Shown: positions 1 through 64,000 of the stretch, piece by piece | How the letters are laid out: each line of letters starts with the position of its first letter | Position numbering within the stretch: position 1 is the stretch's first letter | Assembly (NCBI GenBank): GCA_964636285.1 | Contig: CAZWQF010000001.1 | Location: 76,908 to 140,907, forward strand | DNA length: 64,000 nt | Source: an uncultured Candidatus Saccharibacteria bacterium | GTDB taxonomy: Bacteria > Patescibacteriota > WWE3 > UBA101185 > 2-01-FULL-41-18 | Direction: 5' to 3' | Position numbers and translations under genes: made by a program | Notes under the pieces: model-generated | The model's input: the letters and a program-made list of their open reading frames with translations, nothing else | The model's database searches: none | Told to the model about the DNA's origin: nothing

Positions 1-116
1 CAATCCTTAAATTCCATGTTGAGAGAGATGCTGACTTTGATAAGCAGATAGATATTAGGGATGTTTCAAAGGAGGGGCTTAGAGTTAATAGAAACCAAAA
101 AAAGAAGAATAGAATT

Positions 117-1169
117 TTGGCTTTGGTTGGGATGGTTGTGCTTGTATTAGCTTTAATAACTTCTTCCTACTTTGCATTTAGAAAAAACGATCAAGTCTCC
201 AAAAAAGAGGCCACACAAATTGCAGTTTCAAAATCAAAATCTGCAATTGATGAGGCTTCAAAACTTATAGGCACCGATGATGATAAAGCTAGAGCCCTTC
301 TAGCTGAAGCTAAAAAAGAGCTTGAGACTGCAAAAGCAGGCTTTTCAACTGCTGAGGTTGACGAGCTTTTAGCAAAAAGTAGCCAGAAACTAGATGAAGT
401 AAATAAGGTTAAAAAGCCTTCGGAAGACTCAGATGTTTTGTATGATTTTAGAGTAGAAGATAAAGACGCAAGCCCTTCGGAAATTGCCCTTTCCTCGGAC
501 TCAACAATTTTGGCGGTGGATTACTCAAGAAGTAAATTCTATAAATTTGCTTTTGGCGGGGCTGCAAGTGCATCCATTTTGGAGGCAACTCAAGCTGCAA
601 AACCAAAGTTTTTAAATGCTACTGAAAGTGGAGCTGTCTTTATGGGAGAAGATTATTTTTACAGTTTTGATGGTGGAAATAATAAGTTCTCAAGGCTAGA
701 AAAAAAGCCCGAGTTTTCACAAGCTGACGCTCTTGCTGCTTCTTCGTATATTGGAAATACTTATGCAATTGTTAAAAACACTATTCTAAAAAACAACACC
801 GAATGGTCGGGTACAGACTCTGCTTTGTCAGACTCAATTTCAATGACTGTGGATGGGGACATTTATATTCTTACAAAATCGGGGAGTGTCATTAAATACA
901 ATTCGGGAGTTAAAAAGACATTTGAGATTAAGGGTTTAGAAGTTGCCATGAAAGATCCAGTTCAGATTATTACGTCTCCTGATTTTAAGAATTTATATGT
1001 ACTTGATAAGGGAAATTCTAGGGTTGTAGCTATCAATAAAGAGGGTAAGCTCTCCGCCCAATACCCATTAAAAGGGGATTCTCAGGACTATAGAAGCATA
1101 ACAGTCACAAAAGACGAGAAAACTCTTTATGTACTTTCAGGCTCAAAACTATACAAAATCTCCCTCTAA
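117..1169 (+). CDS. Membrane-anchored beta-propeller-like (YVTN/NHL-like repeat) hypothetical protein. The reading frame is open back to nt 3, so the true start may lie upstream of the window; the tool start at 117 is TTG.
   Basis: ORF track. N-terminal basic stretch then a hydrophobic helix (LVGMVVLVLALITSSYFAF). Repeated 'LYVLD.GNSRVV' / 'LYVLSGSKLYKI' strand-like repeats typical of beta-propellers. No in-frame stop upstream to window edge. Confidence 0.5.
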   Translation: MALVGMVVLVLALITSSYFAFRKNDQVSKKEATQIAVSKSKSAIDEASKLIGTDDDKARALLAEAKKELETAKAGFSTAEVDELLAKSSQKLDEVNKVKKPSEDSDVLYDFRVEDKDASPSEIALSSDSTILAVDYSRSKFYKFAFGGAASASILEATQAAKPKFLNATESGAVFMGEDYFYSFDGGNNKFSRLEKKPEFSQADALAASSYIGNTYAIVKNTILKNNTEWSGTDSALSDSISMTVDGDIYILTKSGSVIKYNSGVKKTFEIKGLEVAMKDPVQIITSPDFKNLYVLDKGNSRVVAINKEGKLSAQYPLKGDSQDYRSITVTKDEKTLYVLSGSKLYKISL

Positions 1170-1188
1170 TGTTACAATATAGATTAGT

Positions 1189-1650
1189 ATGGCAAGTTTG
1201 GCTTTCAACAGAAAAGCGCTTCATGAGTATGAAGTTGTAGATAAATATAAGGCAGGAGTAGTGCTTTACGGGCATGAAGTTAAGGCAGTGAGAGAGGGAA
1301 ACGCAAACTTTGTTGATAGCTATGTTAAATTTATTGATAACAAGCCAGTCATACTAAATCTACATATAGGTAGATACTCAAGACAAAGTGCTACAATTGG
1401 AGATCATGAGGAGACTAGAACCAGGCAACTTCTTTTAAATAAAAAGGAGATTGGACATCTTTTATCAAAGGTCAAAGAAAAAGGCCTTTCGATAGTACCT
1501 TTACAATTTATAACCGAACATGGACTGATTAAGCTTGAAATAGCTCTTGCAAAGGGAAAGCAGAATATAGATAAAAAGAAAGCGTTAAAAGATAAACAAC
1601 AAGAAAGAGAACTTAGGAAAGAGGAGAAAGAGCTAAGAAAATCTATTTAA
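1189..1650 (+). CDS. smpB: SsrA-binding protein SmpB
   Basis: 153 aa. N-terminus 'NRKALHEYEVVDKYKAGVVLYGHEVKAV' and a basic C-terminal tail are canonical SmpB. It sits immediately upstream of a tmRNA-like sequence. Confidence 0.9.
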   Translation: MASLAFNRKALHEYEVVDKYKAGVVLYGHEVKAVREGNANFVDSYVKFIDNKPVILNLHIGRYSRQSATIGDHEETRTRQLLLNKKEIGHLLSKVKEKGLSIVPLQFITEHGLIKLEIALAKGKQNIDKKKALKDKQQERELRKEEKELRKSI

Positions 1651-1653
1651 TAT

Positions 1654-2041
1654 GGGGATGCCAGGCTTTGATTAGAAGACCTTATGTTTGAGAGGCAGAT
1701 CAAGATGCTGATTCTTGTAAAACACAGCAAAACTACAAATGCCGAAGAAGCAGATGTATACGCACCGGTTTACGCCAGTGTAGCAGCCTAATTTATTAGA
1801 TTGCGGTTCTTATGACTCTTTCCTAGGTGAGATATAAGAGCTTTATTAAACTAGGGTGCGGGGTTTTTGTTTGAAAGGCCAGAAGCTCCAAGTGGTAAAG
1901 AGCCACAAACAATTACTTTCTTGAAAGGGTTTAGAAGGAATGTCTAGTCCTTCACCTTTGACAACTAACTTAGACTAAATCTGTAATCCCTTTTAGATAT
2001 GAACTTTTAAGACGAGGGTTCAACTCCCTCCATCTCCACCA
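1654..2041 (+). ncRNA. ssrA: tmRNA (ssrA), about 388 nt. The 5' GGGGAUG pairs with the 3' CAUCUCC acceptor stem, including a G3:U wobble. The 3' end has T-arm GGTTCAACTCC followed by ACCA. An internal tag reading frame lies at 1741-1788 and ends ...YASVAA-TAA.
   Basis: Read directly. 5' GGGGATGCC... at 1654. 3' ...GAGGGTTCAACTCCCTCCATCTCCACCA ending at 2041. Resume-codon ORF gcc gaa gaa gca gat gta tac gca ccg gtt tac gcc agt gta gca gcc taa = AEEADVYAPVYASVAA*. Adjacent to smpB. Confidence 0.85.
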
Positions 2042-2240
2042 TAAAATCACAACCTAATTTAATTGGTTACCCCAAAAGTACGATAAGCGTGCTTGAATAT
2101 TATTTTCATACTTATTCTCGAGTAATAAAAATAATTCCCAAACAAATACATGTAACCTATAGTTTCTTATTTTTCGAATATACGGTATCATTACGACACA
2201 AAATCACTGTGAGTTCGCACCTAAAGATGGAGGGATTGAC

Positions 2241-2933
2241 ATGCAGACCTTTGTAATCGGGATTGTGAACATCATGACTTGGGGGCCTTTGATTTGGTTC
2301 TTTGTCATGTTTGGTCCTCTTCAGCGCTCTTTGCTTGGCGGGCTTATTGGCCTCTTCACAAAGAAAAAGGAACTAAAGATTAGAATCGGGAGCACCAAAA
2401 TCAAGCGATTGCTTGGGCTGGTAGTCTTGAACTATGTAATAAGCTTCATTGGGGTGTGGCTGACTTCCATCCTGTTGAAGTACCTTAATGCTCCCACAAT
2501 CCCAGGCAATACAGGTGGCGTTTTGGCTCGAATTGAGGAGCTTGGGATCGGAATGGTCGAGTATTACTGGAGGTTGTTCTATCTGACAGCGCTGCGTGAG
2601 GAGATGATCTACCGCATAGTTCCGTTCCTGATCTTTTACCTTATTGTCAGGGTGTTTTTCTGGCAATACAAAGACGGTATGGCGGTTAGGGTTTCTCGGA
2701 TTGCGGTGCTTGTCCTAAGCTCCCTAATCTTTTCCATCGCACACTTAAGTCCAGATATTTCCCATGTGGCTACTACCTCCCTGCTCGTAGTCCTGCACTT
2801 TCTTTCTGGGCTCGTCTTCTGGTACACAATGGAGGAGGAAGGGGTTGTTTCTGTAGTAGCAGTTCACTACATTTACGATGTGTACGTGTTTGGAATTTCT
2901 CTGCTGATGGAAACTTTCCTGATCGGTGCCTAG
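2241..2933 (+). CDS. CPBP-family (CAAX protease / Abi) intramembrane glutamic endopeptidase
   Basis: Polytopic 230-aa protein carrying the three CPBP motifs: 'EEMIYR' (EExxxR), 'FSIAHL' (FxxxH) and 'HYIYDV' (HxxxD/N). Confidence 0.7.
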   Translation: MQTFVIGIVNIMTWGPLIWFFVMFGPLQRSLLGGLIGLFTKKKELKIRIGSTKIKRLLGLVVLNYVISFIGVWLTSILLKYLNAPTIPGNTGGVLARIEELGIGMVEYYWRLFYLTALREEMIYRIVPFLIFYLIVRVFFWQYKDGMAVRVSRIAVLVLSSLIFSIAHLSPDISHVATTSLLVVLHFLSGLVFWYTMEEEGVVSVVAVHYIYDVYVFGISLLMETFLIGA

Positions 2934-3031
2934 CAAGATGCATGGCGGGCGCAGTCACATAGCTTTTTAGCTGACTGCGCTCGCCTCTTCTGTTTTCTGT
3001 GACATTCTTTTACTCGTGATATCATAAATTT

Positions 3032-3493
3032 ATGAAGTACAATCCTTCTGGTGTTGGAGAAATAATCCTTGAAAATATAATTCTTGATCTAAACGGCACG
3101 CTTGCGGTTAACGGAGAACTTGTATCTGGTGTCCCAGAAAAAATTAGTATCCTTAAAAATCTTGGATTTAAAATATTTCTCTTTACGGGAGATCAAAGAG
3201 GTAATGCGTCTCTGCTTGCAGAAAGTCTTGGAATAGAGGTTAAAAAAGCTCTTTCGTCCGATCAAAAAGAAATGCTTACAAGGGAACTTGACATTGAAAG
3301 AACAGTTGCAATTGGGAATGCCAGAATTGATATCGGTACTTTTAAACCCTGTAAATTAAGAATTGCCACTCTACAGTCTGAAGGGATTCACTCAGAAATT
3401 TTGAAACACATAGATATTATTGTGCCATCGATAATAGACGCATTTAATCTTTTAATTGATCCTAATATTTTTAATGCAACAATGAGAAAATAA
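3032..3493 (+). CDS. Small HAD-superfamily protein resembling a soluble P-type ATPase C-terminal domain (COG4087-like)
   Basis: 153 aa. 'DLNGTLAVNG' (DxxGT HAD motif I), 'IFLFTGDQ', and a 'VAIGNARIDIG' degenerate GDGxND-like motif. Confidence 0.5.
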   Translation: MKYNPSGVGEIILENIILDLNGTLAVNGELVSGVPEKISILKNLGFKIFLFTGDQRGNASLLAESLGIEVKKALSSDQKEMLTRELDIERTVAIGNARIDIGTFKPCKLRIATLQSEGIHSEILKHIDIIVPSIIDAFNLLIDPNIFNATMRK

Positions 3494-3842
3494 GATATGG
3501 GTGAAGCCACTTTGTGGGGCCCTCGCTCGAGCATATAATTACACTATTTCCAAATCTAGTGTCTACAACATTTCCCCCCCCCATTCTTCAATGGAATTCT
3601 TTTCTCACTACAATACCGTCAAGGGAAGCGTACACTTCTGTTCCAGCAGGTAAGCTAGGTCTACTCCTGGGTGCTTGTTGTCAAAAAACGTATAAAAGTT
3701 TTTCTGCCCAGGTGGTTAGAATTATCAAAACCAGGGGGGCTGGTTAATTTTATAGTTTGTACTTACCGGATGATTTAATATCACATACGAGTTATGTAGA
3801 GATGATCGTATTGTTGCTTAGTAGAAAATATAAAGCAAAACG

Positions 3843-3890
3843 GGCACCCTCCAAATCTAAAAATCTGATCTGATGAGTGCCCGTTTCTTT
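3843..3890 (-). terminator. Hairpin (AACGGGCAC ... GTGCCCGTT, 9-bp stem with a long loop) followed on the minus strand by a T-rich run. Probable terminator for the degraded minus-strand gene upstream.
   Basis: Inverted repeat read directly at ~3843-3890. T-rich tract on the minus strand just 3' of it. Confidence 0.4.
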
Positions 3891-3907
3891 TGCTGCGTGG
3901 TTGCTGC

Positions 3908-4462
3908 TCAGCTCCGCCAGGTTACTATTGCGTTGATGGCGTTGTTGAGCACACTGTACTTTTTGGAGAAGTGTAGGTTGCTCGCCTGCATTGCTGGTCC
4001 CCTTGGCCTTTCAGGATCGAACAACAATTTCTCCACCACAATCTTTTTTGTGCAAAGAGCTTGTAGAACCTGAATAGGTCCCAGTCTCGCGAGCCCCATT
4101 GCTTCCGTTGTGGTCAGGGATAAGGCGGCTTCCAGTAACGGTCCGATTGTGGAAGGATTGTAAGCATCGGGGTTGAACTCTCCGCCATTTGCTTCACAAA
4201 GTCTCTCCAGGATGGTGTGGAAATCGCGCCATCATGCATTCCAGTTGTATGGCTCTGAAATGAGGTGCTGCACCATGTGTGGGGATTGGTACACGACCTC
4301 ATTCGAGTACATGCCTGAAGTAGCCAGCTCAGCCATCTTCTGGACTACCTTTTCGATCTGCTGAAAGGTGGTGAGAAGCATTTCGTACTTCCCATGCCTC
4401 GCCTCCAGGATCGCAACTGGCGATCGAGTCGCTTCTGAAAAGAAGAAGTACTGCGTATTCAT
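3908..4462 (-). pseudogene. GC-rich degraded gene. Three consecutive minus-strand ORFs (4232-4462, 4114-4302, 3908-4099) lie in three different frames, consistent with a frameshifted remnant. Product unknown.
   Basis: ORF track shows three abutting or overlapping minus ORFs in different frames. The region is visibly GC-richer than its flanks. A terminator-like hairpin follows downstream. Confidence 0.45.
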
Positions 4463-4582
4463 GTTTCCCCTTTCGTGGGTGTGTTAGGTTTGCTTTCACG
4501 TATTATAATATACTATAGGGTATATTTCAAATTAGTCCAAATTCGCCAAATTTATCAACGATTTGTGATGTAGAATATTTAC

Positions 4583-4906
4583 ATGCTGAGGGATAATCCA
4601 ATAATTCAAAAGCTCATATCACTAGATTTACCAAAAGATGATTTTGCAGTTTTTGGAAGTGGTCCAATGTTTGCTCACGGGATTAAAGATTTAGGTCATG
4701 ATCTTGATGTTGTTTTTGATGTAGATACTTGGCCAATGATAGATCCATTTTTGGAAATTGAAGGTCCAGATGACAATTCAGTAAAAGAATATTTTCAAAA
4801 ATTGGGTTTTGACTTTAATAAAGCTGTTTTTGGATCTTCAGATGTACTTTATAAGGACTTATATAATATAGACATTCTTAAGATGCCTAAACTCACATTT
4901 AATTGA
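4583..4906 (+). CDS. Minimal nucleotidyltransferase-fold protein (MNT-like, 107 aa)
   Basis: 'FAVFGSGPMFAHGIKDLGHDLDVVFDV' matches the Pol-beta-superfamily hG[GS]x9-13DhDh signature. Confidence 0.45.
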   Translation: MLRDNPIIQKLISLDLPKDDFAVFGSGPMFAHGIKDLGHDLDVVFDVDTWPMIDPFLEIEGPDDNSVKEYFQKLGFDFNKAVFGSSDVLYKDLYNIDILKMPKLTFN

Positions 4907-4925
4907 TTCCAAAATTTGTTTAGCT

Positions 4926-5648
4926 TTATCTTTCACAGATAAATAGCTCAGTCTTTGCGTATTCAAAAAACACTTTTCTTTCTACCTTAAAACCTCTTGC
5001 AACAAGATGCCTGTAAAGCACATCTGGCGTGTGTGTCTTTGGTGCTGACTTTAAAGTATGTGCTTCAACAATTATCTTTCTAATCTTATCTACAGTAGAC
5101 TTTTTCAACCCGTACAAAATCTCGTACTCAGAGCCTTCGTAATCAATCTTTAAAAAATCTATTGTCTTTAATCCATGCCTCTCAATTTGGTCTTCCAAAA
5201 TCACCGAATCCATAGCAACTGCCCTTTTATCAACCTTGTTAAGTTTTAGGTTTTTATTTAATTGCGCAAAGTTTTGTGGCTCCGGCTCGTACGAATAAAT
5301 AACTCCATTCGGATTTCTTCTAAGCCAAGCAACAGAAAAAGCCCCTATATTTGCTCCAATATCTATTGCAACAGTTTTTTCCTTTGATCTATTTATTCTA
5401 TATTCGTTTGAAATAAAGACTTTATTGGCTACGGCCACATCACCAGTTTTTGGCCGAATTAAAAAGCTTCCATATCCCCAGGTTTTTAAAACATAGTCTT
5501 TAATAAACGAAGGGTACAGATAATCCAAAAACATGTCCCACCAGTTTATATAAGTCAGAAGGCTTTGAAGCGCCCAGTTTTTGACAAAATATTTTGCTTT
5601 CTGCGTTGTTATTGCAGATTCGTTTGCATGAGGAGAGTTTTTAGGCAT
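4926..5648 (-). CDS. FkbM-family SAM-dependent methyltransferase
   Basis: 'VAIDIGANIGAFSVAW' glycine-rich SAM motif. The 'YSYEPEPQNFAQLNKNLKLNKV' block is typical of FkbM methyltransferases. Confidence 0.7.
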   Translation of the reverse strand: MPKNSPHANESAITTQKAKYFVKNWALQSLLTYINWWDMFLDYLYPSFIKDYVLKTWGYGSFLIRPKTGDVAVANKVFISNEYRINRSKEKTVAIDIGANIGAFSVAWLRRNPNGVIYSYEPEPQNFAQLNKNLKLNKVDKRAVAMDSVILEDQIERHGLKTIDFLKIDYEGSEYEILYGLKKSTVDKIRKIIVEAHTLKSAPKTHTPDVLYRHLVARGFKVERKVFFEYAKTELFICER

Positions 5649-5764
5649 AGTTCTATGCGAATATATATTTATTTTTATTGAGTGTAAAGAAAAGTAATTT
5701 GAAAGAAGCCCCTAGCCGATCTATACAATCGGCCAGGGGCCCTGCTTGCATGTGAGTCCCTTGT

Positions 5765-5992
5765 TTAAGGTGTAACACTTACTACAGCCAGGTTGTAGTG
5801 AGCTATGAGCTGTCTTACAAGTACTTCGTACTGGATCTTTTTCAGCTCGATCTCAAAGGTTTGGTCTCTTGAAATGACTGGAGCTTTGTTAGGTCTTTCA
5901 ACAATCTTTGCCCCACTTAGTCTGGACAGTTCCTGTTGAAGCTCATCAAGCCTTGGGCTCACTCTTGTGGGTACCCTAACTAGAAATATCAC
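5765..5992 (-). CDS. Small hypothetical protein (75 aa) in a GC-elevated segment. Possible partner of the upstream 110-aa ORF.
   Basis: ORF track. Tandem with 6017-6349 on the same strand, 24-nt gap. Confidence 0.4.
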   Translation of the reverse strand: MIFLVRVPTRVSPRLDELQQELSRLSGAKIVERPNKAPVISRDQTFEIELKKIQYEVLVRQLIAHYNLAVVSVTP

Positions 5993-6016
5993 ATTTCCTC
6001 CTATTACCGGATTTCC

Positions 6017-6349
6017 TTACTTTGCAGATTTTTCGTCAATCCACTGTCGATACTTTTGCATGAGGTCTTCCTGCATTGCAGAGTCTTTGATTTCTGCAAT
6101 ACCTGATGCTAACTCTGTTAGTTGATCTTCCGAGGGCATTCGTTTCTGCTTTTGCAACTCCCGGATTGCCTTCTTGAACCCTTCGTTGTCCAGTTTTCTA
6201 AGCACTTCACCCAATGGGCTGGTGTCTTTATTATGCTTACGCACATTATTAAAGTGTCTTATGTAAGCAGTTGGAAGAATTACCTGAAGCGCATACTCTT
6301 TGAATTCTCGCAGGATTTGCTCATAGGTCTTGATCATGTGAACCTCCAC
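6017..6349 (-). CDS. Small hypothetical protein (110 aa), charged and helical
   Basis: ORF track. GC-elevated relative to neighbours. Confidence 0.45.
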   Translation of the reverse strand: MEVHMIKTYEQILREFKEYALQVILPTAYIRHFNNVRKHNKDTSPLGEVLRKLDNEGFKKAIRELQKQKRMPSEDQLTELASGIAEIKDSAMQEDLMQKYRQWIDEKSAK

Positions 6350-6412
6350 CGATTTTGTGGGATTCTAGCCTAAAAGTTGTATTTCCACAAAACATGGGGG
6401 CATACTATCTAA

Positions 6413-7216
6413 ATGACGCAGACTATTGCAGGGGGTTTTATATCCGCACTGATAATTTTGTTTTTCCTTGCATTTTCTGTTTGGCTTTATGGAGTCTATA
6501 TAAATAACCAATTTTCTGTTCCGAATGCAGATCTTTCCAAATACAAAAAAGTTTTAGTTATATATCCTCACCCTGACGATGAAGCTTTTACAACTGGTGG
6601 GACCATCCAGCAGTTTAAAGCCCTTGGCGCAAATGTGACACTTTGCATTCTCACAAAAGGCGAAAAAGGAACAGACAACGCTTCCTTAAGCCAGCAGCTA
6701 AAAGAAATTCGAACAAAAGAGCTTGAAACGTCAGCAAAATTTCTTGGAGTTGATACTCTTATTCTTGAAGATTTTGGAGATGGGGAGCTTTCTAACAAAA
6801 AGACTGAAGTGGATCTATTTTTACACAATATTTTATCAGAGCAAAAACCTGATCTTGTAATTACTTATGATACTTCTGGGCTTTATGGGCATCCTGATCA
6901 CATAACTCTATCAGAGATTGTTACAAATCAGGTTGCACAGTATCCCCATACAAAACTCTGGTATGCTTCGTTTCCTAAAAGGCTTTATGAAAAGCTAGGT
7001 CTTCCAGAGCACATGGCAACTGACCCTTCTTTTAAAGACAAAAGAAATTATCCAAATATAAAAGTTTTTACAGCTCCTTTTATCTCAAGCAAAATGCAGG
7101 CAATTTACAGTCATAAAAGCCAACTCCCTTCGTTTGTAAAAGGACTTCCAGTAAAACAGCTTCCGCTTTGGTTTTATTACTCCATGCCCCTATACGAATT
7201 TTTCTACGAGGTTTAG
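6413..7216 (+). CDS. PIG-L / LmbE-family N-acetylglucosaminyl deacetylase, membrane anchored
   Basis: N-terminal TM helix. 'VLVIYPHPDDEAFTTGG' carries the HPDDE zinc-binding signature of PIG-L deacetylases. Confidence 0.75.
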   Translation: MTQTIAGGFISALIILFFLAFSVWLYGVYINNQFSVPNADLSKYKKVLVIYPHPDDEAFTTGGTIQQFKALGANVTLCILTKGEKGTDNASLSQQLKEIRTKELETSAKFLGVDTLILEDFGDGELSNKKTEVDLFLHNILSEQKPDLVITYDTSGLYGHPDHITLSEIVTNQVAQYPHTKLWYASFPKRLYEKLGLPEHMATDPSFKDKRNYPNIKVFTAPFISSKMQAIYSHKSQLPSFVKGLPVKQLPLWFYYSMPLYEFFYEV

Positions 7217-7233
7217 CCTGATATACTCAATGC

Positions 7234-8361
7234 ATGAGTTTAATCTTGGCAATTGAATCTTCATGTGACGAAACAGCTTGCGCCGTAGTAAAAGATGGGG
7301 TAGAGGTCATATCGCATACTTTGGCTTCCTCATCAGAAATGCACATGAAATGGGGAGGAGTTATCCCTGAAATTGCAGCAAGAAAACAACTTGAATCAGT
7401 AGTGCCTGTAATTGACTCATGCATGGAAAAAGCAAAGGAAAATGGTGTTACTAAAGAGGATTTAACATCAATAGCTGTTACTGCAGGACCTGGGTTGATT
7501 GGGTCATTAGTAATTGGAATTGCAGCCGCTAAAAGTCTTGCTTTAGCTTGGAACAAACCTTTAATTCCAGTAAACCATTTGGTTGGGCACATTTACGCAA
7601 ATTTTATTCAAGAACTTGATGGTACAAAGCTTCAGGACGGAAGAGTTCCGGAATTTCCCGCTATGGTAATGATAGTTAGCGGTGGGCACACTGACATTGT
7701 TGTAATGAAAAGTCATGGGGAGTTTGAGTACATAGGAGGGACGGTAGATGACGCAGCAGGGGAGGCTTTTGATAAGGCCGCAAGACTTCTTGGAATTTCG
7801 CCGTATTTAGGTGGCGTTAGGCTTTCTCAAAAAGCGAATGAATATAAGAATTCGGAATTATTTGGCAAAAGTGTAACACATCTTTTTAAGAGGCCTATGA
7901 TTGACTCAGGGGATTACGATTTTTCTTTTTCGGGCATCAAAACCGCTGTTTTAATGAAGGTTAAGGAGGAGCTTGGAATTGATGTTAAAACCAGTTTTTC
8001 TTCGTCACAAATTAAGTCTGAGGATTTATCACAAGGCTTTGTAAAAATGATTTCTTACGAGTTTGAGGAGGCGGTTACAGATGTACTATCTGAAAAACTT
8101 GTTAATGCTTCTTTTGAGTACAAAGTAAAGTCAATTTTGCTTGGTGGGGGAGTTTCGGCAAATTCGGTTTTAAGGGAAAAGGTAGCACAAAAAATTGAGC
8201 GGGTAGGCTTTGATCACAAACCGGAGCTTTTTGTTCCTCCAACTCAGCTTTGTACAGACAACGCAATTTATATTGCCTCCTGCGCACACTTTAACAACAA
8301 TCCAAAACCTCTTGAAAAGATTGACGTTATGCCGGGGCTCACCGTAATGGATAGGTTTTAG
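7234..8361 (+). CDS. tsaD: tRNA N6-adenosine threonylcarbamoyltransferase TsaD (Kae1/YgjD family), with an internal insertion
   Basis: 'MSLILAIESSCDETACAVV' N-terminus, a 'GGVIPEIAARKQ' block, 'SGGHT' and C-terminal 'GGGVSAN'. At 375 aa it is longer than typical. Confidence 0.85.
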   Translation: MSLILAIESSCDETACAVVKDGVEVISHTLASSSEMHMKWGGVIPEIAARKQLESVVPVIDSCMEKAKENGVTKEDLTSIAVTAGPGLIGSLVIGIAAAKSLALAWNKPLIPVNHLVGHIYANFIQELDGTKLQDGRVPEFPAMVMIVSGGHTDIVVMKSHGEFEYIGGTVDDAAGEAFDKAARLLGISPYLGGVRLSQKANEYKNSELFGKSVTHLFKRPMIDSGDYDFSFSGIKTAVLMKVKEELGIDVKTSFSSSQIKSEDLSQGFVKMISYEFEEAVTDVLSEKLVNASFEYKVKSILLGGGVSANSVLREKVAQKIERVGFDHKPELFVPPTQLCTDNAIYIASCAHFNNNPKPLEKIDVMPGLTVMDRF

Positions 8362-8386
8362 CCTGTATGGTATAAAATGGATAGAT

Positions 8387-8671
8387 ATGAAAATGAACGA
8401 AAGCTTCAAAGCGTTTGTAAAAGAAAATTGGATGCTCTTTGCGGCAGTGATTTACATACTGCTTCCCATAGATTTTATCCCAGACTTTTTGCCAGCTTTA
8501 GGTCTTACTGACGATCTTGGGGCTTTAGTTGTGGCTTTGCTTGTAAGATATGTTCAACACAGAAAAACGTTTGGAAAAACTAGCAACACCAAAAGTAAAA
8601 ATAACAACTCAGAGGGGCCGTTTAAATCAAAAACAAAAATAGTAGATGGAGAGCTTGTTGAGGAAAAATAA
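8387..8671 (+). CDS. DUF1232 (YkvA-like) small membrane protein
   Basis: 'YILLPIDFIPDFLPALGLTDDLGALVVAL' is the DUF1232 signature. Confidence 0.6.
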   Translation: MKMNESFKAFVKENWMLFAAVIYILLPIDFIPDFLPALGLTDDLGALVVALLVRYVQHRKTFGKTSNTKSKNNNSEGPFKSKTKIVDGELVEEK

Positions 8672-8679
8672 AACCGATT

Positions 8680-11145
8680 ATGGAAAAAAATTATAATTTT
8701 AAAGAACTTGAGCCTCAAATTTATAAGAAGTGGGAGGAAAGAAAAGCCTTCACTCCTAAAATAGATAAAAATAAAAAGCCCTTCACTATTGTTTTGCCTC
8801 CTCCTAACGCAAGCGGAAAAATGCACACAGGAAACGTGCTCATGATTGCTATAGAGGATATTTTAATCAGATGGAATCGAATGAAAGGGATTCCTTCATT
8901 ATGGGTTCCTGGAACTGACCACGCAGGATTTGAAACACAAATTACCTACGAGAAAGCTTTAGCAAAAGAAGGTAAATCCAGGTTTGATTTTAAAAGAGCA
9001 GAGCTTTACCAAAGAATTTGGGATTTTGTGCAAACAAATAGAAGTGCTGTAGAAGAACAAATAAAACGAATGGGAGCCAGCGTTGACTGGAGCAGAAACA
9101 CTTTCACCTTAGACCCAAGAGTTGTAAGTACAGTTCATGACACCTTTATAAAAATGTATAACGACGGGCTTGTGTATAGGGGAGAGCATATTGTCAACTA
9201 CTGTCCCAAATGCGGAACAACTTTTGCAGATCTTGAGATTATTCATGAAGAAAGAAAAGACCCCTTGTTTTACATTAAGTATAAGCTTGTAGACAGAAAA
9301 CCGAATGAGCCCGAATTTCTTGTTGTAGCAACAGTGAGGCCAGAGACTATTTTTGTAGATACACATTTAGCAGTGAATCCAAAAGATAAAAAGAATTCAA
9401 AATGGGCAAAAGAAAATAGAAAAGTTATTAATCCTTTGAGTGGTGTTGAGATGGAATTTATTGAGGACTCTTTTGTTGATCCAAAGTTTGGGACTGGAAT
9501 AGTAAAGCTGACACCGGCTCACGATAAAAATGATTTTGAAGCAGCAGTTAAGCACGGACTTATGAAAGGCAAAATTTTTGCTGAAGTAAGCATTGTAGAT
9601 ACTCAGGGGAGAATGATAAAGAATAATTTGCCAATTGTTGGAGAAACTAATTTCAAAGAAATTTTTGGAGGGAAGAAAGTTTTGGAAGCAAGAAAAATGG
9701 TAATGGAAAAGCTTCAGACAGATGGAGCTGTTGAGAAGATTGATACAGAGTACCTTCATTCAGTTTCACTTTGTTATAAAGGCAATCACGAAGTAGAGCC
9801 TCTAGTTTTGCCAAACTGGTTTGTAAAAGTTGATGACGAGAAAATTTCGTTTAAAAAACCTGCTTATGAAGCTGTAAAAAAAGGCGAAGTTAAGATATAT
9901 CCAAAGTGGAGGGAAAAGACATATTTGAGATGGATGGAGGAAATGAGGGATTGGCCGATTTCAAGACAAACTATATGGGGGATTCAAATTCCAGTCTGGT
10001 ATCCCGTAACGGGAAATGAAAATCAAATTAATGTATCTTGGGTTGAAGAAATTACCGAAACAGGAGAAAAATTAAATCATACAAACACCTTGGGGTATTT
10101 TTTGGAAAACCTTTCTCATGAAGAGATAATTAAGAAACTGCAGAAAATTAAAGGAGGTTTGCAAAGAGTATTTGCAAAGCCTTTAGTGAGACCTATTCTT
10201 TCAAAAAATGACCCATCTACTGACTCTGAAACTTATTTTCCAGAAACCGATACTTTTGACACATGGTTTTCGTCCGGGCAGTGGCCGTTAGTAACATTAG
10301 GCTTTGGAGATCCTGAAAGAAAAGAAGACTTTGATTATTTTTATCCTACATCAGTTTTGGAAACAGGGTGGGAGATCATTAGATTCTGGGTTTCACGAAT
10401 GATGATGTTCGGAATTTATTTAACGGGAAAAGCCCCTTTCCATTCGATTTATTTACATGGACTTGTAAGGGCGATTGATGGAAAAAAGATGAGCAAAAGC
10501 CTTGGAAATGTGATTAATCCTGAAGAATACATTGCGGAATATGGTGTTGATGCACTGCGAATGGGACTTATTTCAGGAACGGCTGGCGGAAAAGATTTTA
10601 ATTTTCCAAAAGACAAAATAATTGCTTACAGGAATTTTGGAAACAAACTTTGGAACATGGCAAGATTTATGCTCATGATGCTAGAAAAAGCGAATGGGGT
10701 AGACGGTTCCAATGCCCTAAATGAAGCTAACATTGTGTTGGAAAATAACAATAAAGTAGGAAAACTGAATCTAGTAGAAGTTGATGATAAGAAGTCAAAA
10801 AAATTATTAAAAGATGAAGATAAAGAAATTCTTAAAAAACTAAATAGTGTTGTAAAGACTGTTGATAAGAATTTGGAGAAGTTTAGATTTTCACAAGCTG
10901 GAGAAGTGATCTATCAGTTTATGTGGCATGATGTTGCAGATGTATACATAGAACAAGTAAAAGTAAGGGAAGATAAAGAAGTTGCTTTGGGAGTTTTGAT
11001 GCATGTATATAAAACAGGATTAAAGCTTTTGCATCCATTTATGCCTTTTGTAACCGAAGCTATTTGGGATGAGGTTGCTATAACAAATGAGATGTCAGAT
11101 TTGCTACTTGCTGAGTCATTGTGGCCATCTTCTAGCAAGATATAG
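8680..11145 (+). CDS. valS: Valine--tRNA ligase (821 aa, compact)
   Basis: 'KPFTIVLPPPNASGKMHTGNV' (HIGH-type motif), 'KMSKSLGN' (KMSKS) and a ValRS-like N-terminus. Confidence 0.85.
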   Translation: MEKNYNFKELEPQIYKKWEERKAFTPKIDKNKKPFTIVLPPPNASGKMHTGNVLMIAIEDILIRWNRMKGIPSLWVPGTDHAGFETQITYEKALAKEGKSRFDFKRAELYQRIWDFVQTNRSAVEEQIKRMGASVDWSRNTFTLDPRVVSTVHDTFIKMYNDGLVYRGEHIVNYCPKCGTTFADLEIIHEERKDPLFYIKYKLVDRKPNEPEFLVVATVRPETIFVDTHLAVNPKDKKNSKWAKENRKVINPLSGVEMEFIEDSFVDPKFGTGIVKLTPAHDKNDFEAAVKHGLMKGKIFAEVSIVDTQGRMIKNNLPIVGETNFKEIFGGKKVLEARKMVMEKLQTDGAVEKIDTEYLHSVSLCYKGNHEVEPLVLPNWFVKVDDEKISFKKPAYEAVKKGEVKIYPKWREKTYLRWMEEMRDWPISRQTIWGIQIPVWYPVTGNENQINVSWVEEITETGEKLNHTNTLGYFLENLSHEEIIKKLQKIKGGLQRVFAKPLVRPILSKNDPSTDSETYFPETDTFDTWFSSGQWPLVTLGFGDPERKEDFDYFYPTSVLETGWEIIRFWVSRMMMFGIYLTGKAPFHSIYLHGLVRAIDGKKMSKSLGNVINPEEYIAEYGVDALRMGLISGTAGGKDFNFPKDKIIAYRNFGNKLWNMARFMLMMLEKANGVDGSNALNEANIVLENNNKVGKLNLVEVDDKKSKKLLKDEDKEILKKLNSVVKTVDKNLEKFRFSQAGEVIYQFMWHDVADVYIEQVKVREDKEVALGVLMHVYKTGLKLLHPFMPFVTEAIWDEVAITNEMSDLLLAESLWPSSSKI

Positions 11146-11185
11146 TTAAAAGTTTTATTTAATATTCCTCAAGTTAAGAAATGAA

Positions 11186-11221
11186 AAAGCCCCGGCAATC
11201 AGAGTTGAGTGTCGGGGCTTT
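11186..11221 (-). terminator. Rho-independent-type hairpin (AAAGCCCCG ... CGGGGCTTT) followed on the minus strand by a T-rich tract. Terminates the GC-rich minus-strand island operon.
   Basis: Inverted repeat read directly. Minus-strand reading gives stem-loop then TTTTCATTTCTT. Confidence 0.5.
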
Positions 11222-11235
11222 GTGTGGGTTCCTGA

Positions 11236-11619
11236 TCAGATTTCGTGGGTAATTCTGTACCAGGTTATTCGAAAATTGAGGGAGTTTAGAAATGCCTCCC
11301 AGCCCTCATCCCATTTCTTTAGGTGCTCTGGGATTGTACCTTTTGCTACTAGTAATATGTCTGTGTTGGCATCGGATCCTTCAACGTCGAACATACGCAA
11401 GAAGTAGCCTGCGTGCAGAATCATAATTCTTTCTATGGCTCTTTGAATCCTTTCAGGAGGGTTCTGAGCCCATTCCTTGCTCACGCATGAAACCACTTGC
11501 TTGAGATAGATCTCCATGCTTCCTGGATCACCTCTTTTGAATCGATCCCTAAACATCGGAAGGCTCGCTTTGAATATTGTGTCTAGAGTTCTTTCTACGA
11601 GTTCTGCGTCAGGTTGCAT
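11236..11619 (-). CDS. Hypothetical soluble protein (127 aa), last gene of the GC-rich island
   Basis: ORF track. GC-rich codon usage unlike the flanking genes. Confidence 0.5.
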   Translation of the reverse strand: MQPDAELVERTLDTIFKASLPMFRDRFKRGDPGSMEIYLKQVVSCVSKEWAQNPPERIQRAIERIMILHAGYFLRMFDVEGSDANTDILLVAKGTIPEHLKKWDEGWEAFLNSLNFRITWYRITHEI

Positions 11620-11719
11620 CCTGTGTCTCTCCCTATGTTACCTTGCGGTTGAAAAGGCCCGCGGGGAAGGTTGTGAGATAAATCTTCCTTCCTATCCACC
11701 GCGGGCCCTTAAGGTGTTG

Positions 11720-12346
11720 CTAGTGTTGTTGGGCGTTTCCCTGTTCCTGGCTGTGTATTCGTAATGCGCCTAGAACAGCACCCATCAATTGATTCGCAGT
11801 GCCTTCTGCTTCTTGGATTTCTTTCTGTTTGGCTTTCTGGTCCATGAATTGACCTTTTAACGCCTCAATTTGCTTTTTGAGGTGCTGAGGGTCTTGGACG
11901 CCAGGGAAGTTATACCCCCTTCCCTTTGCCACAAACTTGATATCTCCTGTGCTTAGTACCCTGATCAATACCGGATTTACTCCTCGGCCTTCAATCCAGG
12001 CAGCAAATCCAGATGTTAAACCAGAGAACCAGCCTCTATTTACATTGACACTCTCCAGATCCAAAAACTCAACCCCAGCTAGTTCGTCTCTGAGACGACT
12101 AGGTTGCCAGCCTTCATTAATGTTGATCCTTCCGGCATTCATATCCACTGAGATGAAGGCTGTGGAGTGTACAGCATAGTAGAGTGCGTAGAACCCAAGG
12201 GTAAGGGCGGCTATACCGAACAAAACCCAGCCTAAGCTTGGGATTTGGTCAAGCCAGCTTGTGTTCTCTTGAATCCACCATGGCATGGCAATGCTTGCAA
12301 CCGCTCCTACATTCAGTAGTAGCCCTTTAGGCGTAAAGAGCGCCAT
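11720..12346 (-). CDS. Membrane protein with two N-terminal TM helices followed by a bacterial PH-like (YdbS/YdbT-like) soluble domain. The start is more likely at internal Met (MALFTPKG) at 12346 than at 12475.
   Basis: ORF 11720-12475 overlaps the upstream gene by >100 nt. Met44 gives a 22-nt intergenic gap. Two hydrophobic helices are followed by an ~100-aa beta-rich segment ('VLIRVLSTGDIKFVAKG'). Confidence 0.45.
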   Translation of the reverse strand: MALFTPKGLLLNVGAVASIAMPWWIQENTSWLDQIPSLGWVLFGIAALTLGFYALYYAVHSTAFISVDMNAGRININEGWQPSRLRDELAGVEFLDLESVNVNRGWFSGLTSGFAAWIEGRGVNPVLIRVLSTGDIKFVAKGRGYNFPGVQDPQHLKKQIEALKGQFMDQKAKQKEIQEAEGTANQLMGAVLGALRIHSQEQGNAQQH

Positions 12347-12368
12347 TCCAAGCAGATTTCTTCTAACC

Positions 12369-12923
12369 TTAAATTCCGTCTCCGTCTCCGTGTGAGAGGT
12401 GCGGCTTTGCGCTTGTGGGCTCTTCACTTTTGGTGGCCCCAAGCACAGGCGCTGATTCAGCCTGGCTGGGTCCATCCTTTTCCTCAGGTTTGAGAAGAAT
12501 CTGCGTAGCCAGGAGAATTATCCCCATGACAATTAGCCACGTGACTGAGGTCAGGATCCAGTCAAAGTTGAAGAGCTTCCAAATCGCGATAGTGATCGCA
12601 TACATAAGAATCAGGAAGCCGTATCCTTTAAACGGACTTCCTTTTCCTAGGATAGTGATCAGTTTCTTTCCTTGTGTCGTGAGGGTTGTGGAAAGAGCCA
12701 GAAAGAACCCCAGAGCCAGAAGCCCAGAATCAAGCGCAGCGTCAGCAATGATGGCTGCGTTGTCTGGCTTGTAGGGAATATCTTTCATCGATCCCGTGTT
12801 GAATGTTTCCCAGGCACTCTGTATTCCGGTGTACGAAAAGTACACTCCAAATAACACAAAAATGCCGATAGGGATGAGCGCCGAGATCATTGTTCTCATG
12901 TTAAGGTCTTGAGCTGATTTCAT
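12369..12923 (-). CDS. Polytopic membrane protein (about 4 TM), island gene
   Basis: ORF track. Four hydrophobic helices. Ser/Pro/Glu-rich C-terminal tail. Confidence 0.55.
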   Translation of the reverse strand: MKSAQDLNMRTMISALIPIGIFVLFGVYFSYTGIQSAWETFNTGSMKDIPYKPDNAAIIADAALDSGLLALGFFLALSTTLTTQGKKLITILGKGSPFKGYGFLILMYAITIAIWKLFNFDWILTSVTWLIVMGIILLATQILLKPEEKDGPSQAESAPVLGATKSEEPTSAKPHLSHGDGDGI

Positions 12924-14062
12924 TGGTAACTCCTTGTCTTGTTACAGATGTGAAGTCCGTAAGTTTGACATGCTATCGATTGGTTCCTGGGGGGGGCAAT
13001 GTTTGCTGGAGGTTGGTTGGGACTTGGTGGGAGATTGGGAGGTATAACCTCGGGAGGCCCGCCCTTCACAATAGTCGCTGGTCCTTCCTCCATCCAGCCC
13101 GACATATTCGCTTGGATCTCTTCTAAGCGTTTTTCAGGCTCTCCTTCCAGTGGTCTTTGCCCTAGCAGGAAGTTCAAGTCCTTAGCTGTAAGAAGGACCA
13201 CAACGGGTTGAAACTGCCGTGTGTTATCCGGCCAGCTAACTTGAACTTCAAGTGTTGCCCCATCGCTTCTTTCCGGGGCGTTTCCTGTGAACCTACCGGT
13301 TTGGACTTTCAGTCCATAGAGATACAGGAGCTCTTCACCGGTTGGGGTACGTCCAGAGATGTTGAGAACCTTCACCCAGAAGAGCACTTCATAGGCAATA
13401 TGCACTCGTGGGTTGACTTTCAAGACTTCTTCAGCAACCTGTTTCAATCGCGTGGCATTTTCTGGCGTGACTGGGCCGTGAAGTTCATCAACCATGGGCT
13501 TGAGAGCTGTTGCTTGTTCAAGTACCCATATGCCAAGCAAGTCCTTTGGGTAGTTTGATACTGCCAAACGGGCCTGCTCCAAAGCTTTGTTGACGTCAGC
13601 GCCATCGCTACTCAGAGCATATGTATCTGGTGCCGCCCCCGGTTGCAGACCAAAGAGGTACTGAAGTGCCACATGGCTCTCGATCGAACCTGGTTTTGGA
13701 AGGAGCTCCGCAATCGGTGTTTCGACCACAGGGACTTGCACCGTTTGACCTGCTTGCGTAGGGACCAATGCACTTACTGTTGGGGTCACAACGCTTGCTG
13801 GAAAAAGGTTCTCGCCAGTGCTGGCAAAGTAACCTTCTTGAGCGCCAGGGGCAAGGTCTCCTCCCAATTGCTTTGTGTCCCCCACAAAGAAGAAAACTCC
13901 AGCTATGTATTTGTATAGGGAGTCCTTCATATAGGGGTTTCTATATGCCCCTGAAGCTGCGGCGAGAATAACTGACAGTGTGAGGATAAACCCAACCAGT
14001 GCCCTAAACAATTTGGTAGGGGATGTAATTAGTTGAGCTACTCCATCAAGGAAGTCTTTCAT
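12920..14062 (-). CDS. N-terminally membrane-anchored extracytoplasmic protein with a proline-rich C-terminal segment (PPEVIPPNLPPSPNQPPANIAPP), island gene
   Basis: ORF track. Single N-terminal TM. 4-nt overlap (ATGA) with the downstream gene, suggesting translational coupling. Confidence 0.55.
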   Translation of the reverse strand: MKDFLDGVAQLITSPTKLFRALVGFILTLSVILAAASGAYRNPYMKDSLYKYIAGVFFFVGDTKQLGGDLAPGAQEGYFASTGENLFPASVVTPTVSALVPTQAGQTVQVPVVETPIAELLPKPGSIESHVALQYLFGLQPGAAPDTYALSSDGADVNKALEQARLAVSNYPKDLLGIWVLEQATALKPMVDELHGPVTPENATRLKQVAEEVLKVNPRVHIAYEVLFWVKVLNISGRTPTGEELLYLYGLKVQTGRFTGNAPERSDGATLEVQVSWPDNTRQFQPVVVLLTAKDLNFLLGQRPLEGEPEKRLEEIQANMSGWMEEGPATIVKGGPPEVIPPNLPPSPNQPPANIAPPRNQSIACQTYGLHICNKTRSYQ

Positions 14063-14078
14063 TTTTTCCTCGCTTTCC

Positions 14079-16235
14079 TTACGGCATAATTCCGTATTCT
14101 ACAAATTCGCTCTCAGTGAAGAGAGGTGTTGTAGTCATACGCACTATGCTGTATAGGACTTGAATTGTTTGTTGCTCTAGGTTTTGCCCTATCGGCAATC
14201 CAAGAATTACAGATGGGTCTATTGTCCCTGCTTGTTTGCTTGTGATTGGTTGTTCAGGTTGATTCCCTGAGACAGACCACACATAGCCATTTTCTCCTTT
14301 TGTTGCTGCAATAGCGTATGCAATTTTCAGAGATCTCAAGAGGAATAACTGGAGCGGAACATTTTTCTGCGTGCTACCTTTAGCGTCAGAAGTGTACATT
14401 ACCGCTGCGGAGAGTACGCTGTTCCAGCCTTCATCAGCTTGTGTGTTTTGAATCCTTCCTTCTTCATCCCATGCGTTTCCTAGGAATCCGTACTTGTTTT
14501 CCAAGGTTTTGATTTGTGTTGCTCTTTGGCCTAGTGTCTCCCAATACCAAGCGCTTTTTGGGTCGTCCCATGCGCCAGGGTTATAGCCACATAGTGAGCT
14601 CCATATGTCACCTGTAGCAATCCAGCTTCCCCAGCACCCCCTTGTAATGAGGTGCCTAGTAGTGCAATCTGCCACAGAAGATGGGTTGTTCCATGGGTCC
14701 ATTGGGCTGTTTGCACATAGCTGTCCAGGAGCAAAATACGAAGGTAGGATTTGTGTCCTGCCTACAGCCCCAGCAGAGGATCCCATGATTTCAAGTGGGC
14801 TGATAAACCTACCAATTCTTTGTGGTAAGTCAGTTCTGGTGTTGAGCCAGTTTGCAATTGCTACAAGGCCCTCTCGTTGGAGTTTTGCCTCATTTGAAAT
14901 CTTCATGCCTAGCACAACACTTTGGTACCAACTTACTGGCCATCTTTCCTCTACGGCATACCAGGCTATGTGGTAACCCCAAGGGCCAGGAGTAGTCGGA
15001 TCAATGTTTCCCCATTCGTTCTGGTTCGTTTCCCCAAAGGGAATTGAGGCAGCAACGCTTGGCGGAAATACAAATCCATTTTCTCCAGACTCAACAGGAC
15101 TCCCATTTTCATCTCTAGGTACCGCAGCTTTATAGAAAGCCCACAGGAGTTCTGGGTCATATCCAATCTCGGATGCTGCAAGTACAAAAACTCCAGGTGC
15201 CTTGCTTGTTTGAGACTGTACATAACCCTTGGTCACAGAAGGGAGGGGAAAGAGTGGGATTTTTGCGATCACCAGAATTGCAAATACGGAGAGGATCGGC
15301 GACAGAATTGTAAGAACTCTGCTGAAGGTCATTTCCGTGATTCGAATTGGTGCTGTCAAAATCCTAATGGCTCTTCTTAGGTCTGCCACCACTCCCACCA
15401 TTGTGACTTCACGTCTGGGGGTTTGTCTTGGCCTGAATACAAACGTAAATCCGTAATATAGAAGCAGTGTTAATGATGTGATGAGAAGTAGGAGTTGGCT
15501 GAAGACCTGGAAAACCATGCTTGTTAGAAGCTTGGTGTACCATTCCTCCCACCACAGCATTGGAATCTGCACTTTGTTGATTTCTGCAATCTCAAGTGCG
15601 GCTTGCACGCTGTTTTGGATCTGGCTTGAAGTAGCCCCTTCTTCCCCGGTGGTACCATCCGCGTACCCTAGGTACTCCGATGGGTTTAACCACTTAACTT
15701 GCTTCAGGTCCTCCACAGTGTGGATGGTTCTGGGATCAATAGCTGTGACACCAAAGTGCACATGATCCGCATTCCCAAAGCCAGACTCACCGATTCTACC
15801 AACAACTCCAACGAGCTGCCCTTTTTCAACCCAATCTCCAACCTTAACAATTGGATTTAAGGTGATGGATTCCTCATCTAGGTGCACATACTGTGTGTAG
15901 AGCACTTCTGCTCCGCAAGTATGCGCAATCCAGATCGAGTTTTCCCATTTCCCTCCAACTTGATCGGGCCAGTCTCCCATGAGCACAACGCGTCCGCTTT
16001 CGGAAGCGTGTACTGGCGTTCCTGCACCTCCAAGAAGATCAATGCCTGAATGGCTATTTGATACCTCAAAGGGAGTCTCTGCTCCAAAGGCTAGCGCCCC
16101 AACTTTGGCTCCTGGTATAGGAGTATCAAAGTCGCAGCTTGCATCAGCCAATGAAGCATTGGTTATACCTTGTGCTGCTCCTGTTATTGCTAGGAGAGCA
16201 GCTACCAACAAACTTCTCAGTCCTTTGGTTTCCAT
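14079..16235 (-). CDS. Secreted or membrane-embedded bifunctional peptidoglycan hydrolase: N-terminal M23 (LytM) metallopeptidase domain, a central cluster of about 6 TM helices, and a C-terminal family-3 (MltB/SLT_2-like) lytic transglycosylase domain
   Basis: Signal peptide 'METKGLRSLLVAALLAITGAAQG'. M23 motifs 'HSGIDL', 'IWIAHTCGAEVLYTQYVHL', 'GESGFGNADHVHFGV'. Hydrophobic block at residues ~235-330. C-terminal 'SSAGAVGRTQILPSYF' resembles the SLT_2 'S.AGAMGPMQFMPSTF' motif. Confidence 0.65.
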   Translation of the reverse strand: METKGLRSLLVAALLAITGAAQGITNASLADASCDFDTPIPGAKVGALAFGAETPFEVSNSHSGIDLLGGAGTPVHASESGRVVLMGDWPDQVGGKWENSIWIAHTCGAEVLYTQYVHLDEESITLNPIVKVGDWVEKGQLVGVVGRIGESGFGNADHVHFGVTAIDPRTIHTVEDLKQVKWLNPSEYLGYADGTTGEEGATSSQIQNSVQAALEIAEINKVQIPMLWWEEWYTKLLTSMVFQVFSQLLLLITSLTLLLYYGFTFVFRPRQTPRREVTMVGVVADLRRAIRILTAPIRITEMTFSRVLTILSPILSVFAILVIAKIPLFPLPSVTKGYVQSQTSKAPGVFVLAASEIGYDPELLWAFYKAAVPRDENGSPVESGENGFVFPPSVAASIPFGETNQNEWGNIDPTTPGPWGYHIAWYAVEERWPVSWYQSVVLGMKISNEAKLQREGLVAIANWLNTRTDLPQRIGRFISPLEIMGSSAGAVGRTQILPSYFAPGQLCANSPMDPWNNPSSVADCTTRHLITRGCWGSWIATGDIWSSLCGYNPGAWDDPKSAWYWETLGQRATQIKTLENKYGFLGNAWDEEGRIQNTQADEGWNSVLSAAVMYTSDAKGSTQKNVPLQLFLLRSLKIAYAIAATKGENGYVWSVSGNQPEQPITSKQAGTIDPSVILGLPIGQNLEQQTIQVLYSIVRMTTTPLFTESEFVEYGIMP

Positions 16236-16540
16236 CTTGCTCTCCTTTCAGGAGTAGATTTTGGTGCAACTTATGCTCTGCACCTGAGCTTATCTTCCCA
16301 ATTTTCTTTCTCTTACCTAAACGTTCCTTATTTTCTTTTCAAAGTTCAAAGCCCCTCCACCTATCCATCCGATCAACCACATTTAGTAGTTTGACAGTCA
16401 GGTGATATAAATTGTTTTATTGAATAATTTATGGGCTTTTAGATGCAGTGATTTTAGACCCATGTATAAACAGAGTCAAACGGATTTTATGATAACTATA
16501 GGATAATTTGCCTATAACCCAAAGTAGACCTCAATGAAAA

Positions 16541-17224
16541 CTAGTCCTTCTTTTCGTCTTTCTTTGCGGCGGCTTTTGCAGCTTTCTGCTCTTCTGTTAA
16601 CTGCTCTGTAGCAGCAACATTAGCAACAAGCTCTGCCTCTGAAGGTGCTTCAGCTGGCGCTTCTTCCTTCATTTCGGCGTAGTCAATCTTAACTACAAGC
16701 TCGTCCTCTTCTCTTCCAATAACATCAACCTTTGTTCTATCAATCTTAAGGTCTTTAACTGCAATTGACTGATCAAGCTCTATAAGCCCTGTTATATCAA
16801 CATCAATCGAATGGGGAATGTCGGATGGGAAACACTCTACCTCTAACTCATCAATAAGTGTAAGCAAAAGACCTTCTCCTGATTTAACAATTGGGGATTC
16901 CCCTATAAATCTGACTGGGACCTGTGCCTTAATCTTCTCTTTAAGGTTAACTTTATGCAAATTTGCGTGAATAATAAAATCTTTTACTGGATCAAAATCT
17001 ACATCTGAAATTAGAACTTTTCCAAATTCTTTACCATCAAGCTTTACATCAACAAGGGATGTTTCTCCTGCTCTTCTAAAAACTTTATCAAATTCAAGTA
17101 AGCTGAGGGTAATTGCAACAGAATCTTCACCTTTTCCAAAAATTACGCCTGGGATTTGTCCCTTGCTTCTGAGGGTTTTGCTTTTTTTACCAAGTACTGT
17201 TCTTTTTGTTGCATTAAGTTCCAT
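16541..17224 (-). CDS. rplY: 50S ribosomal protein L25 / general stress protein Ctc
   Basis: 'MELNATKRTVLGKKSKTLRSKGQIPGVIFG' is a canonical L25 N-terminus. Acidic, Lys-rich C-terminal extension as in Ctc-type L25. Confidence 0.85.
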   Translation of the reverse strand: MELNATKRTVLGKKSKTLRSKGQIPGVIFGKGEDSVAITLSLLEFDKVFRRAGETSLVDVKLDGKEFGKVLISDVDFDPVKDFIIHANLHKVNLKEKIKAQVPVRFIGESPIVKSGEGLLLTLIDELEVECFPSDIPHSIDVDITGLIELDQSIAVKDLKIDRTKVDVIGREEDELVVKIDYAEMKEEAPAEAPSEAELVANVAATEQLTEEQKAAKAAAKKDEKKD

Positions 17225-17520
17225 AATTTTCCTTTTTTTAATACTAAGTGAAGATCAAGAAGATCGTCACTACTAACTGACTGTTTACCTATAAACTCCT
17301 TAATTTCTTCGGGCAATAAATCTGTTGTCACCGGAAGAATTCCGGAGCCTCCTAGCGTGATTGTTATCATGCTTTCAGCTTTACAGTTTGGACAAGTGAC
17401 ATGAGCTGTCACAGCAACGGGCATTTCTGAAATGGGAACTATACTTGCTCCATCCAGACTGGATCCGCACTTGTAACAGAAGGTTTTTAATAAGTGTTCC
17501 TTAATCAGTTTCTTGTCCAC
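17143..17520 (-). CDS. Small zinc-ribbon protein (two CxxC pairs). Its 3' end overlaps the rplY start by about 80 nt in another frame.
   Basis: 'CYKCGSSL ... CPNCKAE' motifs. ORF-track coordinates overlap 16541-17224. Confidence 0.45.
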   Translation of the reverse strand: MDKKLIKEHLLKTFCYKCGSSLDGASIVPISEMPVAVTAHVTCPNCKAESMITITLGGSGILPVTTDLLPEEIKEFIGKQSVSSDDLLDLHLVLKKGKLWNLMQQKEQYLVKKAKPSEARDKSQA

Positions 17521-17588
17521 GTGCTAGCGTATTTTATTGATAAACAAGCATTATGTCAATTGCGCTTTTACCTCTGTTACGGCCTTAA

Positions 17589-20500
17589 CTACTTAATTTG
17601 CATGAAAACCTTCACATCTTTATTAAGGTTTCCATTCATTAAATATGTGTTTCCATTTTTATCAAATTTTGGCTCAGTTCTAGTAACACTTTTTCCAAAA
17701 GGCTCGTCAAACATGATTGTGATGGGAATATTCTCTGTGCCCGGCTGTTTTTGCCAGTAAAGATTATAGATCTTTTCGTCTTTTCCAAGCGCCATATTTG
17801 CGGGTAGTGTGTAGTTGAAAATAAGCTCAAACGTTTCTGCTGGGTTTAGCGTAAAGTCGGTTTCAAGAACCTTCTTTCCAAATTCGCTTCCCTCCTTGAA
17901 CGCTTTTGTTTTTGTGATATCTGTTGTTTTTCCTTGCCCGTCTTTTGTGGTGACCGAATGAACAAACGAATCTTTATTAATCATAACTCTTACGTAATCC
18001 TTGTAAGGTCCTCCTGGCCATGCATTGTCTTTTCCGGTATGCACATACTTAAGAGTTAAAGTTCCTTCAAGCGATCCGTCTCTATAGTTATTTTTAAGCT
18101 CGTATTTGTATTCAGGCCTTACAAAGTAATTAGCTTTGTTCGACCCTACATTACTGTCCACAACCATAATAAAGTCTCCTTTGGTTTGATCAATTGCACC
18201 GTCCCAGCCTCTTTCGGAAATCATTTTGGCAATTTTACTGTCCGCCATTGCAAGTAAAATATGCTTTTCTTCAAGATTTTCCATCAGTTTTTGGGCAAGA
18301 GGAGCAACTTTTTCATTCGAAAGGGAAAAGAGTGTTTCCAAAAGTTTGCTTCCAAGAACAGTTAAATAATCTCTCTTTTGCTGTGAACCTGGTGTATAAG
18401 AAGCTTCTGCATGATACTGAGTTTTTTCATATACATTTCCTGAGTTTACCTCTTCATTGTACGCAGTTAGATATATAGGCCCTGTTACATCCAGAATGTC
18501 TTTAATTAACGTCATATCAATGCCAATCACACCGTTAAACTCAGTCCCATTTGCAGTGTTGTACAGTCTTGCAATTGTTTTAGCCGAATCTGGAAAATTT
18601 GGATTCCAGTTCCCATCTCTGATTCTTAGGAAATTTTGTTTTCCAAAAAGTTTAATTGGATCTGGCGCTGATTCTTTAAAGTTTGCCAAATCAAGAAGCC
18701 CATCAATGTTATAGATATCATCAATTGTAATTTCTTTGATTTTTCCTTCTTCCATTGAGAGCACGGCATAAGATCCTATAAACCCACCTGTTGCCCTAAT
18801 CTCATTTTGATTTTGGAATATGATCAAATACTTTCTTGGGTCCTTAACTCCAATAAGATCTGCTATTACTCCAGATGTGTTTTCTCCTACAGTTAAAGCT
18901 TCAATAACCTTTCCTGACATACCTGAAAACTCTTCAAGCTTCTTTTTTTGCGAAGGAAGAAGATAGCTTGTATCAAGTTCTTTGGCTTCTCCAACAGCTC
19001 TCTCAAGATTTTCTTTTGCACTCTTAAAGTTGAGCGACGCTTTTGAAAGATCTTCTTCATTTATCCCTGACTTTGAATTTGGCTTTATGTTACTCCAGAG
19101 ATTTCCATAAGGCTCTATTCCTTGCGATGCCTCCGTGATTGCAGTAGCGGTGTATTCCCCAATTCTTAAAGCTTTTGCGTAAGTTCTAAGTCTTCCCTCT
19201 TGCCTTGTAAGTACAAACATCCAGCCAAGTTTTGAAAATTCCTCTTTTGCTTTTGCAAATTCGGTTTTTGCTTTTGCTGAGCTATCCTTTGCTACTTGAA
19301 GGTTTAGTTTTTCCATTTGGGTTTTTGACGCGTTTAGGTTGTTAAACCCCGAATTCGCAAAGTAGGCTACTTGCACTGCAGGAACAACAGCCATAAAAAT
19401 TATTGCAGTAAAAACCGCAAAGCCTACAGCCCAAGGAATATACCTACCAAAGCCAGGCTTTCCTGTCTGAGATTTTGGTTTTGGCTCAGCCTTCTGCGTC
19501 TTTACTTGAGGGGTAGCAACATTTTGTTTTGCTGGTTTAACGGGCATGGGTACCACAGTCTGAGCAGGGACAATCAAGGGTGCAGTTGGAGTTGGTATTG
19601 TTGGGGCCGTTTGGACTTTTACTCCAGTGAATGTTGAGCCGTCCTTTGTGGTTTTTGGAGGAAGTAACATTGAGATCCAGTCGGAAAAAGACTTGGACTC
19701 TTTTTTGACTGGAGCAGGCTTTGGCGGAGTTAGCGAGACTGCCTGACCTGAAGTTTTGGCCTGCTCCTTGGTGTCTTTTAGACTTGTAATAGAATCTTCA
19801 ATTAATGGACTTTTTTCTATTTTTTCTAAAAACTTTGAGGGTTTAAAGGCTTTGTCATTGAATTCGTATGAATACCACTTTAAAGTTTTTGTGATGCCGT
19901 TTTTTAGGTCTGTTTTTGGTATCCATTTGAGATTTCTAGCTGTGTCACTGGTTGAGGCTCTTATCTCTCTAATTTTATCTGAAACTGCGTTTCTAAACTG
20001 AACTTGTGTTGAAGTGTTTGATAGGCCTTTTACAAGATAGGTAAGCTCTAAAGTGGTAATTGGTTCGTCGCTTGAGAATGTAAATATTTTTCCATCTGTG
20101 TCATCACTAAACACAGTTTTTACAAGTCCAGAAACTACGTCTGCAACAAAAAGATAGTAGTTTTTCTCAAGGCCGTCGCCAAATACTGTTAAGTCCTGAT
20201 GATCAAGGAGAAGCTTTGTGAGTCTTCCAAGCTCTCCTCCAGAAGTAAAGTCCATTCTTGGGCCAAATACTTCGCAGAGTCTGGCAATTCTTGCGTTGAT
20301 TTTATGCTTTTTGTGAAACTCCCAAACAAGTGCCTCCGCAAATCTTTTTGCCTCAATTTGAGAAAACTTATTTTCTTCCTGCTGAGTTCGGCCAAAGTAG
20401 TGCTCAAGGTCAACAGACGAAATAGCCCCTTCGTAAACATCAACAGAAGAGACAAGCAAAAACTTTGCATAAGACCTTTTTGCAAGTTCTAGAAGGTTTT

Positions 20501-20897
20501 TTGTACCTATGGCATTTGTTAAAAGCGAATCAAGGGTAATTTTTTGATCTCCATAAATATAAGATTCAAGACCTGCTAGGTGAAAAACATAGTCAACAGC
20601 TTCAACAATAGGCGGTATGCCGTTATTAATGTCCCATTCGATCAAAGAAAATTTGGGATTGTCCATCAGCGAGCTAAGATGGGCTTTTTTGCCTGTAGAG
20701 AAATTATCAAGTACAACAACACGAGCTCCGTTTACAAGCAGAGCTTCAACAAGATGAGAGCCTATAAAACCAGCTCCTCCTGCTACAAGTACAGTAGGTG
20801 CAAGGGCAGATTTTCTAATTGGTGTTGTATTTTCGGTCATGGGCAGTTTTCTCGCTTTATACATTATATTTACACGGGGTTTTGTTGACAAGAACAA
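17589..20897 (-). CDS. Large fusion protein: N-terminal NAD-dependent sugar epimerase/dehydratase (Rossmann domain), Pro/Thr-rich linker, TM helix, and a C-terminal extracytoplasmic domain of about 600 aa with unknown function
   Basis: 'VLVAGGAGFIGSHLVEALLVNGARVVVLDNFSTGKK' (GxxGxxG SDR/epimerase). Linker '...TPPKPAPVKKE...PTIPTPTAPLIVPAQTVVPMPVKPAKQ'. Hydrophobic 'IPWAVGFAVFTAIIFMAVVPAV'. Large C-terminal domain follows. Confidence 0.7.
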   Translation of the reverse strand: MFLSTKPRVNIMYKARKLPMTENTTPIRKSALAPTVLVAGGAGFIGSHLVEALLVNGARVVVLDNFSTGKKAHLSSLMDNPKFSLIEWDINNGIPPIVEAVDYVFHLAGLESYIYGDQKITLDSLLTNAIGTKNLLELAKRSYAKFLLVSSVDVYEGAISSVDLEHYFGRTQQEENKFSQIEAKRFAEALVWEFHKKHKINARIARLCEVFGPRMDFTSGGELGRLTKLLLDHQDLTVFGDGLEKNYYLFVADVVSGLVKTVFSDDTDGKIFTFSSDEPITTLELTYLVKGLSNTSTQVQFRNAVSDKIREIRASTSDTARNLKWIPKTDLKNGITKTLKWYSYEFNDKAFKPSKFLEKIEKSPLIEDSITSLKDTKEQAKTSGQAVSLTPPKPAPVKKESKSFSDWISMLLPPKTTKDGSTFTGVKVQTAPTIPTPTAPLIVPAQTVVPMPVKPAKQNVATPQVKTQKAEPKPKSQTGKPGFGRYIPWAVGFAVFTAIIFMAVVPAVQVAYFANSGFNNLNASKTQMEKLNLQVAKDSSAKAKTEFAKAKEEFSKLGWMFVLTRQEGRLRTYAKALRIGEYTATAITEASQGIEPYGNLWSNIKPNSKSGINEEDLSKASLNFKSAKENLERAVGEAKELDTSYLLPSQKKKLEEFSGMSGKVIEALTVGENTSGVIADLIGVKDPRKYLIIFQNQNEIRATGGFIGSYAVLSMEEGKIKEITIDDIYNIDGLLDLANFKESAPDPIKLFGKQNFLRIRDGNWNPNFPDSAKTIARLYNTANGTEFNGVIGIDMTLIKDILDVTGPIYLTAYNEEVNSGNVYEKTQYHAEASYTPGSQQKRDYLTVLGSKLLETLFSLSNEKVAPLAQKLMENLEEKHILLAMADSKIAKMISERGWDGAIDQTKGDFIMVVDSNVGSNKANYFVRPEYKYELKNNYRDGSLEGTLTLKYVHTGKDNAWPGGPYKDYVRVMINKDSFVHSVTTKDGQGKTTDITKTKAFKEGSEFGKKVLETDFTLNPAETFELIFNYTLPANMALGKDEKIYNLYWQKQPGTENIPITIMFDEPFGKSVTRTEPKFDKNGNTYLMNGNLNKDVKVFMQIK

Positions 20898-21528
20898 GCT
20901 GTTTGACGATAATCAGCCTGTGGAGTTAAAACAGCTTATAGCCATTATAAAAAGTAGACAAAAGTCACTGTTCATCACTAGTTTGGTGGTTTCACTTGTT
21001 TTGTACTTTGTTACATCTCAGCTCCCACCTTCGTACAAAGCATCCGCTACTATTTTTGTAAGAAGAGACGCTGAAGCAGGTTCCTCATCATTTTTTAGCT
21101 ATGATGGCTACTATTCAATTCAAACAGCAGAAAAATACACCGATACTGTTTTCGGATTATTAAAGAGCATTGACATAAGAAAACTGGCTTTGGAGAGGGT
21201 AGATATTCCGCAAACTACAAAAGAACTTGGAAGGCTTGAAAAATCGGTTCTGGTAAAGAGGGTTGGACCTCAGGCTGTTTCGCTTACTGTTTCGTCAAAA
21301 AATAGGCAATATGCCGGATCTGTCTTTAAATCAATGGTGGAATCTCTAATTACAAGAAGCCAAGAGATAAACAAGCTAGGGGATAAAAGGCTTTCCATTA
21401 CTTTAGTTGAGGAAGAGCCCATTATTACAGAGACAACCGTACCCCCGTTTTTGGTAGCAATTTCTGGTTTTATTTTGTGCTTTTCGGGAATGACTTTTGG
21501 TTTTGTTGTAAGAAAATACTTACTATGA
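20839..21528 (+). CDS. Wzz / polysaccharide chain-length-determinant-like protein (two TM helices flanking a periplasmic domain)
   Basis: N-terminal TM after 'LKQLIAIIKSRQK'. C-terminal TM 'PPFLVAISGFILCFSGMTFGFVV'. Overall Wzz/CpsC-like topology. Confidence 0.5.
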   Translation: MGSFLALYIIFTRGFVDKNKLFDDNQPVELKQLIAIIKSRQKSLFITSLVVSLVLYFVTSQLPPSYKASATIFVRRDAEAGSSSFFSYDGYYSIQTAEKYTDTVFGLLKSIDIRKLALERVDIPQTTKELGRLEKSVLVKRVGPQAVSLTVSSKNRQYAGSVFKSMVESLITRSQEINKLGDKRLSITLVEEEPIITETTVPPFLVAISGFILCFSGMTFGFVVRKYLL

Positions 21529-21947
21529 TTTTTTTGAATACCGATGGGGGAGCTAGGGGAAATCCTGGACCATCAGCAGTAGCATTTGTTTTATCTGATA
21601 CTGAGGGAAAAATTTTGAATTCAGGTGGCGAATATCTTGGTGCAGCAACAAATAATTTTGCCGAATATAAAGCCTTGATTTTAGGACTTACCGAAGCATT
21701 AAGAAATGGCTATAAAACTCTGACATGTAGACTTGATAGCGAGCTTGTAGTTAAGCAGTTAAGTGGCGAATACTCCGTAAAAGATGTGCACCTAAAAGAT
21801 TTGTATAATCACATCCAGCTCCTGAAAAAAGACTTTGATTTTGTGAGCTTTAATCATGTTCCAAGAAAAGAAAATAAAGAGGCAGATAGTCTAGTGAACC
21901 AAGTCCTAGATTCCCAATTATCTGCCCGGGAGACTAAAACCCACTGA
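21525..21947 (+). CDS. Ribonuclease H-like protein (RNase HI fold). Start taken at internal Met (MIFLNTDGG); the tool start is 21477.
   Basis: 'IFLNTDGGARGNPGPSAVAFVL' is the RNase HI N-terminal DG(G/S) motif. '...EADSLVN' matches the C-terminal catalytic Asp region. Confidence 0.65.
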   Translation: MIFLNTDGGARGNPGPSAVAFVLSDTEGKILNSGGEYLGAATNNFAEYKALILGLTEALRNGYKTLTCRLDSELVVKQLSGEYSVKDVHLKDLYNHIQLLKKDFDFVSFNHVPRKENKEADSLVNQVLDSQLSARETKTH

Positions 21948-21984
21948 AATCAACAAAATCTGTTGGTTCTCAGTTGCCCTAAAG

Positions 21985-22491
21985 ATGGAAGAAAGTAAAA
22001 AACTGAAAATCCTAACAAGCACATTTAAAAGCCCTACTTTGGGAACACTCAAACTTGAGCATGTTCTTACAAACATTTCCGAATACATTAAAGCCGCTCC
22101 AAATTATAAATATAAGCTAATTATTGGCACGGACTCAGAAGCAAAGTATGGAAAAGACGTGGATTTTATTACTGCAATAGTTCTTCACAGAGTTGGGGCC
22201 GGAGGAATTTATTTTTGGAGGCGCTCCCTCTGCTCCACTTTTTACACATTAAAAGAAAGGATTTATCAGGAAGCCGTTATCTCAATTGAGTTTGCTCAAG
22301 ATTTTTTTGAGGTAATTCAGGATGAAGAAATCTTAGTATGTGATTTTGAAATCCATCTTGATATGGGAAAAGTTGGGGAGACTAGAGAGATTATTAATGA
22401 GGTTGCATCAATGATTAGAAGTAGTGGTTTTGAGGTTAAAACAAAGCCAGACTCTTTTGGCGCCTCAAAAATTGCCGACCGTTACACATAA
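21985..22491 (+). CDS. YkuK-like (DUF458) RNase-H-fold protein
   Basis: The 'KLIIGTDSEAKYGKDVDFITAIVLHRVGAGGIYF' pattern resembles the DUF458/YkuK family. Confidence 0.4.
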   Translation: MEESKKLKILTSTFKSPTLGTLKLEHVLTNISEYIKAAPNYKYKLIIGTDSEAKYGKDVDFITAIVLHRVGAGGIYFWRRSLCSTFYTLKERIYQEAVISIEFAQDFFEVIQDEEILVCDFEIHLDMGKVGETREIINEVASMIRSSGFEVKTKPDSFGASKIADRYT

Positions 22492-22548
22492 TCACAAAAC
22501 TACAGGTTTAATAAGACTACCCACCATTGTATAATCTTTTTTGCTGAT

Positions 22549-23526
22549 ATGACCTCAAACCGCATGGCAAAAGAAAAATTGCCGTACATACCACCAATGC
22601 CGGAAAAGCCAAAACCTCCGCAGCCTTTGCAAGGTCTTTCTGCCCTTCAGAGAGCCATTTTAAAGACATTTGCCTATAGAAATGTTTTTTCCTATCCAAT
22701 CACTTTTTACCAAGCTTTTTGCTTTTTAAACTTTGAGGCGCTGCCTGAACAGGACAAGCCAAAAACTTTTGAAGATTTTAAAGACGCTTTTGTTTCGCTC
22801 GTAAAAAATAAAAAAATTCTTTTTAGGGATAACTTTTTTTACACAGATAAGATAGACGTTCTTTTGAGACTCGAAAGGGAAAAGCGATCACTAGATCTAA
22901 CAGCATCCGCTCAGAAGGTAGCAAATTTTCTTGGGTTGTTCCCATTTATTCAGTTAATTTGTTTGACGGGTGCCGTTGCTGCAGGGAACTCTCCTAAAGA
23001 GGATGACATAGACATACTGATTGTTGCCAAAAAAGAAAGGCTTTGGCTCACAAGGTTTGTTGTTGTTCTGGCCTTGAAGTTGGCAAGAATTTATAGAACA
23101 GACCGCCACGAAGCAGGAAAAATTTGCCCTAACATTTTTATTGAGGACTCCTCTCTTGAGTGGGTAGGGAATAGGAATATTTATACAGCGCATGAAATTG
23201 CCATGATGAAGCCTCTTTTTGACAGAGGCCATTTTTATTTGCAGTTTCTTTCACAAAACGCATGGGTTACAAACTACCTTGGAAACTTGGTCTTTGAAGC
23301 TGTCCAAACACCAATCCAAAAAGCAAACCACGGCTTTTTTAATAGGGCACTCGACCACCTGGAAATACTTTTGATGAAAGTGCAGCTGTGGTACATGCAA
23401 AACAAAAAAACTGTTGAAGTGACTACTGATAAGCTCATCCATTTTAATCGAGATGACAACACTATGAGAATTTTAGAGAGATATAAATTCGAATGCCAAA
23501 AGCTTGGAATCCCACTTACTACTTAA
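22549..23526 (+). CDS. Nucleotidyltransferase-fold protein (Pol-beta superfamily) with an N-terminal extension of about 140 aa
   Basis: 'LTGAVAAGNSPKEDDIDILIV' (GS...DhDh) and a downstream 'NIFIEDSS' third acidic motif. Confidence 0.55.
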   Translation: MTSNRMAKEKLPYIPPMPEKPKPPQPLQGLSALQRAILKTFAYRNVFSYPITFYQAFCFLNFEALPEQDKPKTFEDFKDAFVSLVKNKKILFRDNFFYTDKIDVLLRLEREKRSLDLTASAQKVANFLGLFPFIQLICLTGAVAAGNSPKEDDIDILIVAKKERLWLTRFVVVLALKLARIYRTDRHEAGKICPNIFIEDSSLEWVGNRNIYTAHEIAMMKPLFDRGHFYLQFLSQNAWVTNYLGNLVFEAVQTPIQKANHGFFNRALDHLEILLMKVQLWYMQNKKTVEVTTDKLIHFNRDDNTMRILERYKFECQKLGIPLTT

Positions 23527-24484
23527 TAATATTTTTGATAATAAGGTTTCTTAAATCGTCAGCTTTTTGCAATTTTCCGTGAGAAACTACACCAACAAGT
23601 TCCCCACTTTGAGTTATGATGGGCGAGCCTGATGTCAGATTTTTTGCTGTTGACTCAAGCTCTGTTCGCTTAACTGCTGAAATTGTGTGTTCAGAGGTCA
23701 CTATTTCTCTGGGCTTCCAGTTCATGTCGCCATTTTCTTTAAGCTCAAAGTTGCTATTGTTATTTGGGTTTGAAATATAAAACGAATAAATCTGTTTTCC
23801 GGTTCTCAAAATTTCTTGCAATGTTGGTAATCCACTATCAATAAAGTCTTGGTTTTTATTGTCAATTTTAATTAGAGCTACACTGCTTTGAAGGTCTATG
23901 ATTTTTGCTTCTTTTTCTTCAGCACCATATTCAACAAGAATATTTGACGAGTCTATTTTAAAGTTTACTGTTCCTGAGTCCATCCCCTCTAAAATTTGTT
24001 CCATACTTATAGATGATTCCTTTGGGTTTAGAAAGAGGCCATTATTTTCTGCGTTAATTAAAAGCTCTTTTGGTAAGCTAATAAGCGTGTCCGTGCTTGT
24101 AGCAATTAATCCATTTTGATCAACAAAAAAGCCAAGCCCTAGAGTTTGAGAACAGAAAGGAATATAACTTTTATCTATACCTATTCCTAGTTTTGATGCT
24201 AATGAGGGTAGTAGCGTAACGCTTGCACAATATTTTTTTGAAACCGAAACAAGTGACTTTCTTGCGTTAAAGATTACCGCCTCTTCCTTGGTCAGAGGTT
24301 TTCTGTCCGAGGCACCTTTAACGCTTTGAATTGCCGAAGATGTATCGTAGAAATATCTTGCTTCCTGGTCTTTTGAGTAGATGGCAATGTAAATTGCAAC
24401 ACAAATAAAAACTACAGAAAAAGCAAAGTTTATTATAAGAAGGTATTTGGAGAGGCGACTTTGCCTCTTTCTTATTTCGTCCAC
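23519..24484 (-). CDS. Membrane-anchored trypsin-like (S1 / HtrA-like) serine protease
   Basis: N-terminal TM. 'TSGSPIITQSGELVGVVSHG' is the GxSGxP catalytic Ser motif variant. 'IATSTD' region. Confidence 0.55.
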   Translation of the reverse strand: MDEIRKRQSRLSKYLLIINFAFSVVFICVAIYIAIYSKDQEARYFYDTSSAIQSVKGASDRKPLTKEEAVIFNARKSLVSVSKKYCASVTLLPSLASKLGIGIDKSYIPFCSQTLGLGFFVDQNGLIATSTDTLISLPKELLINAENNGLFLNPKESSISMEQILEGMDSGTVNFKIDSSNILVEYGAEEKEAKIIDLQSSVALIKIDNKNQDFIDSGLPTLQEILRTGKQIYSFYISNPNNNSNFELKENGDMNWKPREIVTSEHTISAVKRTELESTAKNLTSGSPIITQSGELVGVVSHGKLQKADDLRNLIIKNIIK

Positions 24485-24506
24485 ATAAATATTATAACAG
24501 TAGCTT

Positions 24507-24535
24507 TCTACAAAAAGGCCGGGGTTTTATTCCCG
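24507..24535 (-). terminator. Hairpin AAGGCCGGG-loop-CCCGGCCTT followed by Ts on the minus strand. Terminator of the groES-groEL operon.
   Basis: Inverted repeat read directly, 3' of groEL on the minus strand. Confidence 0.5.
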
Positions 24536-24584
24536 GCCTTAATTTTTGCTTTAGTTGTAGGGTTTTAGTGTCCCGGACTGAAAG

Positions 24585-26246
24585 CTACATGCCCATGTCC
24601 ATACCGCCCATTCCTCCCATACCCCCTGGCATTCCGCCCATGGCTGGTTTTTCTTTTTCAGGAACGTCTGTTACAAGCGTCTCAGTTGTAAGAACCATAG
24701 TTGCAACTGACACCGCATTTTGAAGTGCACTTCTTGTAACTTTTGCAGGGTCTGCAATTCCACTCTTGATCATGTCCTCAAACTGAAGCGTGAGAACATT
24801 AAATCCAGTGTTATCGTTTGCCTTTCCGTTTTCCATTCGTGTTTCAATTTCTTTTACTACCCAGCCCGCATCAACTCCTGCGTTTTCAGCAATCATTCTT
24901 AGTGGCTTATCCAGTGCTGTGTAAAGGATGTTTGCTCCTGTTAGTTCATCGCCTTCAAGTTTGAGTTTTTTGATTGCTCTTCTTGCTTTTAGAAGTGCAA
25001 CTCCGCCTCCAGCAACAATTCCTTCCTCAACGGCTGCTTTTGTTGCATTAACTGCGTCCTCAACTCTTAACTTCTTCTCTTTGAGCTCTGTTTCTGTAGC
25101 AGCTCCAACACTAACTACCGCAACTCCGCCTGTAAGCTTTGCAAGTCTTTCTTGAAGCTTTTCTTTATCGTAGCTTGAGTCACTTGAATCCATTTGCTTT
25201 TGAAGCATTGCAACTCTTGAAGTTATATCGGCTTTTTTGCCTTTTCCTCCAACAATTACGGCGTCATCTTTTGTAGCAACAACCCTGTCGGCTTTTCCAA
25301 GGTCTTCTACTTTTACCGAATCGAGTTTTCGCCCAAGATCTTCGGAAATTAATGTTCCACCTGTTAGGACTGCAATATCAGTAAGCATCTCTTTTCTTCT
25401 ATCGCCAAAGCCTGGTGCTTTTATTGCAAGGACATTAAATGTTCCTCTGAGCTTGTTTACAACTAATGTTGCCAAGGCTTCTCCATCAACATCGTCAGCA
25501 ATAATTACAAAGTTTTTGCTGATCTTGATGAGGTTTTCAAGCATAGGAAGCAAATCTTGAATCGAAGAAATTTTTGTATCTGTGATTAAAATGTGTGGCG
25601 TTTCAATCACCGCCTCCATTTTTTCTGGATTTGTCACAAAGTACGGAGATGCGTAACCTTTATCAAGTTGCATACCTTCTTTGTACGAAACTTCCATCTT
25701 AAGACCCTTTGATTCTTCAACTGTAATCACGCCGTTATTTCCAACTTTTTCCATTGCATCTGCAATTAAGTTTCCAATCTCTGCGCTTGCAGCTGAAATT
25801 GTTGCAACCTGAGCTTTTTCTTCTGTTGTTGTGATCTTTTTGCTCATGGATTTAACTTCTGCAACAACTGCTTCAGCAGCCTTCTCAAGGCCGTTTCTGA
25901 TTGTCATTGGGTTTGCACCAGACGAAACATTTTTAAGTCCTTCGTCAATAATTGCTTGTGCAAGTAGGGTAGAGGTGGTTGTACCGTCCCCTGCAACATC
26001 ATTTGTTTTGGAAGATGCTTCTTTCACAAGCTGTGCACCCATATTTTCAAATGGATCTTCAAGTTCTATGTCTTTTGCAACAGTTACTCCGTCGTGAATA
26101 ACACTTGGGGCTCCCCATTTTCTATCAAGTGCAACATTTCTTCCTTTAGGTCCAAGAGTTGTAACAACTGCTTTTGCAAGCTTATCAACTCCTACTTTAA
26201 GTTTTCTTCTTGCTTCATCTCCGTATAATATTTGTTTTGCTGCCAT
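24585..26246 (-). CDS. groL: Chaperonin GroEL (60 kDa)
   Basis: '[38 protein letters not shown]', '[12 protein letters not shown]', and a C-terminal '[13 protein letters not shown]' repeat. Confidence 0.97.
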
Positions 26247-26261
26247 AATTTACTCCTTTCC

Positions 26262-26552
26262 TTACTCTATAACTGCGAGGATGTCTTCCTCTTTAACCAG
26301 TAAATACTCTTTGTTGTCCACTTTGAGGTCATTTCCGCCCCATTTTTTGTAGTAGACCTGATCTCCAACTTTTACATCTAGTTTGATATTTTTGCCCGAT
26401 TCGTCTTTTTTACCTGGGCCTGTAGCTATTACTTTGCCTTCTTGAGGCTTTTCTTTGGAAGTTTCTGGTAAAACAATACCTGATGCTGTTGTTGCATCTT
26501 TTGCCGTTTTAGGCTCAATAAGAATATAGTCTGAAAGTGGTTTAACTTTCAT
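26262..26552 (-). CDS. groS: Co-chaperonin GroES
   Basis: 96 aa. 'MKVKPLSDYILIEP...ASGIVLPE...GKVIATGPG'. Confidence 0.95.
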   Translation of the reverse strand: MKVKPLSDYILIEPKTAKDATTASGIVLPETSKEKPQEGKVIATGPGKKDESGKNIKLDVKVGDQVYYKKWGGNDLKVDNKEYLLVKEEDILAVIE

Positions 26553-26678
26553 GAAAATACCTCCTTTATTTTAAAATTGATACTTTAGTAAATACGGAAA
26601 AATACCGTAGCTAAAGGAAATACCTGTAGCCTTAAATATATAGCAGACTACCACTTAGAGTGTCAAGTATCTGAATTT

Positions 26679-26753
26679 TGGAGGCCTGAGCCGGAATCGA
26701 ACCGGCGCATAGGAGTTTTGCAGACTCCCGCCTTACCACTTGGCTATCAGGCC
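26679..26753 (-). tRNA. tRNA-Cys (anticodon GCA)
   Basis: Minus-strand reading GGCCTGATAGCCAAGTGGTAAGGCGGGAGTCTGCAAAACTCCTATGCGCCGGTTCGATTCCGGCTCAGGCCTCCA. 7-bp acceptor stem. Anticodon loop CT-GCA-AA. T-arm GGTTCGATTCC. Encoded CCA. Confidence 0.85.
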
Positions 26754-26775
26754 ATGATGGCTTATTATACTACCT

Positions 26776-28059
26776 ATGTTGCCCGAAAGTAATTCCTCAA
26801 TTACCTCGCTTCAAGGACCCATAGGGGATAACACCTTGTTTAGCGGTTCACAAAGCCAAAAAGGTTCAAATCCAGTTAAGAAAGCCGTCCTTGTAGTAGT
26901 AGCGCTTCTAAGCGTTGGTCTTGCAGGTTTTCTAGCTTTTAAGCTTTACCAGAACAGGTCTAGCTTTATGTCTTACGCTGGCCTTGCAGTTGATGTAAAA
27001 AATGGCCCTGCTGATGTTTATGTTGACGGAGTAAAGCTTGGTCAGACTCCTTTTGAATCTAAAAGCATAAAAACTGGCACCCACACGGTAAAAATCCAAA
27101 AGGATGATCTTGTGTATGAAACTTCTGCAGAATTCACAAAAAGTTCTCAGGTTGTAATTAACAGAGACTTGGGAGTCTCAAAAGCTTTTTCGTCTGGACA
27201 AGCTTTTTGGCTTGATTCCAAGGATCTCAGCTCAAAGTTAAATGTGATTTCAACCCCTTCGGACGCAACTGTTTATATTGATGACGTAGAATCTGGAAAA
27301 ACTCCATACACTTCCACAATTTTGACTGATGGCGAATATGACCTAAAAATCCAAAAAGATGGCTATGAAGCTCAAACAGCCAGAATCAAGATTCAAAAAG
27401 GCTTAAAGCTCAATGTTTCAGTACAGCTGTTTTTACTTCCTGTTCCCGAAAAACTAACAGCATTGTCGGGCTCCAAAACCGTTTACGACCTTTCTTCGGA
27501 CATAAATGATTTGACGCTTGATGTTCCTTCATGGGTCAAAGGAGTCATTTACATGACCGAATCAAGAGGCAGCTCAACGAGATTCTCATACTACGTGGAC
27601 TACTCAGGAAACGTTTTTGATTCTAGCGGAAAACAGCAACCAAAAGATGTAAAAATCGAATTAAAAGCTGGTGATTCAATTGCATACCTTGGTAAAAAAT
27701 CTGATAACGGAACTACCGACTTTGCCAAATTGGCTTTTGCAAACTTTGTGGGCTTGGATACAACTGGCATAGGAACAGCCTCTACAGGTTCCACAAAAAC
27801 AACGGAAACTAAAGTGACTACAACTACCACACCTACTGTTACAAGTGTTGTAGGTCAGAAAGTAAAAGTTTCTGCAACTCCAACAGGATGGCTTAGAGTT
27901 AGAAAAACTCCAGGGCTTAGCGGGGCAGAAATATCAAAACTTAACGTAGGGGATACTGCAACAGTGCTTGAGGAGAAAGCTGGTTGGTACAGAATAAATA
28001 CTCTTACTGCAGGAGAAGGCTGGATTTCTTCTGCCTACACTCAAGTTGTTAAAGAGTGA
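26776..28059 (+). CDS. Membrane-anchored surface protein with PEGA-like beta-sandwich repeats and a C-terminal bacterial SH3-like domain
   Basis: N-terminal TM. Two 'VYVDGV.LGQTP...' / 'VYIDDVESGKTP' PEGA-like repeats. C-terminal 'GWLRVRKTPGLSGAEISKLNVGDTATVLEEKAGWYRI' is SH3b-like. Confidence 0.5.
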   Translation: MLPESNSSITSLQGPIGDNTLFSGSQSQKGSNPVKKAVLVVVALLSVGLAGFLAFKLYQNRSSFMSYAGLAVDVKNGPADVYVDGVKLGQTPFESKSIKTGTHTVKIQKDDLVYETSAEFTKSSQVVINRDLGVSKAFSSGQAFWLDSKDLSSKLNVISTPSDATVYIDDVESGKTPYTSTILTDGEYDLKIQKDGYEAQTARIKIQKGLKLNVSVQLFLLPVPEKLTALSGSKTVYDLSSDINDLTLDVPSWVKGVIYMTESRGSSTRFSYYVDYSGNVFDSSGKQQPKDVKIELKAGDSIAYLGKKSDNGTTDFAKLAFANFVGLDTTGIGTASTGSTKTTETKVTTTTTPTVTSVVGQKVKVSATPTGWLRVRKTPGLSGAEISKLNVGDTATVLEEKAGWYRINTLTAGEGWISSAYTQVVKE

Positions 28060-28741
28060 TTCTTGACTTAACCTTTTTAAGAATTTCTTGATGGATATCT
28101 TCTATAGTTCTTAATTTGTTCTTTTTCACACAATTAATTTTAATAATGTGTTTATATTTTTTTGTTAAATAGAGATACCTACTCTCAACCTTTTTTAAGT
28201 ATGCAAAGTCTCTTTCGTGGACATCCCTTTTTTGATCTGCATACTCCCTTCCTGATCTTTTTTCTTCCATCTTACTCCAGATAAATTCAAGCGGAGCAAA
28301 CAAGAAAACAACAACATCCTCTTTTGGTATGCCAAAAATTTCATACTCAAGCTTACAGTTCCACTCCAGGTATTCGTTTACGTCTCTGTCCTCTACACTT
28401 GCCGATCTGAATGCAAGATTTGACATCATATATCTGTCAGAAATAACAGTTTTTCCGGAGTTAATCCAGTCGTATAATTGCTTTTTTGCTTCAAACCTAT
28501 CAATGGCGTAAAGTGGCGCAATCAAATAAGTGCTTACTGAGTTTTGATCTCCAAATTCTCCATTCAGATATCTTTTAACAAGTTTTCCTCCAAATGTTTG
28601 TTGGTATTGTGGGAATTTAATTGTCTCAACTTCTTTACCCTCTTCTTCAATGTACTTTTTTAGGAGTTCAAATTGTGTGCTTTTTCCAACACCATCCACA
28701 CCTTCTATTACAATAAATTTGCCTGTTTTTGGCTTTGTCAT
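28049..28741 (-). CDS. tmk: Thymidylate (dTMP) kinase-like protein
   Basis: 'KFIVIEGVDGVGKSTQFELL' P-loop of the TMPK family. 230 aa. Confidence 0.65.
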   Translation of the reverse strand: MTKPKTGKFIVIEGVDGVGKSTQFELLKKYIEEEGKEVETIKFPQYQQTFGGKLVKRYLNGEFGDQNSVSTYLIAPLYAIDRFEAKKQLYDWINSGKTVISDRYMMSNLAFRSASVEDRDVNEYLEWNCKLEYEIFGIPKEDVVVFLFAPLEFIWSKMEEKRSGREYADQKRDVHERDFAYLKKVESRYLYLTKKYKHIIKINCVKKNKLRTIEDIHQEILKKVKSRITL

Positions 28742-29340
28742 TTTATTGAGTTGAGCTCAGCTTTTGCTTCATCAAGAGAGGGTCTAAGCATTAGAGCTTT
28801 TTCAAGGCTTTCCTTTGCTTCTTCATTCATCCCCAGTAATTTAAAGTGCTTTCCAATTGTGAGTGCTAGATCTGCATCAGTTGGAGCGAGGTTTTTTACT
28901 TGCCTCAAAAAAATTCCTGCTTGAGCCTTGTAGTTTTCATCAAATCCTTTGGAAGGATCGGTGATATCATTCAAGCTTAAAAAATAATACATTGGGATCA
29001 AGCTCTTAATGTTCACAAGATTTATTGGTTGTAGAGTGTACGAAGCTTTGAGCTCCTCGTACGCTCTTTCTTTTACTGCGCTCATTTCTTCTTCGGACAA
29101 AATTCCTGATAGGGCCAAAGACAGATACATTAGGGCTTTGTTTCTTCTGTAAGTGGGCTCCATCTGGTTTAAAGAAACTGCAGAGTTTATATATTCTCCT
29201 GCATTTACAAAGTCTCCCGTCATGAGAATCTTTTTTCCTTGAGTGCTGGATAAATCTGCAATAAAAAAATTAAATATTAGGTAGTTAAAAAGTATATAAC
29301 CAAGGATTACAATTCCTGCAAAAAACCTTTTAGTTTTCAT
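28738..29340 (-). CDS. Membrane-anchored helical-repeat (TPR-like) protein
   Basis: N-terminal TM then a helical repeat-like sequence. 4-nt overlap with tmk. Confidence 0.4.
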   Translation of the reverse strand: MKTKRFFAGIVILGYILFNYLIFNFFIADLSSTQGKKILMTGDFVNAGEYINSAVSLNQMEPTYRRNKALMYLSLALSGILSEEEMSAVKERAYEELKASYTLQPINLVNIKSLIPMYYFLSLNDITDPSKGFDENYKAQAGIFLRQVKNLAPTDADLALTIGKHFKLLGMNEEAKESLEKALMLRPSLDEAKAELNSIK

Positions 29341-30820
29341 AATCCTCCTTTTGAATTAATGCTAAGAAAATATACAAGAGCATTGAGGTCATTACTGTGT
29401 GCCATCCAAATGCATCTGTTATAAAAAGGCCTAGAATTCCCGCCTTGAGTGGTAAAGATCTTTGATTTTTGAAATTAACAAAGATTCCCTTAATGAGAAA
29501 CAAGTAGGTAAACAACCCTACTAGTCCCAGATTACATAGGATCTCAATATAGTAATTGTGAGGCTTATTAAAAACAAAGTCCCATTCGGTTGTTAAATTC
29601 ATTTCTTTAGGCCTAAACTTTAAAAATGCGTACGGAAATGTTTCAGGCCCAGATCCAATAAGTAAATTTTTAATGGAGCTTGTTGCAAGATTAAGCGACC
29701 CTCTCCACACTGTAAGTCTTATTCCCGTTGTGTCTCCAAACTTTGGCTTTTCTATTTTAGGATTTGTGCTTGGATTTGCTTCTGAATCTTCATCTTTTGA
29801 CTCACTGACCTCAGAGTTACCCGTATTGTTGGATTGTGGTTCTTTGGCTGGAGTAAGTTTTTGTGCTTCTCCTGCGTTTTCCGTGACGGCAACATAAGTT
29901 TCATAGGTTTTCTTTGGAAAGAGTTTGTTTTGTACATCATTTATTGAATCTTTTAACTTAGGCCCAAAGACCCCAGGGTTAGTTACCATTACGAGAAATG
30001 TAATTCCCGTTATGGAAATTAACTGAATTTTATTTTTCAAAATGCTCTCTTTATTAATAAAAATAAAAAATAGGAGTACGGCCCCTAGAATTCCTAGAAA
30101 CCCGGAAAACGAATAGGTGAACCACAAAGCTGAAAAGTTTAGAATTGCTAAAGCTGACAGTAGAACTTTCTTTTTCTGGTTACTCTCTTCCATCGCCCTA
30201 AACAAGACTAGAGGAATTAGCATTACCAAAAATGCCGCTAGCCAGTTTGGTTGTCCAAGCGAGGAGAACACTCTAGTTTGAGAGTCCTCTATCCAAACAT
30301 TTTTTTCTATTCCTAACCTTTGAAGTACCGCGTAAACCGAAACAGGAATTGTAGAAAATATAAGAACGTTTCCAAGTTTTAGAAACAAGTTTTCATACTT
30401 AATTTTAATTAACACTGTAAAAAGAAGTGTCCAAAGTACTATTGAAGCTAATCCTCCATTAAATCTTGTGTAGTATCCAAAAACCGAGGTATAGGGGAGT
30501 ATGGAAAACACAGCAGATATAAAGTTTGCTAAAAGAAGTAAATAAACAGCTTTCTCAAGCAGAGACTTTTTTGCTGTTATTGGCTTGAGTTCCTCCTCAA
30601 TCTTTAAATTGGTATCCTTAGGATGAAGAAGTCTTTTAACCACAAAAACCATCCCAGCTGTTGAAAAAGCAAAGTAGCTAAACATCATCTTTGGGAATTC
30701 AAAAAGTTCGTTAACGTTTTTGAAGTAAATAAGAGGCGTGAAAAACACAGCGGTGGCTATAATAAAAAAGATTGCTGTATCCTGACTTTTTACTTTCATT
30801 GACTCTTTTTTGCTTGGCAT
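29330..30820 (-). CDS. O-antigen ligase / Wzy-like polytopic membrane protein
   Basis: About 10 TM helices. Large extracytoplasmic loop with a 'LLIGSGPETFPYAF' GxGxGxF-like motif typical of O-antigen ligase/polymerase families. Confidence 0.5.
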   Translation of the reverse strand: MPSKKESMKVKSQDTAIFFIIATAVFFTPLIYFKNVNELFEFPKMMFSYFAFSTAGMVFVVKRLLHPKDTNLKIEEELKPITAKKSLLEKAVYLLLLANFISAVFSILPYTSVFGYYTRFNGGLASIVLWTLLFTVLIKIKYENLFLKLGNVLIFSTIPVSVYAVLQRLGIEKNVWIEDSQTRVFSSLGQPNWLAAFLVMLIPLVLFRAMEESNQKKKVLLSALAILNFSALWFTYSFSGFLGILGAVLLFFIFINKESILKNKIQLISITGITFLVMVTNPGVFGPKLKDSINDVQNKLFPKKTYETYVAVTENAGEAQKLTPAKEPQSNNTGNSEVSESKDEDSEANPSTNPKIEKPKFGDTTGIRLTVWRGSLNLATSSIKNLLIGSGPETFPYAFLKFRPKEMNLTTEWDFVFNKPHNYYIEILCNLGLVGLFTYLFLIKGIFVNFKNQRSLPLKAGILGLFITDAFGWHTVMTSMLLYIFLALIQKEDYEN

Positions 30821-30854
30821 AGTATTATTGTTCTAATAGTAATAAAGCCTGCCT

Positions 30855-31373
30855 ATGTTTTCAAGGATACTAACAAAACTTATTGATGAAGCAATACTTC
30901 CTGCTGTGACCCTTTTGGCAACAAAAGTTGTTTCCACCATACTCCTAATTAAGTACCTGGAAATTCCTTTGGCAGATGGAACTAATTACTTTTCCGTTTA
31001 TTTTTCAAATCAGGCAGATTTTGTAAAGGTTAATTCGTATTCTACCATTTCCATGGCTGTTGTTATATTTTTAGGTGCTCTTTTGTTCCTTGTTAAGTCT
31101 AGGTTCTTTCATGAAACACATATTACTCCAGCAAATGCCACAAAGGTTGCTGGTATGGGGTTAAATAGATTTATCAAGACTTCAATGGATGTGTACTCAG
31201 AAGGAAGCATTTGGCTAATGTTCTCACTGCTCCTTTCGCTCATTTTAGGAATACAAGTGTACTACCAGATTGTGTACCCGTTATCTTTTGCTATCAGCAT
31301 GTCGGGTTCCATCTTTTTAGTGCTTATTCTGGTTTCAGATGTGGAAAGAGAGGTTACAAGAAAGTATGCATAA
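30855..31373 (+). CDS. Hypothetical polytopic membrane protein
   Basis: ORF track. Four predicted hydrophobic helices. Confidence 0.5.
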   Translation: MFSRILTKLIDEAILPAVTLLATKVVSTILLIKYLEIPLADGTNYFSVYFSNQADFVKVNSYSTISMAVVIFLGALLFLVKSRFFHETHITPANATKVAGMGLNRFIKTSMDVYSEGSIWLMFSLLLSLILGIQVYYQIVYPLSFAISMSGSIFLVLILVSDVEREVTRKYA

Positions 31374-31848
31374 GAAGATTGGAAAATATTGGTTTAATTT
31401 TAGCGCACTTCTCATGCTTTCAGGGCTTTTTGCGCTGCCATTTTTTTCGTTTGCAAAATACAACGCACCTGTTTTAAGCCGGGATTCTGAGTCTGTGCTT
31501 TCCGCAACATCACAAACCAAGGTTTTTTCAAATGTAGTATATTCAGAAGTTGTAGAAGCAACTTTTAGCCAAAAAGAAAGAAACAGAAGTTTTGATCCTT
31601 TAACCAAAATTAAAAATGCTGAAAATAAGTCTAAAGAATACAGACTTGTTATCAAAGAGGTCTTGGAGAACGAACAAAACACAAAAGAAGCCAGCAAATC
31701 CTTTGATGCAGTGTCCTACTTTACGGTTAACGGTAAAGAGACAGCAGTATTAAACCCGAATGAAGTCACAGATGTTGTTTTGGAAGTTGATAGAAAAGCA
31801 GAAAAAAGAGCTACAAAGTTTTTAGTCCTCATTCTTTCAGAAAATTAA
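31366..31848 (+). CDS. Hypothetical secreted protein (signal peptide). Start taken at internal Met (MHKKIGKYW); tool start is 31339.
   Basis: 'KKIGKYWFNFSALLMLSGLFALPFFSFA' is signal-peptide-like. Choosing Met10 removes most of the overlap with the upstream gene. Confidence 0.5.
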   Translation: MHKKIGKYWFNFSALLMLSGLFALPFFSFAKYNAPVLSRDSESVLSATSQTKVFSNVVYSEVVEATFSQKERNRSFDPLTKIKNAENKSKEYRLVIKEVLENEQNTKEASKSFDAVSYFTVNGKETAVLNPNEVTDVVLEVDRKAEKRATKFLVLILSEN

Positions 31849-31915
31849 AAAAATCAGCGCCACCACAACCTCACACACATAGCGTAAAGTCATGGCGGCG
31901 CCATTTGAGGCGGTC

Positions 31916-32212
31916 TCAGAAGAAGTGATTAAGCAACCTTTCCGTTGGCACTAGTGTGTCTCCTTCGAGGGTGAAGAAACCAGCCTCAGCAAGTAGTTTG
32001 AACCCGTTGATAACAGCGTTTCTGTTAGTCCACTTATTTGCGCTCGGATGGTTAGCATACTCTGCTGGACTTGCACTAAACACTGTCATCACACCTTCGG
32101 CCAAGAACAGCCCTTCCAAAAACTTGAACGCTACAGTCATATCTCCTTTATGTATGCCGAACGGAAGGTTGATTCCATGCCCTGAAATTCCAGATTTAAC
32201 TCCTGCAACCAT
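31916..32212 (-). CDS. Hypothetical 98-aa protein in a short GC-rich patch
   Basis: ORF track. Visibly higher G+C than flanks. No recognisable motif. Confidence 0.35.
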   Translation of the reverse strand: MVAGVKSGISGHGINLPFGIHKGDMTVAFKFLEGLFLAEGVMTVFSASPAEYANHPSANKWTNRNAVINGFKLLAEAGFFTLEGDTLVPTERLLNHFF

Positions 32213-32281
32213 AAGTCCCTCCTATAGGGTTTTCTATGCGGATAGTATCAACTGCAAATATGAAAATCAATTATTTTGTTG

Positions 32282-33235
32282 TTAATTTGTGGATTGAAGG
32301 CCGTAGACAATAATTATAATTGTGGAAACCCAAACAATAAGAGTGTTTAAAAGAGGAACATCAGATAAAAGAACACGCTCGGGGGATTCGCCCTCTTTCT
32401 TTTCGTAAACAACATAGAGATACCTTGCAACGCCGTATATGACCACAGGGATTGTTAACATCATCCACTTTGGAGTATTTAAGGTTGACGGCAGAATTCC
32501 TGCCAAATCGTCAGTTGTAGTTGTTTGTGTTTGAAATGCAAAAAGCGAATAGGAAACCACTGCGAACGTTGCAGAAAGCGAGATCATACTATCAAGTAGG
32601 TTGTCCGGATAATGTTTTAGTGTGTCTCTGGTCTCCAAAGCAACATGTTTTGCGCTAAGTAGGGTTCGTTCTGACCTTCTCTTTCCAAACGCCAAAAGTA
32701 ATGAGAGTCCAATAACTGAAAGTATTAGCCAAGAAGAAATTGGAATCGAAGTAGCAAAGGCGCCAGCAAAAACTCTAATAACAAATCCGCTTGCCACAAC
32801 AAGAGCGTCAAGAATGATCACATTTCTAATAACAAGAGAATATAGAATCTGAATAGCAAAATATACAATTATAGTTAGTGCAAAAAACCTTCCTACTTTT
32901 GCTCTTGCAAGAATTATTGCTCCAGTAACAAGACAAAAAGCAAGTATCATGGCAAATTTGTCGGAGATAAAGCCTCCTGCAACAGGTCTATTCTTTTTTA
33001 CTGGGTGAAGTCTATCTTTTGGAGCATCAAGCACATCATTGATAAGGTAGGTGCCTGCAGAGAGCATTGTAAAAATCAACGCTGCCTTTGTTGTCATTTT
33101 GAAAACATCAATTTCAAACAGATTTCCCCAAAAAAGTGGGGCTGCGTAGACACTGAGGTTTTTTAGCCATTGTCTTGGTCTAAGTGCCCTCAGCACATGA
33201 TAGATTTTGAGGGTTTTAAGCTGGCTAAGCTTCAT
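32282..33235 (-). CDS. UbiA-family prenyltransferase (decaprenyl-phosphate phosphoribosyltransferase-like)
   Basis: 'NDVLDAPKDRLHPVKKNRPVAGG' (NDxxDxxxD Asp-rich motif). Eight or nine TM helices. Confidence 0.75.
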   Translation of the reverse strand: MKLSQLKTLKIYHVLRALRPRQWLKNLSVYAAPLFWGNLFEIDVFKMTTKAALIFTMLSAGTYLINDVLDAPKDRLHPVKKNRPVAGGFISDKFAMILAFCLVTGAIILARAKVGRFFALTIIVYFAIQILYSLVIRNVIILDALVVASGFVIRVFAGAFATSIPISSWLILSVIGLSLLLAFGKRRSERTLLSAKHVALETRDTLKHYPDNLLDSMISLSATFAVVSYSLFAFQTQTTTTDDLAGILPSTLNTPKWMMLTIPVVIYGVARYLYVVYEKKEGESPERVLLSDVPLLNTLIVWVSTIIIIVYGLQSTN

Positions 33236-33337
33236 GCAATAACATTAACACAAAAGTAGGTTTTCAGAAATTTAGAGTAGCTTGCACCAAGATTGGAGAA
33301 ATAGGAAGCCCCAAAGGGGATTTGGGGCTTCCGCTGA

Positions 33338-33877
33338 TTAATCCTGATTCCTCATCCTTTTTTTAGCTCTTATGTACCTAGCCAATCTTGCATATTCATC
33401 TTCCTGGCTTCTTACAACTCTGGTTTTTGTTTGGTTGCGTTCCCGCTTTTCCGCTTCTGCTCTACCAATAATCTTTGTGACGAGCTCAACAACGCAAATA
33501 ACCCAAAAGATAGCCAATGCGGCTATCAAAAGTGGGTACATGTCAATGCCACTCAGTAGAAGCAGGATGTACATGCCCATGGTAAAAAAAGCAACCGCTC
33601 CAAAAAAGCTGAATACCGAATCCATTAATGAGCTCCTCTGCTTTTTGTGCTCCTCTGAGATGTCTAAATACAAACCGATCCCAAGAAGTGCCATTCCTCC
33701 GATAGTAGCCGTAATTGCAAATAATCCAACAAGCGTAATGTCAACATAGCCTGCCAAAAATCTTGCAAGCTGAGCTAGTTCCATGAAAGAAATTCCAAGA
33801 AAGAAGCACAAGCTGGATTTGATGCTGTTTTCGCTAGTCATCTTGGTAGCCTTTCTAGTGTTTTTTTGATTATACAA
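33338..33877 (-). CDS. Hypothetical membrane protein with a basic C-terminal tail
   Basis: ORF track. Three or four TM helices. Confidence 0.5.
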   Translation of the reverse strand: MYNQKNTRKATKMTSENSIKSSLCFFLGISFMELAQLARFLAGYVDITLVGLFAITATIGGMALLGIGLYLDISEEHKKQRSSLMDSVFSFFGAVAFFTMGMYILLLLSGIDMYPLLIAALAIFWVICVVELVTKIIGRAEAEKRERNQTKTRVVRSQEDEYARLARYIRAKKRMRNQD

Positions 33878-33972
33878 GTAAGATCAGCGCTTTAGCTATA
33901 GGATTAGGTATTCCTTGTTACTTAGTTAGTATTTTGCATCACGCAAATCTTTGAGCTATATTTATAAACACT

Positions 33973-34452
33973 ATGTTATTAACCCCACACACTTTTGTAG
34001 GTACGGCAATCGCAACTTCGGTTCCAAATATTTTTATTTCGGTTCCACTTTCGTTTTTAATGCACCTTCTTGGCGATAAAGTTCCGCACTGGGATTTTTT
34101 TACCGGAACAAAAGTAGAGGATAGACGAAAAGGGTGGAGGCTTATTGGAGTGATGCTTGATCTTGCAGTTGGGGTTGCTGTAGGGATGTTTTTTACACTT
34201 CATGCTCTTTGGGTTCAGCACAACTCATACCTTGCACTTAATATTTTTCTTTGTGGCCTTGCTTCAAACTTGCCAGACGCTATTGAAGTTCCAAGGTCAT
34301 ATTTTGATTCAAAAAATCCTTTTGTGATGTTTATGTATAGAATTCAACACGCTATGCAGTTTAGAGCTGATCTTCCTTGGGGAGTTATTTCTCAGCTTTT
34401 TGTTGTTTTAGTTTGCCTAGCTCTCCTTTCAGGTTCACTGCTACAAGGATAA
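33973..34452 (+). CDS. Hypothetical membrane protein
   Basis: ORF track. Four hydrophobic helices. Confidence 0.5.
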   Translation: MLLTPHTFVGTAIATSVPNIFISVPLSFLMHLLGDKVPHWDFFTGTKVEDRRKGWRLIGVMLDLAVGVAVGMFFTLHALWVQHNSYLALNIFLCGLASNLPDAIEVPRSYFDSKNPFVMFMYRIQHAMQFRADLPWGVISQLFVVLVCLALLSGSLLQG

Positions 34453-35878
34453 AGGCAACAATTCCACTAATGGTTAATAAAGCAAGAATCTTTTCTCTTC
34501 CAGAAGAAATTAACGCTACCGCGCCAAATATGATTGTCAGGATCCAGTAAAAGATTGCAACGCTCTGCTGTGAAAATCCCATATCAATTAATCTGTGATG
34601 AAAGTGCCCTCTGTCTCCCCAAACAGGAGATTTTTTTTGAATAAGCCTTCTTACAATAGTAATTATTGCATCAAGAGTTGGAACAATTAGTACCAGAGTT
34701 GCAGCTGCAACCTTAGTCCCTGCCATTATTGAGAGCATTGCAATCACAAGTCCCATTGTTGTAGCGCCAAATCCCCACATTATTTTAGATGGATGCCAGT
34801 TAAATGGAAGAATTCCAATTGCCGCACCTCCTGCAACCACAGCAAGTTTTGCTATCTCAATTTGAGCTGGATCAATTTTTAATAGTCTTAACGAAAGAGC
34901 GGCAATAATTAAGCACGAAATAGCCGTCATCCCACTGTACTGACCATCTACAGCATTAGACCAGGAAAGCATGTTCATCACCCACATAATCCAAATAACA
35001 GTAAAAAGATCGGCTAACGGGATAAAAGTGAATGTAGTTTCAAAAATCTTGAATGTGTATTGCCATAAATCTAGCCTCATAATTCCATCAAACGGGTTCG
35101 CAAAAAAAAGTATCCTTGCGTTTGAAAGCATTAAAGTAACCAAAATAATTAACGGGAGCATGACTAGTCTAAAGTAAGGGTTCAAATTTTTTTTATCGTC
35201 AGCAATGCTAAGAAAGGTAGTTAAGAACCCTCCAATTAAAAGCCCAAATACTGGCCTTGCTGGAGGTACAAAAATAAGTCCTAAAACCAAAAAAGTTATA
35301 AAGAACGGTAAGCCTCCTGCTCTAGCTGAAGGTCCTTTAAGAATCATTCCTGGATGTGAGTGCACTGCTGGGTCTGTTACAAGGCCAAACTTTTTTGCAA
35401 GTTTTATGGTTGGTGGAACTAGAGCTGCACAAAATAAAATGCTGAAAATAAATAGCGGTATTAACTCTACAGCAGATGACGGTACAAGTTGCTGATATGG
35501 AGAACTTGCTTTATGCACAATTCTTGCAAGAGCTATTGTTAAAAACGTTGTAGACACTGTGAGCAGGGTCAAGGTAGTGAAGACTCCTTCCTTATTTTTT
35601 TCTTTTGTTAATGAATTAACAATAAAGAAAGATGCAAGTACCGTTGAGATTGAAATTATTGGAATTAAAAATATGCTGGACGAAGGAGCGAGCTGATAAT
35701 CTCCCCAAGAATTTGTATACCAAAGAGGTACTTGTGGGTTAAGTGCTGGAAATCTATAAAAGGTGTACGCAAAAAGAAGAACTGAAAAAAATAAATTTAA
35801 CGCAAGCACCGCCGCGGCATTTTTATCTGCTGTAACTTCTGTATAGATTGTTTTAAAGAAACCTTGTTTTTTGCTCAT
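34385..35878 (-). CDS. MraY/WecA-family (GT4) polyprenyl-phosphate phospho-sugar transferase with an N-terminal membrane extension of about 100 aa
   Basis: 'LAKKFGLVTDPAVHSHPGMILKGP...GGLPFF', 'ADDKKNL', 'NPFDGI', 'GDRGHFHHRLIDMGFS' (HHH-like motif). Confidence 0.7.
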   Translation of the reverse strand: MSKKQGFFKTIYTEVTADKNAAAVLALNLFFSVLLFAYTFYRFPALNPQVPLWYTNSWGDYQLAPSSSIFLIPIISISTVLASFFIVNSLTKEKNKEGVFTTLTLLTVSTTFLTIALARIVHKASSPYQQLVPSSAVELIPLFIFSILFCAALVPPTIKLAKKFGLVTDPAVHSHPGMILKGPSARAGGLPFFITFLVLGLIFVPPARPVFGLLIGGFLTTFLSIADDKKNLNPYFRLVMLPLIILVTLMLSNARILFFANPFDGIMRLDLWQYTFKIFETTFTFIPLADLFTVIWIMWVMNMLSWSNAVDGQYSGMTAISCLIIAALSLRLLKIDPAQIEIAKLAVVAGGAAIGILPFNWHPSKIMWGFGATTMGLVIAMLSIMAGTKVAAATLVLIVPTLDAIITIVRRLIQKKSPVWGDRGHFHHRLIDMGFSQQSVAIFYWILTIIFGAVALISSGREKILALLTISGIVAFILVAVNLKGELGKLKQQKAEK

Positions 35879-37407
35879 CTGTATTTTGGAGTAAAGTGCA
35901 GGCTCTTATATCTCTTTCCAAACATCATTTTGGTCTCAGCTTCAAGGAAAGGTATGAACGAAAAAGTTAAGAGGTTTATAAAAATAAGAGGACCTTCACA
36001 GAGAATTATAATTTTTCTCCACCATGGCATTGTTCTTGGAAATGGTGCTGCAAGTTTTTTCCTTAATATTGAAAAGGGGATCATGAAAAGAAGTCCAATT
36101 GTAAGAATCAAGCTCATTGTATTCGGAAGTCTGTAGGCTATTGTTGTTTGTCTAACGCTTTCGTTTACAAGAGTCATGATTCCAAAACCAAAAGTCATAA
36201 GAAAAACTATAGTCCTCATTATCAAGTGCCTCTCAATTTTTGCGTACATCCACATTAATTTTGTTCCAAGTGGGATGCCTTTTTCTCTTACAAATCCACT
36301 TAATGCAAGCTGGGTTGTAACGCTTCCCCAGCCCCACCTCACAAGTTGCTTGTAAAGGCTTACATGTGCTTTAAGGAATGTTTGACCGTGCACTGCATCT
36401 GAGGAGTTAGGTGTGTAGAAAACAACTGCTTTGAAGTCTCCTTTTCGTGCAAAAAAAGCTCTCCAGTAGAAAACAGTGTCATCAATTAATGTCACATCCC
36501 AAAAATTTGCTGCAATTAAAGTATCTAAAGATGCTGAATAGCACGAGAAAGTTTCCTGCGTGTCCTGGTTTATTGTCCAAGAACCAAGTGCGCCAAGCGT
36601 TATACTGTTGGCTTCAATTCTCATCATTGGGTGGACATCCCAAATATTGTTATCAAATAAGAACAGTGCTGTTGAGTAGAACCTATTATCTCTTTTTGGA
36701 CATGTTAAATAGGCGTAAGTAAGTCTTGAAATGAACTCTTTATGGATGATTGTGTCAGCATCAAAAGTTGTGAATATAAAGTTTCTTAAGTTCTCTCCTT
36801 TGGATTTCAGTTCTTCAATCGCGTGTGTTGCACCCCAAGTTCTATTTCCTGCACCGCCTCCAATGAGTTCACCAGGAATTCCTGCTGGATGGACATAAAA
36901 TAAAATGTTTGGAATCTGCTCTTTATACCTCTCCCTTAAAATGCTTATGGACTCTCCAACGGATGCAGCGCCTCTTTCTTCACAAGACACGGCAACAAAC
37001 ATGTTCTGTTTGAGTTCAAAACTTTGCTCCGACAAAGCTTTAAAAGTTTGATCTAAAACGCCAAGAGGTTCGTTTACGGTTGGGACTAAGATCAAGTGTT
37101 TTGTAGCAGTTAAGCCTTCAGGTCTTGTAGATGGCTCTGGGAGTTTTTCAAAGTCTAAATCTTTGCATTTTTGGTTCCAGTCAGTTGAGGTCTCTTTTTT
37201 GAATCTGTAGTAGCCAATAAGTGCTCCCGTTGAAGTCATGAAAGCCATAAAGACCCAATATATAGAGAAGAACGCAAGCATGATGGCTACAATTTGAGGA
37301 GCAATAAGTCCTAGCCAAATTGGCGAAAGGAGCATTAACCATGTACCAAAGCCCGGTAAGAACTCAAAAATCCTGTCCAAAAATGGTTTTTTAGGAGAAT
37401 CTGACAT
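35875..37407 (-). CDS. Family-2 glycosyltransferase, processive type (cellulose/chitin-synthase-like) with TM helices
   Basis: 'TFDADTIIH' (DxD), 'QLVRWGWGSV' (QxxRW). N- and C-terminal TM helices. 4-nt overlap with the upstream MraY-like gene. Confidence 0.7.
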   Translation of the reverse strand: MSDSPKKPFLDRIFEFLPGFGTWLMLLSPIWLGLIAPQIVAIMLAFFSIYWVFMAFMTSTGALIGYYRFKKETSTDWNQKCKDLDFEKLPEPSTRPEGLTATKHLILVPTVNEPLGVLDQTFKALSEQSFELKQNMFVAVSCEERGAASVGESISILRERYKEQIPNILFYVHPAGIPGELIGGGAGNRTWGATHAIEELKSKGENLRNFIFTTFDADTIIHKEFISRLTYAYLTCPKRDNRFYSTALFLFDNNIWDVHPMMRIEANSITLGALGSWTINQDTQETFSCYSASLDTLIAANFWDVTLIDDTVFYWRAFFARKGDFKAVVFYTPNSSDAVHGQTFLKAHVSLYKQLVRWGWGSVTTQLALSGFVREKGIPLGTKLMWMYAKIERHLIMRTIVFLMTFGFGIMTLVNESVRQTTIAYRLPNTMSLILTIGLLFMIPFSILRKKLAAPFPRTMPWWRKIIILCEGPLIFINLLTFSFIPFLEAETKMMFGKRYKSLHFTPKYR

Positions 37408-37411
37408 ATTT

Positions 37412-38191
37412 TTAGTTTAAGCTAAAAAGTGTTGAGGCATTTTTGGTTGTTATTTTGGCTACTTCTTCTACGCTTATGCCCCAAATTTCAGCTAGTTTCT
37501 CAGCAACAATTCTAACATTTTTGGGTTCGTTGCGCTTTCCTCTCTCAGTCTGAGGCGGAAGGTAGGGAGCGTCGGTCTCAATTAACACTTTTTCTCTTGG
37601 TATGTTCTTTGCTACTTCAACAAGGTGTTTTGCCGAAGGGTACGTAATAATAGCTGTAAAAGATATGTAAAAACCAAGGTCAATCACTTTTTTTGCTAAT
37701 TCAAGATTCTGTGTAAAGCAGTGGAAAACGCCTCTTAGTTTTTGAGTTTCTTTGTACCTTGAAAGCTCAAAAATGGTGTCTTCATCAGCCTCTCTATTGT
37801 GGATTACAACTGGTAGTCCTAGCTGAACTGCAAGGCCGAGCTGTTTTCTAAAAAGCTCTTTTTGAACTTCTTTTGAGTTTGTTTCTGGCTTATCCATGTT
37901 TGTGTAATCAAGTCCGCATTCGCCAATTGCTACTACTTTTTTGTTTGCTGATAGTTCTTCAAGTTCCAGTCTAAAATCAGAGTTTGGGACAGACTCATGA
38001 GGATAAATTCCTATTACTGCATAAACTTCAGGGAATTTTTCAGCTATTTTTATGGCTTCTTTGCTGTCATCAAGTGATGTGCCAATGCAAATTAATTTTT
38101 TTACCCCTGAATCTGTAGCATTTTTAATAACCTGGTCAATATCGTCTATATATTTTTCATCCTGAAGGTGGCAATGCGAATCAATAATCAT
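37412..38191 (-). CDS. tatD: TatD-family metal-dependent hydrolase / DNase
   Basis: 'MIIDSHCHLQDEKY', '...GECGLDY...', '...HCF...'. Confidence 0.85.
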   Translation of the reverse strand: MIIDSHCHLQDEKYIDDIDQVIKNATDSGVKKLICIGTSLDDSKEAIKIAEKFPEVYAVIGIYPHESVPNSDFRLELEELSANKKVVAIGECGLDYTNMDKPETNSKEVQKELFRKQLGLAVQLGLPVVIHNREADEDTIFELSRYKETQKLRGVFHCFTQNLELAKKVIDLGFYISFTAIITYPSAKHLVEVAKNIPREKVLIETDAPYLPPQTERGKRNEPKNVRIVAEKLAEIWGISVEEVAKITTKNASTLFSLN

Positions 38192-38974
38192 GAAAAAATC
38201 ATATCACAGGGTGGTATAATCTGTGCCATGAATGCAGAACAAAACTCAACAAATGTAGAGCTTGATAAACTTTACGCTGAAGCTCCAGAGGTTTTTCCAA
38301 AAAATATTGCTATTGTCATGGATGGGAATAGACGATGGGCAAGGCAAAGAGGCCTAAGAGATATCGAAGGGCACAAAAAGGCTGTTGATGCAATTAAGCC
38401 CTTGATCAAAAGGGCAGTTAAATACGGAATTAAATCTATTACCTTTTGGGTTTTTTCTACCGAAAACATAAAAAGAGATGAGGAGTTTTTAAGCGATATT
38501 TTTTCACTTGCAAGACAGCATCTAAATAATAGGGGGCTGTTTGGGGAAATAACTGAAATGGGAGGTAAAGTTAAGGTGGTTGGAAACTTAGGTATTTTTC
38601 CAAAAGACATTGCCAAAATGGTTGCAGATTACGTTGCAGAAAGTAATCCAAAAAGCCATCTGATTGATGTAGTGATGGCTTTTGGTTATGGAGGAAGAGA
38701 TGACGTTGTAAGGGCAGTTAAGAACATAATTAAAGATAAATTATCTGAAAACGAGGTGACAGAGCCAATACTACAAAAGTATCTGGACTTTAAAGAAGAC
38801 ATAGATCTTGTTATAAGAACAAGTGGTAGGTATAGAACTTCTGGTTTATATATTTGGCAATCTGCATACAGCGAGCTTTATTTTACTGATACACTTTGTC
38901 CTGACTTTGGAGACGCAGAGTTTGATAAAGCAATTGCTGAATACACCAGAAGAGTGAGAACTTTTGGAAAATAG
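38168..38974 (+). CDS. uppS: Undecaprenyl-diphosphate synthase (cis-isoprenyl transferase)
   Basis: 'NIAIVMDGNRRWARQRGL', '...FSTENIKR...', C-terminal 'RTSGRYRTSGLYIWQSAYSELYF'. Confidence 0.85.
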   Translation: MAMRINNHEKIISQGGIICAMNAEQNSTNVELDKLYAEAPEVFPKNIAIVMDGNRRWARQRGLRDIEGHKKAVDAIKPLIKRAVKYGIKSITFWVFSTENIKRDEEFLSDIFSLARQHLNNRGLFGEITEMGGKVKVVGNLGIFPKDIAKMVADYVAESNPKSHLIDVVMAFGYGGRDDVVRAVKNIIKDKLSENEVTEPILQKYLDFKEDIDLVIRTSGRYRTSGLYIWQSAYSELYFTDTLCPDFGDAEFDKAIAEYTRRVRTFGK

Positions 38975-38977
38975 AGT

Positions 38978-39349
38978 TTAAATCCCTGGGTCTCTTTTGC
39001 CTGCAAACTTGTAGATTGAAAAGTAAAGAATACATAGAAGGAGTAGGTTCAGCGCATTAAATGCATGAAATACTCGTAGAATCCCTATAACTACAATAAA
39101 GCTCGATAGAAAAAACGCTACTTTAAATGCTTGTCTATACAGTGGCTTGAGCTCAGACATTCTGGGAGCCTTTTTATATAAGCGATAGTACACGGGGATT
39201 GAAATTAAATGGGATAAAAAAAGTAGAAGTAGCACAAAAAAGGCTACAAGACCGGTCTTGCTTGATGGGGATGTAAAAAAAATTAGGTAGAGTAGACCAC
39301 TAAAACTAAAGAGAGTGATGGCAGTTACGGTTACCAGAAACTTTGGCAT
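38978..39349 (-). CDS. Small hypothetical membrane protein (4 TM)
   Basis: ORF track, hydrophobic. Confidence 0.45.
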   Translation of the reverse strand: MPKFLVTVTAITLFSFSGLLYLIFFTSPSSKTGLVAFFVLLLLFLSHLISIPVYYRLYKKAPRMSELKPLYRQAFKVAFFLSSFIVVIGILRVFHAFNALNLLLLCILYFSIYKFAGKRDPGI

Positions 39350-39383
39350 ATTTGAATAATAACATCCTGTTGTATACTCTAGC

Positions 39384-42300
39384 TTGATGAAAAGATTTCC
39401 CTCAAATTTTGATTCCTTATATAAAAATCTTAATCAGAGCCAAAAAGAAGCTGTGGACGCCATTGAGGGTCCAGTTCTTGTAATTGCAGGGCCTGGTACA
39501 GGTAAGACTCAAGTTTTGACCATGAGAATAGCAAATATTTTAAGGCAGACAGATACACCTTCTTCTGCAATTCTTGCACTTACTTTCACTGAATCAGGCG
39601 TTAAGGCAATGAGGGAGAGGCTCCTTTCTATCATTGGTCCAGAAGCTTACTATGCGGGGATTTATACATTCCATTCTTTCTGTTCAGATGTGTTAAAAAG
39701 TAATCCAGATAGCTTTGTTGTTGCTGAGGATTTGGAGCCTTTATCAGATCTTGAAAGAATCCAAGTTTTTAGAGAAATAATTGATCAAGGCCAATACAAA
39801 GTTATTAAGCCTTTTGGAAGCAGGTACTACTATGTCAGAGCATTAATCAAAACAATTCAGGACTTAAAAAGAGAAGGCATTTCTCACGAGGAATTTTTGG
39901 ATTACATTAAAGCCTCCGAACTTGAAGAGAAAGAATTACTTAAGTTAACCGAAGTAGCTGACGTATACAAAAACTACCAAAACAAAATTTTATCTAAAGG
40001 GAGGTACGACTTTGAGGACATGATATCTCTCGTAACGGAAAAGCTTGAAAAAGATGAAATGCTTCTTAGAGATTATCAAGAAAAATATCTGTACATACTG
40101 GTGGATGAGTATCAAGATACAAACTCATCGCAGAATAGGGTAGTTTCAATGCTTGCAAACTTTTGGGGGCAGGACGCAAATGTTTTTGCAGTAGGGGATG
40201 ACTCTCAATCAATTTATAGGTTTCAAGGGGCATCAATAGAAAACCTATTATATTTTAAAAATCAATTTCCTGAGGCAAGGGTTGTTGTATTAAATGAAAA
40301 CTACAGAAGTCAAAGTTTGGTTATTTCATCAGCAGACGATGTAATAAAAAATAATGAAGTTAAGATCAGCGATTTTATAGAGGGTATAGATAAGACCCAA
40401 ATTTCAAAAGCCACTTATCCTCCGTTGCCAATTCAAGTAGGGCATTTTTCTTCCGGAATCACAGAAGGGTTTTACGTTGCACAAAAGATAAAGGAACTAA
40501 TTGATGGCGGAGTGCCTCCATCTGAGATTTCGGTAATTTACAGAAATAATTCTGATTCAAGGGACTTTACTGATTTATTGTCCAAAATGAATATAAACTT
40601 TAATTTGGTTGGAGGAGAAAATGTGTTGGAAAATCATGACATAAACAAACTCCTAAAACTTTTTAACGTGATTCTTAAAGCAAGGACAAAAGACGATGAC
40701 TTGGATTTATTCACAGTTTTAAATTATGAGTTTTTAAAATTTGATTACGTAGATGTGTTGAAGTTATCAAGATTTGCCAGTGAGAAAAAGTTAAATTACA
40801 TAGAGGCAATTGAGCATCCAGATTTTAGCATTCCTGGAAAAATAAAAGATCCGGAAAAATTCAAAGTCTTCCTTCAAAAAATATATGAATGGCAGGACCT
40901 TGATTCAAATGTTGCTTTCACTCAGTTTTTTGAAAAAGTGCTGGAACATTCTGGCTTTTTGAACTGGGTTTTGGAGTCTTCAGATTCTATTGAGAAATTA
41001 AATAAACTTAACTCTCTTTTTGCTGAGATTAAAAGGTTAAATATTGCGGATCATTCACTAAACTTAGAGAAGTTTATGATAGATGTCTCAATTTTAAGAG
41101 AAAGCGGAATTCCAATAAACGAAGAAGACTTAAATATTAGAAATAACTCTGTCCTCTTAACTACAGCCCACAGGTCAAAAGGACTTGAATTTGAACATGT
41201 ATTTATAGTTAAGTGTTTTGATTCAAAATGGGGTAACAATAAAACTCGTGAACTAATTAAGCTTCCAGAAGGCCTTATTACATCTGCTCTGACAAACTTT
41301 AAGAAAAGTGAGTATGTTGAAAAGGCCAAAGCAGCTCAAAAAGAAAAAAATGAAGACGAGAGGAGGCTCTTCTATGTAGCTTTAACAAGAGCAAAAAAGG
41401 CAGCCTACATAACATACGCAGATTCCTACTTTACAGAAGGTTCACAAAAAGAAGCAGTTCCTTCAATGTTCATATCTGAAATTCAAGAAGAAAAGAAAGA
41501 GAAAATCAATGTTGAAAAGTACGAATCATCTGTAAAAGAAATTCTTAAAGACTTAATATCTCCTATTCAAAAAACAAATATTTCCATTGATGAGAAAGAC
41601 TTTCTCAAGACGGTAATTGCTAATTTCTCACTTTCCGTTACAGCACTTAATACATATCTTGAATGTGCATATAAATTTAAGCTAAATAATCTTCTAAGAA
41701 CGCCAAGAGCCAAGAATAAGCACATGTCATTTGGAACAGCTGTTCATTTTGCACTGGATAAGTTTTTCAAACTTTACCGTGATGAGAAGACTCTTCCCTC
41801 TAAGGAAATGTTAGTTGACACATTTAATCAAGCTCTGGCCAATGAAGTTTTATCAAAAGTTGATTTTGATGAGTGTACAGAAAAGGGTGCAACTGTGCTA
41901 AACGCATATTATGAGTTCCATAAGGCATCCATGGGTAAACCTATGCTTACAGAAAAGTTTTTTGGGTATGGGTACGGAAAGATTTTTCTTGATTCTGACA
42001 TTCCACTTAATGGAAAAGTAGATAAAATTGATATCATCGATTGGGACAAGAAATTAGTTAAAGTTGTTGATTATAAGACCGGATCCCCTAAATCTAAAAA
42101 TGATATTGAGGGTAATACTAAATATTCTGATGGTGGTTATAAAAGACAGCTAGTTTTCTATAAACTTCTAGCAGATCTTGATAAAACATTTACTTACACT
42201 GTTGCTGAGGCTGAGCTTGATTTTGTTGAGCCTGATAAAAAAGGACAGTTTGTAAAACACTCTTTTGAAATATCCGAAGAAGAAGTCTTAAATCTCAAGA

Positions 42301-42449
42301 AGATCATTAGGGAAGCCATGACTGGGATACGAGCTTTCTTATTCGAAAGAACTACTAACTATACCACATGTTCAAATTGTGAATTTAAGGATCACTGCTG
42401 GCCTAATGGTTTACCAAAACCACAACAGCAAGAACTAGCATTGGAATAA
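39384..42449 (+). CDS. UvrD/Rep-type SF1 helicase fused to a C-terminal PD-(D/E)XK nuclease domain with a Cas4/AddB-like Cys4 (Fe-S) signature
   Basis: 'VLVIAGPGTGKTQVLTMRIANIL' (Walker A / motif I), 'ILVDEYQDTN' (motif II), 'TAHRSKGLEF' (motif V/VI). C-terminal 'VDYKTG' and 'ECAYKF ... CSNCEFKDHC' (C-xn-CxxCx5C). Confidence 0.75.
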   Translation: MMKRFPSNFDSLYKNLNQSQKEAVDAIEGPVLVIAGPGTGKTQVLTMRIANILRQTDTPSSAILALTFTESGVKAMRERLLSIIGPEAYYAGIYTFHSFCSDVLKSNPDSFVVAEDLEPLSDLERIQVFREIIDQGQYKVIKPFGSRYYYVRALIKTIQDLKREGISHEEFLDYIKASELEEKELLKLTEVADVYKNYQNKILSKGRYDFEDMISLVTEKLEKDEMLLRDYQEKYLYILVDEYQDTNSSQNRVVSMLANFWGQDANVFAVGDDSQSIYRFQGASIENLLYFKNQFPEARVVVLNENYRSQSLVISSADDVIKNNEVKISDFIEGIDKTQISKATYPPLPIQVGHFSSGITEGFYVAQKIKELIDGGVPPSEISVIYRNNSDSRDFTDLLSKMNINFNLVGGENVLENHDINKLLKLFNVILKARTKDDDLDLFTVLNYEFLKFDYVDVLKLSRFASEKKLNYIEAIEHPDFSIPGKIKDPEKFKVFLQKIYEWQDLDSNVAFTQFFEKVLEHSGFLNWVLESSDSIEKLNKLNSLFAEIKRLNIADHSLNLEKFMIDVSILRESGIPINEEDLNIRNNSVLLTTAHRSKGLEFEHVFIVKCFDSKWGNNKTRELIKLPEGLITSALTNFKKSEYVEKAKAAQKEKNEDERRLFYVALTRAKKAAYITYADSYFTEGSQKEAVPSMFISEIQEEKKEKINVEKYESSVKEILKDLISPIQKTNISIDEKDFLKTVIANFSLSVTALNTYLECAYKFKLNNLLRTPRAKNKHMSFGTAVHFALDKFFKLYRDEKTLPSKEMLVDTFNQALANEVLSKVDFDECTEKGATVLNAYYEFHKASMGKPMLTEKFFGYGYGKIFLDSDIPLNGKVDKIDIIDWDKKLVKVVDYKTGSPKSKNDIEGNTKYSDGGYKRQLVFYKLLADLDKTFTYTVAEAELDFVEPDKKGQFVKHSFEISEEEVLNLKKIIREAMTGIRAFLFERTTNYTTCSNCEFKDHCWPNGLPKPQQQELALE

Positions 42450-42471
42450 ATAAATTAAAATTATATAAGTA

Positions 42472-42882
42472 CTATCTTGGTCCTGAAAGTTTCACTGAAA
42501 TCTTCATCTCTCTTACTTTACCCTCACCGTCTTCAATTGTAAGAAGTGTATTTTGTCTGTAGTACTCAATAAGTTCTAGAGATAATGTTTCTTTTGCCTC
42601 TTTAATCTCGTCTCTTTTTTCTTTCATGTCTCCCAAGATCCTTTTTACGTCGGGCTTATCTTCAACCTTATTCTTGGCTACTTTTGCCTCTTCTCGCATT
42701 TTTGCCTTTTCTTCTTCTGCTTTTGCATAACTTGGGTCATTTTCCATGGCGTCTTTCACCATTTCTGAAAGTGTCCTAAGTTCTTTTTGTAAATCTTCAA
42801 TAATTTGAATTCTTTTTTGAATTGATGATATATCCATGCCAAAGAGTGTAGTATAACCAATCGTTGATTTCAATGACTTCAA
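42472..42882 (-). CDS. Hypothetical coiled-coil protein, translationally coupled (ATGA overlap) to the upstream FemAB-like gene
   Basis: ORF track. Lys/Glu-rich helical sequence. Confidence 0.45.
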   Translation of the reverse strand: MKSLKSTIGYTTLFGMDISSIQKRIQIIEDLQKELRTLSEMVKDAMENDPSYAKAEEEKAKMREEAKVAKNKVEDKPDVKRILGDMKEKRDEIKEAKETLSLELIEYYRQNTLLTIEDGEGKVREMKISVKLSGPR

Positions 42883-43748
42883 GAAAAAATGTTGAGAAGT
42901 GCTATCTTTGAATGTATTAAAGGGAATGTAACCTTTGGAGCCCCAAATTTTTCTTTAAAAGAAGAAAATTTAACCCACTCTTTAGCTAATTTAGGAACTC
43001 TCTCGTCATAAGCGCCTTCAAGGTCAAAATATTTAAACCCTTTTGATTTAAAAAATAATATTGCCTCCCATACATTTTGATAACCAGACTTTGTTTTTTG
43101 CGCTTCATTTGAGAAAGCCCCTAATAAGTACCAAACCCCGTCTCCGTATGTGACGCAAAGCTTTGACACCATAAGCTCTCCATCTTTATTGTATGTGTTG
43201 ATTAAATAACTTTCGTTTCCAAAAACCTTTACTTTGTACTTTATGTCTTTAAAGCTTTGTGTGGAGAATCCTCTTTTTCCTCCAGTAGCTTTATGCATTT
43301 TGTAGAATTCTTCTACTTGTTTCTCATTTGGTGATGGAAAAACCTTTGTAATATCACCTTCTCTGAAGGATCTGTTCACTGAATATTTTGCGCTAGTGGA
43401 TAGTGCTTTTTTTAATTCGTCTTCAGATTTTGTTAAATCAACAATAAAGGTTTTTGAGGGAAGGTTTGGTGCAATGCTTTGTTTGTATCCAAACTTGTTT
43501 AAGATTTCAGTATCTTGGCCAATATTCCCTTCGATTTCAATTAAGATGGAGTTACTCTTCTTATTAAGCTCCTCAATTTTCACTAAGTCCTCAGATGTAA
43601 GAAGCTTTGCCCTTTGCACTTTTGCAAAACTGAAGAACCCTAATTTTATGTATCTATAAATAAGGTTGTCGCAGATATTTTCTGAGTTCCAGTTGTAAAA
43701 TTTAAGGTATTCAGACCATTTAGGGGACTGTCTTACATCAAGATGCAT
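42879..43748 (-). CDS. FemAB-family (aminoacyl-tRNA-dependent peptidyltransferase-like, GNAT fold) protein, paralog 1
   Basis: N-terminal 'QSPKWSEYLKFYNW...' and overall similarity to the two paralogs at 45139-47023, one of which has a clear FemX/MurM N-terminal signature. Confidence 0.55.
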   Translation of the reverse strand: MHLDVRQSPKWSEYLKFYNWNSENICDNLIYRYIKLGFFSFAKVQRAKLLTSEDLVKIEELNKKSNSILIEIEGNIGQDTEILNKFGYKQSIAPNLPSKTFIVDLTKSEDELKKALSTSAKYSVNRSFREGDITKVFPSPNEKQVEEFYKMHKATGGKRGFSTQSFKDIKYKVKVFGNESYLINTYNKDGELMVSKLCVTYGDGVWYLLGAFSNEAQKTKSGYQNVWEAILFFKSKGFKYFDLEGAYDERVPKLAKEWVKFSSFKEKFGAPKVTFPLIHSKIALLNIFS

Positions 43749-44465
43749 ATTGATAGTATTATTGCATATATGTTTTTATTTGATAGGTTCAAACCAAAAG
43801 TACTGTTTGAAAAAGAATCAAGTTTTAACGGTCACGTAAAGGTTTTAAAGTTCTATTCAGGGATTGTAAATTTATATGCCGATGGGATTATTCAGTCCAC
43901 TTCGTACCACAATAGGATACCTAGCGGTTACTGGAAAAAAGTACTAGATATTATTAAATCCAAAACAAAACCTGAAGATATAAAAACGGTGCTAGTTTTG
44001 GGATTAGGTGGGGGAACTATTCAAGGAATTTTGGCAAAAAACCTGAGTCTTGATCGAATAGATAGCGTTGAAATTGATCCAGTAATGATTGAGGCGGCTG
44101 AAACGTTTTTTGATCTTTCAACTGTTAAGAATCACAAAGTATTTGAAGGCGAAGTAGTAATGGCACTGAAAGACCCAGTTGGTGCAGGGTTGCTTGAAAA
44201 ATATGACCTTGTTATTTCAGATGTTTTTATTGGAAGTGCATTCAACAACAGATTTGATGCTAACCAAGACTTAACCAAATACGCCAAGCTTATTAAAGAT
44301 AGGTGTAACAAATTTGTTCTTTTTAATTCTGTTTTCTTGAAATCAGATAAGGAGGGTATTAAGAAATCGGATATAGCACTTAAAAGTGTTTTCTCAAATT
44401 TAAAACACACACCCTTTACCTACCCAGTTATGTCTGACAATCATTTATTTTACTCAAGTATTTAG
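43743..44465 (+). CDS. Spermidine-synthase-like class I SAM-dependent methyltransferase / aminopropyltransferase fold protein
   Basis: 'VLVLGLGGGTIQGI...IDSVEIDPVMIEAAETFF' Rossmann SAM motif. 'DLVISDVF'. Confidence 0.55.
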   Translation: MHIDSIIAYMFLFDRFKPKVLFEKESSFNGHVKVLKFYSGIVNLYADGIIQSTSYHNRIPSGYWKKVLDIIKSKTKPEDIKTVLVLGLGGGTIQGILAKNLSLDRIDSVEIDPVMIEAAETFFDLSTVKNHKVFEGEVVMALKDPVGAGLLEKYDLVISDVFIGSAFNNRFDANQDLTKYAKLIKDRCNKFVLFNSVFLKSDKEGIKKSDIALKSVFSNLKHTPFTYPVMSDNHLFYSSI

Positions 44466-45098
44466 TTACTTTGAGATAAATATTTCAGTTTCAGGAAGTC
44501 TGAATTTTTTGGCTTTTGCTAAAAAGTCTTCAGCTGACCTAAATCCAACAGGACAAATAACAACCGAATGAAGTCCTTGAGCTTTTATTCCAAGAACCTC
44601 ATCAAATCCCTCAGGATCAAAGCCTTCCATTGGACACGCGTCAATTTGGTTCTGAGCGGCCGCGTTGAGTAAAAATCCAAGGCCTATGTACGCCTGTTTT
44701 GCTGCCCATTCTTGCTGCTGTTCTGGTGACATTACTTTTGTGAAATTAACCATCATGTCTTTATATGCAGCTAATGCTTCTACTTCCATGCCTTTATCCT
44801 TAGCTACTTTTTCAATAAATTCTTCAATGTACTTTTGAGTAACAGTGGTTTTTGCTGCAAATACAAAAAGATGGGAAGAGTCACTTACTTGTGCTTGCCC
44901 GTATGCCTTTGCAGTGAGCTGTTCTTTTAAGTGCTGATTTTCTACAACAATTACTTTGTAGGGCATTAGTCCAAAGGATGTAGGTGTTAATCTAACTGCT
45001 TCGGTTAAAAGCAAAACCTGTTCTTTAGAAAGTTTCTTACTTGAATCAAATTTTTTTGTGGCGTATCTCCAGTTGAGATTACTTAAATAATTATTCAT
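44466..45098 (-). CDS. Nitroreductase-family NAD(P)H-flavin oxidoreductase
   Basis: 'NWRYATKKFDSSKKLSKEQVLLLTEAVRLTPTSFGLMPYKVIVV' is a typical NfsB-like N-terminus. Confidence 0.75.
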   Translation of the reverse strand: MNNYLSNLNWRYATKKFDSSKKLSKEQVLLLTEAVRLTPTSFGLMPYKVIVVENQHLKEQLTAKAYGQAQVSDSSHLFVFAAKTTVTQKYIEEFIEKVAKDKGMEVEALAAYKDMMVNFTKVMSPEQQQEWAAKQAYIGLGFLLNAAAQNQIDACPMEGFDPEGFDEVLGIKAQGLHSVVICPVGFRSAEDFLAKAKKFRLPETEIFISK

Positions 45099-45138
45099 TA
45101 AGGGATTATGTAGTTTATATTGATATTAGTCAATATGA

Positions 45139-46029
45139 CTAGAATGGGAGCCGCCCCATTTTCTGTTCGATTTTTTGAATTAAGGGCATTGTAGTTTTTG
45201 TGTATGGGAATGGAAATAAAACCTCATTTTTGCAATACATTTTTTTAAAATGCGAAAAACCAAGCCATGAGTCCTGAACTTTTCCAAACCTTTCGTCAAA
45301 AATGCCTTCCAAATCAAATTCTGAGTATCCACACTCTTTAAGTTTTTTTATTGTCTCAAACATATTTGTATGACCTGCATTTCTCTCTCTTCCTTCTTTT
45401 GAAGTTCCTGCGTATATCAAATAAGCTCTCTCATCAACAATAAACGAAAGAGTAGCGGCAATTGGCGTTTTGCCCATTCGTGTGACTAAAAGTTTTGAAT
45501 CCGAGGCAAAGGCCGTTGACTGTTTATGCACTTCCGCAAAACTTGGCAAACCAAATTTTTTAAAGTTGGCACTATCCTCAAAAGTGTCATAAGCATCAGA
45601 AAGTTCTTCGTAGCTTGGATTGACGCAGAAGGAGTGTGTGATATCTGAGTTTTCTGCTTTTCTTAGTATTCGTTTTACGTTAGTTGAGAAAGTTTTTTTA
45701 ATATCTTCAATTTTTGGAGATAAGTTTAAAATCACTGTTGAGGAGGGAATTAAAGGAGATAAACTTTTAACATATCCGTGTTCCTTTAAAAGTTTAACTT
45801 GCTCGTCATTCTTTGGCTCAATCTTAATAAATAGTGTTTTCTCTTTACGGGAAATATCATCAACTGCTTGAATGAATTTTTCTGAAATAATATCTGGTCT
45901 TTGGATTTTAATCAGCGAAAATGGCCCAATTTTTTTAATAAATACATAATTATCTTCAATTAATTCTGTAATCCATCCAATTTCCCTCAAATATTTTGCC
46001 CAATTTTGAGATTGTCTTAAATCTTTCAT
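45139..46029 (-). CDS. FemAB-family protein, paralog 2
   Basis: 'LRQSQNWAKYLREIGW...' N-terminus. Co-linear with paralogs 1 and 3. Confidence 0.55.
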   Translation of the reverse strand: MKDLRQSQNWAKYLREIGWITELIEDNYVFIKKIGPFSLIKIQRPDIISEKFIQAVDDISRKEKTLFIKIEPKNDEQVKLLKEHGYVKSLSPLIPSSTVILNLSPKIEDIKKTFSTNVKRILRKAENSDITHSFCVNPSYEELSDAYDTFEDSANFKKFGLPSFAEVHKQSTAFASDSKLLVTRMGKTPIAATLSFIVDERAYLIYAGTSKEGRERNAGHTNMFETIKKLKECGYSEFDLEGIFDERFGKVQDSWLGFSHFKKMYCKNEVLFPFPYTKTTMPLIQKIEQKMGRLPF

Positions 46030-46030
46030 A

Positions 46031-47023
46031 TTAACTTCTAGTCATTCTTAGGAGTTTCCATCTAACGTCATTTACAAAGTTGAATGTGTTGTAAATTGCT
46101 GGGTTGATTACAAGGTCGTAGGAATCAACATAAATTATATGCTCGCCACCAAATCCAAGTTTAAAGTTTGTAAATCCATACCACTCGTCAGTCTTGTCCT
46201 CTGGATTAACAGAAGCTCCCCACATATCAAATACCTTGCATCCAGAAAGTTTGCCCATTTTAATTGCTTCCCAGCAGAGGAGTTCGTTTGGAAAAAAGTT
46301 TTGGTGTTTGTTTGTTGAACCTCCATAAGGGTAATAGAGAACACCTTCAAATATAAAAAGCATCCAGGAAGAAATGCATTCATTGCCAAGTTTGGCTGTG
46401 GCAATCTTTGCAATCCCTGCACTGGAGAGGAGTTTATACATTGTTTGGTAATATTCAATTGGCTTTACATAGAACTTTTGCCTTAAGGCTGTTTCGTTGT
46501 GAATTCTGTAAAAAGTTTCAAGGGCCTCTTCTGATTTTTGCCCCTGAGTACCGTCATCAAAATCAATTACAATCCCTGATTTTTCTGCTTTTTTAATGTT
46601 GTACCTTTTTTTGTGGTGCATTGCAGAAAGCAAATCTTCCTCGGATTTTGTGAGGTCAAGCAAAACATTTCCTTGAGCAAATGTAGTTTTTTTGGCTTTT
46701 GATGCGTTGCTTGTCAAAATATTTTCTAGGCTGTCACTAGTGCTGTTTTTAATAACCATTGGACAATCTAGATTGATATAGGCGCACCCCTCTTTTTGCG
46801 CAGACTCTTTAAGTTTTTCAAAGTCTATAGTTTCAGGATTAACTTTTGGAGCGTATCCAACATAAAAATTTGTGAAAGGGATTTTGTGTTTTGTGTATTG
46901 GACGCCTCCAGCCCTAACTGCTGGAGTGCCGTAATTTGTCTTAAATTCACCCCACTTTTCCGACTGGAGAAAGTGTTTGTAGCTTGTCATCACAGCAAAA
47001 TTATAGCATAGTAAATTCAACAC
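46031..47023 (-). CDS. FemX/MurM-like FemAB-family peptidoglycan peptidyltransferase, paralog 3
   Basis: 'SYKHFLQSEKWGEFKTNYGTPAV' closely matches the FemX/MurM N-terminal 'FLQSxxWGEVK' signature. Confidence 0.65.
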   Translation of the reverse strand: MLNLLCYNFAVMTSYKHFLQSEKWGEFKTNYGTPAVRAGGVQYTKHKIPFTNFYVGYAPKVNPETIDFEKLKESAQKEGCAYINLDCPMVIKNSTSDSLENILTSNASKAKKTTFAQGNVLLDLTKSEEDLLSAMHHKKRYNIKKAEKSGIVIDFDDGTQGQKSEEALETFYRIHNETALRQKFYVKPIEYYQTMYKLLSSAGIAKIATAKLGNECISSWMLFIFEGVLYYPYGGSTNKHQNFFPNELLCWEAIKMGKLSGCKVFDMWGASVNPEDKTDEWYGFTNFKLGFGGEHIIYVDSYDLVINPAIYNTFNFVNDVRWKLLRMTRS

Positions 47024-47080
47024 GTGATTATTATACTAACCTATAGTATAATATATCTAATAAAAGGAAAGGAGCCTGAA

Positions 47081-47302
47081 ATGGCTTACGATAGGGAAGA
47101 AGAAGGGTTTGGGGTTGCGAGCCCAGATGAAGCCAGCAGAATGAGGCAGTACGCTCGGACTCAATCTGCTCCGTCGAAACTGGTGGCGAGGAGCGGCACT
47201 CGCTATTGCCCTAAACACCCCTTGGATAGACTTCGAGCGGTGAATGCCTCCAAGAAGTTCGTCTGCGATGTGCCGGGATGTGGACATTCAGAGCGCTTCT
47301 AG
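47081..47302 (+). CDS. Small (73 aa) strongly GC-rich ORF encoding an Arg-rich, Cys/His-containing (zinc-ribbon or C2H2-like) protein. A good GGAGG-type RBS precedes it. Start taken at Met (MAYDREEEG), not the tool start 47024.
   Basis: 'aaaggaaaggagcctgaaATG'. 'RYCPKHP...FVCDVPGCGHSERF'. Composition sharply different from flanks. Followed by a hairpin. Confidence 0.4.
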   Translation: MAYDREEEGFGVASPDEASRMRQYARTQSAPSKLVARSGTRYCPKHPLDRLRAVNASKKFVCDVPGCGHSERF

Positions 47303-47311
47303 GGCCTAAAA

Positions 47312-47368
47312 AAGCCGGGAGGGCGGATACAAAGTGAAGATTTCACAATGTGTTCGTTCTCCCGGCTT
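47312..47368 (+). terminator. Long-loop hairpin (AAGCCGGGAG ... CTCCCGGCTT) directly 3' of the GC-rich small ORF
   Basis: 10-bp inverted repeat read directly. Confidence 0.35.
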
Positions 47369-47390
47369 CTGCGTTCTAAGACCTCAATTT

Positions 47391-49205
47391 TTACCAGCTT
47401 CCCCCGCCACCGCCACCAGAGGACCCGCCTCCACTAAAACCTCCGCCACCAAACCCGCTTGAATACCCACCGCTTGACCTTGTTGGCGTTGAAAAATTTG
47501 TCACCGAATTATTAAACGAACCAATCGACGACGCAAACATTCCTGCATTAAATGAGTTTGCTCCTGAGTACCAGGTTACATCGCTTGGAATTTGCCCTAA
47601 ACCTTCAAACCTCTTTGCCCATGTTTCGGTAACACCTAGCGCAATTGCATAGGGCAAAAGCTTTTCAAACAAATACCAATTCATTTCCATAAATTCCATC
47701 TGCCTCTCCTGCGAAGTCAAAAACTTTCTAAGTCCTTTCACATCAACTTGTGCCCGTGCACCTTTCTGGGTTTTTCTAGGCATGGCTTTAGCCATAATTA
47801 TGCTCACAAGTCCAAAAGGTATATTGATTGTGACAATGCATACAGCTCCTACTATGAACCAAAACGACCTCACAGAATTTGGATTCTTCTCAAAAAAACC
47901 TTTTGCTACAGACCCTTTATACAATTGATCCTTAATCTTTTCTGCGTCCGTATAAAACTTGTTCTTTAGATCAGATGTTGTCACCGCATCAAGTTCCTTA
48001 AATAGCCCATCAAGGAGCTGCTTTTCAAAGTCCATTAGGTTCTCTAAAGATTCGCCCTTCTTTTTATAGTCTTCAACTTTAGTTAGCATGAAGTTTTTTT
48101 GAACAAGGCTTGATGAGATCGAAGAAAGTGTTTTAGCAACTACCCCTTCGTCTTTGACCTCGGTTATCTTAATAAACCCCCTTATTGCAAGATCAACAAT
48201 AGTTGCTGAAATATCTTGAGCGTCAGCTGATTCGTCATATAAAGTTCCTGCTTCTGCCGGAGTCAGCCTTACCTCATCAACTTTAGGGGCTTCAAATAGA
48301 GCTGGTATAGCAGTATTAATTTTTGGATCTCTGCCTTTAAGCAGATACACAGCAAAAACCGAAAGTGGAAGGAGTCCATACCAGATTATGAAGCCTATCA
48401 TTGAAATCCATGACCAGTCCTGATATTTTTCCTTGGGAATTACAGTGACGTAACCTTTTGGAAATTTTAGAGCAACTGAAATTCCTTGGTTTGAGAGAAG
48501 TTCTTTTGTTGTCTCAAAGTAAGCACCAGATTTTACTAATCTTGATATACAGTCCTTTCCAGTAGTCCCAGAAGCGCCTGTATAGCACGCCACCTCCGCA
48601 CTATCCATTGGAACAGAGGAAGGAAGCGTAATATAAGTGATACTTTTTAAGATGGGTACTCTCCATTCATTTCCTGTTGCGTTAAAGTAAATCTCGTCAT
48701 GGTCGGAATAACTTTCAACAGCCCCCTTAATGGTGTATTTAATTACAAAGTATTTATTTCCTGAAATTGTTAGCTTGGGATCACCAATTTTTATTGAAAC
48801 ATAATCGGCTTTTGTTGTTACATCAAATTTATATGGTGTTCCCGCAAGATCATGCACTTCTAATATGCTTATTGGAGTAGTGAACTTCTTCCCATCCTGG
48901 TTTGTAAACACTTTATTTAGTTCCCTATATATTCCATGCTTAGGCTCTGAAAAATGATAAAGGAGTGTTTCAGTCACCGTTACTTCTCCTGATTGAGCTA
49001 CTTGCACAATAGATTTAAAGCTTTGAATACTTTCTGTTTCAGGTGGAAGTTCTGTTGCGTTAGCATTTCCTGTTCCACTATTAAAGATGGTTGTAAACAT
49101 GGCAAGAATCGCTAGCTTTTTAATAAAATTAATTTTCACCTCTTTATTATATACTCTTCTTTTTGGTAGAATCTCAACTATGTCCACAAGATCTATAGTA
49201 ATCAC
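47391..49205 (-). CDS. DUF2207-like predicted membrane protein with a Gly-rich C-terminal tail
   Basis: N-terminal signal-like segment, central TM pair, C-terminal 'GGYSSGFGGGGFSGGGSSGGGGGGSW'. The start may be downstream of the tool start. Confidence 0.55.
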   Translation of the reverse strand: MITIDLVDIVEILPKRRVYNKEVKINFIKKLAILAMFTTIFNSGTGNANATELPPETESIQSFKSIVQVAQSGEVTVTETLLYHFSEPKHGIYRELNKVFTNQDGKKFTTPISILEVHDLAGTPYKFDVTTKADYVSIKIGDPKLTISGNKYFVIKYTIKGAVESYSDHDEIYFNATGNEWRVPILKSITYITLPSSVPMDSAEVACYTGASGTTGKDCISRLVKSGAYFETTKELLSNQGISVALKFPKGYVTVIPKEKYQDWSWISMIGFIIWYGLLPLSVFAVYLLKGRDPKINTAIPALFEAPKVDEVRLTPAEAGTLYDESADAQDISATIVDLAIRGFIKITEVKDEGVVAKTLSSISSSLVQKNFMLTKVEDYKKKGESLENLMDFEKQLLDGLFKELDAVTTSDLKNKFYTDAEKIKDQLYKGSVAKGFFEKNPNSVRSFWFIVGAVCIVTINIPFGLVSIIMAKAMPRKTQKGARAQVDVKGLRKFLTSQERQMEFMEMNWYLFEKLLPYAIALGVTETWAKRFEGLGQIPSDVTWYSGANSFNAGMFASSIGSFNNSVTNFSTPTRSSGGYSSGFGGGGFSGGGSSGGGGGGSW

Positions 49206-49860
49206 CGTAATATTTGTACTAGGTATTGTTTTGTTTGTGGCCTTTCTTAATTCAAAAAGAGATGGATCACAGGAGGAGGGTATTAACTTGAGTAATGTTA
49301 ATTTAGGTAACCAGCAGCAAGAAGAGAAGAAAACACCTTCATTTAAAAGGTACTCAGCGGCGCCTCAGATGGTTATTGACCAGAGAAAAGATTATTCTGC
49401 AGTTCTTAAAACCTCAAAAGGCGATATAACCGTAGATCTTTTTGAAAAAGAAACTCCCGTTACGGTAAATAACTTTGTTTTTCTTGCAAAAGATAAATTT
49501 TATGATGGAACAAAGTTTCATAGAATTGTTAAGGGTTTCATGATTCAAGGTGGGGATCCACTTGGAAACGGCATGGGCGGCCCTGGGTACAAATTTGCCG
49601 ATGAGCCTATTACAAAAGATTACAAAAAAGGAATCCTAGCTATGGCAAATTCTGGACCAAATACAAATGGAAGCCAGTTCTTTATCATGCATGCTGATTA
49701 TCCACTTCCAAAAAACTATGTAATTTTTGGACAGGTAACTAGTGGAATAGAAGCTGTTGATTCAATTGCAAACGTGCCAGTAAAATCTAGCCCTACAGGA
49801 GAAAAATCCTCACCTACTGAGGAAGTTCTTGTTAAGGCCGTAGAAGTAATAGAAAAGTAA
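49180..49860 (+). CDS. Cyclophilin-type peptidyl-prolyl cis-trans isomerase, membrane anchored. Start taken at internal Met (MSTRSIVITVIF); tool start is 49087.
   Basis: 'VNNFVFLAKDKFYDGTKFHRIVKGFMIQGGDPLGNGMGGPGY'. 'SQFFIMHAD'. Confidence 0.8.
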   Translation: MSTRSIVITVIFVLGIVLFVAFLNSKRDGSQEEGINLSNVNLGNQQQEEKKTPSFKRYSAAPQMVIDQRKDYSAVLKTSKGDITVDLFEKETPVTVNNFVFLAKDKFYDGTKFHRIVKGFMIQGGDPLGNGMGGPGYKFADEPITKDYKKGILAMANSGPNTNGSQFFIMHADYPLPKNYVIFGQVTSGIEAVDSIANVPVKSSPTGEKSSPTEEVLVKAVEVIEK

Positions 49861-49863
49861 TTT

Positions 49864-50625
49864 TTAGGCTCTAATAAAGTTTGTATAGAGAAGAAGCCAC
49901 TCTTCAACTGAAAGCGTTTCTGCTCTTCTTGTTGGGTTGATATTTGATTTTTCCAGAATTTCTTTTCCAAATCTTTTATTTAGCATTTTTCTTTGTTGTA
50001 AAAATCCGTGATGTAAAAACTTTGAAAATCCTTTTATTTCCGAATGGGGTATTAGGGGAGTGGCCTTATGTTTTAAAAGAACAATTGCACTGTCCACTTT
50101 TGGTATTGGGTCAAAACATTCTCTTTCAACTATTTTTACAATCTCAACATCAAAAAAAGCCCCCAAAAATGTTGCCAGGTAGTTTGTATCTGGAATTTTT
50201 GCAGTAATTCTTTCTGCAACTTCTTTTTGGATTACTAGTGCAACTGTGTTAATAAAAAGCGAAAGATTTACGCATTCGTGAAGAAGGGGTGATGTTATTT
50301 GGTAGGGGATGGAGGCAACAATTTTATTTACATTCATTGCTCTAACCCTAAGTGCATCTCTGAGAAGTCTGAGCCCATCTTCGTGGAGAATTTCTACGTT
50401 TTGCTCATTTTCAAGTGAGCTTTGAAGTAATGGTATTACGTCTGGATCAATTTCTGCACCTATCAGTTTTTTTGCACTTTGAGCAATAACTTTTGATACG
50501 TTTCCTGTTCCCATTCCAATTTCTAGAACAGTGTCCTCTTTATTTACATCTGCACACTCAACTAGCACTTTAATTATGTATTCGTCTATTAGAAAGTTTT
50601 GGCCTAGTTCTTTTTTTGCTCTCAT
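49864..50625 (-). CDS. rsmA: 16S rRNA (adenine1518/1519-N6)-dimethyltransferase RsmA/KsgA
   Basis: 'KELGQNFLIDEYII...VLEIGMGTGNVS'. Confidence 0.85.
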   Translation of the reverse strand: MRAKKELGQNFLIDEYIIKVLVECADVNKEDTVLEIGMGTGNVSKVIAQSAKKLIGAEIDPDVIPLLQSSLENEQNVEILHEDGLRLLRDALRVRAMNVNKIVASIPYQITSPLLHECVNLSLFINTVALVIQKEVAERITAKIPDTNYLATFLGAFFDVEIVKIVERECFDPIPKVDSAIVLLKHKATPLIPHSEIKGFSKFLHHGFLQQRKMLNKRFGKEILEKSNINPTRRAETLSVEEWLLLYTNFIRA

Positions 50626-50627
50626 AT

Positions 50628-51392
50628 TTATTCGGTTTTAGGTGTTTCTACAAAAAACCTATCCTTTAAATCCTCGTTATTAAGTATATACATATCATAC
50701 CTGCCGGTTGTCATCCATTTGTCCTGTGGGCTCATCGAGTTAAATCCAAGGTCAATTAAAAGTCCTCTGTAAGACCTCATTGCACCTCCAGTGTCTCCAG
50801 CAACTGCAATTCCATAGCCTGGGATGCACACTTTTGTGTGATAGGGAATCTTTTTGGGGTCAACAGCAATCACTCCATATCCGGCTTTCATTCCTATAGA
50901 GGTCCACGCATCACAGCCTTCACATTGAGGAGTGTAGGTGGTCATGTACACTTTTTCGTACTTATGCCAGTACTTAAACTTTCCGCACCTGTCTGAAGTT
51001 TCTTCGCTCCAAGAAATTTTTGTGCCTCTTTTATAAACTTCATCAGTAGGATTTACAGTTTTGGTATCCACAAGATTTCTTCCAATTTCCTCGTTGTTGT
51101 ACATGCTTACCGAATAAGTCTTAATAATTTTGCCGTCTTTGCCGTCCGATACTTTTTTAACCTCTCCAAAGGTTAGAGAATCGTCTTCCTCAAATTTTTT
51201 CTCAAAAGGTATAGGTTCCTCCTCTGTAATTTCTTTATCAGCGAATTTGGAAACCGTTTTAACCTCCGTTTTGTACCCTAAAACATCTTTTTGAGCTTCC
51301 TGAGTGTTAGTTGCTGCTTTGTAACTGGTAAACGAAAAAGCACTCAAAATTACAAAAAGAACCGCAAGCGCTTTGTTTATATGATTATTCAT
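50628..51392 (-). CDS. 3D-domain (MltA-like / YabE-like) secreted cell-wall protein
   Basis: Signal peptide. C-terminal 'YGVIAVDPKKIPYHTKVCIPGYGIAVAGDTGGAMRSYRGLLIDLGF' is a 3D-domain signature. Confidence 0.6.
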   Translation of the reverse strand: MNNHINKALAVLFVILSAFSFTSYKAATNTQEAQKDVLGYKTEVKTVSKFADKEITEEEPIPFEKKFEEDDSLTFGEVKKVSDGKDGKIIKTYSVSMYNNEEIGRNLVDTKTVNPTDEVYKRGTKISWSEETSDRCGKFKYWHKYEKVYMTTYTPQCEGCDAWTSIGMKAGYGVIAVDPKKIPYHTKVCIPGYGIAVAGDTGGAMRSYRGLLIDLGFNSMSPQDKWMTTGRYDMYILNNEDLKDRFFVETPKTE

Positions 51393-51534
51393 GCTGGGTA
51401 ATTATATGATAGGTTGAAGTTTAAGGGAAAATGGGCCGGAGACCGTGTTGGGTGTGTGCTTATGTGGTACTTTTTTTGTAATCTCCTTCACGGTTTCCGG
51501 CTTGGGTCAAGCAGTGGCATACTAAATTCTGCGC

Positions 51535-51702
51535 TTAAAAACCGAAAAGGCTTTTGATGAAGGTCCACGCCCTTCTATCTTTAGCCCCCGCGCTTTTTCT
51601 TTGCGCTGATAGCTGCGGCGTTTTTGGAGTTATTGGAGCCTTGTCCTTTGAAACCGCGCTCGCCGCTTCTCGTGCCCTTTTACTACCTCCTTGAATGGCC
51701 AT
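51535..51702 (-). CDS. Unannotated 55-aa basic ORF (MAIQGGSKRAREAASAVSKDKAPITPKTPQLSAQRKSAGAKDRRAWTFIKSLFGF) with a GGAGG RBS, in a GC-rich intergenic patch. Could alternatively be noncoding.
   Basis: Hand-translated from the minus strand. 'ggaggccaaaATGgcc'. Below the 60-aa cutoff of the ORF track. Confidence 0.3.
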   Translation of the reverse strand: MAIQGGSKRAREAASAVSKDKAPITPKTPQLSAQRKSAGAKDRRAWTFIKSLFGF

Positions 51703-51810
51703 TTTGGCCTCCTTTGCTTTTGGATACCCTATATACTGGATGAAATTTGGCGTTTTGTCAAAAAGGCACGGGTAAAAGTAGTACTCAGAAATGTAACACT
51801 ATATTTATAC

Positions 51811-53760
51811 TTATAGGTCACGCATTGAGTCTAATTCGTCTAAAAATCTATCGATTTCATAATTTCCTGCGTTTTTTCTTCTGGAGTCTCTAACATTCAA
51901 ATTTCCAGCTCTAATATTTAGAAGTTTTTCAGGTATTTCCATCATAAATCTTGAAACAATGTTGGATTGAATTTGTCCAAAGTATAGCCTTGCTCTTGCA
52001 TATGTCATATAAAGTTTATCTTTTGCCCGTGTGATTGCCACATAACAAAGTCTACGTTCCTCTTCAAGCTCGGATAGTTCTAAAACAGATCTAGAATGCG
52101 GAAAAAGCCCCTCTTCCATACCAATTATAAACACAACTTTAAACTCAAGTCCTTTTGCTGAGTGAATTGTCATAAGCGTTATAGCTTCCTTTTGCTGATC
52201 GTTTGAAGGTTTATCAGTGCTTTCAATCAACGCAACATTCTCAAGAAAGTCACCAAGGTTAGAAAAAAGTGATGCCACGGACTTTAACTCTTTTATGTTT
52301 TCTATCCTGTACATTGCTTCATCGCTCCCGTCATTTAGCCACTCGGTATACTTTGTTTTTTCCAAGACACTTTCAAGAAGCTCAAGCGTAGTATGCGTTT
52401 CAATCGCTTTTATCCATTCTTTAATGGGTAGCTTGCTAGCATCCTCAATTAAATCAAGATCAAGCTTTGCATCCCGTATCTTTTCAAAACCTTTCTTCCC
52501 TATACCCCTTGGCGGCGTATTAATAATTCTTTCCCATGAAACCGAATCAAATGGATTGTGAATAACCTTTAGATAACTAATTAAGTCCTTAATTTCTTTT
52601 CGCGAATAAAATCGAACTCCCCCTACAAGCTTATATGGAATCCCTTCTCTTAAAAAAGCCTCTTCAATGTTTCTTGACTGTGCATTTGTTCTATACAAAA
52701 CTGCAAAGTCAGAAAACCCATATTTTCCAGACATTATTTGATTTTTAATCTCTTCAACAACAAAGCCTGATTCGTCAATTTCATTCATTGCTTGATAGCT
52801 TTGAATTTTTTCGCCTTCTGAATTTTCTGTCCATAGATCAAGAGCAATGTGGTTTGCGTTCTTTTTAATCACATTTTTTGCAGCTTCAATTATTGTTTGT
52901 GTGGATCTGTAATTTTGATCAAGATTGTAAATTTTTGCCTCTAAGTAGTCTTTTTCAAAATTCATTATGTTTCTAAAATCTGCACCTCTAAACGAATAAA
53001 TTGCCTGTGACATATCACCAACTACAAAAATATTTCTGTGCTTTTGTGCTAGGAGTTTTGAGAGGACGTACTGGGCTTTGTTTGTGTCCTGATATTCGTC
53101 AATTAAAATAAATTGAAACTGATCTTGATATTTTTCAAGAATTCTTTCTTCCTTTTCAAAAAGATTTACTGTGTACATGATTAAATCATCAAAGTCCAAA
53201 GCGTTATTTTCTCTTAGTCTTTTTTGATATTCGGGATAAACTCTTGCAACTATTTCGTTAAAAAAACCAGATGCATATTTTTTATATTCAACATGGTCAA
53301 TTAGTTCATTTTTACTTGAGGAGATTCTATTTAAGACTGCATTTGGATTAACTTTTGTGGTTGCAATATTTAAATCCTTAAAAATATGTTTAATTATGGA
53401 TTTTTGGTCGTCGTCATCGTAAATTACAAAACTTGGTTTAATTCCTATTAGGTATCCATCTTTTCTAAGTATCTTTGAACAAACCGAATGGAAAGTACCA
53501 GCCCATGCAAGTCTTATTGATGTGCCTAAAATATGAGAAAGCCGTTCTTTAATTTCATGTGCAGCTTTGTTAGTAAAGGTGACTGTGAGTATGTTTGATT
53601 CGTTAATCTGGTGGCTTAAAATCAGGTTTGCCACTCTGTGAGTTAACACTCTGGTTTTTCCAGAGCCTGGTCCTGCAACCACAAGTGCAGGCCCTTCATG
53701 ATGTAGAACGGCAGGTACCTGTTGTTTATTTAATCCTGTTAGTAACGAATTGGAATCCAC
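51811..53760 (-). CDS. pcrA: ATP-dependent DNA helicase PcrA/UvrD
   Basis: 'LVVAGPGSGKTRVLTHRVANLI', 'ILIDEYQDTNKAQY', 'TIHSAKGLEF', 'VAITRAKDKL'. Confidence 0.9.
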   Translation of the reverse strand: MDSNSLLTGLNKQQVPAVLHHEGPALVVAGPGSGKTRVLTHRVANLILSHQINESNILTVTFTNKAAHEIKERLSHILGTSIRLAWAGTFHSVCSKILRKDGYLIGIKPSFVIYDDDDQKSIIKHIFKDLNIATTKVNPNAVLNRISSSKNELIDHVEYKKYASGFFNEIVARVYPEYQKRLRENNALDFDDLIMYTVNLFEKEERILEKYQDQFQFILIDEYQDTNKAQYVLSKLLAQKHRNIFVVGDMSQAIYSFRGADFRNIMNFEKDYLEAKIYNLDQNYRSTQTIIEAAKNVIKKNANHIALDLWTENSEGEKIQSYQAMNEIDESGFVVEEIKNQIMSGKYGFSDFAVLYRTNAQSRNIEEAFLREGIPYKLVGGVRFYSRKEIKDLISYLKVIHNPFDSVSWERIINTPPRGIGKKGFEKIRDAKLDLDLIEDASKLPIKEWIKAIETHTTLELLESVLEKTKYTEWLNDGSDEAMYRIENIKELKSVASLFSNLGDFLENVALIESTDKPSNDQQKEAITLMTIHSAKGLEFKVVFIIGMEEGLFPHSRSVLELSELEEERRLCYVAITRAKDKLYMTYARARLYFGQIQSNIVSRFMMEIPEKLLNIRAGNLNVRDSRRKNAGNYEIDRFLDELDSMRDL

Positions 53761-53859
53761 GGAGAGAGTTTAACATAACAAAACTAGCCTTTGACAGCAA
53801 AAAATGAGAGGAATAATATTGTAGCTATCGTTATCCGCGTATTTTCAAGTAAGGGAGAT

Positions 53860-54180
53860 TAGAGATGCGTACTGGACTGAGCCCCGAGCCCCAAGGAGGA
53901 AGGCAGAAGGGAGGTCGCAGAGCGTCTCGCGTTCAGCGAGCAAAGTGGCCTTGGGAAAAGGAGGAGGAGGATCTGTCGGATCCACGATCCTTGTCTTTGC
54001 TGTCCCAACAGGCGCCAGAGGTGGCGGCTGACTTGCGTGAACATGGCCGAATCCACATTGTTGTGAGGATCTGATCGTCTGACTGAAGGTAGAGCGCGCG
54101 TACGATTTTGCGAATGTTTTTCATTCCCAATTCGTTAGAATCTTGCGTGCGCTCTGCCAATACATTTGAATAAGTTTTTC
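53860..54180. other. Short, strongly GC-rich, purine-run-containing intergenic element of about 320 nt. ORFs are open in three frames: + 53865-54074, − 53859-54056 and − 53933-54160, as expected for GC-rich non-coding DNA. It is a candidate structured RNA or a foreign-DNA remnant, not a confident CDS.
   Basis: Sharp composition shift relative to flanking helicase and dac genes. Runs such as 'aaggaggaaggcagaagggagg' and 'ggaaaaggaggaggaggatc'. Overlapping ORFs on both strands. Confidence 0.3.
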
Positions 54181-54188
54181 CTTTAGAT

Positions 54189-55196
54189 CTAATTATTTAG
54201 AAGTGGGTGGCTCACTTTAATTCCAATTTTGTCATAAGAATAATCAAGTAGCTGAATCATATCGGTTTTCCTTGCGTCGCTGTTTAGAACCACACCAATA
54301 ATCCCCTCACCTTCATTTTCAGCGTAGGTGACAAGGCATAAATTTGCTGCTTCCGTATACCCTGTTTTCACACCCATCACTCCAGGGTATGTCCTTAATA
54401 AATTTGTTTGGTTTGAGAGTGCAAGGTATTTATGGGCACTCGTTGCCTCGATTGTTCTATCAAGAGTTGCTACAACCTTTTTGAAGTCAGGGTTTTGAAG
54501 TGCATATTTTGTTAATTTTGCTTGGTCGTAAGCGCTTGATACGTTCCCGTCATTTAGTCCGTTTGAATCCGCATAAGTTGTTTCTGTAAGCCCTAGCTCT
54601 TTTACTTTTGTATTCATGTAGTAAACAAAATTTTCTTCTGTTCCAGCAACCCCTTCAGCAATTGCTACTGCGGCATCATTTCCCGAATGAAGAATAAGCC
54701 CATATAAAAGCTCTTCAAGAGTGTATTCTTCGCCTTCTGAAATTCCCATTGCGTTCTCTCCCACAGTTGCAGCTTTTCTGCTAACTTTGATTTTGTCTGA
54801 GAGTTTTTTATGCTCAAGTGCAACTGTTGCAGTCATAATTTTTGTGACCGAAGCAATTGGAACCGATCTATGTTCGTCACGTGAAAAGAGAATTGTAGAG
54901 TCATTAAGTCTTACAGAAATAGCATTTTTTGCATGTACATATGGAAGCTCTTTTGAAAGGTCTAAGTAGTTTTGTGGGTTTGTAAAAACAAAGTTTTGGT
55001 TCCATGGATATGAGAGTATTCTGGAGTAAGTATAAATGCTTCTAAGCTTGTCTTCTTTTATGCCTTTTACATCCTCTCTGGAGTCTGCAGATGCTAATGG
55101 GAATCTAAAGATTTTGCCTTCTTTTGGCAAAAAAATCGAAAAAGCCAAAAAGCCAGCGCAGGCAAAAGCAATTAGGGCAAAAATTCTTTTTTCCAT
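54189..55196 (-). CDS. Serine-type D-alanyl-D-alanine carboxypeptidase (PBP5/DacB-like, S11)
   Basis: 'IASVTKIMT' (SxxK), 'LHSGNDAAV' (SGN), 'KTGYTEAA' (KTG). N-terminal signal/TM. Confidence 0.85.
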   Translation of the reverse strand: MEKRIFALIAFACAGFLAFSIFLPKEGKIFRFPLASADSREDVKGIKEDKLRSIYTYSRILSYPWNQNFVFTNPQNYLDLSKELPYVHAKNAISVRLNDSTILFSRDEHRSVPIASVTKIMTATVALEHKKLSDKIKVSRKAATVGENAMGISEGEEYTLEELLYGLILHSGNDAAVAIAEGVAGTEENFVYYMNTKVKELGLTETTYADSNGLNDGNVSSAYDQAKLTKYALQNPDFKKVVATLDRTIEATSAHKYLALSNQTNLLRTYPGVMGVKTGYTEAANLCLVTYAENEGEGIIGVVLNSDARKTDMIQLLDYSYDKIGIKVSHPLLNN

Positions 55197-55241
55197 AGTA
55201 TTGGTATGGTATCATAACCGAGCGAAAGGAATAAAATTTTT

Positions 55242-55511
55242 ATGTTTGAGTTAGTAGATTATTTTGCAACTTGGTGTGGACCTTGCCACGCAATGCACCC
55301 AATTATTGAAGACGTAGAAAAAGAGTATTCAACAAGGATTAAATTTTCAAAAGTTGATGTAGATCAGCACCAGGATAAAGCCGCACAGTTTGGTGTAATG
55401 AGCATCCCAACATTTATTGTTATGAAAGACGGAAAGGAAGTTGATAGAAAAGTAGGAGCAATGACAAAAGATAAATTTAAGTCATGGCTTGATGCTTCTC
55501 TGTTAAAATAA
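55242..55511 (+). CDS. trxA: Thioredoxin
   Basis: 'ATWCGPCHAM' contains the WCGPC active site. 89 aa. Confidence 0.85.
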   Translation: MFELVDYFATWCGPCHAMHPIIEDVEKEYSTRIKFSKVDVDQHQDKAAQFGVMSIPTFIVMKDGKEVDRKVGAMTKDKFKSWLDASLLK

Positions 55512-55513
55512 AC

Positions 55514-56599
55514 ATGCCAGTTAAAATTGCTATAAACGGTTTTGGAAGAATAGGAAGAGCAGCCTATAAAATTGCTCAAAAACATCCAGAACTTGAAATT
55601 GTTGCTATCAACGATTTAACAGATCCAAAAATTTTAGCTCACCTTTTAAAGTTTGATACTAACTATGGCGTTTACGATAAAGAAATTTCTGTAGAAGAAG
55701 ATGGGCATGTTGTCCATTCGGAAGATAATTATTCCAAAAAATCATACAAAGCTAGTACATCTACAAGTGATAAATATCTTGTAGTTGATGGAAAAAAGAT
55801 ACTTGTGACTTCCCAAAAGGATGCAACGCTACTTCCATGGGGAAAGCTTTCAATTGATGTTGTTTTAGAATGCACAGGTAGGTTTACAGATGAAGGTGCA
55901 GCTCAGGTGCATATCACTGCGGGAGCAAAAAAGGTAATTGTTTCTGCACCTACAAAAGGTGGAGGAGTAAACACATACCTTTTTGGGGTAAACTCTGGAA
56001 ACTACGCAGGAGAACAGGTTATATCAAACGCCTCTTGTACTACAAACTGTATCTCTCCCGTTGCTTCTATCATTCATTCAAAGTTTGGAATTGCAAAAGC
56101 AACAATGACTACAATTCATGCAATTACTGCTGAGCAGTCACTTGTTGATGGGCCTCCACCACCGCTTCATCCTGACATGAGGAGAGCAAGAGCGGCAGGC
56201 TATAACTTGGTTCCAACAACCACAGGAGCTGCAATCTCAACCACAGAGGTAATTCCTGAACTAAGAGGCTTATTTGATGGCTTGTCTGTAAGAGCTCCAA
56301 TTTCCGTTGGTTCACTTGCTGACTTTACCATCATGACCAAAAAGCCTGTGACAGTTGAAGAAGTTAATCAGGCATTTATTGAAGCTAAAGATCAACCTTT
56401 GTACAAAGGTGTTCTTGATGTGAGCTACCAGCCTCTTGTGTCTTCGGACATAGTTGGTTCAAGCTTTTCGTCAATTGTTGACCTATCTATGACAAAGGTA
56501 ATTGGAGGCGATTTCCTAAAAGTTGTTGCGTGGTATGACAACGAATGGGGTTACTCCAACAGACTTGTTGAAATGGCCCTTAAAGTTGGCACAGCCTAA
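55514..56599 (+). CDS. gap: Glyceraldehyde-3-phosphate dehydrogenase (type I) with an internal insertion
   Basis: 'IAINGFGRIGR', 'ASCTTNCISP' (catalytic Cys), 'WYDNEWGYSNR'. Confidence 0.9.
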   Translation: MPVKIAINGFGRIGRAAYKIAQKHPELEIVAINDLTDPKILAHLLKFDTNYGVYDKEISVEEDGHVVHSEDNYSKKSYKASTSTSDKYLVVDGKKILVTSQKDATLLPWGKLSIDVVLECTGRFTDEGAAQVHITAGAKKVIVSAPTKGGGVNTYLFGVNSGNYAGEQVISNASCTTNCISPVASIIHSKFGIAKATMTTIHAITAEQSLVDGPPPPLHPDMRRARAAGYNLVPTTTGAAISTTEVIPELRGLFDGLSVRAPISVGSLADFTIMTKKPVTVEEVNQAFIEAKDQPLYKGVLDVSYQPLVSSDIVGSSFSSIVDLSMTKVIGGDFLKVVAWYDNEWGYSNRLVEMALKVGTA

Positions 56600-56603
56600 A
56601 TAG

Positions 56604-57641
56604 ATGGATTCGTTAAGCCACTTAAATAAAATACTTCTGGAAAACAAAAAGATTCTTGTTAGAGGTGATTTAGATGTTCCTGTTAAAGAGGGAAAAGTTG
56701 TTGATGCTTCAAGACTTGATGCTTTGAGGGAAACGCTCGATTATCTTCTACTTAGGGGAGCTAAGGTAGTTCTCATGGGCCACATGGGAAGGCCAGACGG
56801 AAAAGTTGTTGAAGAGTTGAGGCTAAATCCAGTAGCTGATTATCTTAAATCCCTTGGATATCCTGTTATAAAAGTTAATTCTGTTCTAGGATCTGAAGTC
56901 ACAGAAAATTTAAAGATCCTAAATCAAGGTGAAATACTTCTACTTGAAAACTTAAGATTTGATCCTAGGGAAGAAAAGAATGATGAGCAATTTTCTACCG
57001 ATCTTGCCTCGTTAGGTGATGCCTTTGTAAATGAATCATTCGCTACATCACATAGAGCACATGCCTCTACTTACGGCATAGTTTCAAAGATTAAATCATA
57101 TGCAGGAATAAGGCTCTGTGCAGAAGTAGAGAACATTTCAAAAGCTATCCAAAATCCTGAAAGTCCTGTAGTTGCAATATTGGGCGGAGTAAAGCTTGAA
57201 ACAAAGCTACCTGTAATTGCTAGATTTTTATCTATAGCAGATTACATCTTGCTTGGAGGAAAGCTAGGTTTAACTTACGAAGGGGACAATAATTCAAAAA
57301 TCTTGGTACCAATAGATTATTCATCCGATAATCTTGATATTGGACAAAAAACTGTCCCAATGTTTGAAAATGTAATTAAGATTGCCAAGACCATTATTTG
57401 GAATGGCCCTATGGGCAAGTTTGAGGATCCTAACTTTTTACATGGTACAAAGAAAGTTGCTGAGGCTGTGGCAGAGTCTGGAGCCTTCTCTGTAGTTGGA
57501 GGCGGTGACACAATAGAGGCTTTGAATCATGTGGGACTTCTTGATAAGATGAGCTTTGTTTCAATGGGCGGAGGTGCCATGCTTGAATTTATTGCAGGCA
57601 ACAGGCTCCCTGGCCTTGAAGCATTAGGCTATTATGGTTAA
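56604..57641 (+). CDS. pgk: Phosphoglycerate kinase (compact, 345 aa)
   Basis: 'KILVRGDLDVPV...', 'VVLMGHMGRP', 'ILLLENLRFD', 'GGGDT', C-terminal 'SMGGGAMLEF'. Confidence 0.85.
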   Translation: MDSLSHLNKILLENKKILVRGDLDVPVKEGKVVDASRLDALRETLDYLLLRGAKVVLMGHMGRPDGKVVEELRLNPVADYLKSLGYPVIKVNSVLGSEVTENLKILNQGEILLLENLRFDPREEKNDEQFSTDLASLGDAFVNESFATSHRAHASTYGIVSKIKSYAGIRLCAEVENISKAIQNPESPVVAILGGVKLETKLPVIARFLSIADYILLGGKLGLTYEGDNNSKILVPIDYSSDNLDIGQKTVPMFENVIKIAKTIIWNGPMGKFEDPNFLHGTKKVAEAVAESGAFSVVGGGDTIEALNHVGLLDKMSFVSMGGGAMLEFIAGNRLPGLEALGYYG

Positions 57642-57915
57642 AAAAATCCTTAGGATTTCGGCACCTGAAAAGTGCATTGGCTGTGAGCTATGCGTATTTG
57701 CAGTCCAGCGAATGCTTAATAAAGTTGGGGTAGCCTCAACTCCCATTAGAATTCTAACGAGTGGTGATAAATTTAGTATTCATGTTGACCCTTCGGTAAA
57801 TGAGCTAGATATCAAAAAAATAACTGAAATCTGCCCTAAAGGTTGTTTCTCTGTTGAAGAGGCTGCAGCTCAAGATGGGCCTGAATTCTCGTTAAGGGAG
57901 GATAAAGAAGAATGA
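57634..57915 (+). CDS. Small ferredoxin-like Cys-rich protein (CxxCxxC ... CPxGC)
   Basis: 'CIGCELC' and 'CPKGC'. Overlaps pgk by 8 nt and the next gene by 4 nt, suggesting an operon. Confidence 0.5.
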   Translation: MVKKILRISAPEKCIGCELCVFAVQRMLNKVGVASTPIRILTSGDKFSIHVDPSVNELDIKKITEICPKGCFSVEEAAAQDGPEFSLREDKEE

Positions 57916-58787
57916 ACCTAAGTAGCATTAATATTTTGCACATAGATCTAGGTAGAAGGACCTTTACTTCAAAGTCGTACCCAGAGCTTAGGAAGTACAT
58001 TGGAGGGGTTGGCCTTGCCTCTAAGCTTGTATTAGATCATCTGGATACATTACCCGTTGTTTTTAGTACAGGGCCTTTAAATGGCCTTTTCCCATTCGCC
58101 TCAAAAACATGTGCTGGTTACATACAAAACAATAGATTTGTAGATTGCTATGGCGGTGGCAGGCTTTCTACCAGAATAAATTTAAGCGGTTACGACGCTG
58201 TTATTTTTGATGGGGTTTCCATTGAGCCTCTATCAATAGTTGTAAATGAGAAAGAAGTGAGCTTTGTTAGCTTTGAAATAAATCCAGAAACACTCGGGGT
58301 TCCAGGTAGAAAAAGCTTAGTAAGTGCAACGAACCAAGGTGTTCAAGTTGATAAGTACTTTTATTTTGGAGACAAAGCTTTGGCGGAGAGGCTTAAGGAG
58401 AAGGGTGTCTACAATTTTGTAATCTCAGCAACAAACGATACAGCTCTGCCAAACAAAGAAAAATACGAAAAAATGTACTACGAGGTTCTTGGAATGGTAA
58501 ATAAAATGCTTATAGCTCCGGGCAACCATCCTTCCTGTTCCGGGTGTCCAATGGGTTGTGAAAAATCTCATGAAGGTGAGGTGGGAGGAAGCGTTCTTGT
58601 GCATTCTCTAGTGGGATGCGGTTACGCTGAGATGATTTATAGCAGTGTGTCTTTAGTATTTGGATGTCTTAACAGTCTCGGGTACGATTATGTTCACGAA
58701 GACCTTGAGGCTTTGAGTAATCTTGTTTATTCTAATATCAATGAAATTAATGAAAAATTATCTAATAGCCAATTGGAAAGAAAATAA
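57912..58787 (+). CDS. Miniaturised aldehyde:ferredoxin oxidoreductase (AOR)-like protein. It has an AOR N-terminal domain plus a CxxCxxxC Fe-S motif but lacks most of the pterin-binding C-terminal domains (291 aa).
   Basis: 'YIGGVGLASKLVL...VFSTGPLNGLFPFASKTCAGYIQNNRFVDCYGGGRLSTRINLSGYDAVIFDGVSIEPLSIVV' tracks the AFOR_N consensus (GGxGL...TGPLTG...SGYDAI..G.). 'CSGCPMGC'. Confidence 0.55.
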   Translation: MNLSSINILHIDLGRRTFTSKSYPELRKYIGGVGLASKLVLDHLDTLPVVFSTGPLNGLFPFASKTCAGYIQNNRFVDCYGGGRLSTRINLSGYDAVIFDGVSIEPLSIVVNEKEVSFVSFEINPETLGVPGRKSLVSATNQGVQVDKYFYFGDKALAERLKEKGVYNFVISATNDTALPNKEKYEKMYYEVLGMVNKMLIAPGNHPSCSGCPMGCEKSHEGEVGGSVLVHSLVGCGYAEMIYSSVSLVFGCLNSLGYDYVHEDLEALSNLVYSNINEINEKLSNSQLERK

Positions 58788-59421
58788 AACACTAAAAGAA
58801 GTTCAGGACTTCTTTGAAAAATTCGCAAAGATTTACAAACCTGTTGAGGGGCTTGAGGTGGTTATTTGCCCTTCGTTTCCATATTTAGCAGAAGTAAAAG
58901 CTCAGATAGAAAAATATGGGCTCAAAAATGTGAATTGCGGTGCTCAGGATGCCTCTGTGTATAAAGAAGGGTCCCACACTGGTGAGGTGTCCCCACTACA
59001 AATAAAGGATTATTGTGACTATGTGATTCTAGGTCATAGCGAAAGGGCTGAATCATTTAATCTTATTCTAGAAAAAATTTCTGGATGCCATTCGGCTGGA
59101 TTAACGCCTATTATCTGTTTAAGTGCGCCTGAGGAGTTTATGTACGATTTTATTCAAGAGAACGTACTCCTTGTTTGGGAGGATCCTTCAAACATTTCAA
59201 AAGACGGCGTTTTCCGTGTAAAATCTGAAAGCGAGTTTGAGGTTGGGGTAAAAAAGATTAAGGATGAAATGCCAACTGATAGGCCATTGATTTACGGGGG
59301 TTCTGTAAATCAAGATAGCGCTGATATGATGCTAAAGAATGAAAGCATCAAAGGTTTTCTTGTAGGTAAGGCAAGTTTAACCCCTGAAACCTTCAACAAT
59401 CTTGCACAAAAATTTAACTAA
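58750..59421 (+). CDS. tpiA: Triosephosphate isomerase. Start taken at internal Met (MKNYLIANWK); tool start is 58723.
   Basis: 'IANWKEN', 'ILGHSERAE', 'GGSVN'. Confidence 0.85.
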   Translation: MKNYLIANWKENKTLKEVQDFFEKFAKIYKPVEGLEVVICPSFPYLAEVKAQIEKYGLKNVNCGAQDASVYKEGSHTGEVSPLQIKDYCDYVILGHSERAESFNLILEKISGCHSAGLTPIICLSAPEEFMYDFIQENVLLVWEDPSNISKDGVFRVKSESEFEVGVKKIKDEMPTDRPLIYGGSVNQDSADMMLKNESIKGFLVGKASLTPETFNNLAQKFN

Positions 59422-60496
59422 TATGAGATACGTTGACCTAGGTGCTGTGAATGCTATGAATGAAAAGCGAAAGCAGGAGCAGCAAACCCACAAAAGAAAA
59501 TGGTGGAAACTTCTTTTTATAGTTCCTGTTTTTGTGGTTCTATTTTTGGTGGTGAACGCAATAAGAAAAGAGGGCTTGGCAGCGCTGCTTAATCCAGTTT
59601 CTATTGTGTCTGATTTTGTATCCCCATCTAAACTCGCGGAAGCAGATGGACGAACAAATGTGCTCGTCTTAGGTTTGGACAGAAGGTCTTACCAAAAAAC
59701 AGGAGGTCTAACGGATACTGTTTTGGTAGGTTCTGTAAGTAGATCCTCAAAGCAGGTAGACATGATTTCACTACCAAGGGATTTATGGGTTGAAGCTCCA
59801 GGCGGGACTAGAACAAAAATTAATGGCGTGTATGCACTTGAGAGTAGGGAGTCCCTGGAGAAAGTAGTGCAAGATGTTACGGCACTTCCAATTCATTACT
59901 ATGTGATAGTTGATTTTGCGGTTTTTGAGAAGGTGATAAATGTAGTTGGTGGTATTGATGTTAATGTTGAGAATTCGTTTGATGACTTTGAGTACCCCAT
60001 TGAAGGAAAAGAAGATGCAATGCCAGAAAGCGAAAGATACTTACATGTTCGTTTTGAAAAAGGTCTTCAGAAAATGGATGCAAAAACGGCTCTAATTTTT
60101 TCAAGGTCTAGGCATGGTACAAACAATGAGGGTACTGACTTTGCAAGGGCAAAGAGGCAGCAGCTTGTCATTAAAGCTGTTTGGGATAAAGTTTTGTCAC
60201 TTGAGACTCTCTCAAACCCTATGAAGATAAAAGAGCTTTATGACACGTATAAAGACTCGATCGATACAAATATTGGGCTTGCTGAGGGTCAAGAATTTTT
60301 TGAAATTGGAAAAGAAATTGGATTTAGTAATGTGAAATCGCTCGTTCTTGATGATAGAAGCACAGAAGAAGAGGGCGGGCTTTTATATGCCCCACAAGAT
60401 AGAACACTATATGGCGGGGCTTACGTACTTATTCCAAAGTCAGGTGATTATTCACAAATCCATGGGTATATTCAAAAACTTCTGTTTAGCAAATAG
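59402..60496 (+). CDS. LCP-family (LytR-CpsA-Psr) cell-wall glycopolymer phosphotransferase
   Basis: N-terminal TM. 'NVLVLGLDRRSYQKTGGLTDTVLVGSV...DMISLPRDLWV'. Confidence 0.8.
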   Translation: MHKNLTNMRYVDLGAVNAMNEKRKQEQQTHKRKWWKLLFIVPVFVVLFLVVNAIRKEGLAALLNPVSIVSDFVSPSKLAEADGRTNVLVLGLDRRSYQKTGGLTDTVLVGSVSRSSKQVDMISLPRDLWVEAPGGTRTKINGVYALESRESLEKVVQDVTALPIHYYVIVDFAVFEKVINVVGGIDVNVENSFDDFEYPIEGKEDAMPESERYLHVRFEKGLQKMDAKTALIFSRSRHGTNNEGTDFARAKRQQLVIKAVWDKVLSLETLSNPMKIKELYDTYKDSIDTNIGLAEGQEFFEIGKEIGFSNVKSLVLDDRSTEEEGGLLYAPQDRTLYGGAYVLIPKSGDYSQIHGYIQKLLFSK

Positions 60497-60505
60497 AATA
60501 CAATT

Positions 60506-61201
60506 GTGATTTACATAGTGCACGGAGAAAATCAGATAGCCTCAAGAAAGGAAGCTTTAAGAATTGCAAGTAGCGAAGGGGCTTCTGTTGTAGAAATGAG
60601 GTCTGTAGATCATGATGTTTCACAGGTAGCAGGCAAGTTTTTTTCCTCAGATCTTTTTAGTTCTAAAATCAGCCTAATTTTTAACATGACAAAGGATAAA
60701 AACTTTGATTATAAAGAACTGATTCAAAGATTTCTCACAACCGAATCAAACAATAATTTTATTTTTTATTCCTCGGCTTTGATTGAGAAATCAAACCCTG
60801 TGCTTAAGGCTGTGGGTGAGCTTAAGGCATCTATGAGAGAGTTTAAGGATGACCAGAAGCAAAGCGTGTTTGCATTGATAGATGCACTCATGGAAAAGAA
60901 ACGAAAAGACTCATATAACAGACTTGGTGAGCTCCTAGATGCCAATGAGGATGAGTTTGAGATTTTGTCTATGATGGTGTTTGGGCTCAGAAACCTAGCA
61001 CTCTTTCACTTTGAGGCTCCTTCGTTTTCAAAGTTGCATCCTTTTGTTCAGCAAAAAACTACAAAACAGGCAAAAAACTTTTCAAAGACAGAGATTGTAG
61101 ACCTTTATGAAAATCTTTATACGTTTGATCTAGAAACTAAAACAGGGAAGAGGTCGCCTGATATGGCACTTTCCCTTATGATAGAAAAAATTGTAGGCTG
61201 A
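60506..61201 (+). CDS. DNA polymerase III delta-subunit (HolA)-like protein
   Basis: 'MIYIVHGEN' N-terminus. Helical C-terminal domain. Size and position fit, but sequence evidence is modest. Confidence 0.45.
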   Translation: MIYIVHGENQIASRKEALRIASSEGASVVEMRSVDHDVSQVAGKFFSSDLFSSKISLIFNMTKDKNFDYKELIQRFLTTESNNNFIFYSSALIEKSNPVLKAVGELKASMREFKDDQKQSVFALIDALMEKKRKDSYNRLGELLDANEDEFEILSMMVFGLRNLALFHFEAPSFSKLHPFVQQKTTKQAKNFSKTEIVDLYENLYTFDLETKTGKRSPDMALSLMIEKIVG

Positions 61202-61203
61202 CC

Positions 61204-61914
61204 ATGAATAAACTTCTTGCCAAAATTAACCCAAACTTTTTTGCAGTTTCTTTTATTGGTCCTTTTGTGCTGTCGCTACTTGGAATTTTATTAATTATGG
61301 TGTTTGTAGTCCTTCCATATGTTAACCTCAACATAGAATCCGTTATGGCTTCTCCGATTGTACCGGGGTATTTTAAGGACGCTTCGGGGTTTAAGGCCTT
61401 TTCTTTTTCGGAATTCTCAGGACATAAAAAGCCGGAGTATAAGCCTGTTACACATTCTGTGGCCGGTGTTAATTCAACACCAAAAATTTTTACAGTCTCA
61501 GTTCCAAAATTAGGAATTAAGAATGCAAAAATTGAAACGGACTCAACAGATCTTAGTCCGGACCATGTTTTAGGCCACTACAAAGGCACTGCATATCCAG
61601 GCGAAGAGGGGAATGCTCTAATTTACGGTCATTCAGTTCTACCTGTGTTTTACAGTCCTCAAAATTACAAAACAATATTTTCAACATTACCTAGTATGGT
61701 TGAAGGAGATAAGTTTAGCGTTAGTTTTGCTGGAAGTAACTTTGAATATAAGGTTGTTAAGAAGATGAACATGAAACCAGAGGAAGTAGAAGTTTTTGAT
61801 CCTAACCCTGCAAAGCTTGGTAAAAAGACATCAACAGTGACCCTTCTGACATGTGTACCTCCAGGTTCAAAAACATATAGGTTACTTGTTGTCGGAGAGA
61901 TGGTTAAAAAATAA
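61204..61914 (+). CDS. Sortase-family transpeptidase
   Basis: N-terminal TM. 'ALIYGHSV' (catalytic His). 'TVTLLTCVPPGS' (TLxTC catalytic Cys). Confidence 0.8.
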   Translation: MNKLLAKINPNFFAVSFIGPFVLSLLGILLIMVFVVLPYVNLNIESVMASPIVPGYFKDASGFKAFSFSEFSGHKKPEYKPVTHSVAGVNSTPKIFTVSVPKLGIKNAKIETDSTDLSPDHVLGHYKGTAYPGEEGNALIYGHSVLPVFYSPQNYKTIFSTLPSMVEGDKFSVSFAGSNFEYKVVKKMNMKPEEVEVFDPNPAKLGKKTSTVTLLTCVPPGSKTYRLLVVGEMVKK

Positions 61915-61915
61915 A

Positions 61916-62245
61916 TTACTTTTGTTCAGTAAGTGAGTTTTGACAGTTGTTTGAGATTTTTCCTAGGCATATATTGAATTTCTCAATCTTAGAGACAATT
62001 GGCACTTCTCTTTTGTGAATCTCTTTTATTTCCCCATCGCATTTATATGAACAGACTTCTCCAAAGCTACCATCCTCTGGCTTAGACTCTGTAGAATCTG
62101 AAATATCCCAATAAAAAGTGACACCTGGAAATACTGTTGTAGATGGAAAAACTATAATTCTGAATGCTAGGACGATTGCTACTATTGAGAGGGCAACTGC
62201 AATCAATTTGTTTTTACTACTTTGCTCCCTATTCTTTGTAGCCAC
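61916..62245 (-). CDS. Small N-terminally anchored hypothetical protein
   Basis: ORF track. N-terminal TM. Confidence 0.45.
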   Translation of the reverse strand: MATKNREQSSKNKLIAVALSIVAIVLAFRIIVFPSTTVFPGVTFYWDISDSTESKPEDGSFGEVCSYKCDGEIKEIHKREVPIVSKIEKFNICLGKISNNCQNSLTEQK

Positions 62246-62247
62246 GG

Positions 62248-62907
62248 TTAGATTCTTTCTCTAATCTTTCTCTCAAATGATCTAATTGCAGCCTTCCTGG
62301 ATTTTTCCGATCCAAGGTAGACTCCATAGAAAACAAATGCAAGTCCTGTGATTATAACTGCAGCCATTGAGCTTGAACCTGTGGTTGGGGTTCCTCCAAC
62401 TGTAGCCTCTTTTGTAGTCCCTGCAAGAACTGCAGGTTTTTGTGTGGGCGTATCTTGGGTTGAAGTCCCAAGAACTGCGGTTTCCTCTGTGCTACTTGCT
62501 GTAAGTCCTCCAAAAACAGATGTTTGTTGTGCTGCTGCCTGTAATGGCACATCCTCAGCTTTTTGGGCTGGGGCTTGTATTGCGGTAGGCACTGGAGTTG
62601 ACACTGGGGTTGGAGTTGGCGTTACTTTTGTTTCCGAAAAGTCTTCGGCCACATCCTGAGCCATAGCCATCTCTTTTGGTGCCTCTACTTTTTCTTTTGT
62701 GCTATCTGTAGCAACAACATCTTCGGGTGTTGTAGTGTCTGGTCTTCCCAAAGAGTTGGCACTCTTATTATTGTACGAAAGCTGATTGTCTTGTGCTTTG
62801 GAGTTTAACGCGTTAACTGCAAAATATGCAGAAAAGTAAATACCAGCAGCAATGGCTACAGTGGCAACGAATGAAAGAAATCCCTTTTTTGCTTCAACAT
62901 TATTCAT
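62248..62907 (-). CDS. Thr/Pro/Ala-rich low-complexity surface protein with an N-terminal TM and a C-terminal hydrophobic helix plus basic tail (sortase-substrate-like topology, no canonical LPXTG)
   Basis: '...TPTPTPVSTPVPTAIQAPAQ...'. C-terminal 'TTGSSSMAAVIITGLAFVFYGVYLGSEKSRK'. Confidence 0.45.
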   Translation of the reverse strand: MNNVEAKKGFLSFVATVAIAAGIYFSAYFAVNALNSKAQDNQLSYNNKSANSLGRPDTTTPEDVVATDSTKEKVEAPKEMAMAQDVAEDFSETKVTPTPTPVSTPVPTAIQAPAQKAEDVPLQAAAQQTSVFGGLTASSTEETAVLGTSTQDTPTQKPAVLAGTTKEATVGGTPTTGSSSMAAVIITGLAFVFYGVYLGSEKSRKAAIRSFERKIRERI

Positions 62908-62937
62908 AGGCAGGTTATCTACTTAAGTTTTTTAGGC

Positions 62938-63087
62938 TTTCGACATCATTTTTTGTAACTTCAACTCTGTCAAAAGGTTTCACCGTAACACTAGTATCTG
63001 ATAGATACGGTGGATTCATTCTTATCCATACTAATAATACTACAGTTATTATAGTTGTCCATATTAGAATGATAGAATCCTTATTCA
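62938..63087 (-). CDS. Unannotated 49-aa single-TM ORF between the surface protein and the PilO-like gene
   Basis: Hand-translated: MNKDSIILIWTTIITVVLLVWIRMNPPYLSDTSVTVKPFDRVEVTKNDV... Confidence 0.3.
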
Positions 63088-63089
63088 TA

Positions 63090-63671
63090 TTACTTTGATA
63101 AATAGTATATTACAAGAGTCATATCAACAAGCCCTTGATCTTCTGTACTTTCCTGAGAAACACTAAGCGCTTTTATACCTATGAACCTTGTATCTTCTTC
63201 TAATGCTTTCACCAGTTTTAGCGCATTTTGAACGTCTCCCTTGAAGGCAACCTTTAGCTTTGTTTCTTCATATTGCCCGTTTTTATTTAAATTTGGCTCT
63301 GGGGTCAATGAGTCCAGTTGTATACCTGCAACCGCCGCTGTATAAGATAGATGCTCCATAAAATCAGGAAGTCTGCTGTCCTCTGGGATTGAATCTTTAA
63401 GTTTATTTCTATTTACGGATGCCTCTTGAAGTAGAGGTTTAAGACTTTGAATATTTCCCAAATAATCGTTTATTGATTCTAGCTGCGCTTTTCTTGTTAC
63501 AAGATTTGCATTCTTTTCATTCATTTCAGCAAGAGTTGGTTTAAATCCAAAAAAGTATAAAAGTATTATTACAATCACAACAATAAGAGATGTCATGGAC
63601 GCATACTTTCTTGGTTCGTAGAGGTATTCTCTTGTGTATCTACTCCAGTATCTAAATTGCTGTCTTTTCAT
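63090..63671 (-). CDS. PilO-like type IV pilus inner-membrane assembly protein
   Basis: Short cytoplasmic N-terminus, one TM, coiled-coil, then a ferredoxin-like C-terminal domain. 4-nt overlap with the upstream gene. Confidence 0.45.
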   Translation of the reverse strand: MKRQQFRYWSRYTREYLYEPRKYASMTSLIVVIVIILLYFFGFKPTLAEMNEKNANLVTRKAQLESINDYLGNIQSLKPLLQEASVNRNKLKDSIPEDSRLPDFMEHLSYTAAVAGIQLDSLTPEPNLNKNGQYEETKLKVAFKGDVQNALKLVKALEEDTRFIGIKALSVSQESTEDQGLVDMTLVIYYLSK

Positions 63672-64000
63672 TGCGCCCCCTTTGTATCAATCTCAACTCT
63701 AAATAGGTATTCTCCGCTCTGACTTAAAAGAGTAGCAGACTCTAAACTAATTTGGCTAACTTTCTTGCTTTCAAGAAATGCAATTACTAGTTTTGCAAAA
63801 TATTCGCTTTTAGGCGTTGAAAGGGTGAGTTTAATTTTTCCAGGAAAATAGGTTAGTCCTTTTACAATGACTTCTTGAGGTGTTCTTTGATACACCAGTT
63901 CTATGTCACCTTCTATCTTGGGGTTTGATACTTTAACAGATTTAAAGGCGTTTATTCCAGCAGAAAGGGCTCTTGCGTCTTTTTCAACTGACTCTGCTTC
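63668..64000 (-). CDS. PilN-like protein, 5'-partial. The reading frame is open to the window edge beyond the tool start at 63895.
   Basis: Minus-strand frame continues without a stop to nt 64000 ('...EAESVEKDARALSAGINAFKSVKVSNPKIEGDIELVYQRTPQEV...'). Confidence 0.4.
   Translation of the reverse strand, partial: EAESVEKDARALSAGINAFKSVKVSNPKIEGDIELVYQRTPQEVIVKGLTYFPGKIKLTLSTPKSEYFAKLVIAFLESKKVSQISLESATLLSQSGEYLFRVEIDTKGAQ

Follow-up and report, generated by a model that had tools for sequence, protein, structure and literature searches.

Gene content and organization of the valS-rplY interval

We analyzed a 64,000-nucleotide stretch of DNA (the window) in which five genes, all on the minus strand, lie between valS and rplY. 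The features of this locus, and the evidence on which each was annotated, are as follows.

8680 to 11145, plus strand: valS, native flank (closest relatives and CPR synteny)
11186 to 11221: hairpin in the gap that separates the stops of the convergent genes valS (11145) and gene 5 (11236) (inverted repeat and terminator scan)
11236 to 11619, minus strand: gene 5, 127 aa, soluble (no TM segment; GC3 0.46)
11720 to 12346, minus strand (ORF to 12475): gene 4, 208 aa (gene call on an independent Logan contig)
12369 to 12923, minus strand: gene 3, 184 aa, 4-TM membrane protein (hydropathy)
12920 to 14062, minus strand: gene 2, 380 aa, anchored by a single N-terminal TM segment, with a Pro-rich tail at the C terminus
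14079 to 16235, minus strand: gene 1, 718 aa (ORF, Pfam M23, homologues, hydropathy, LT model and fold searches)
14466 to 15227, minus strand: gene 1 lytic transglycosylase (LT)-like domain, aa 337-590 (structure and profiles)
15258 to 15521, minus strand: gene 1 membrane hairpin (Kyte-Doolittle peaks; model helices aa 239-266 and 301-325)
15744 to 16055, minus strand: gene 1 M23 (LytM) metallopeptidase domain, aa 61-164 (Pfam)
16164 to 16235, minus strand: gene 1 signal peptide, ~aa 1-24 (hydrophobic aa 6-24; model helix aa 3-21)
16236 to 16540, minus strand: 305-nt leader, from the rplY stop to the gene 1 start
16541 to 17224, minus strand: rplY (L25/TL5), native flank (Pfam domains; GC3 0.276)

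The five reading frames are joined, as originally predicted, by coupled or short-gap junctions (from gene 1 to gene 5, a 16-nt gap, a 4-nt overlap of the gene 3 start with the gene 2 stop, a 22-nt gap and a 100-nt gap). The hairpin that was expected to close the unit is real: it is GC-rich, has 16-nt arms that are 88% complementary and a T-run on the minus strand, and is likely a bidirectional terminator. At the other end, GC content falls to the native level from ~16300 within the leader, which contains a promoter-like TTGACT-17-TAAAAT at 16479..16451 and had no match in Rfam at E <= 1. No terminator-like site was found on the minus strand of the leader, so that read-through from rplY is possible. 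The closest valS relatives (56-61% identity) are of the Patescibacteria/Microgenomates type, which places the window in the CPR, and the valS flank is syntenic with CPR contigs L016 and L017. Neighboring genes in the window include tsaD, valS, rplY, Epimerase-DUF4012, Wzz, GroEL and similar.

Base composition and borders of the island

The GC content of 11180-16420 was 0.479, relative to 0.380 in the remainder of the window, consistent with the GC-rich island that had been predicted here. Among 194 background windows of equal length the highest value was 0.402, and the island lay 7 SD above them; tetranucleotide usage was likewise atypical, with a distance of 2.6-3.0 for the island and ~1.0 for the background. 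The steps in GC content were placed at ~11200 and ~16300. GC3 was 0.42-0.54 in the island genes and 0.32 +/- 0.06 in the background. Enrichment of the operon proteins in W, P, G, A and Q adds ~0.05 to their expected GC, but this amino-acid bias leaves unaccounted for a GC3 excess of 0.10-0.17 over the expectation from native codon preference, or 2-3 background SD; the operon block is compositionally atypical at synonymous sites. A search for flanking att repeats revealed no att-like repeats, and none beyond chance. No tRNA that could have served as a tRNA or tmRNA target was present at the island borders, and no integrase, transposase or recombinase was encoded among the neighboring genes.

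The gene 1 product contains an M23 peptidase and a divergent lytic transglycosylase-like domain

The gene 1 protein, for which we found 17 full-length homologues, consists in order of a signal peptide (with no lipobox), an M23 domain, a two-helix TM hairpin, a divergent family-3-like LT domain and a conserved C-terminal region. The original prediction of a polytopic core of about six TM helices was not upheld by hydropathy and models, which gave a signal peptide and two TM helices only: TM1 (~aa 239-266) and TM2 (~aa 305-326), separated by an Arg-rich loop. By the positive-inside rule, both catalytic domains would lie outside the membrane. Confidence in the full-length model was low (pLDDT 43), and it gives no arrangement of the two heads.

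The expected M23 domain (PF01551) was recovered with 56.9 bits (cut-off 28.7; E 2.5e-15), with its HxxxD, YxH and HxH motifs all in place. The catalytic residues H62, D66, H118, H158 and H160 were intact when their codons were checked, and H62-S-G-I-D66, Y-V-H118-L and H158-V-H160 aligned with the conserved motifs HxGxD, YxHL and HxHF of TagE, Csd3-type proteins and lysostaphin. Gene 1 shares all Zn ligands and the catalytic His residues with the M23/LytM endopeptidases (lysostaphin, LytM, Csd3/TagE, MepM, ShyA), but differs from them in that an LT domain is joined to its M23 domain through a membrane hairpin.

The LT assignment held by structure and profiles but stayed below Pfam thresholds. 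The predicted structure of this domain is a lysozyme-like LT fold nearest to Slt35/SltB, with low Foldseek TM-scores (0.31-0.41). SLT_2 (PF13406) matched the window protein with 12.5-14.3 bits, below the cut-off of 24.3, and 11 of 28 family members gave similarly weak matches (best E 2.6e-5; 14-17 bits, gathering threshold 24.3); the TIGR MltB_2 match (E 0.052) was also below cut-off. The putative catalytic Glu, E402, lies in a GETN motif (codon 15030-15032), and GRTQ and YNPG motifs are also present. Across the 28 members this Glu (GET), G..Q and YNP are invariant, and the AGAxGxxQ block aligns at the sequence level with SltB1 and SltB3. In the aligned core, however, the domain shares just 17-21% identity with these family 3 enzymes (MltB/Slt35, SltB1, SltB3). 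The gene 1 domain also conserves Cys and Trp residues at positions specific to it, and it always comes after a TM hairpin and a further wall-modifying domain. Furthermore, an exhaustive HMM search with the gene 1 family retrieved no ordinary SLT_2 protein. Because the scores are under the Pfam and NCBIfam cut-offs and the TM-scores are low, the chemistry of this domain could be lysozyme-type hydrolysis instead of transglycosylation.

Genes 2 to 4 have counterparts in related loci, and gene 5 is an orphan

Gene 2 is homologous to an operon partner of ~400 aa (E 3.9e-13 with a profile built from Anaerolineales sequences), and its tblastn matches are colinear in related loci. Most other copies of this partner (L023, L022, L002, L004) carry a LysM domain at the C terminus. 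We detected no LysM, and no Pfam match, in the gene 2 product of the window, which has lost this domain. Gene 3 weakly matches its positional counterpart in Anaerolineales (profile E 1.6e-4; common motif L..LG.G....G). Gene 4, whose product combines a soluble domain of ~110 aa with one or two TM helices at the N terminus, showed a weak profile match to Anaerolineales gene 4 (E 3.6e-6). It had been described as PH-like (bPH_2), but seven aligned members yielded no Pfam match at E <= 10, and there was no relevant PDB sequence match and no PDB family. Gene 5 is an orphan that is also GC-rich: tblastn found no homologue in any of 39 loci, it forms a singleton cluster, and no family was found in Pfam, PHROG, NCBIfam or PADLOC.

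The operon is rare and is found in CPR bacteria and Anaerolineales

Genes 1 to 4 are a rare, conserved and apparently undescribed membrane set built around an M23 + LT fusion, in keeping with the prediction of such a fusion with a partner set that matches no described system. Only 37 clusters of the gene 1 family were present in 1.84 billion representatives, and no relative of more than 53% identity was found among ~15 billion proteins. Beyond the window, the operon was confined to Anaerolineales (Chloroflexota) and a small number of other CPR genomes; the nearest relatives of the LT domain (49-53% identity) are from Anaerolineales. It lies directly downstream of rplY in the window and in loci L023 and L019, and L023 additionally has the same Zn-ribbon-rplY synteny. 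The block is not a core locus found throughout the lineage, as the two CPR relatives L016 and L017 lack it at the valS-rplY junction and have unrelated genes there. The operon thus fills a variable slot at the convergent valS-rplY junction of a small-genome CPR bacterium.

The copies differ between the two groups. In all Anaerolineales copies the first M23 Zn ligand (His) is replaced by Pro, and the window keeps the His; this ligand is likewise replaced in EnvC and NlpD, which are LytM factors without catalytic activity. The Anaerolineales copies lie among housekeeping genes, at native GC, in genomes of free-living type, and only in these loci is the operon at compositional equilibrium. Every CPR-type copy is GC-richer than its own flanks, in all seven lower-GC contexts, and these copies are deeply diverged from each other.

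Origin of the operon

As the cassette is common only to Patescibacteria and Anaerolineales, it must have crossed between these groups at least once. The distinct composition of the block, as predicted, was borne out, but its suggested horizontal acquisition as a simple recent event is doubtful, given the rplY adjacency in L023 and L019 and the GC excess of all CPR-type copies. A recent import from a GC-rich, Anaerolineales-like donor, which would have left a foreign, partly ameliorated block between valS and rplY, is in our judgment rather unlikely. It would account for a GC and GC3 far over background, for an equilibrium found solely in Anaerolineales, for the Anaerolineales relatives of the LT domain and for the absence of the operon from this site in L016 and L017. 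However, a recent donor is hard to reconcile with the 53% ceiling on identity, with an island GC (0.48) far under that of Anaerolineales (0.56-0.70), with the retention in the window of a canonical M23 His that is missing from every Anaerolineales copy, with the same rplY-adjacent place in L023 and L019 and with the missing att repeats and integrase. Moreover, the Anaerolineales clade was shallow and nested in an NJ tree, the root of which is a midpoint guess. The window copy is not demonstrably a recent import.

Alternatively, and we offer this tentatively, the operon may be an old resident of a CPR subclade downstream of rplY that was lost in many lineages and passed from CPR to Anaerolineales, with an intrinsic GC excess. 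Adjacency to rplY in three deeply diverged copies is consistent with this history, as is the location of the deepest diversity in CPR-type contexts (the flanks of L020 are annotated as Patescibacteria), and so are the GC excess that persists in each of the seven lower-GC contexts, even though the copies are deeply diverged, and the contribution of amino-acid composition to expected GC. Against old residence stand the part of the GC3 excess that amino-acid bias leaves, the extreme rarity of the gene 1 family in CPR, the unrelated genes at the site in two relatives and a tree root that rests on the midpoint guess. Intrinsic GC would here combine amino-acid bias with selected codons, for example a throttled translation of a dangerous autolysin; we are aware of no earlier case in which a GC-rich codon bias of this sort is maintained. 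A GC excess in all CPR-type copies together with their deep divergence fits neither recent transfer nor old residence.

It is extremely improbable that the block is an assembly or binning artefact, in which a fragment of a GC-rich organism was chimerically joined into a CPR contig. The sharp GC step at either end could suggest such a chimera, but an independent Logan assembly of SRR12762304 shows the same joins, the CPR genes that flank the block on either side lie on a single contig and share synteny with L016 and L017, similar layouts of a GC-rich operon in lower-GC flanks occur in five other assemblies, and the GC steps fall in intergenic DNA beside the terminator and the leader.

It is also highly improbable that the block is what remains of a prophage (as a tail or endolysin module) or of a conjugative element (as a channel-assembly hydrolase of the VirB1/PrgK type). 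M23 + LT combinations are known in such elements, and PHROG matches included endolysins and tape-measure proteins, with the M23 part covered. Yet plasmid and phage tblastn matches were limited to residues ~6-230, the generic M23 part: 192 plasmid records matched gene 1 over this part and none over the LT domain. Two profiles of the gene 1 family found no viral relatives in 2.9 million viral contigs (IMG/VR), a BFVD structural search gave no significant match (best E 0.31), and no VirB4/VirD4, integrase, capsid or tail genes occurred in the window neighborhood or related loci, so that the proposed conjugative or phage link was not borne out. PrgK (pCF10), TraG (pIP501) and CwlT (ICEBs1) are membrane-anchored glycan- and peptide-cutting enzymes that open the wall locally (PMC12102498 and references therein). 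Gene 1 resembles these VirB1-type hydrolases of monoderm conjugation systems in combining both kinds of domain, but they use SLT (family 1) or muramidase with CHAP or NlpC/P60 and lie inside T4SS clusters without the three partner genes, whereas gene 1 has no T4SS neighbors and, outside its M23 part, no homologue on a plasmid or ICE.

Proposed function

We lean, with somewhat better than even confidence, toward a four-gene envelope operon plus an orphan gene, in which the operon encodes a membrane-tethered peptidoglycan-cutting machine for the cell's own wall. The signal peptide would export the gene 1 protein, its M23 metallo-endopeptidase would cut peptide cross-links, and the divergent lytic transglycosylase that follows the two-helix hairpin would cut glycan strands. 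The two catalytic heads would thus flank the hairpin on the outside of the membrane of the producing cell itself, with the LT head, in the predicted topology, only ~20 residues beyond TM2 and the bilayer. The three co-conserved membrane proteins of genes 2 to 4, with one, four and two TM helices, most likely position or restrain this enzyme, presumably as a four-protein complex, and the single-pass partner of the gene 2 type would bind the wall via LysM in most copies. The likeliest job of such a machine is local opening or turnover of the own wall, in daughter-cell separation, wall growth or insertion of an envelope structure. In the SpoIID-SpoIIM-SpoIIP system of Bacillus engulfment, glycan- and peptide-cleaving enzymes on a polytopic scaffold remodel the cell's own wall locally. 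This is a functional analogy only, as those enzymes are separate proteins of unrelated families (SpoIID fold, amidase) and no homology was detected.

The original prediction also raised a module for host-wall attack or attachment, in which the two-headed hydrolase of an episymbiont would open the host wall at the contact site. We consider this improbable. The window is a CPR genome, the family is common only to CPR and Anaerolineales, which could reflect physical association, and the M23 head is complete in the window and degenerate in Anaerolineales. However, the hairpin and short linkers would hold the enzyme in the membrane of its producer, from which the wall of another cell would be hard to reach; the Anaerolineales copies sit among housekeeping genes at native GC in free-living-type genomes; and no secretion-system, pilus or adhesin genes adjoin the operon.

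Own-wall remodeling remains our preferred reading. It is a still longer shot that the operon is an unrecognized machine of four components for opening walls, which Patescibacteria and Anaerolineales have exchanged specifically with each other as a consequence of physical episymbiosis, and whose catalytically complete version would serve the symbiont to breach or fuse the two walls at the contact zone. If this were true, the GC-rich codon usage that persists in every CPR copy would mean either that the operon was acquired from hosts again and again or that selection throttles the translation of a dangerous lysin.

Results

Architecture of the large protein and its partners

The genes and sites around the island (11180-16420) are as follows.

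8680-11145 (+), valS
11146-11235, valS-side interval of the valS/rplY junction
11186-11221, hairpin
11236-11619 (-), gene 5, orphan gene
11720-12346 (-), gene 4
12369-12923 (-), gene 3
12920-14062 (-), gene 2
14079-16235 (-), gene 1, encoding the 718-aa large protein
16236-16540, rplY-side interval of the junction and leader upstream of gene 1, with a promoter-like site
16541-17224 (-), rplY
17143-17520 (-), zinc-ribbon ORF of 125 aa, overlapping the rplY start by 82 nt

The original prediction described gene 1 as an M23 peptidase and a lytic transglycosylase (LT) domain flanking a core of about six transmembrane helices. The reading of the two domains was right. Pfam placed Peptidase_M23 at residues 61-164 (E 2.5e-15), and alignment to solved M23 enzymes showed that H62, D66, H118, H158 and H160, forming the HxxxD, central His and HxH elements, are all present. 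However, the membrane core was smaller than that: besides the signal peptide, hydropathy and structure models showed only two transmembrane helices, at residues ~239-266 and ~305-326. An Arg-rich loop lies between these helices, and by the positive-inside rule the M23 and LT domains would both face outward. The LT domain forms a separate, divergent branch that lies outside SLT_2 by the curated criterion, and because it falls below Pfam and NCBIfam thresholds, proteins of this family carry the annotation 'M23 peptidase' or 'hypothetical'. Modeled at full length with AF2 (17 sequences), the 718-aa protein gave an unusable result (pLDDT 43), and a domain-only model built with 28 diverse sequences was used instead.

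Wherever a locus extended far enough, the genes downstream of the large gene had a constant order: one for a protein of ~400 aa, usually with a terminal LysM domain, one for a protein of 160-250 aa with four transmembrane helices, and one for a protein of 200-300 aa with N-terminal transmembrane helices. Profiles of the Anaerolineales genes matched window gene 2 (E 3.9e-13), gene 3 (1.6e-4) and gene 4 (3.6e-6), and tblastn matches to the partner genes were colinear, in agreement with the profiles. No LysM domain was detectable in window gene 2, the PH-like domain proposed for gene 4 was without sequence support, and gene 5 had no relative in any search; we use "operon" here for genes 1-4. We rejected gene 3 as a holin, as matches to Phage_holin_3_6 were faint and sub-threshold in some homologues, with none for window gene 3. 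These matches to holin superfamily III (E 3e-4) were seen in locus L022 (6291-7058) and in two of ten Anaerolineales gene-3 copies. L022 also carries HicA/HicB toxin-antitoxin genes (153-1307) directly upstream of the operon, an additional 290-aa gene inserted between genes 1 and 2, and a canonical M23 domain.

Size, variants and taxonomic range of the family

A word-indexed search recovered 17 homologues of the large protein, and an exhaustive HMM scan yielded 37 clusters at E <= 0.001 among 1.84 billion representatives; querying with the domain alignment added little (3 proteins). In more distant members the N-terminal heads are swapped or supplemented (Amidase_2, polysaccharide deacetylase, NAGPA and M23), but hairpin, LT domain and all three partners are retained. 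Proteins P0158, P0160, P0166, P0168 and P0171 (860-1300 aa) have these heads stacked before the hairpin and LT domain, as exemplified by the stacked-head member of locus L039 (2386-6051). The operon backbone is constant and its heads are variable.

The M23 head is canonical in the window copy and in homologues P0153 and P0159. In the Anaerolineales clade and some other copies, Pro replaces the His that serves as first zinc ligand of the M23-like head, with 'PGID' in place of 'HxGxD'; these copies are loci L004, L006-L015 and L023 (protein P0151) and homologue P0154. We take these Pro-substituted heads to resemble non-catalytic LytM factors, and the Pro-bearing head is probably a non-catalytic LytM-type domain.

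All ten GTDB matches, among 185,579 species representatives, were Anaerolineales or Anaerolineae MAGs. The JGI metagenome loci (15/15) were at 56-70% GC, and in these high-GC loci operon GC equalled flank GC (-0.01 to +0.02 in most). Two of the six lower-GC loci (L018, L019, L020, L022, L023 and L039) were tied to Patescibacteria (CPR): L020, whose flanks are annotated Patescibacteria by NCBI, and L023, by synteny. Among the copies assigned to a lineage, the family is restricted to Patescibacteria and Anaerolineales.

Composition and transcriptional context of the island

As originally predicted, five minus-strand ORFs with tight junctions occupy the block, and an independent Logan assembly (run SRR12762304) contained the identical gene set in identical context. 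The compositional distinctness of the island was likewise borne out: GC was 0.479, compared to 0.380 in the rest of the window, which is 7 SD above 194 same-size background windows (maximum 0.402), and the tetranucleotide distance from background was 2.6-3.0, as opposed to about 1.0. GC steps were located at about 11200 and about 16300 (200-nt resolution). This difference extends to synonymous sites, with GC3 of 0.42-0.54 in island genes vs 0.32 +/- 0.06 in the roughly 56 other window ORFs of at least 90 aa. Island GC3 was 0.10-0.17 above the expectation from native codon preferences, where the background observed-minus-expected spread was 0.05. Amino-acid bias contributes another ~0.05 GC; the island proteins are enriched in W, P, Q, G and A, and depleted in K. 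Searches for att-type flanking repeats at the island gave chance-level short matches only.

The predicted hairpin is real and is placed between the convergent valS and gene 5. The leader carries a promoter-like site. A terminator scan gave no candidate after rplY, so that co-transcription of the operon with rplY is possible. No known RNA element or riboswitch was matched by Rfam in the leaders of the window, L019, L022 or L023.

Two other regions of the window were conspicuous in composition. A local GC peak of 0.45 at 47000-47400 had no Rfam match; part of it is accounted for by a Gly-rich stretch, the C-terminus of a membrane protein of 604 aa (47391-49205, minus strand). The window maximum of GC3 (0.58) belongs to an Rce1-like CAAX protease gene (2241-2933, plus strand, 230 aa; Pfam E 4.8e-5) that begins 200 nt past the tmRNA gene (1654-2041); the gene may be another small insertion of foreign origin, at tmRNA, a classic integration target.

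Genomic neighborhood

The window is CPR by its valS, whose closest relatives (56-61% identity) carry the names Patescibacteria, Woesebacteria, Levybacteria, Microgenomates or WWE3, and its neighborhood is syntenic with the CPR contigs L016 and L017. In these contigs a lone, unrelated small ORF lies between valS and rplY (junction intervals 10327-10779 in L016 and 10353-10868 in L017), which marks the junction as a variable slot and the operon as no core feature of the lineage; no remnants of these ORFs were found in the window. Every CPR genome examined had a different, unrelated gene at this convergent junction. The zinc-ribbon ORF and rplY form a conserved pair, also present in L017 (54% identity) and L023 (48%). 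The valS product has 821 aa. Nearly all of its closest relatives are some 40-70 aa shorter (742-783 aa); the exception, P0057, has 827 aa.

The operon's neighbors (tsaD, valS, rplY, Epimerase-DUF4012, Wzz, GroEL, PEGA-SH3, Wzy_C and UbiA) are housekeeping and envelope-polysaccharide genes. The analogies to conjugative elements and phages that had been drawn earlier did not hold: matches in plasmids and phages were confined to the generic M23 part of gene 1, and the window neighborhood contained no T4SS, integrase or virion gene. Two profiles gave no match in IMG/VR, BFVD gave no significant structural match, and none of the PADLOC defence-system models matched. The neighboring epimerase gene (17589-20897, minus strand) has a product of 1102 aa that joins an NAD-dependent sugar epimerase to a DUF4012 domain, downstream of a Pro-rich linker; the DUF4012 protein of L016 (948 aa) had no epimerase match.

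Discussion

The prediction that the island was horizontally acquired is supported in part. We consider import from a GC-rich donor and old residence in CPR to be about equally probable. Import fits the atypical composition, the Anaerolineales-only GTDB matches and the absence of the operon from the slot in L016 and L017; however, a recent transfer from Anaerolineales would leave unexplained both the window's canonical M23 and the deep divergence of the family, in which lower-GC-context copies are 27-53% identical to one another and to Anaerolineales. The Anaerolineales clade itself has little depth (63-69% internal identity) and, in a midpoint-rooted NJ tree, branches from within the lower-GC-context copies. 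The rplY-adjacent copies also complicate the import reading. L023, which encodes the nearest non-Anaerolineales relative of the window protein (50% identity in the LT domain), has the zinc-ribbon ORF, rplY and operon in exactly the window's order, and L019, whose member is far more distant (31%), has an rplY fragment directly upstream. Old residence, in turn, leaves the unameliorated codon usage unexplained. Wherever the context is of lower GC, the operon is richer in GC than its flanks (window, +0.10; L018, +0.11; L023, +0.12; L039, +0.08; L022, +0.07; L020 and L019, +0.05 each), and GC3, compared for six of these, is in excess as well in the window, L018, L022, L023 and L039, and only marginally in L020.

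The product of gene 1, predicted to be exported, has a membrane hairpin flanked by an M23 head with complete catalytic residues and by an LT-fold head. Three membrane proteins, including one that normally binds the wall through LysM, are conserved along with it. We suggest that the four proteins assemble into a complex within the producer's own membrane and that this complex would cut both cross-links and glycan strands in the wall immediately above it. The second transmembrane helix and the LT domain are only ~20 residues apart, which favors the cell's own wall over that of a neighbor. Cell separation, wall turnover or the making of space for envelope structures are plausible roles. Attack on a host cell is a less probable alternative, for which we saw no direct support.

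Peptidoglycan hydrolases in general are well known. Less familiar is a conserved four-gene unit in which a glycan-cutting head is joined via a membrane hairpin to one that cuts peptides or otherwise modifies the wall, accompanied by three constant membrane partners, and we found no description of this operon in the literature on related terms. The system is a rare new form of membrane-tethered peptidoglycan hydrolase, with an unusual, restricted distribution and an unexplained compositional signature. Its occurrence only in Patescibacteria and Anaerolineales points to gene flow between these lineages; how the two are related, ecologically or evolutionarily, is a matter of debate. The recurrent GC excess and the repeated position after rplY are concrete, testable puzzles concerning how such a cassette moves or is maintained, and a definition of the family would improve the annotation of CPR and Chloroflexota envelopes.

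Follow-up and report, generated by a model that had tools for sequence, protein, structure and literature searches.

All characterised proteins of the AOR/WOR family are tungsten or molybdenum enzymes of ~600 aa; all known members of the aldehyde:ferredoxin oxidoreductase (AOR) family bind a metallopterin, and in every one of them the bis-metallopterin is held via domains 2 and 3 (2025 review, PMC12096430). The AOR and FOR of P. furiosus (1AOR and 1B25) comprise ~605–620 aa. In P. furiosus WOR5-L/S (6X6U), A. aromaticum AorAB (8C0Z), and 9MQX, the large subunit is accompanied by a small Fe-S protein, and the small subunits of the WOR5-S/AorA type are polyferredoxins of 150–190 aa with several clusters. 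GAPOR in archaea and GOR in bacteria are ferredoxin-dependent, full-length tungstoenzymes of the same family which act at the GAPDH/PGK step. The complete WWE3 genome describes a fermentative organism with PFOR and hydrogenase, and the corresponding paper lists “a ferredoxin oxidoreductase-like protein” among the electron carriers and makes no mention of Mo or W (PMC3812714). In the literature on the AOR family, GAPOR, and AFOR_N in WWE3/CPR/Patescibacteria, we found no description of the protein reported here.

This protein, termed mini-AOR, has 291 aa and is encoded together with a 93-aa ferredoxin-like protein (fdx) among the genes of lower glycolysis. The window, i.e., the entire 64-kb stretch of DNA analysed, stems from a CPR bacterium, as anticipated in the original prediction, which had also described a gap-pgk-tpiA cluster containing two overlapping ORFs; both ORFs were found at the predicted positions and lengths. 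The conserved block has the order trx-gap-pgk-fdx-miniAOR-tpiA-lytR, with all genes on the + strand. The first gene is trx (55242..55511), an ORF whose orthologue in relatives carries the Pfam Thioredoxin domain. It is followed by gap (55514..56599), encoding a type I GAPDH of 361 aa (Pfam Gp_dh_N and Gp_dh_C), pgk (56604..57641; 345 aa, Pfam PGK 351 bits), fdx (57634..57915), and mini-AOR (57912..58787). The next gene, tpiA (58750..59421, with ATG 58750 as the probable start), encodes a short-type TIM of 223 aa (Pfam TIM), the top PDB matches of which are TIMs of 216 and 223 aa, and a LytR_cpsA_psr gene (59402..60496), assigned by Pfam and synteny, delimits the block downstream. Overlaps amount to 8 nt for pgk/fdx, 4 nt (ATGA) for fdx/mini-AOR, and 38 nt for mini-AOR/tpiA. 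A Shine-Dalgarno sequence GGGAGG, read from the sequence, is located at 57896..57901 (+) within the 3' end of fdx, 10 nt before the ATG of mini-AOR. A promoter and terminator scan of the block gave signals not above those of shuffled sequence.

The relationship of mini-AOR to the AOR family is evident from its match to Pfam AFOR_N (PF02730; 69.6 bits, E=4e-19, cut-off 29.8), which confirms the homology originally proposed. An AF2 model of the protein reaches a pLDDT of 95, and a Foldseek search with it retrieved AOR-family chains only. According to profile alignments to 1AOR and 1B25, residues 1–196 (57912..58499, +) represent a compacted AOR domain 1, in which, by profile alignment and column counts, K65 takes the place of Arg76, Y80 that of Asn93, and G82-G83 that of Gly95-Gly96 in the P. 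furiosus enzyme (Pf AOR). The predicted CxxCxxxC motif is indeed preserved: C209-S-G-C212-P-M-G-C216 (58536..58559, +) aligns to Cys288/291/295, ligands of the [4Fe-4S] cluster, in all of the 121 mini-AOR sequences compared. The fourth ligand, Cys494, is matched by C236 (58617..58619, +) on the basis of spacing, as 21 residues separate C236 from G257 just as they separate C494 from G515 in 1AOR; C209, C212, C216, and C236 are each invariant in 121/121 sequences. The segment L256-G-Y-D-Y-x-H262-E-D264 (58677..58703, +) aligns to AOR 514–522 (LGWDFTTED). We considered reading “CLNxLGYDY” as the DxxGLD motif at Asp338 of AOR and rejected it, since this stretch aligns to 514–522 and C236 to Cys494. 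Judged by these alignments and the model, mini-AOR thus retains domain 1 in compacted form together with precisely those four cysteines that hold the [4Fe-4S] cluster in AOR, and cluster binding is predicted. We are highly confident that, in identity and evolutionary origin, the 291-aa protein derives by reduction from a large subunit of the AOR/WOR family.

What has been lost is equally well defined. In Pf AOR, the metallopterin is reportedly bound by the RGGxG loop with Arg182/Ala183, by DxxGLD at 338–344, by Lys450, and by DxxGLC at 489–495 (Chan et al. 1995); Arg76 is said to contact a pterin phosphate, and Glu313 and His448 are second-shell catalytic residues. With the residue numbering checked on 1AOR alignments, mini-AOR contains after domain 1 only ~85 residues, equivalent to AOR ~284–309 and ~486–545, while residues ~229–283, ~310–485, and ~546–605 are missing. 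By this alignment, the three removed segments account for nearly the whole of domains 2 and 3, which serve metallopterin binding and catalysis, and the regions around Glu313, Asp338-Thr344, His448, and Lys450 are deleted. DxxGLC at 489–495 reads H-S-L-V-x-C, with His at position 489, and the RGGxG loop occurs in 0/121 mini-AOR sequences versus 39/39 of the 545-aa relatives discussed below. Pfam AFOR_C (PF01314) did not match mini-AOR even at E<=1. Compared with 1AOR and 1B25, the protein, at about 285 aa, is therefore without the pterin-binding motifs, the second-shell catalytic residues, and the RGGxG loop, and has Lys for Arg76, so that the predicted loss of most pterin-binding domains is substantiated. 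It is likely to lack the pterin. Among the 20 largest other ORFs of the window, no Mo/W gene was found.

The small ORF upstream also fits its proposed ferredoxin-like character, with a CxxCxxC...CP cluster motif (C14-x2-C17-x2-C20 ... C67-P68) in 89/91 loci and exactly four Cys in 69/91. The original motif, CPxGC at its end, was correct with respect to C14, C17, C20, and C67-P68, beyond which no residue is invariant in the 76 sequences compared, but its second Cys is not conserved. The window protein scores 18.3 bits against Pfam Fer4, under the cut-off of 21.1, whereas 40/76 relatives reach E<0.01 for this domain, the best of them 8.7e-6. The AF2 model has a pLDDT of only 58, and a Foldseek search of the PDB with this low-confidence model yielded no significant match, only generic beta-alpha-beta-beta-alpha-beta folds. 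A profile of fdx matches the small Fe-S subunit of WOR5 (6x6u_B) marginally but near full length (E=0.013, residues 9–81), and 9mqx_E (E=0.15) and 8c0z_C (AorA; E=0.29) weakly. With a single cluster motif in ~90 aa, fdx is not a polyferredoxin, unlike the small subunits of the WOR5-S/AorA type. From its sequence we assign it as a single-cluster CxxCxxC...CP ferredoxin and the constant companion of mini-AOR; the profile matches suggest that it may be a cut-down small Fe-S subunit of the kind associated with some AORs.

The pair is conserved and under selection. We identified 131 homologues of mini-AOR with 272–312 aa, and an orthologue of ~280 aa is present in 110 or more species-level genomes of WWE3/Patescibacteria. 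As expected from the original prediction, the pair persists in relatives: fdx is located immediately 5' of mini-AOR in 88/88 loci, tpiA lies directly 3' of mini-AOR in 78/80 species, and pgk lies directly 5' of the pair in 66/80, being missing at the locus in 12/80. The dN/dS ratios are 0.116 for mini-AOR, 0.145 for fdx, 0.113 for pgk, and 0.168 for tpi. A frameshifted or fragmentary AOR was rejected on account of the 131 homologues of the same length, the dN/dS of 0.12, and a loss in the form of three internal deletions, not of truncation. An apparent natural fdx-miniAOR fusion (P0121, 324 aa) turned out to be merely a mini-AOR with insertions.

The closest full-length relative of mini-AOR is an AOR-like family of ~545 aa from Patescibacteria (P0163, P0160, P0272, P0296, and others), whose loci form a separate sister clade. 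Its genes occupy the slot that mini-AOR fills elsewhere and are likewise preceded by the gene of the same small ferredoxin (79 aa), and its members share with mini-AOR the derived Lys for Arg76 and His for Thr520, as well as a very similar sequence of the Cys494 helix. H262 is invariant in the mini-AORs and the 545-aa family, whereas the canonical AOR has Thr at this position. In contrast to mini-AOR, the 545-aa proteins keep a weak AFOR_C match (48–92 bits), the RGGxG loop, and a (D/E)YE motif, and no tpiA follows downstream. An hhalign comparison of the two profiles aligned domain 1 only, because the local alignment ends at the deletion. Versions of 538–550 aa and of 198–217 aa likewise adjoin fdx; the latter are rarer, have lost half of domain 1, and in one case lack CxxCxxxC. 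Forms of 545, ~285, ~215, and 198 aa all reside in one slot and are a reductive series at a single locus. The description of the pair as inserted between pgk and tpiA has to be revised: the arrangement is not specific to this genome but ancestral to a large clade, and the term is misleading since the fdx/AOR-like pair beside pgk is older than the shrinkage and tpiA is non-adjacent in the 545-aa clade.

Thematically, GAPOR and GOR fit the locus, although both are full-length tungstoenzymes, unlike mini-AOR. The link to GAPOR drawn in the original prediction did not hold, however, as mini-AOR has no match to the archaeal GAPOR model (NCBIfam NF040818, GAPOR_Arch), and the 545-aa relatives reach 18–30 bits against a cut-off of 1300, less than the 44 bits of an ordinary AOR. 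The related suggestion of a relic of ferredoxin-dependent GAP oxidation is upheld insofar as a ~545-aa gene with AFOR_N and AFOR_C occupies the same slot in the sister clade, but no specific connection to GAPOR emerged.

With modest confidence, we favour the view that the cofactor-less AOR derivative and its ferredoxin form a two-cluster module for electron transfer or redox sensing that does not oxidise aldehydes. The pair would no longer be able to bind W/Mo-bis-metallopterin, and would pass electrons or sense redox state through its two clusters in a fermentative, ferredoxin-using organism. Shared transcription and translational coupling would tie it to pgk and tpiA, and we propose that the abundance of the module thereby tracks lower glycolysis. 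A specific role as electron carrier or sensor can be assigned only tentatively. One observation speaks against this reading: K65, Y80, G82, G83, and R88, positions of domain 1 that face the pterin in AOR, are invariant, which is unexpected for a surface without ligand or partner. Furthermore, the cluster cysteines are lost in three 545-aa members (P0158, P0286, and P0296), and in two of these a four-Cys ferredoxin is demonstrably still encoded upstream, such that cluster-to-cluster transfer is not the sole reason for the persistence of the pair. The presence of trx in the block and of a fifth cysteine, C252, had brought to mind a role akin to ferredoxin:thioredoxin reductase; this was rejected because the 545-aa and the smallest forms have Ala in place of C252 and a CPC/CHC disulfide motif is absent.

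Retention of the ferredoxin beside Cys-less variants would be accommodated by the leading alternative, which we nevertheless regard as rather unlikely: the pair may support the glycolytic enzymes structurally or regulate them, with mini-AOR, together with fdx, binding PGK, TIM, or GAPDH. Its cluster would then not relay electrons to another enzyme but be structural or serve as an O2/redox sensor that tunes lower glycolysis. The translational coupling with pgk and tpiA, their frequent direct adjacency, and the position of trx at the head of the block are in agreement with this idea. So is a mirror-tree analysis, in which pgk-miniAOR gave the highest partial correlation of pairwise distances in one data set (0.50, reached by 0/499 permutations). 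The signal is not robust, however: with gap added (41 loci), pgk-miniAOR dropped to 0.31, a value shared by miniAOR-lytR and exceeded by gap-pgk. For fdx-miniAOR the value of 0.17 is unremarkable, the short fdx yielding noisy distances. Also against such a partnership are the species in which pgk is missing from the locus and the 545-aa clade, whose loci have no tpiA. Gene order is kept throughout the region, even for unrelated genes (uvrD ... lytR-holA-sortase), and the adjacency of the pair to the glycolysis genes may simply be inherited.

A bolder version, which we consider improbable, would make fdx/mini-AOR a WWE3-specific minimal Fe-S machine acting directly on lower glycolysis, either as a redox switch associated with PGK or TIM, or as a pterin-independent, ferredoxin-linked enzyme that would bind a triose phosphate with its exposed [4Fe-4S] cluster and the cleft in which domain 1 once held the cofactor. 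The pair could also be a new pterin-independent Fe-S enzyme performing ferredoxin-linked chemistry on a small, possibly phosphorylated metabolite, a quite improbable reading. Its putative active site would be the cleft left by the deletions, lined by the exposed cluster, the five pterin-facing residues, and the invariant E223, H231, and H262. The invariance of residues directed toward the former cofactor site, the K65 in place of the arginine that reportedly touches the pterin phosphate, neighbouring operon genes that all act on triose phosphates, and purifying selection as strong as on pgk would suit such an enzyme. On the other hand, all four cluster ligands are Cys, leaving no obvious open iron site, and the 198–217-aa versions have given up half of domain 1 and, in one case, CxxCxxxC. 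As far as publications on the complete WWE3 genome show, moreover, the pathway has no missing reaction (PMC3812714).

The stepwise shrinkage from 545 to 285, 215, and 198 aa and the occasional loss of cluster cysteines could be taken as signs of a decaying, functionless relic, kept only by its position within an essential operon. This explanation, already disfavoured, is very improbable in view of a dN/dS identical to that of pgk, 18 residues invariant among 121 sequences with 38–89% identity to the window protein, a length stable at 272–312 aa over 110 or more species, the strong Shine-Dalgarno sequence ahead of mini-AOR, and three deletions that precisely spare the four cluster ligands. Least credible of all is a pair that still acts as a metallopterin-dependent aldehyde or glyceraldehyde-3-phosphate:ferredoxin oxidoreductase with a site rebuilt by oligomerisation or a partner, for although AOR ancestry, a ferredoxin partner, the place beside gap/pgk, and conserved pterin-touching loops in domain 1 are in its favour, neither DxxGL(C/D) region can serve any longer (one deleted, the other altered), Glu313, His448, Lys450, and the RGGxG loop are gone, the GAPOR model fails on mini-AOR and scores its 545-aa relatives far under the cut-off, GAPDH and PGK are both encoded and under selection, no Mo/W gene is among the 20 largest other ORFs of the window, and known members all rely on domains 2 and 3 for the bis-metallopterin (PMC12096430).

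The favoured module is built on a conserved, selected AOR derivative of ~285 aa that has shed the cofactor-binding domains, leaving just domain 1 and the cradle of the iron-sulfur cluster. Taken together, the size forms at one slot illustrate protein miniaturisation in genome-reduced CPR bacteria as a natural series of unusual clarity. Since the JGI annotation designates mini-AOR genes as “aldehyde:ferredoxin oxidoreductase”, metabolic reconstructions of WWE3/Patescibacteria are probably in error where they assign aldehyde oxidation or acetate-to-aldehyde reduction to these genes. Should the pair turn out to have a defined role coupled to pgk and tpiA, a sparse fermentative metabolism would gain a new redox component, and if the WWE3 Fe-S machine on lower glycolysis proved true, it would be the first AOR-family protein working without a metallopterin.

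Two overlapping open reading frames (ORFs) lie between pgk and tpiA in the window, as the original prediction had claimed. The forward strand carries, in this order, trx (55242-55511), gap (55514-56599, encoding GAPDH), pgk (56604-57641), a 93-aa ferredoxin-like ORF (fdx, 57634-57915), a 291-aa ORF with the Pfam domain AFOR_N (mini-AOR, 57912-58787), tpiA (probable start 58750, end 59421), and a LytR_cpsA_psr gene (59402-60496). The 93-aa ORF overlaps pgk by 8 nt and mini-AOR by the sequence ATGA, mini-AOR and tpiA overlap by 38 nt, and a GGGAGG Shine-Dalgarno sequence is located 10 nt upstream of the mini-AOR ATG; ORF order, overlaps, and this signal together confirm the earlier observation. 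Within the block from trx to lytR, sites resembling promoters or terminators were not enriched in a consensus scan.

Some features of the surrounding sequence were recorded as well. The gap product is a 361-aa GAPDH with a lysine/serine-rich insertion around residues 70-100 of its NAD-binding domain, and the Pfam Gp_dh_N match falls in two stretches. The TIM is short, 223 aa compared to ~250 aa in usual bacterial TIMs, and the PDB entries closest to it are likewise short TIMs, of 216 aa and 223 aa (7r7m, 7r9b); some Katanobacteria TIMs are reported to group with archaeal sequences (Jaffe et al. 2020). A GC-rich patch at 11700-16300 (0.47-0.50, compared to ~0.38 elsewhere) contains the gene of a Peptidase_M23 protein (718 aa) as well as three ORFs of 380, 251, and 184 aa without Pfam match; it may represent acquired DNA or merely compositionally odd envelope genes. 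In a 1102-aa ORF (17589-20897, reverse strand), DUF4012 occurs together with an NAD-dependent epimerase/dehydratase domain at the N-terminus. Rfam matches in the 64 kb are limited to a tmRNA gene (121.9 bits) and one tRNA gene, at 1654-2041 and 26682-26753.

The AFOR_N homology proposed for mini-AOR was borne out by the Pfam profile (69.6 bits, E=4e-19, cut-off 29.8), while AFOR_C gave no match at all in the 291-aa protein. A search among 5.8 billion proteins elucidated 131 homologues; every homologue among the 120 matches listed has 272-312 aa and AFOR_N only, and the organisms, where named by the source, are candidate division WWE3 or Patescibacteria. When each GTDB species was represented by one genome and scanned, 110 genomes proved to contain relatives, among them the complete WWE3 genome CP006914. 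Since dS is close to saturation (1.4-1.9 for pairs at 60-95% identity), the dN/dS values of 0.116 for mini-AOR, 0.145 for fdx, 0.113 for pgk, 0.079 for gap, and 0.168 for tpiA are approximate. The number and uniform length of the homologues, together with purifying selection, rule out a frameshifted AOR fragment; likewise, a decaying pseudogene is ruled out by a dN/dS near that of pgk and by the presence of relatives in so many genomes.

The AlphaFold2 model of mini-AOR (121 sequences) reaches a pLDDT of 95 and a pTM of 0.93, and its Foldseek matches are AOR-family chains only (E<=1e-13, query-normalised TM-score ~0.6). In the family profile alignment, residues 7-194 correspond to residues 7-228 of AOR/FOR. 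Thus, the predicted AOR-like N-terminal domain stands, but not its extent of ~120 residues, as the whole of domain 1 aligns, with internal deletions. The AOR-type CxxCxxxC motif is indeed retained: in the alignments C209-x2-C212-x3-C216 corresponds to Cys288, Cys291, and Cys295 of Pyrococcus furiosus AOR. The C-terminal 60 residues do not represent the region after Cys295, but the domain-3 segment with the fourth cluster ligand. The spacing from C236 to G257 is 21 residues, identical to that from Cys494 to Gly515 in AOR, and LGYDYxHED (256-264) matches LGWDFTTED (514-522). All four cluster cysteines are kept in 121 of 121 family members.

AOR residues ~229-283, ~310-485, and ~546-605 have no counterpart. 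The missing segments include Glu313, the Asp338-x-x-Gly-Leu-Asp motif, His448, and Lys450 (1AOR numbering, checked on alignments), to which Chan et al. (1995) reportedly assigned roles in pterin binding and catalysis. The domain-1 loop H181-R-A-A-G-R-G-G-V-G is gone as well (RGGxG in 0/121 members). With three segments, this loop, and AFOR_C missing, the half-size protein has lost most pterin-binding parts, as anticipated. The four cluster ligands are exactly what the three separate deletions spare, an argument for selection acting to maintain the iron-sulfur site.

The ferredoxin-like ORF is an obligate neighbour: in 88 of 88 loci examined it immediately precedes the AOR-like gene, which establishes conservation of the pair in relatives. 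CxxCxxC followed by CP is found in 89 of 91 copies, and 69 of the 91 have exactly four cysteines. When 76 copies are aligned, the sole invariant residues are C14, C17, C20, C67, and P68; the second cysteine in the CPxGC part of the predicted motif CxxCxxC...CPxGC is thus not conserved. Pfam Fer4 is matched by 40 of these 76, the window copy being slightly under threshold. By its motif, assignment as a probable single-cluster ferredoxin is well supported. Its structure prediction is poor (pLDDT 58) and gives no information. WOR5-S (E=0.013, residues 9-81), 9mqx_E, and AorA, Fe-S subunits of AOR-family enzymes, are among the top PDB-sequence profile matches at marginal E-values, a resemblance only suggesting that the ORF may be a reduced AOR small subunit.

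When 1.84 billion representatives were searched exhaustively by HMM, the ~285-aa form comprised about 40 clusters, followed by a family of ~540-555 aa and then by canonical AORs of 585-620 aa. The ~540-555-aa family (545-aa family) is Patescibacterial, too, and shows AFOR_N plus a weak AFOR_C. Its genes occupy the same slot as mini-AOR (uvrD-trx-gap-...-pgk-79-aa ferredoxin-AOR-like-lytR-holA-...-pilO-S20-murJ), with tpiA not adjacent. The RGGxG loop is kept in 39 of 39 of these proteins, and the (D/E)YE motif is retained in the family as well; two derived residues, Lys in place of Arg76 and His in place of Thr520, are common to both families. Even shorter forms (215, 217, and 198 aa), encoded between a ferredoxin and tpiA, consist of the first half of domain 1 and the C-terminal module only; the 198-aa form has lost CxxCxxxC. 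Adjacency of tpiA is confined to the mini clade and the clade of these smallest forms. In a LytR+HolA neighbour-joining tree, approximate due to midpoint rooting, loci bearing 545-aa genes group as a separate clade that falls outside almost all loci with a mini-AOR, which would fit a single main reduction event. Beyond the CPR, the 545-aa family is closest to uncharacterised AOR-like proteins (P0310-P0361) of 575-615 aa, which come from Chloroflexota and Desulfobacterota, e.g., Pseudodesulfovibrio (584 aa), and share about 30% identity with it. The one large relative outside the CPR families that was aligned, P0167 (604 aa), appears to be without the His448/Lys450 signature.

Of 80 species representatives, 78 have tpiA directly after mini-AOR and 66 have pgk ahead of the ferredoxin. 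Twelve of the 80 have gap directly upstream of fdx-miniAOR-tpiA and lack pgk at the locus; loci with this arrangement are L007, L012, L013, L020, L023, L024, L042, L051, L082, L083, L085, L086, and L087. Gene order is conserved across the whole neighbourhood, unrelated genes included, and hence the glycolytic adjacency fits inherited gene order as well as functional coupling. In a mirror-tree analysis, pgk-miniAOR showed the highest partial correlation in one data set (0.50, reached by 0 of 499 permutations), which drops to 0.31, not above miniAOR-lytR, with gap added. A relic of a ferredoxin-dependent route of glyceraldehyde-3-phosphate oxidation, as originally considered, is not supported by the sequence, since mini-AOR has no match to the NCBIfam GAPOR model, the 545-aa relatives score 18-30 bits (cut-off 1300), below an ordinary AOR, and neither GAPDH nor PGK is missing, both being conserved.

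Mini-AOR probably binds a [4Fe-4S] cluster, would contain no metallopterin, and would be incapable of oxidizing aldehydes or glyceraldehyde-3-phosphate. No Mo/W-cofactor genes were found among the 20 largest other ORFs of the window. Together with the ferredoxin, mini-AOR may form a two-cluster module for electron transfer or redox sensing, presumably co-expressed with lower glycolysis. Such a module fits a fermentative, ferredoxin-using organism; the complete WWE3 genome encodes PFOR and hydrogenase, and its electron carriers include a protein listed as 'ferredoxin oxidoreductase-like' (PMC3812714). Two observations count against a pure relay. Three proteins of 545-550 aa, P0158 (locus L093:5001-6653), P0286, and P0296 (locus L091:7001-8644), have lost the four cluster cysteines, yet the 78-79-aa ferredoxins upstream of P0158 and P0296 keep all four of theirs. 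Furthermore, domain-1 residues facing the former cofactor site are invariant in the mini-AOR family, so that this surface may still serve in binding or catalysis.

According to a 2025 review of tungsten enzymes, all known AOR/WOR-family members carry a W- or Mo-bis-metallopterin cofactor, and truncated members are not described therein (PMC12096430); our literature search yielded no description of mini-AOR. We rate it as a miniaturised AOR-family branch that probably does without the cofactor. Databases name it 'aldehyde ferredoxin oxidoreductase N-terminal domain-containing protein', 'hypothetical protein', or 'aldehyde:ferredoxin oxidoreductase', the last of which is misleading. JGI assigns this last name to identical or near-identical copies of mini-AOR, and 'NAD-dependent dihydropyrimidine dehydrogenase PreA subunit' to such copies of fdx. 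Metabolic reconstructions are likely to be misled by both labels.
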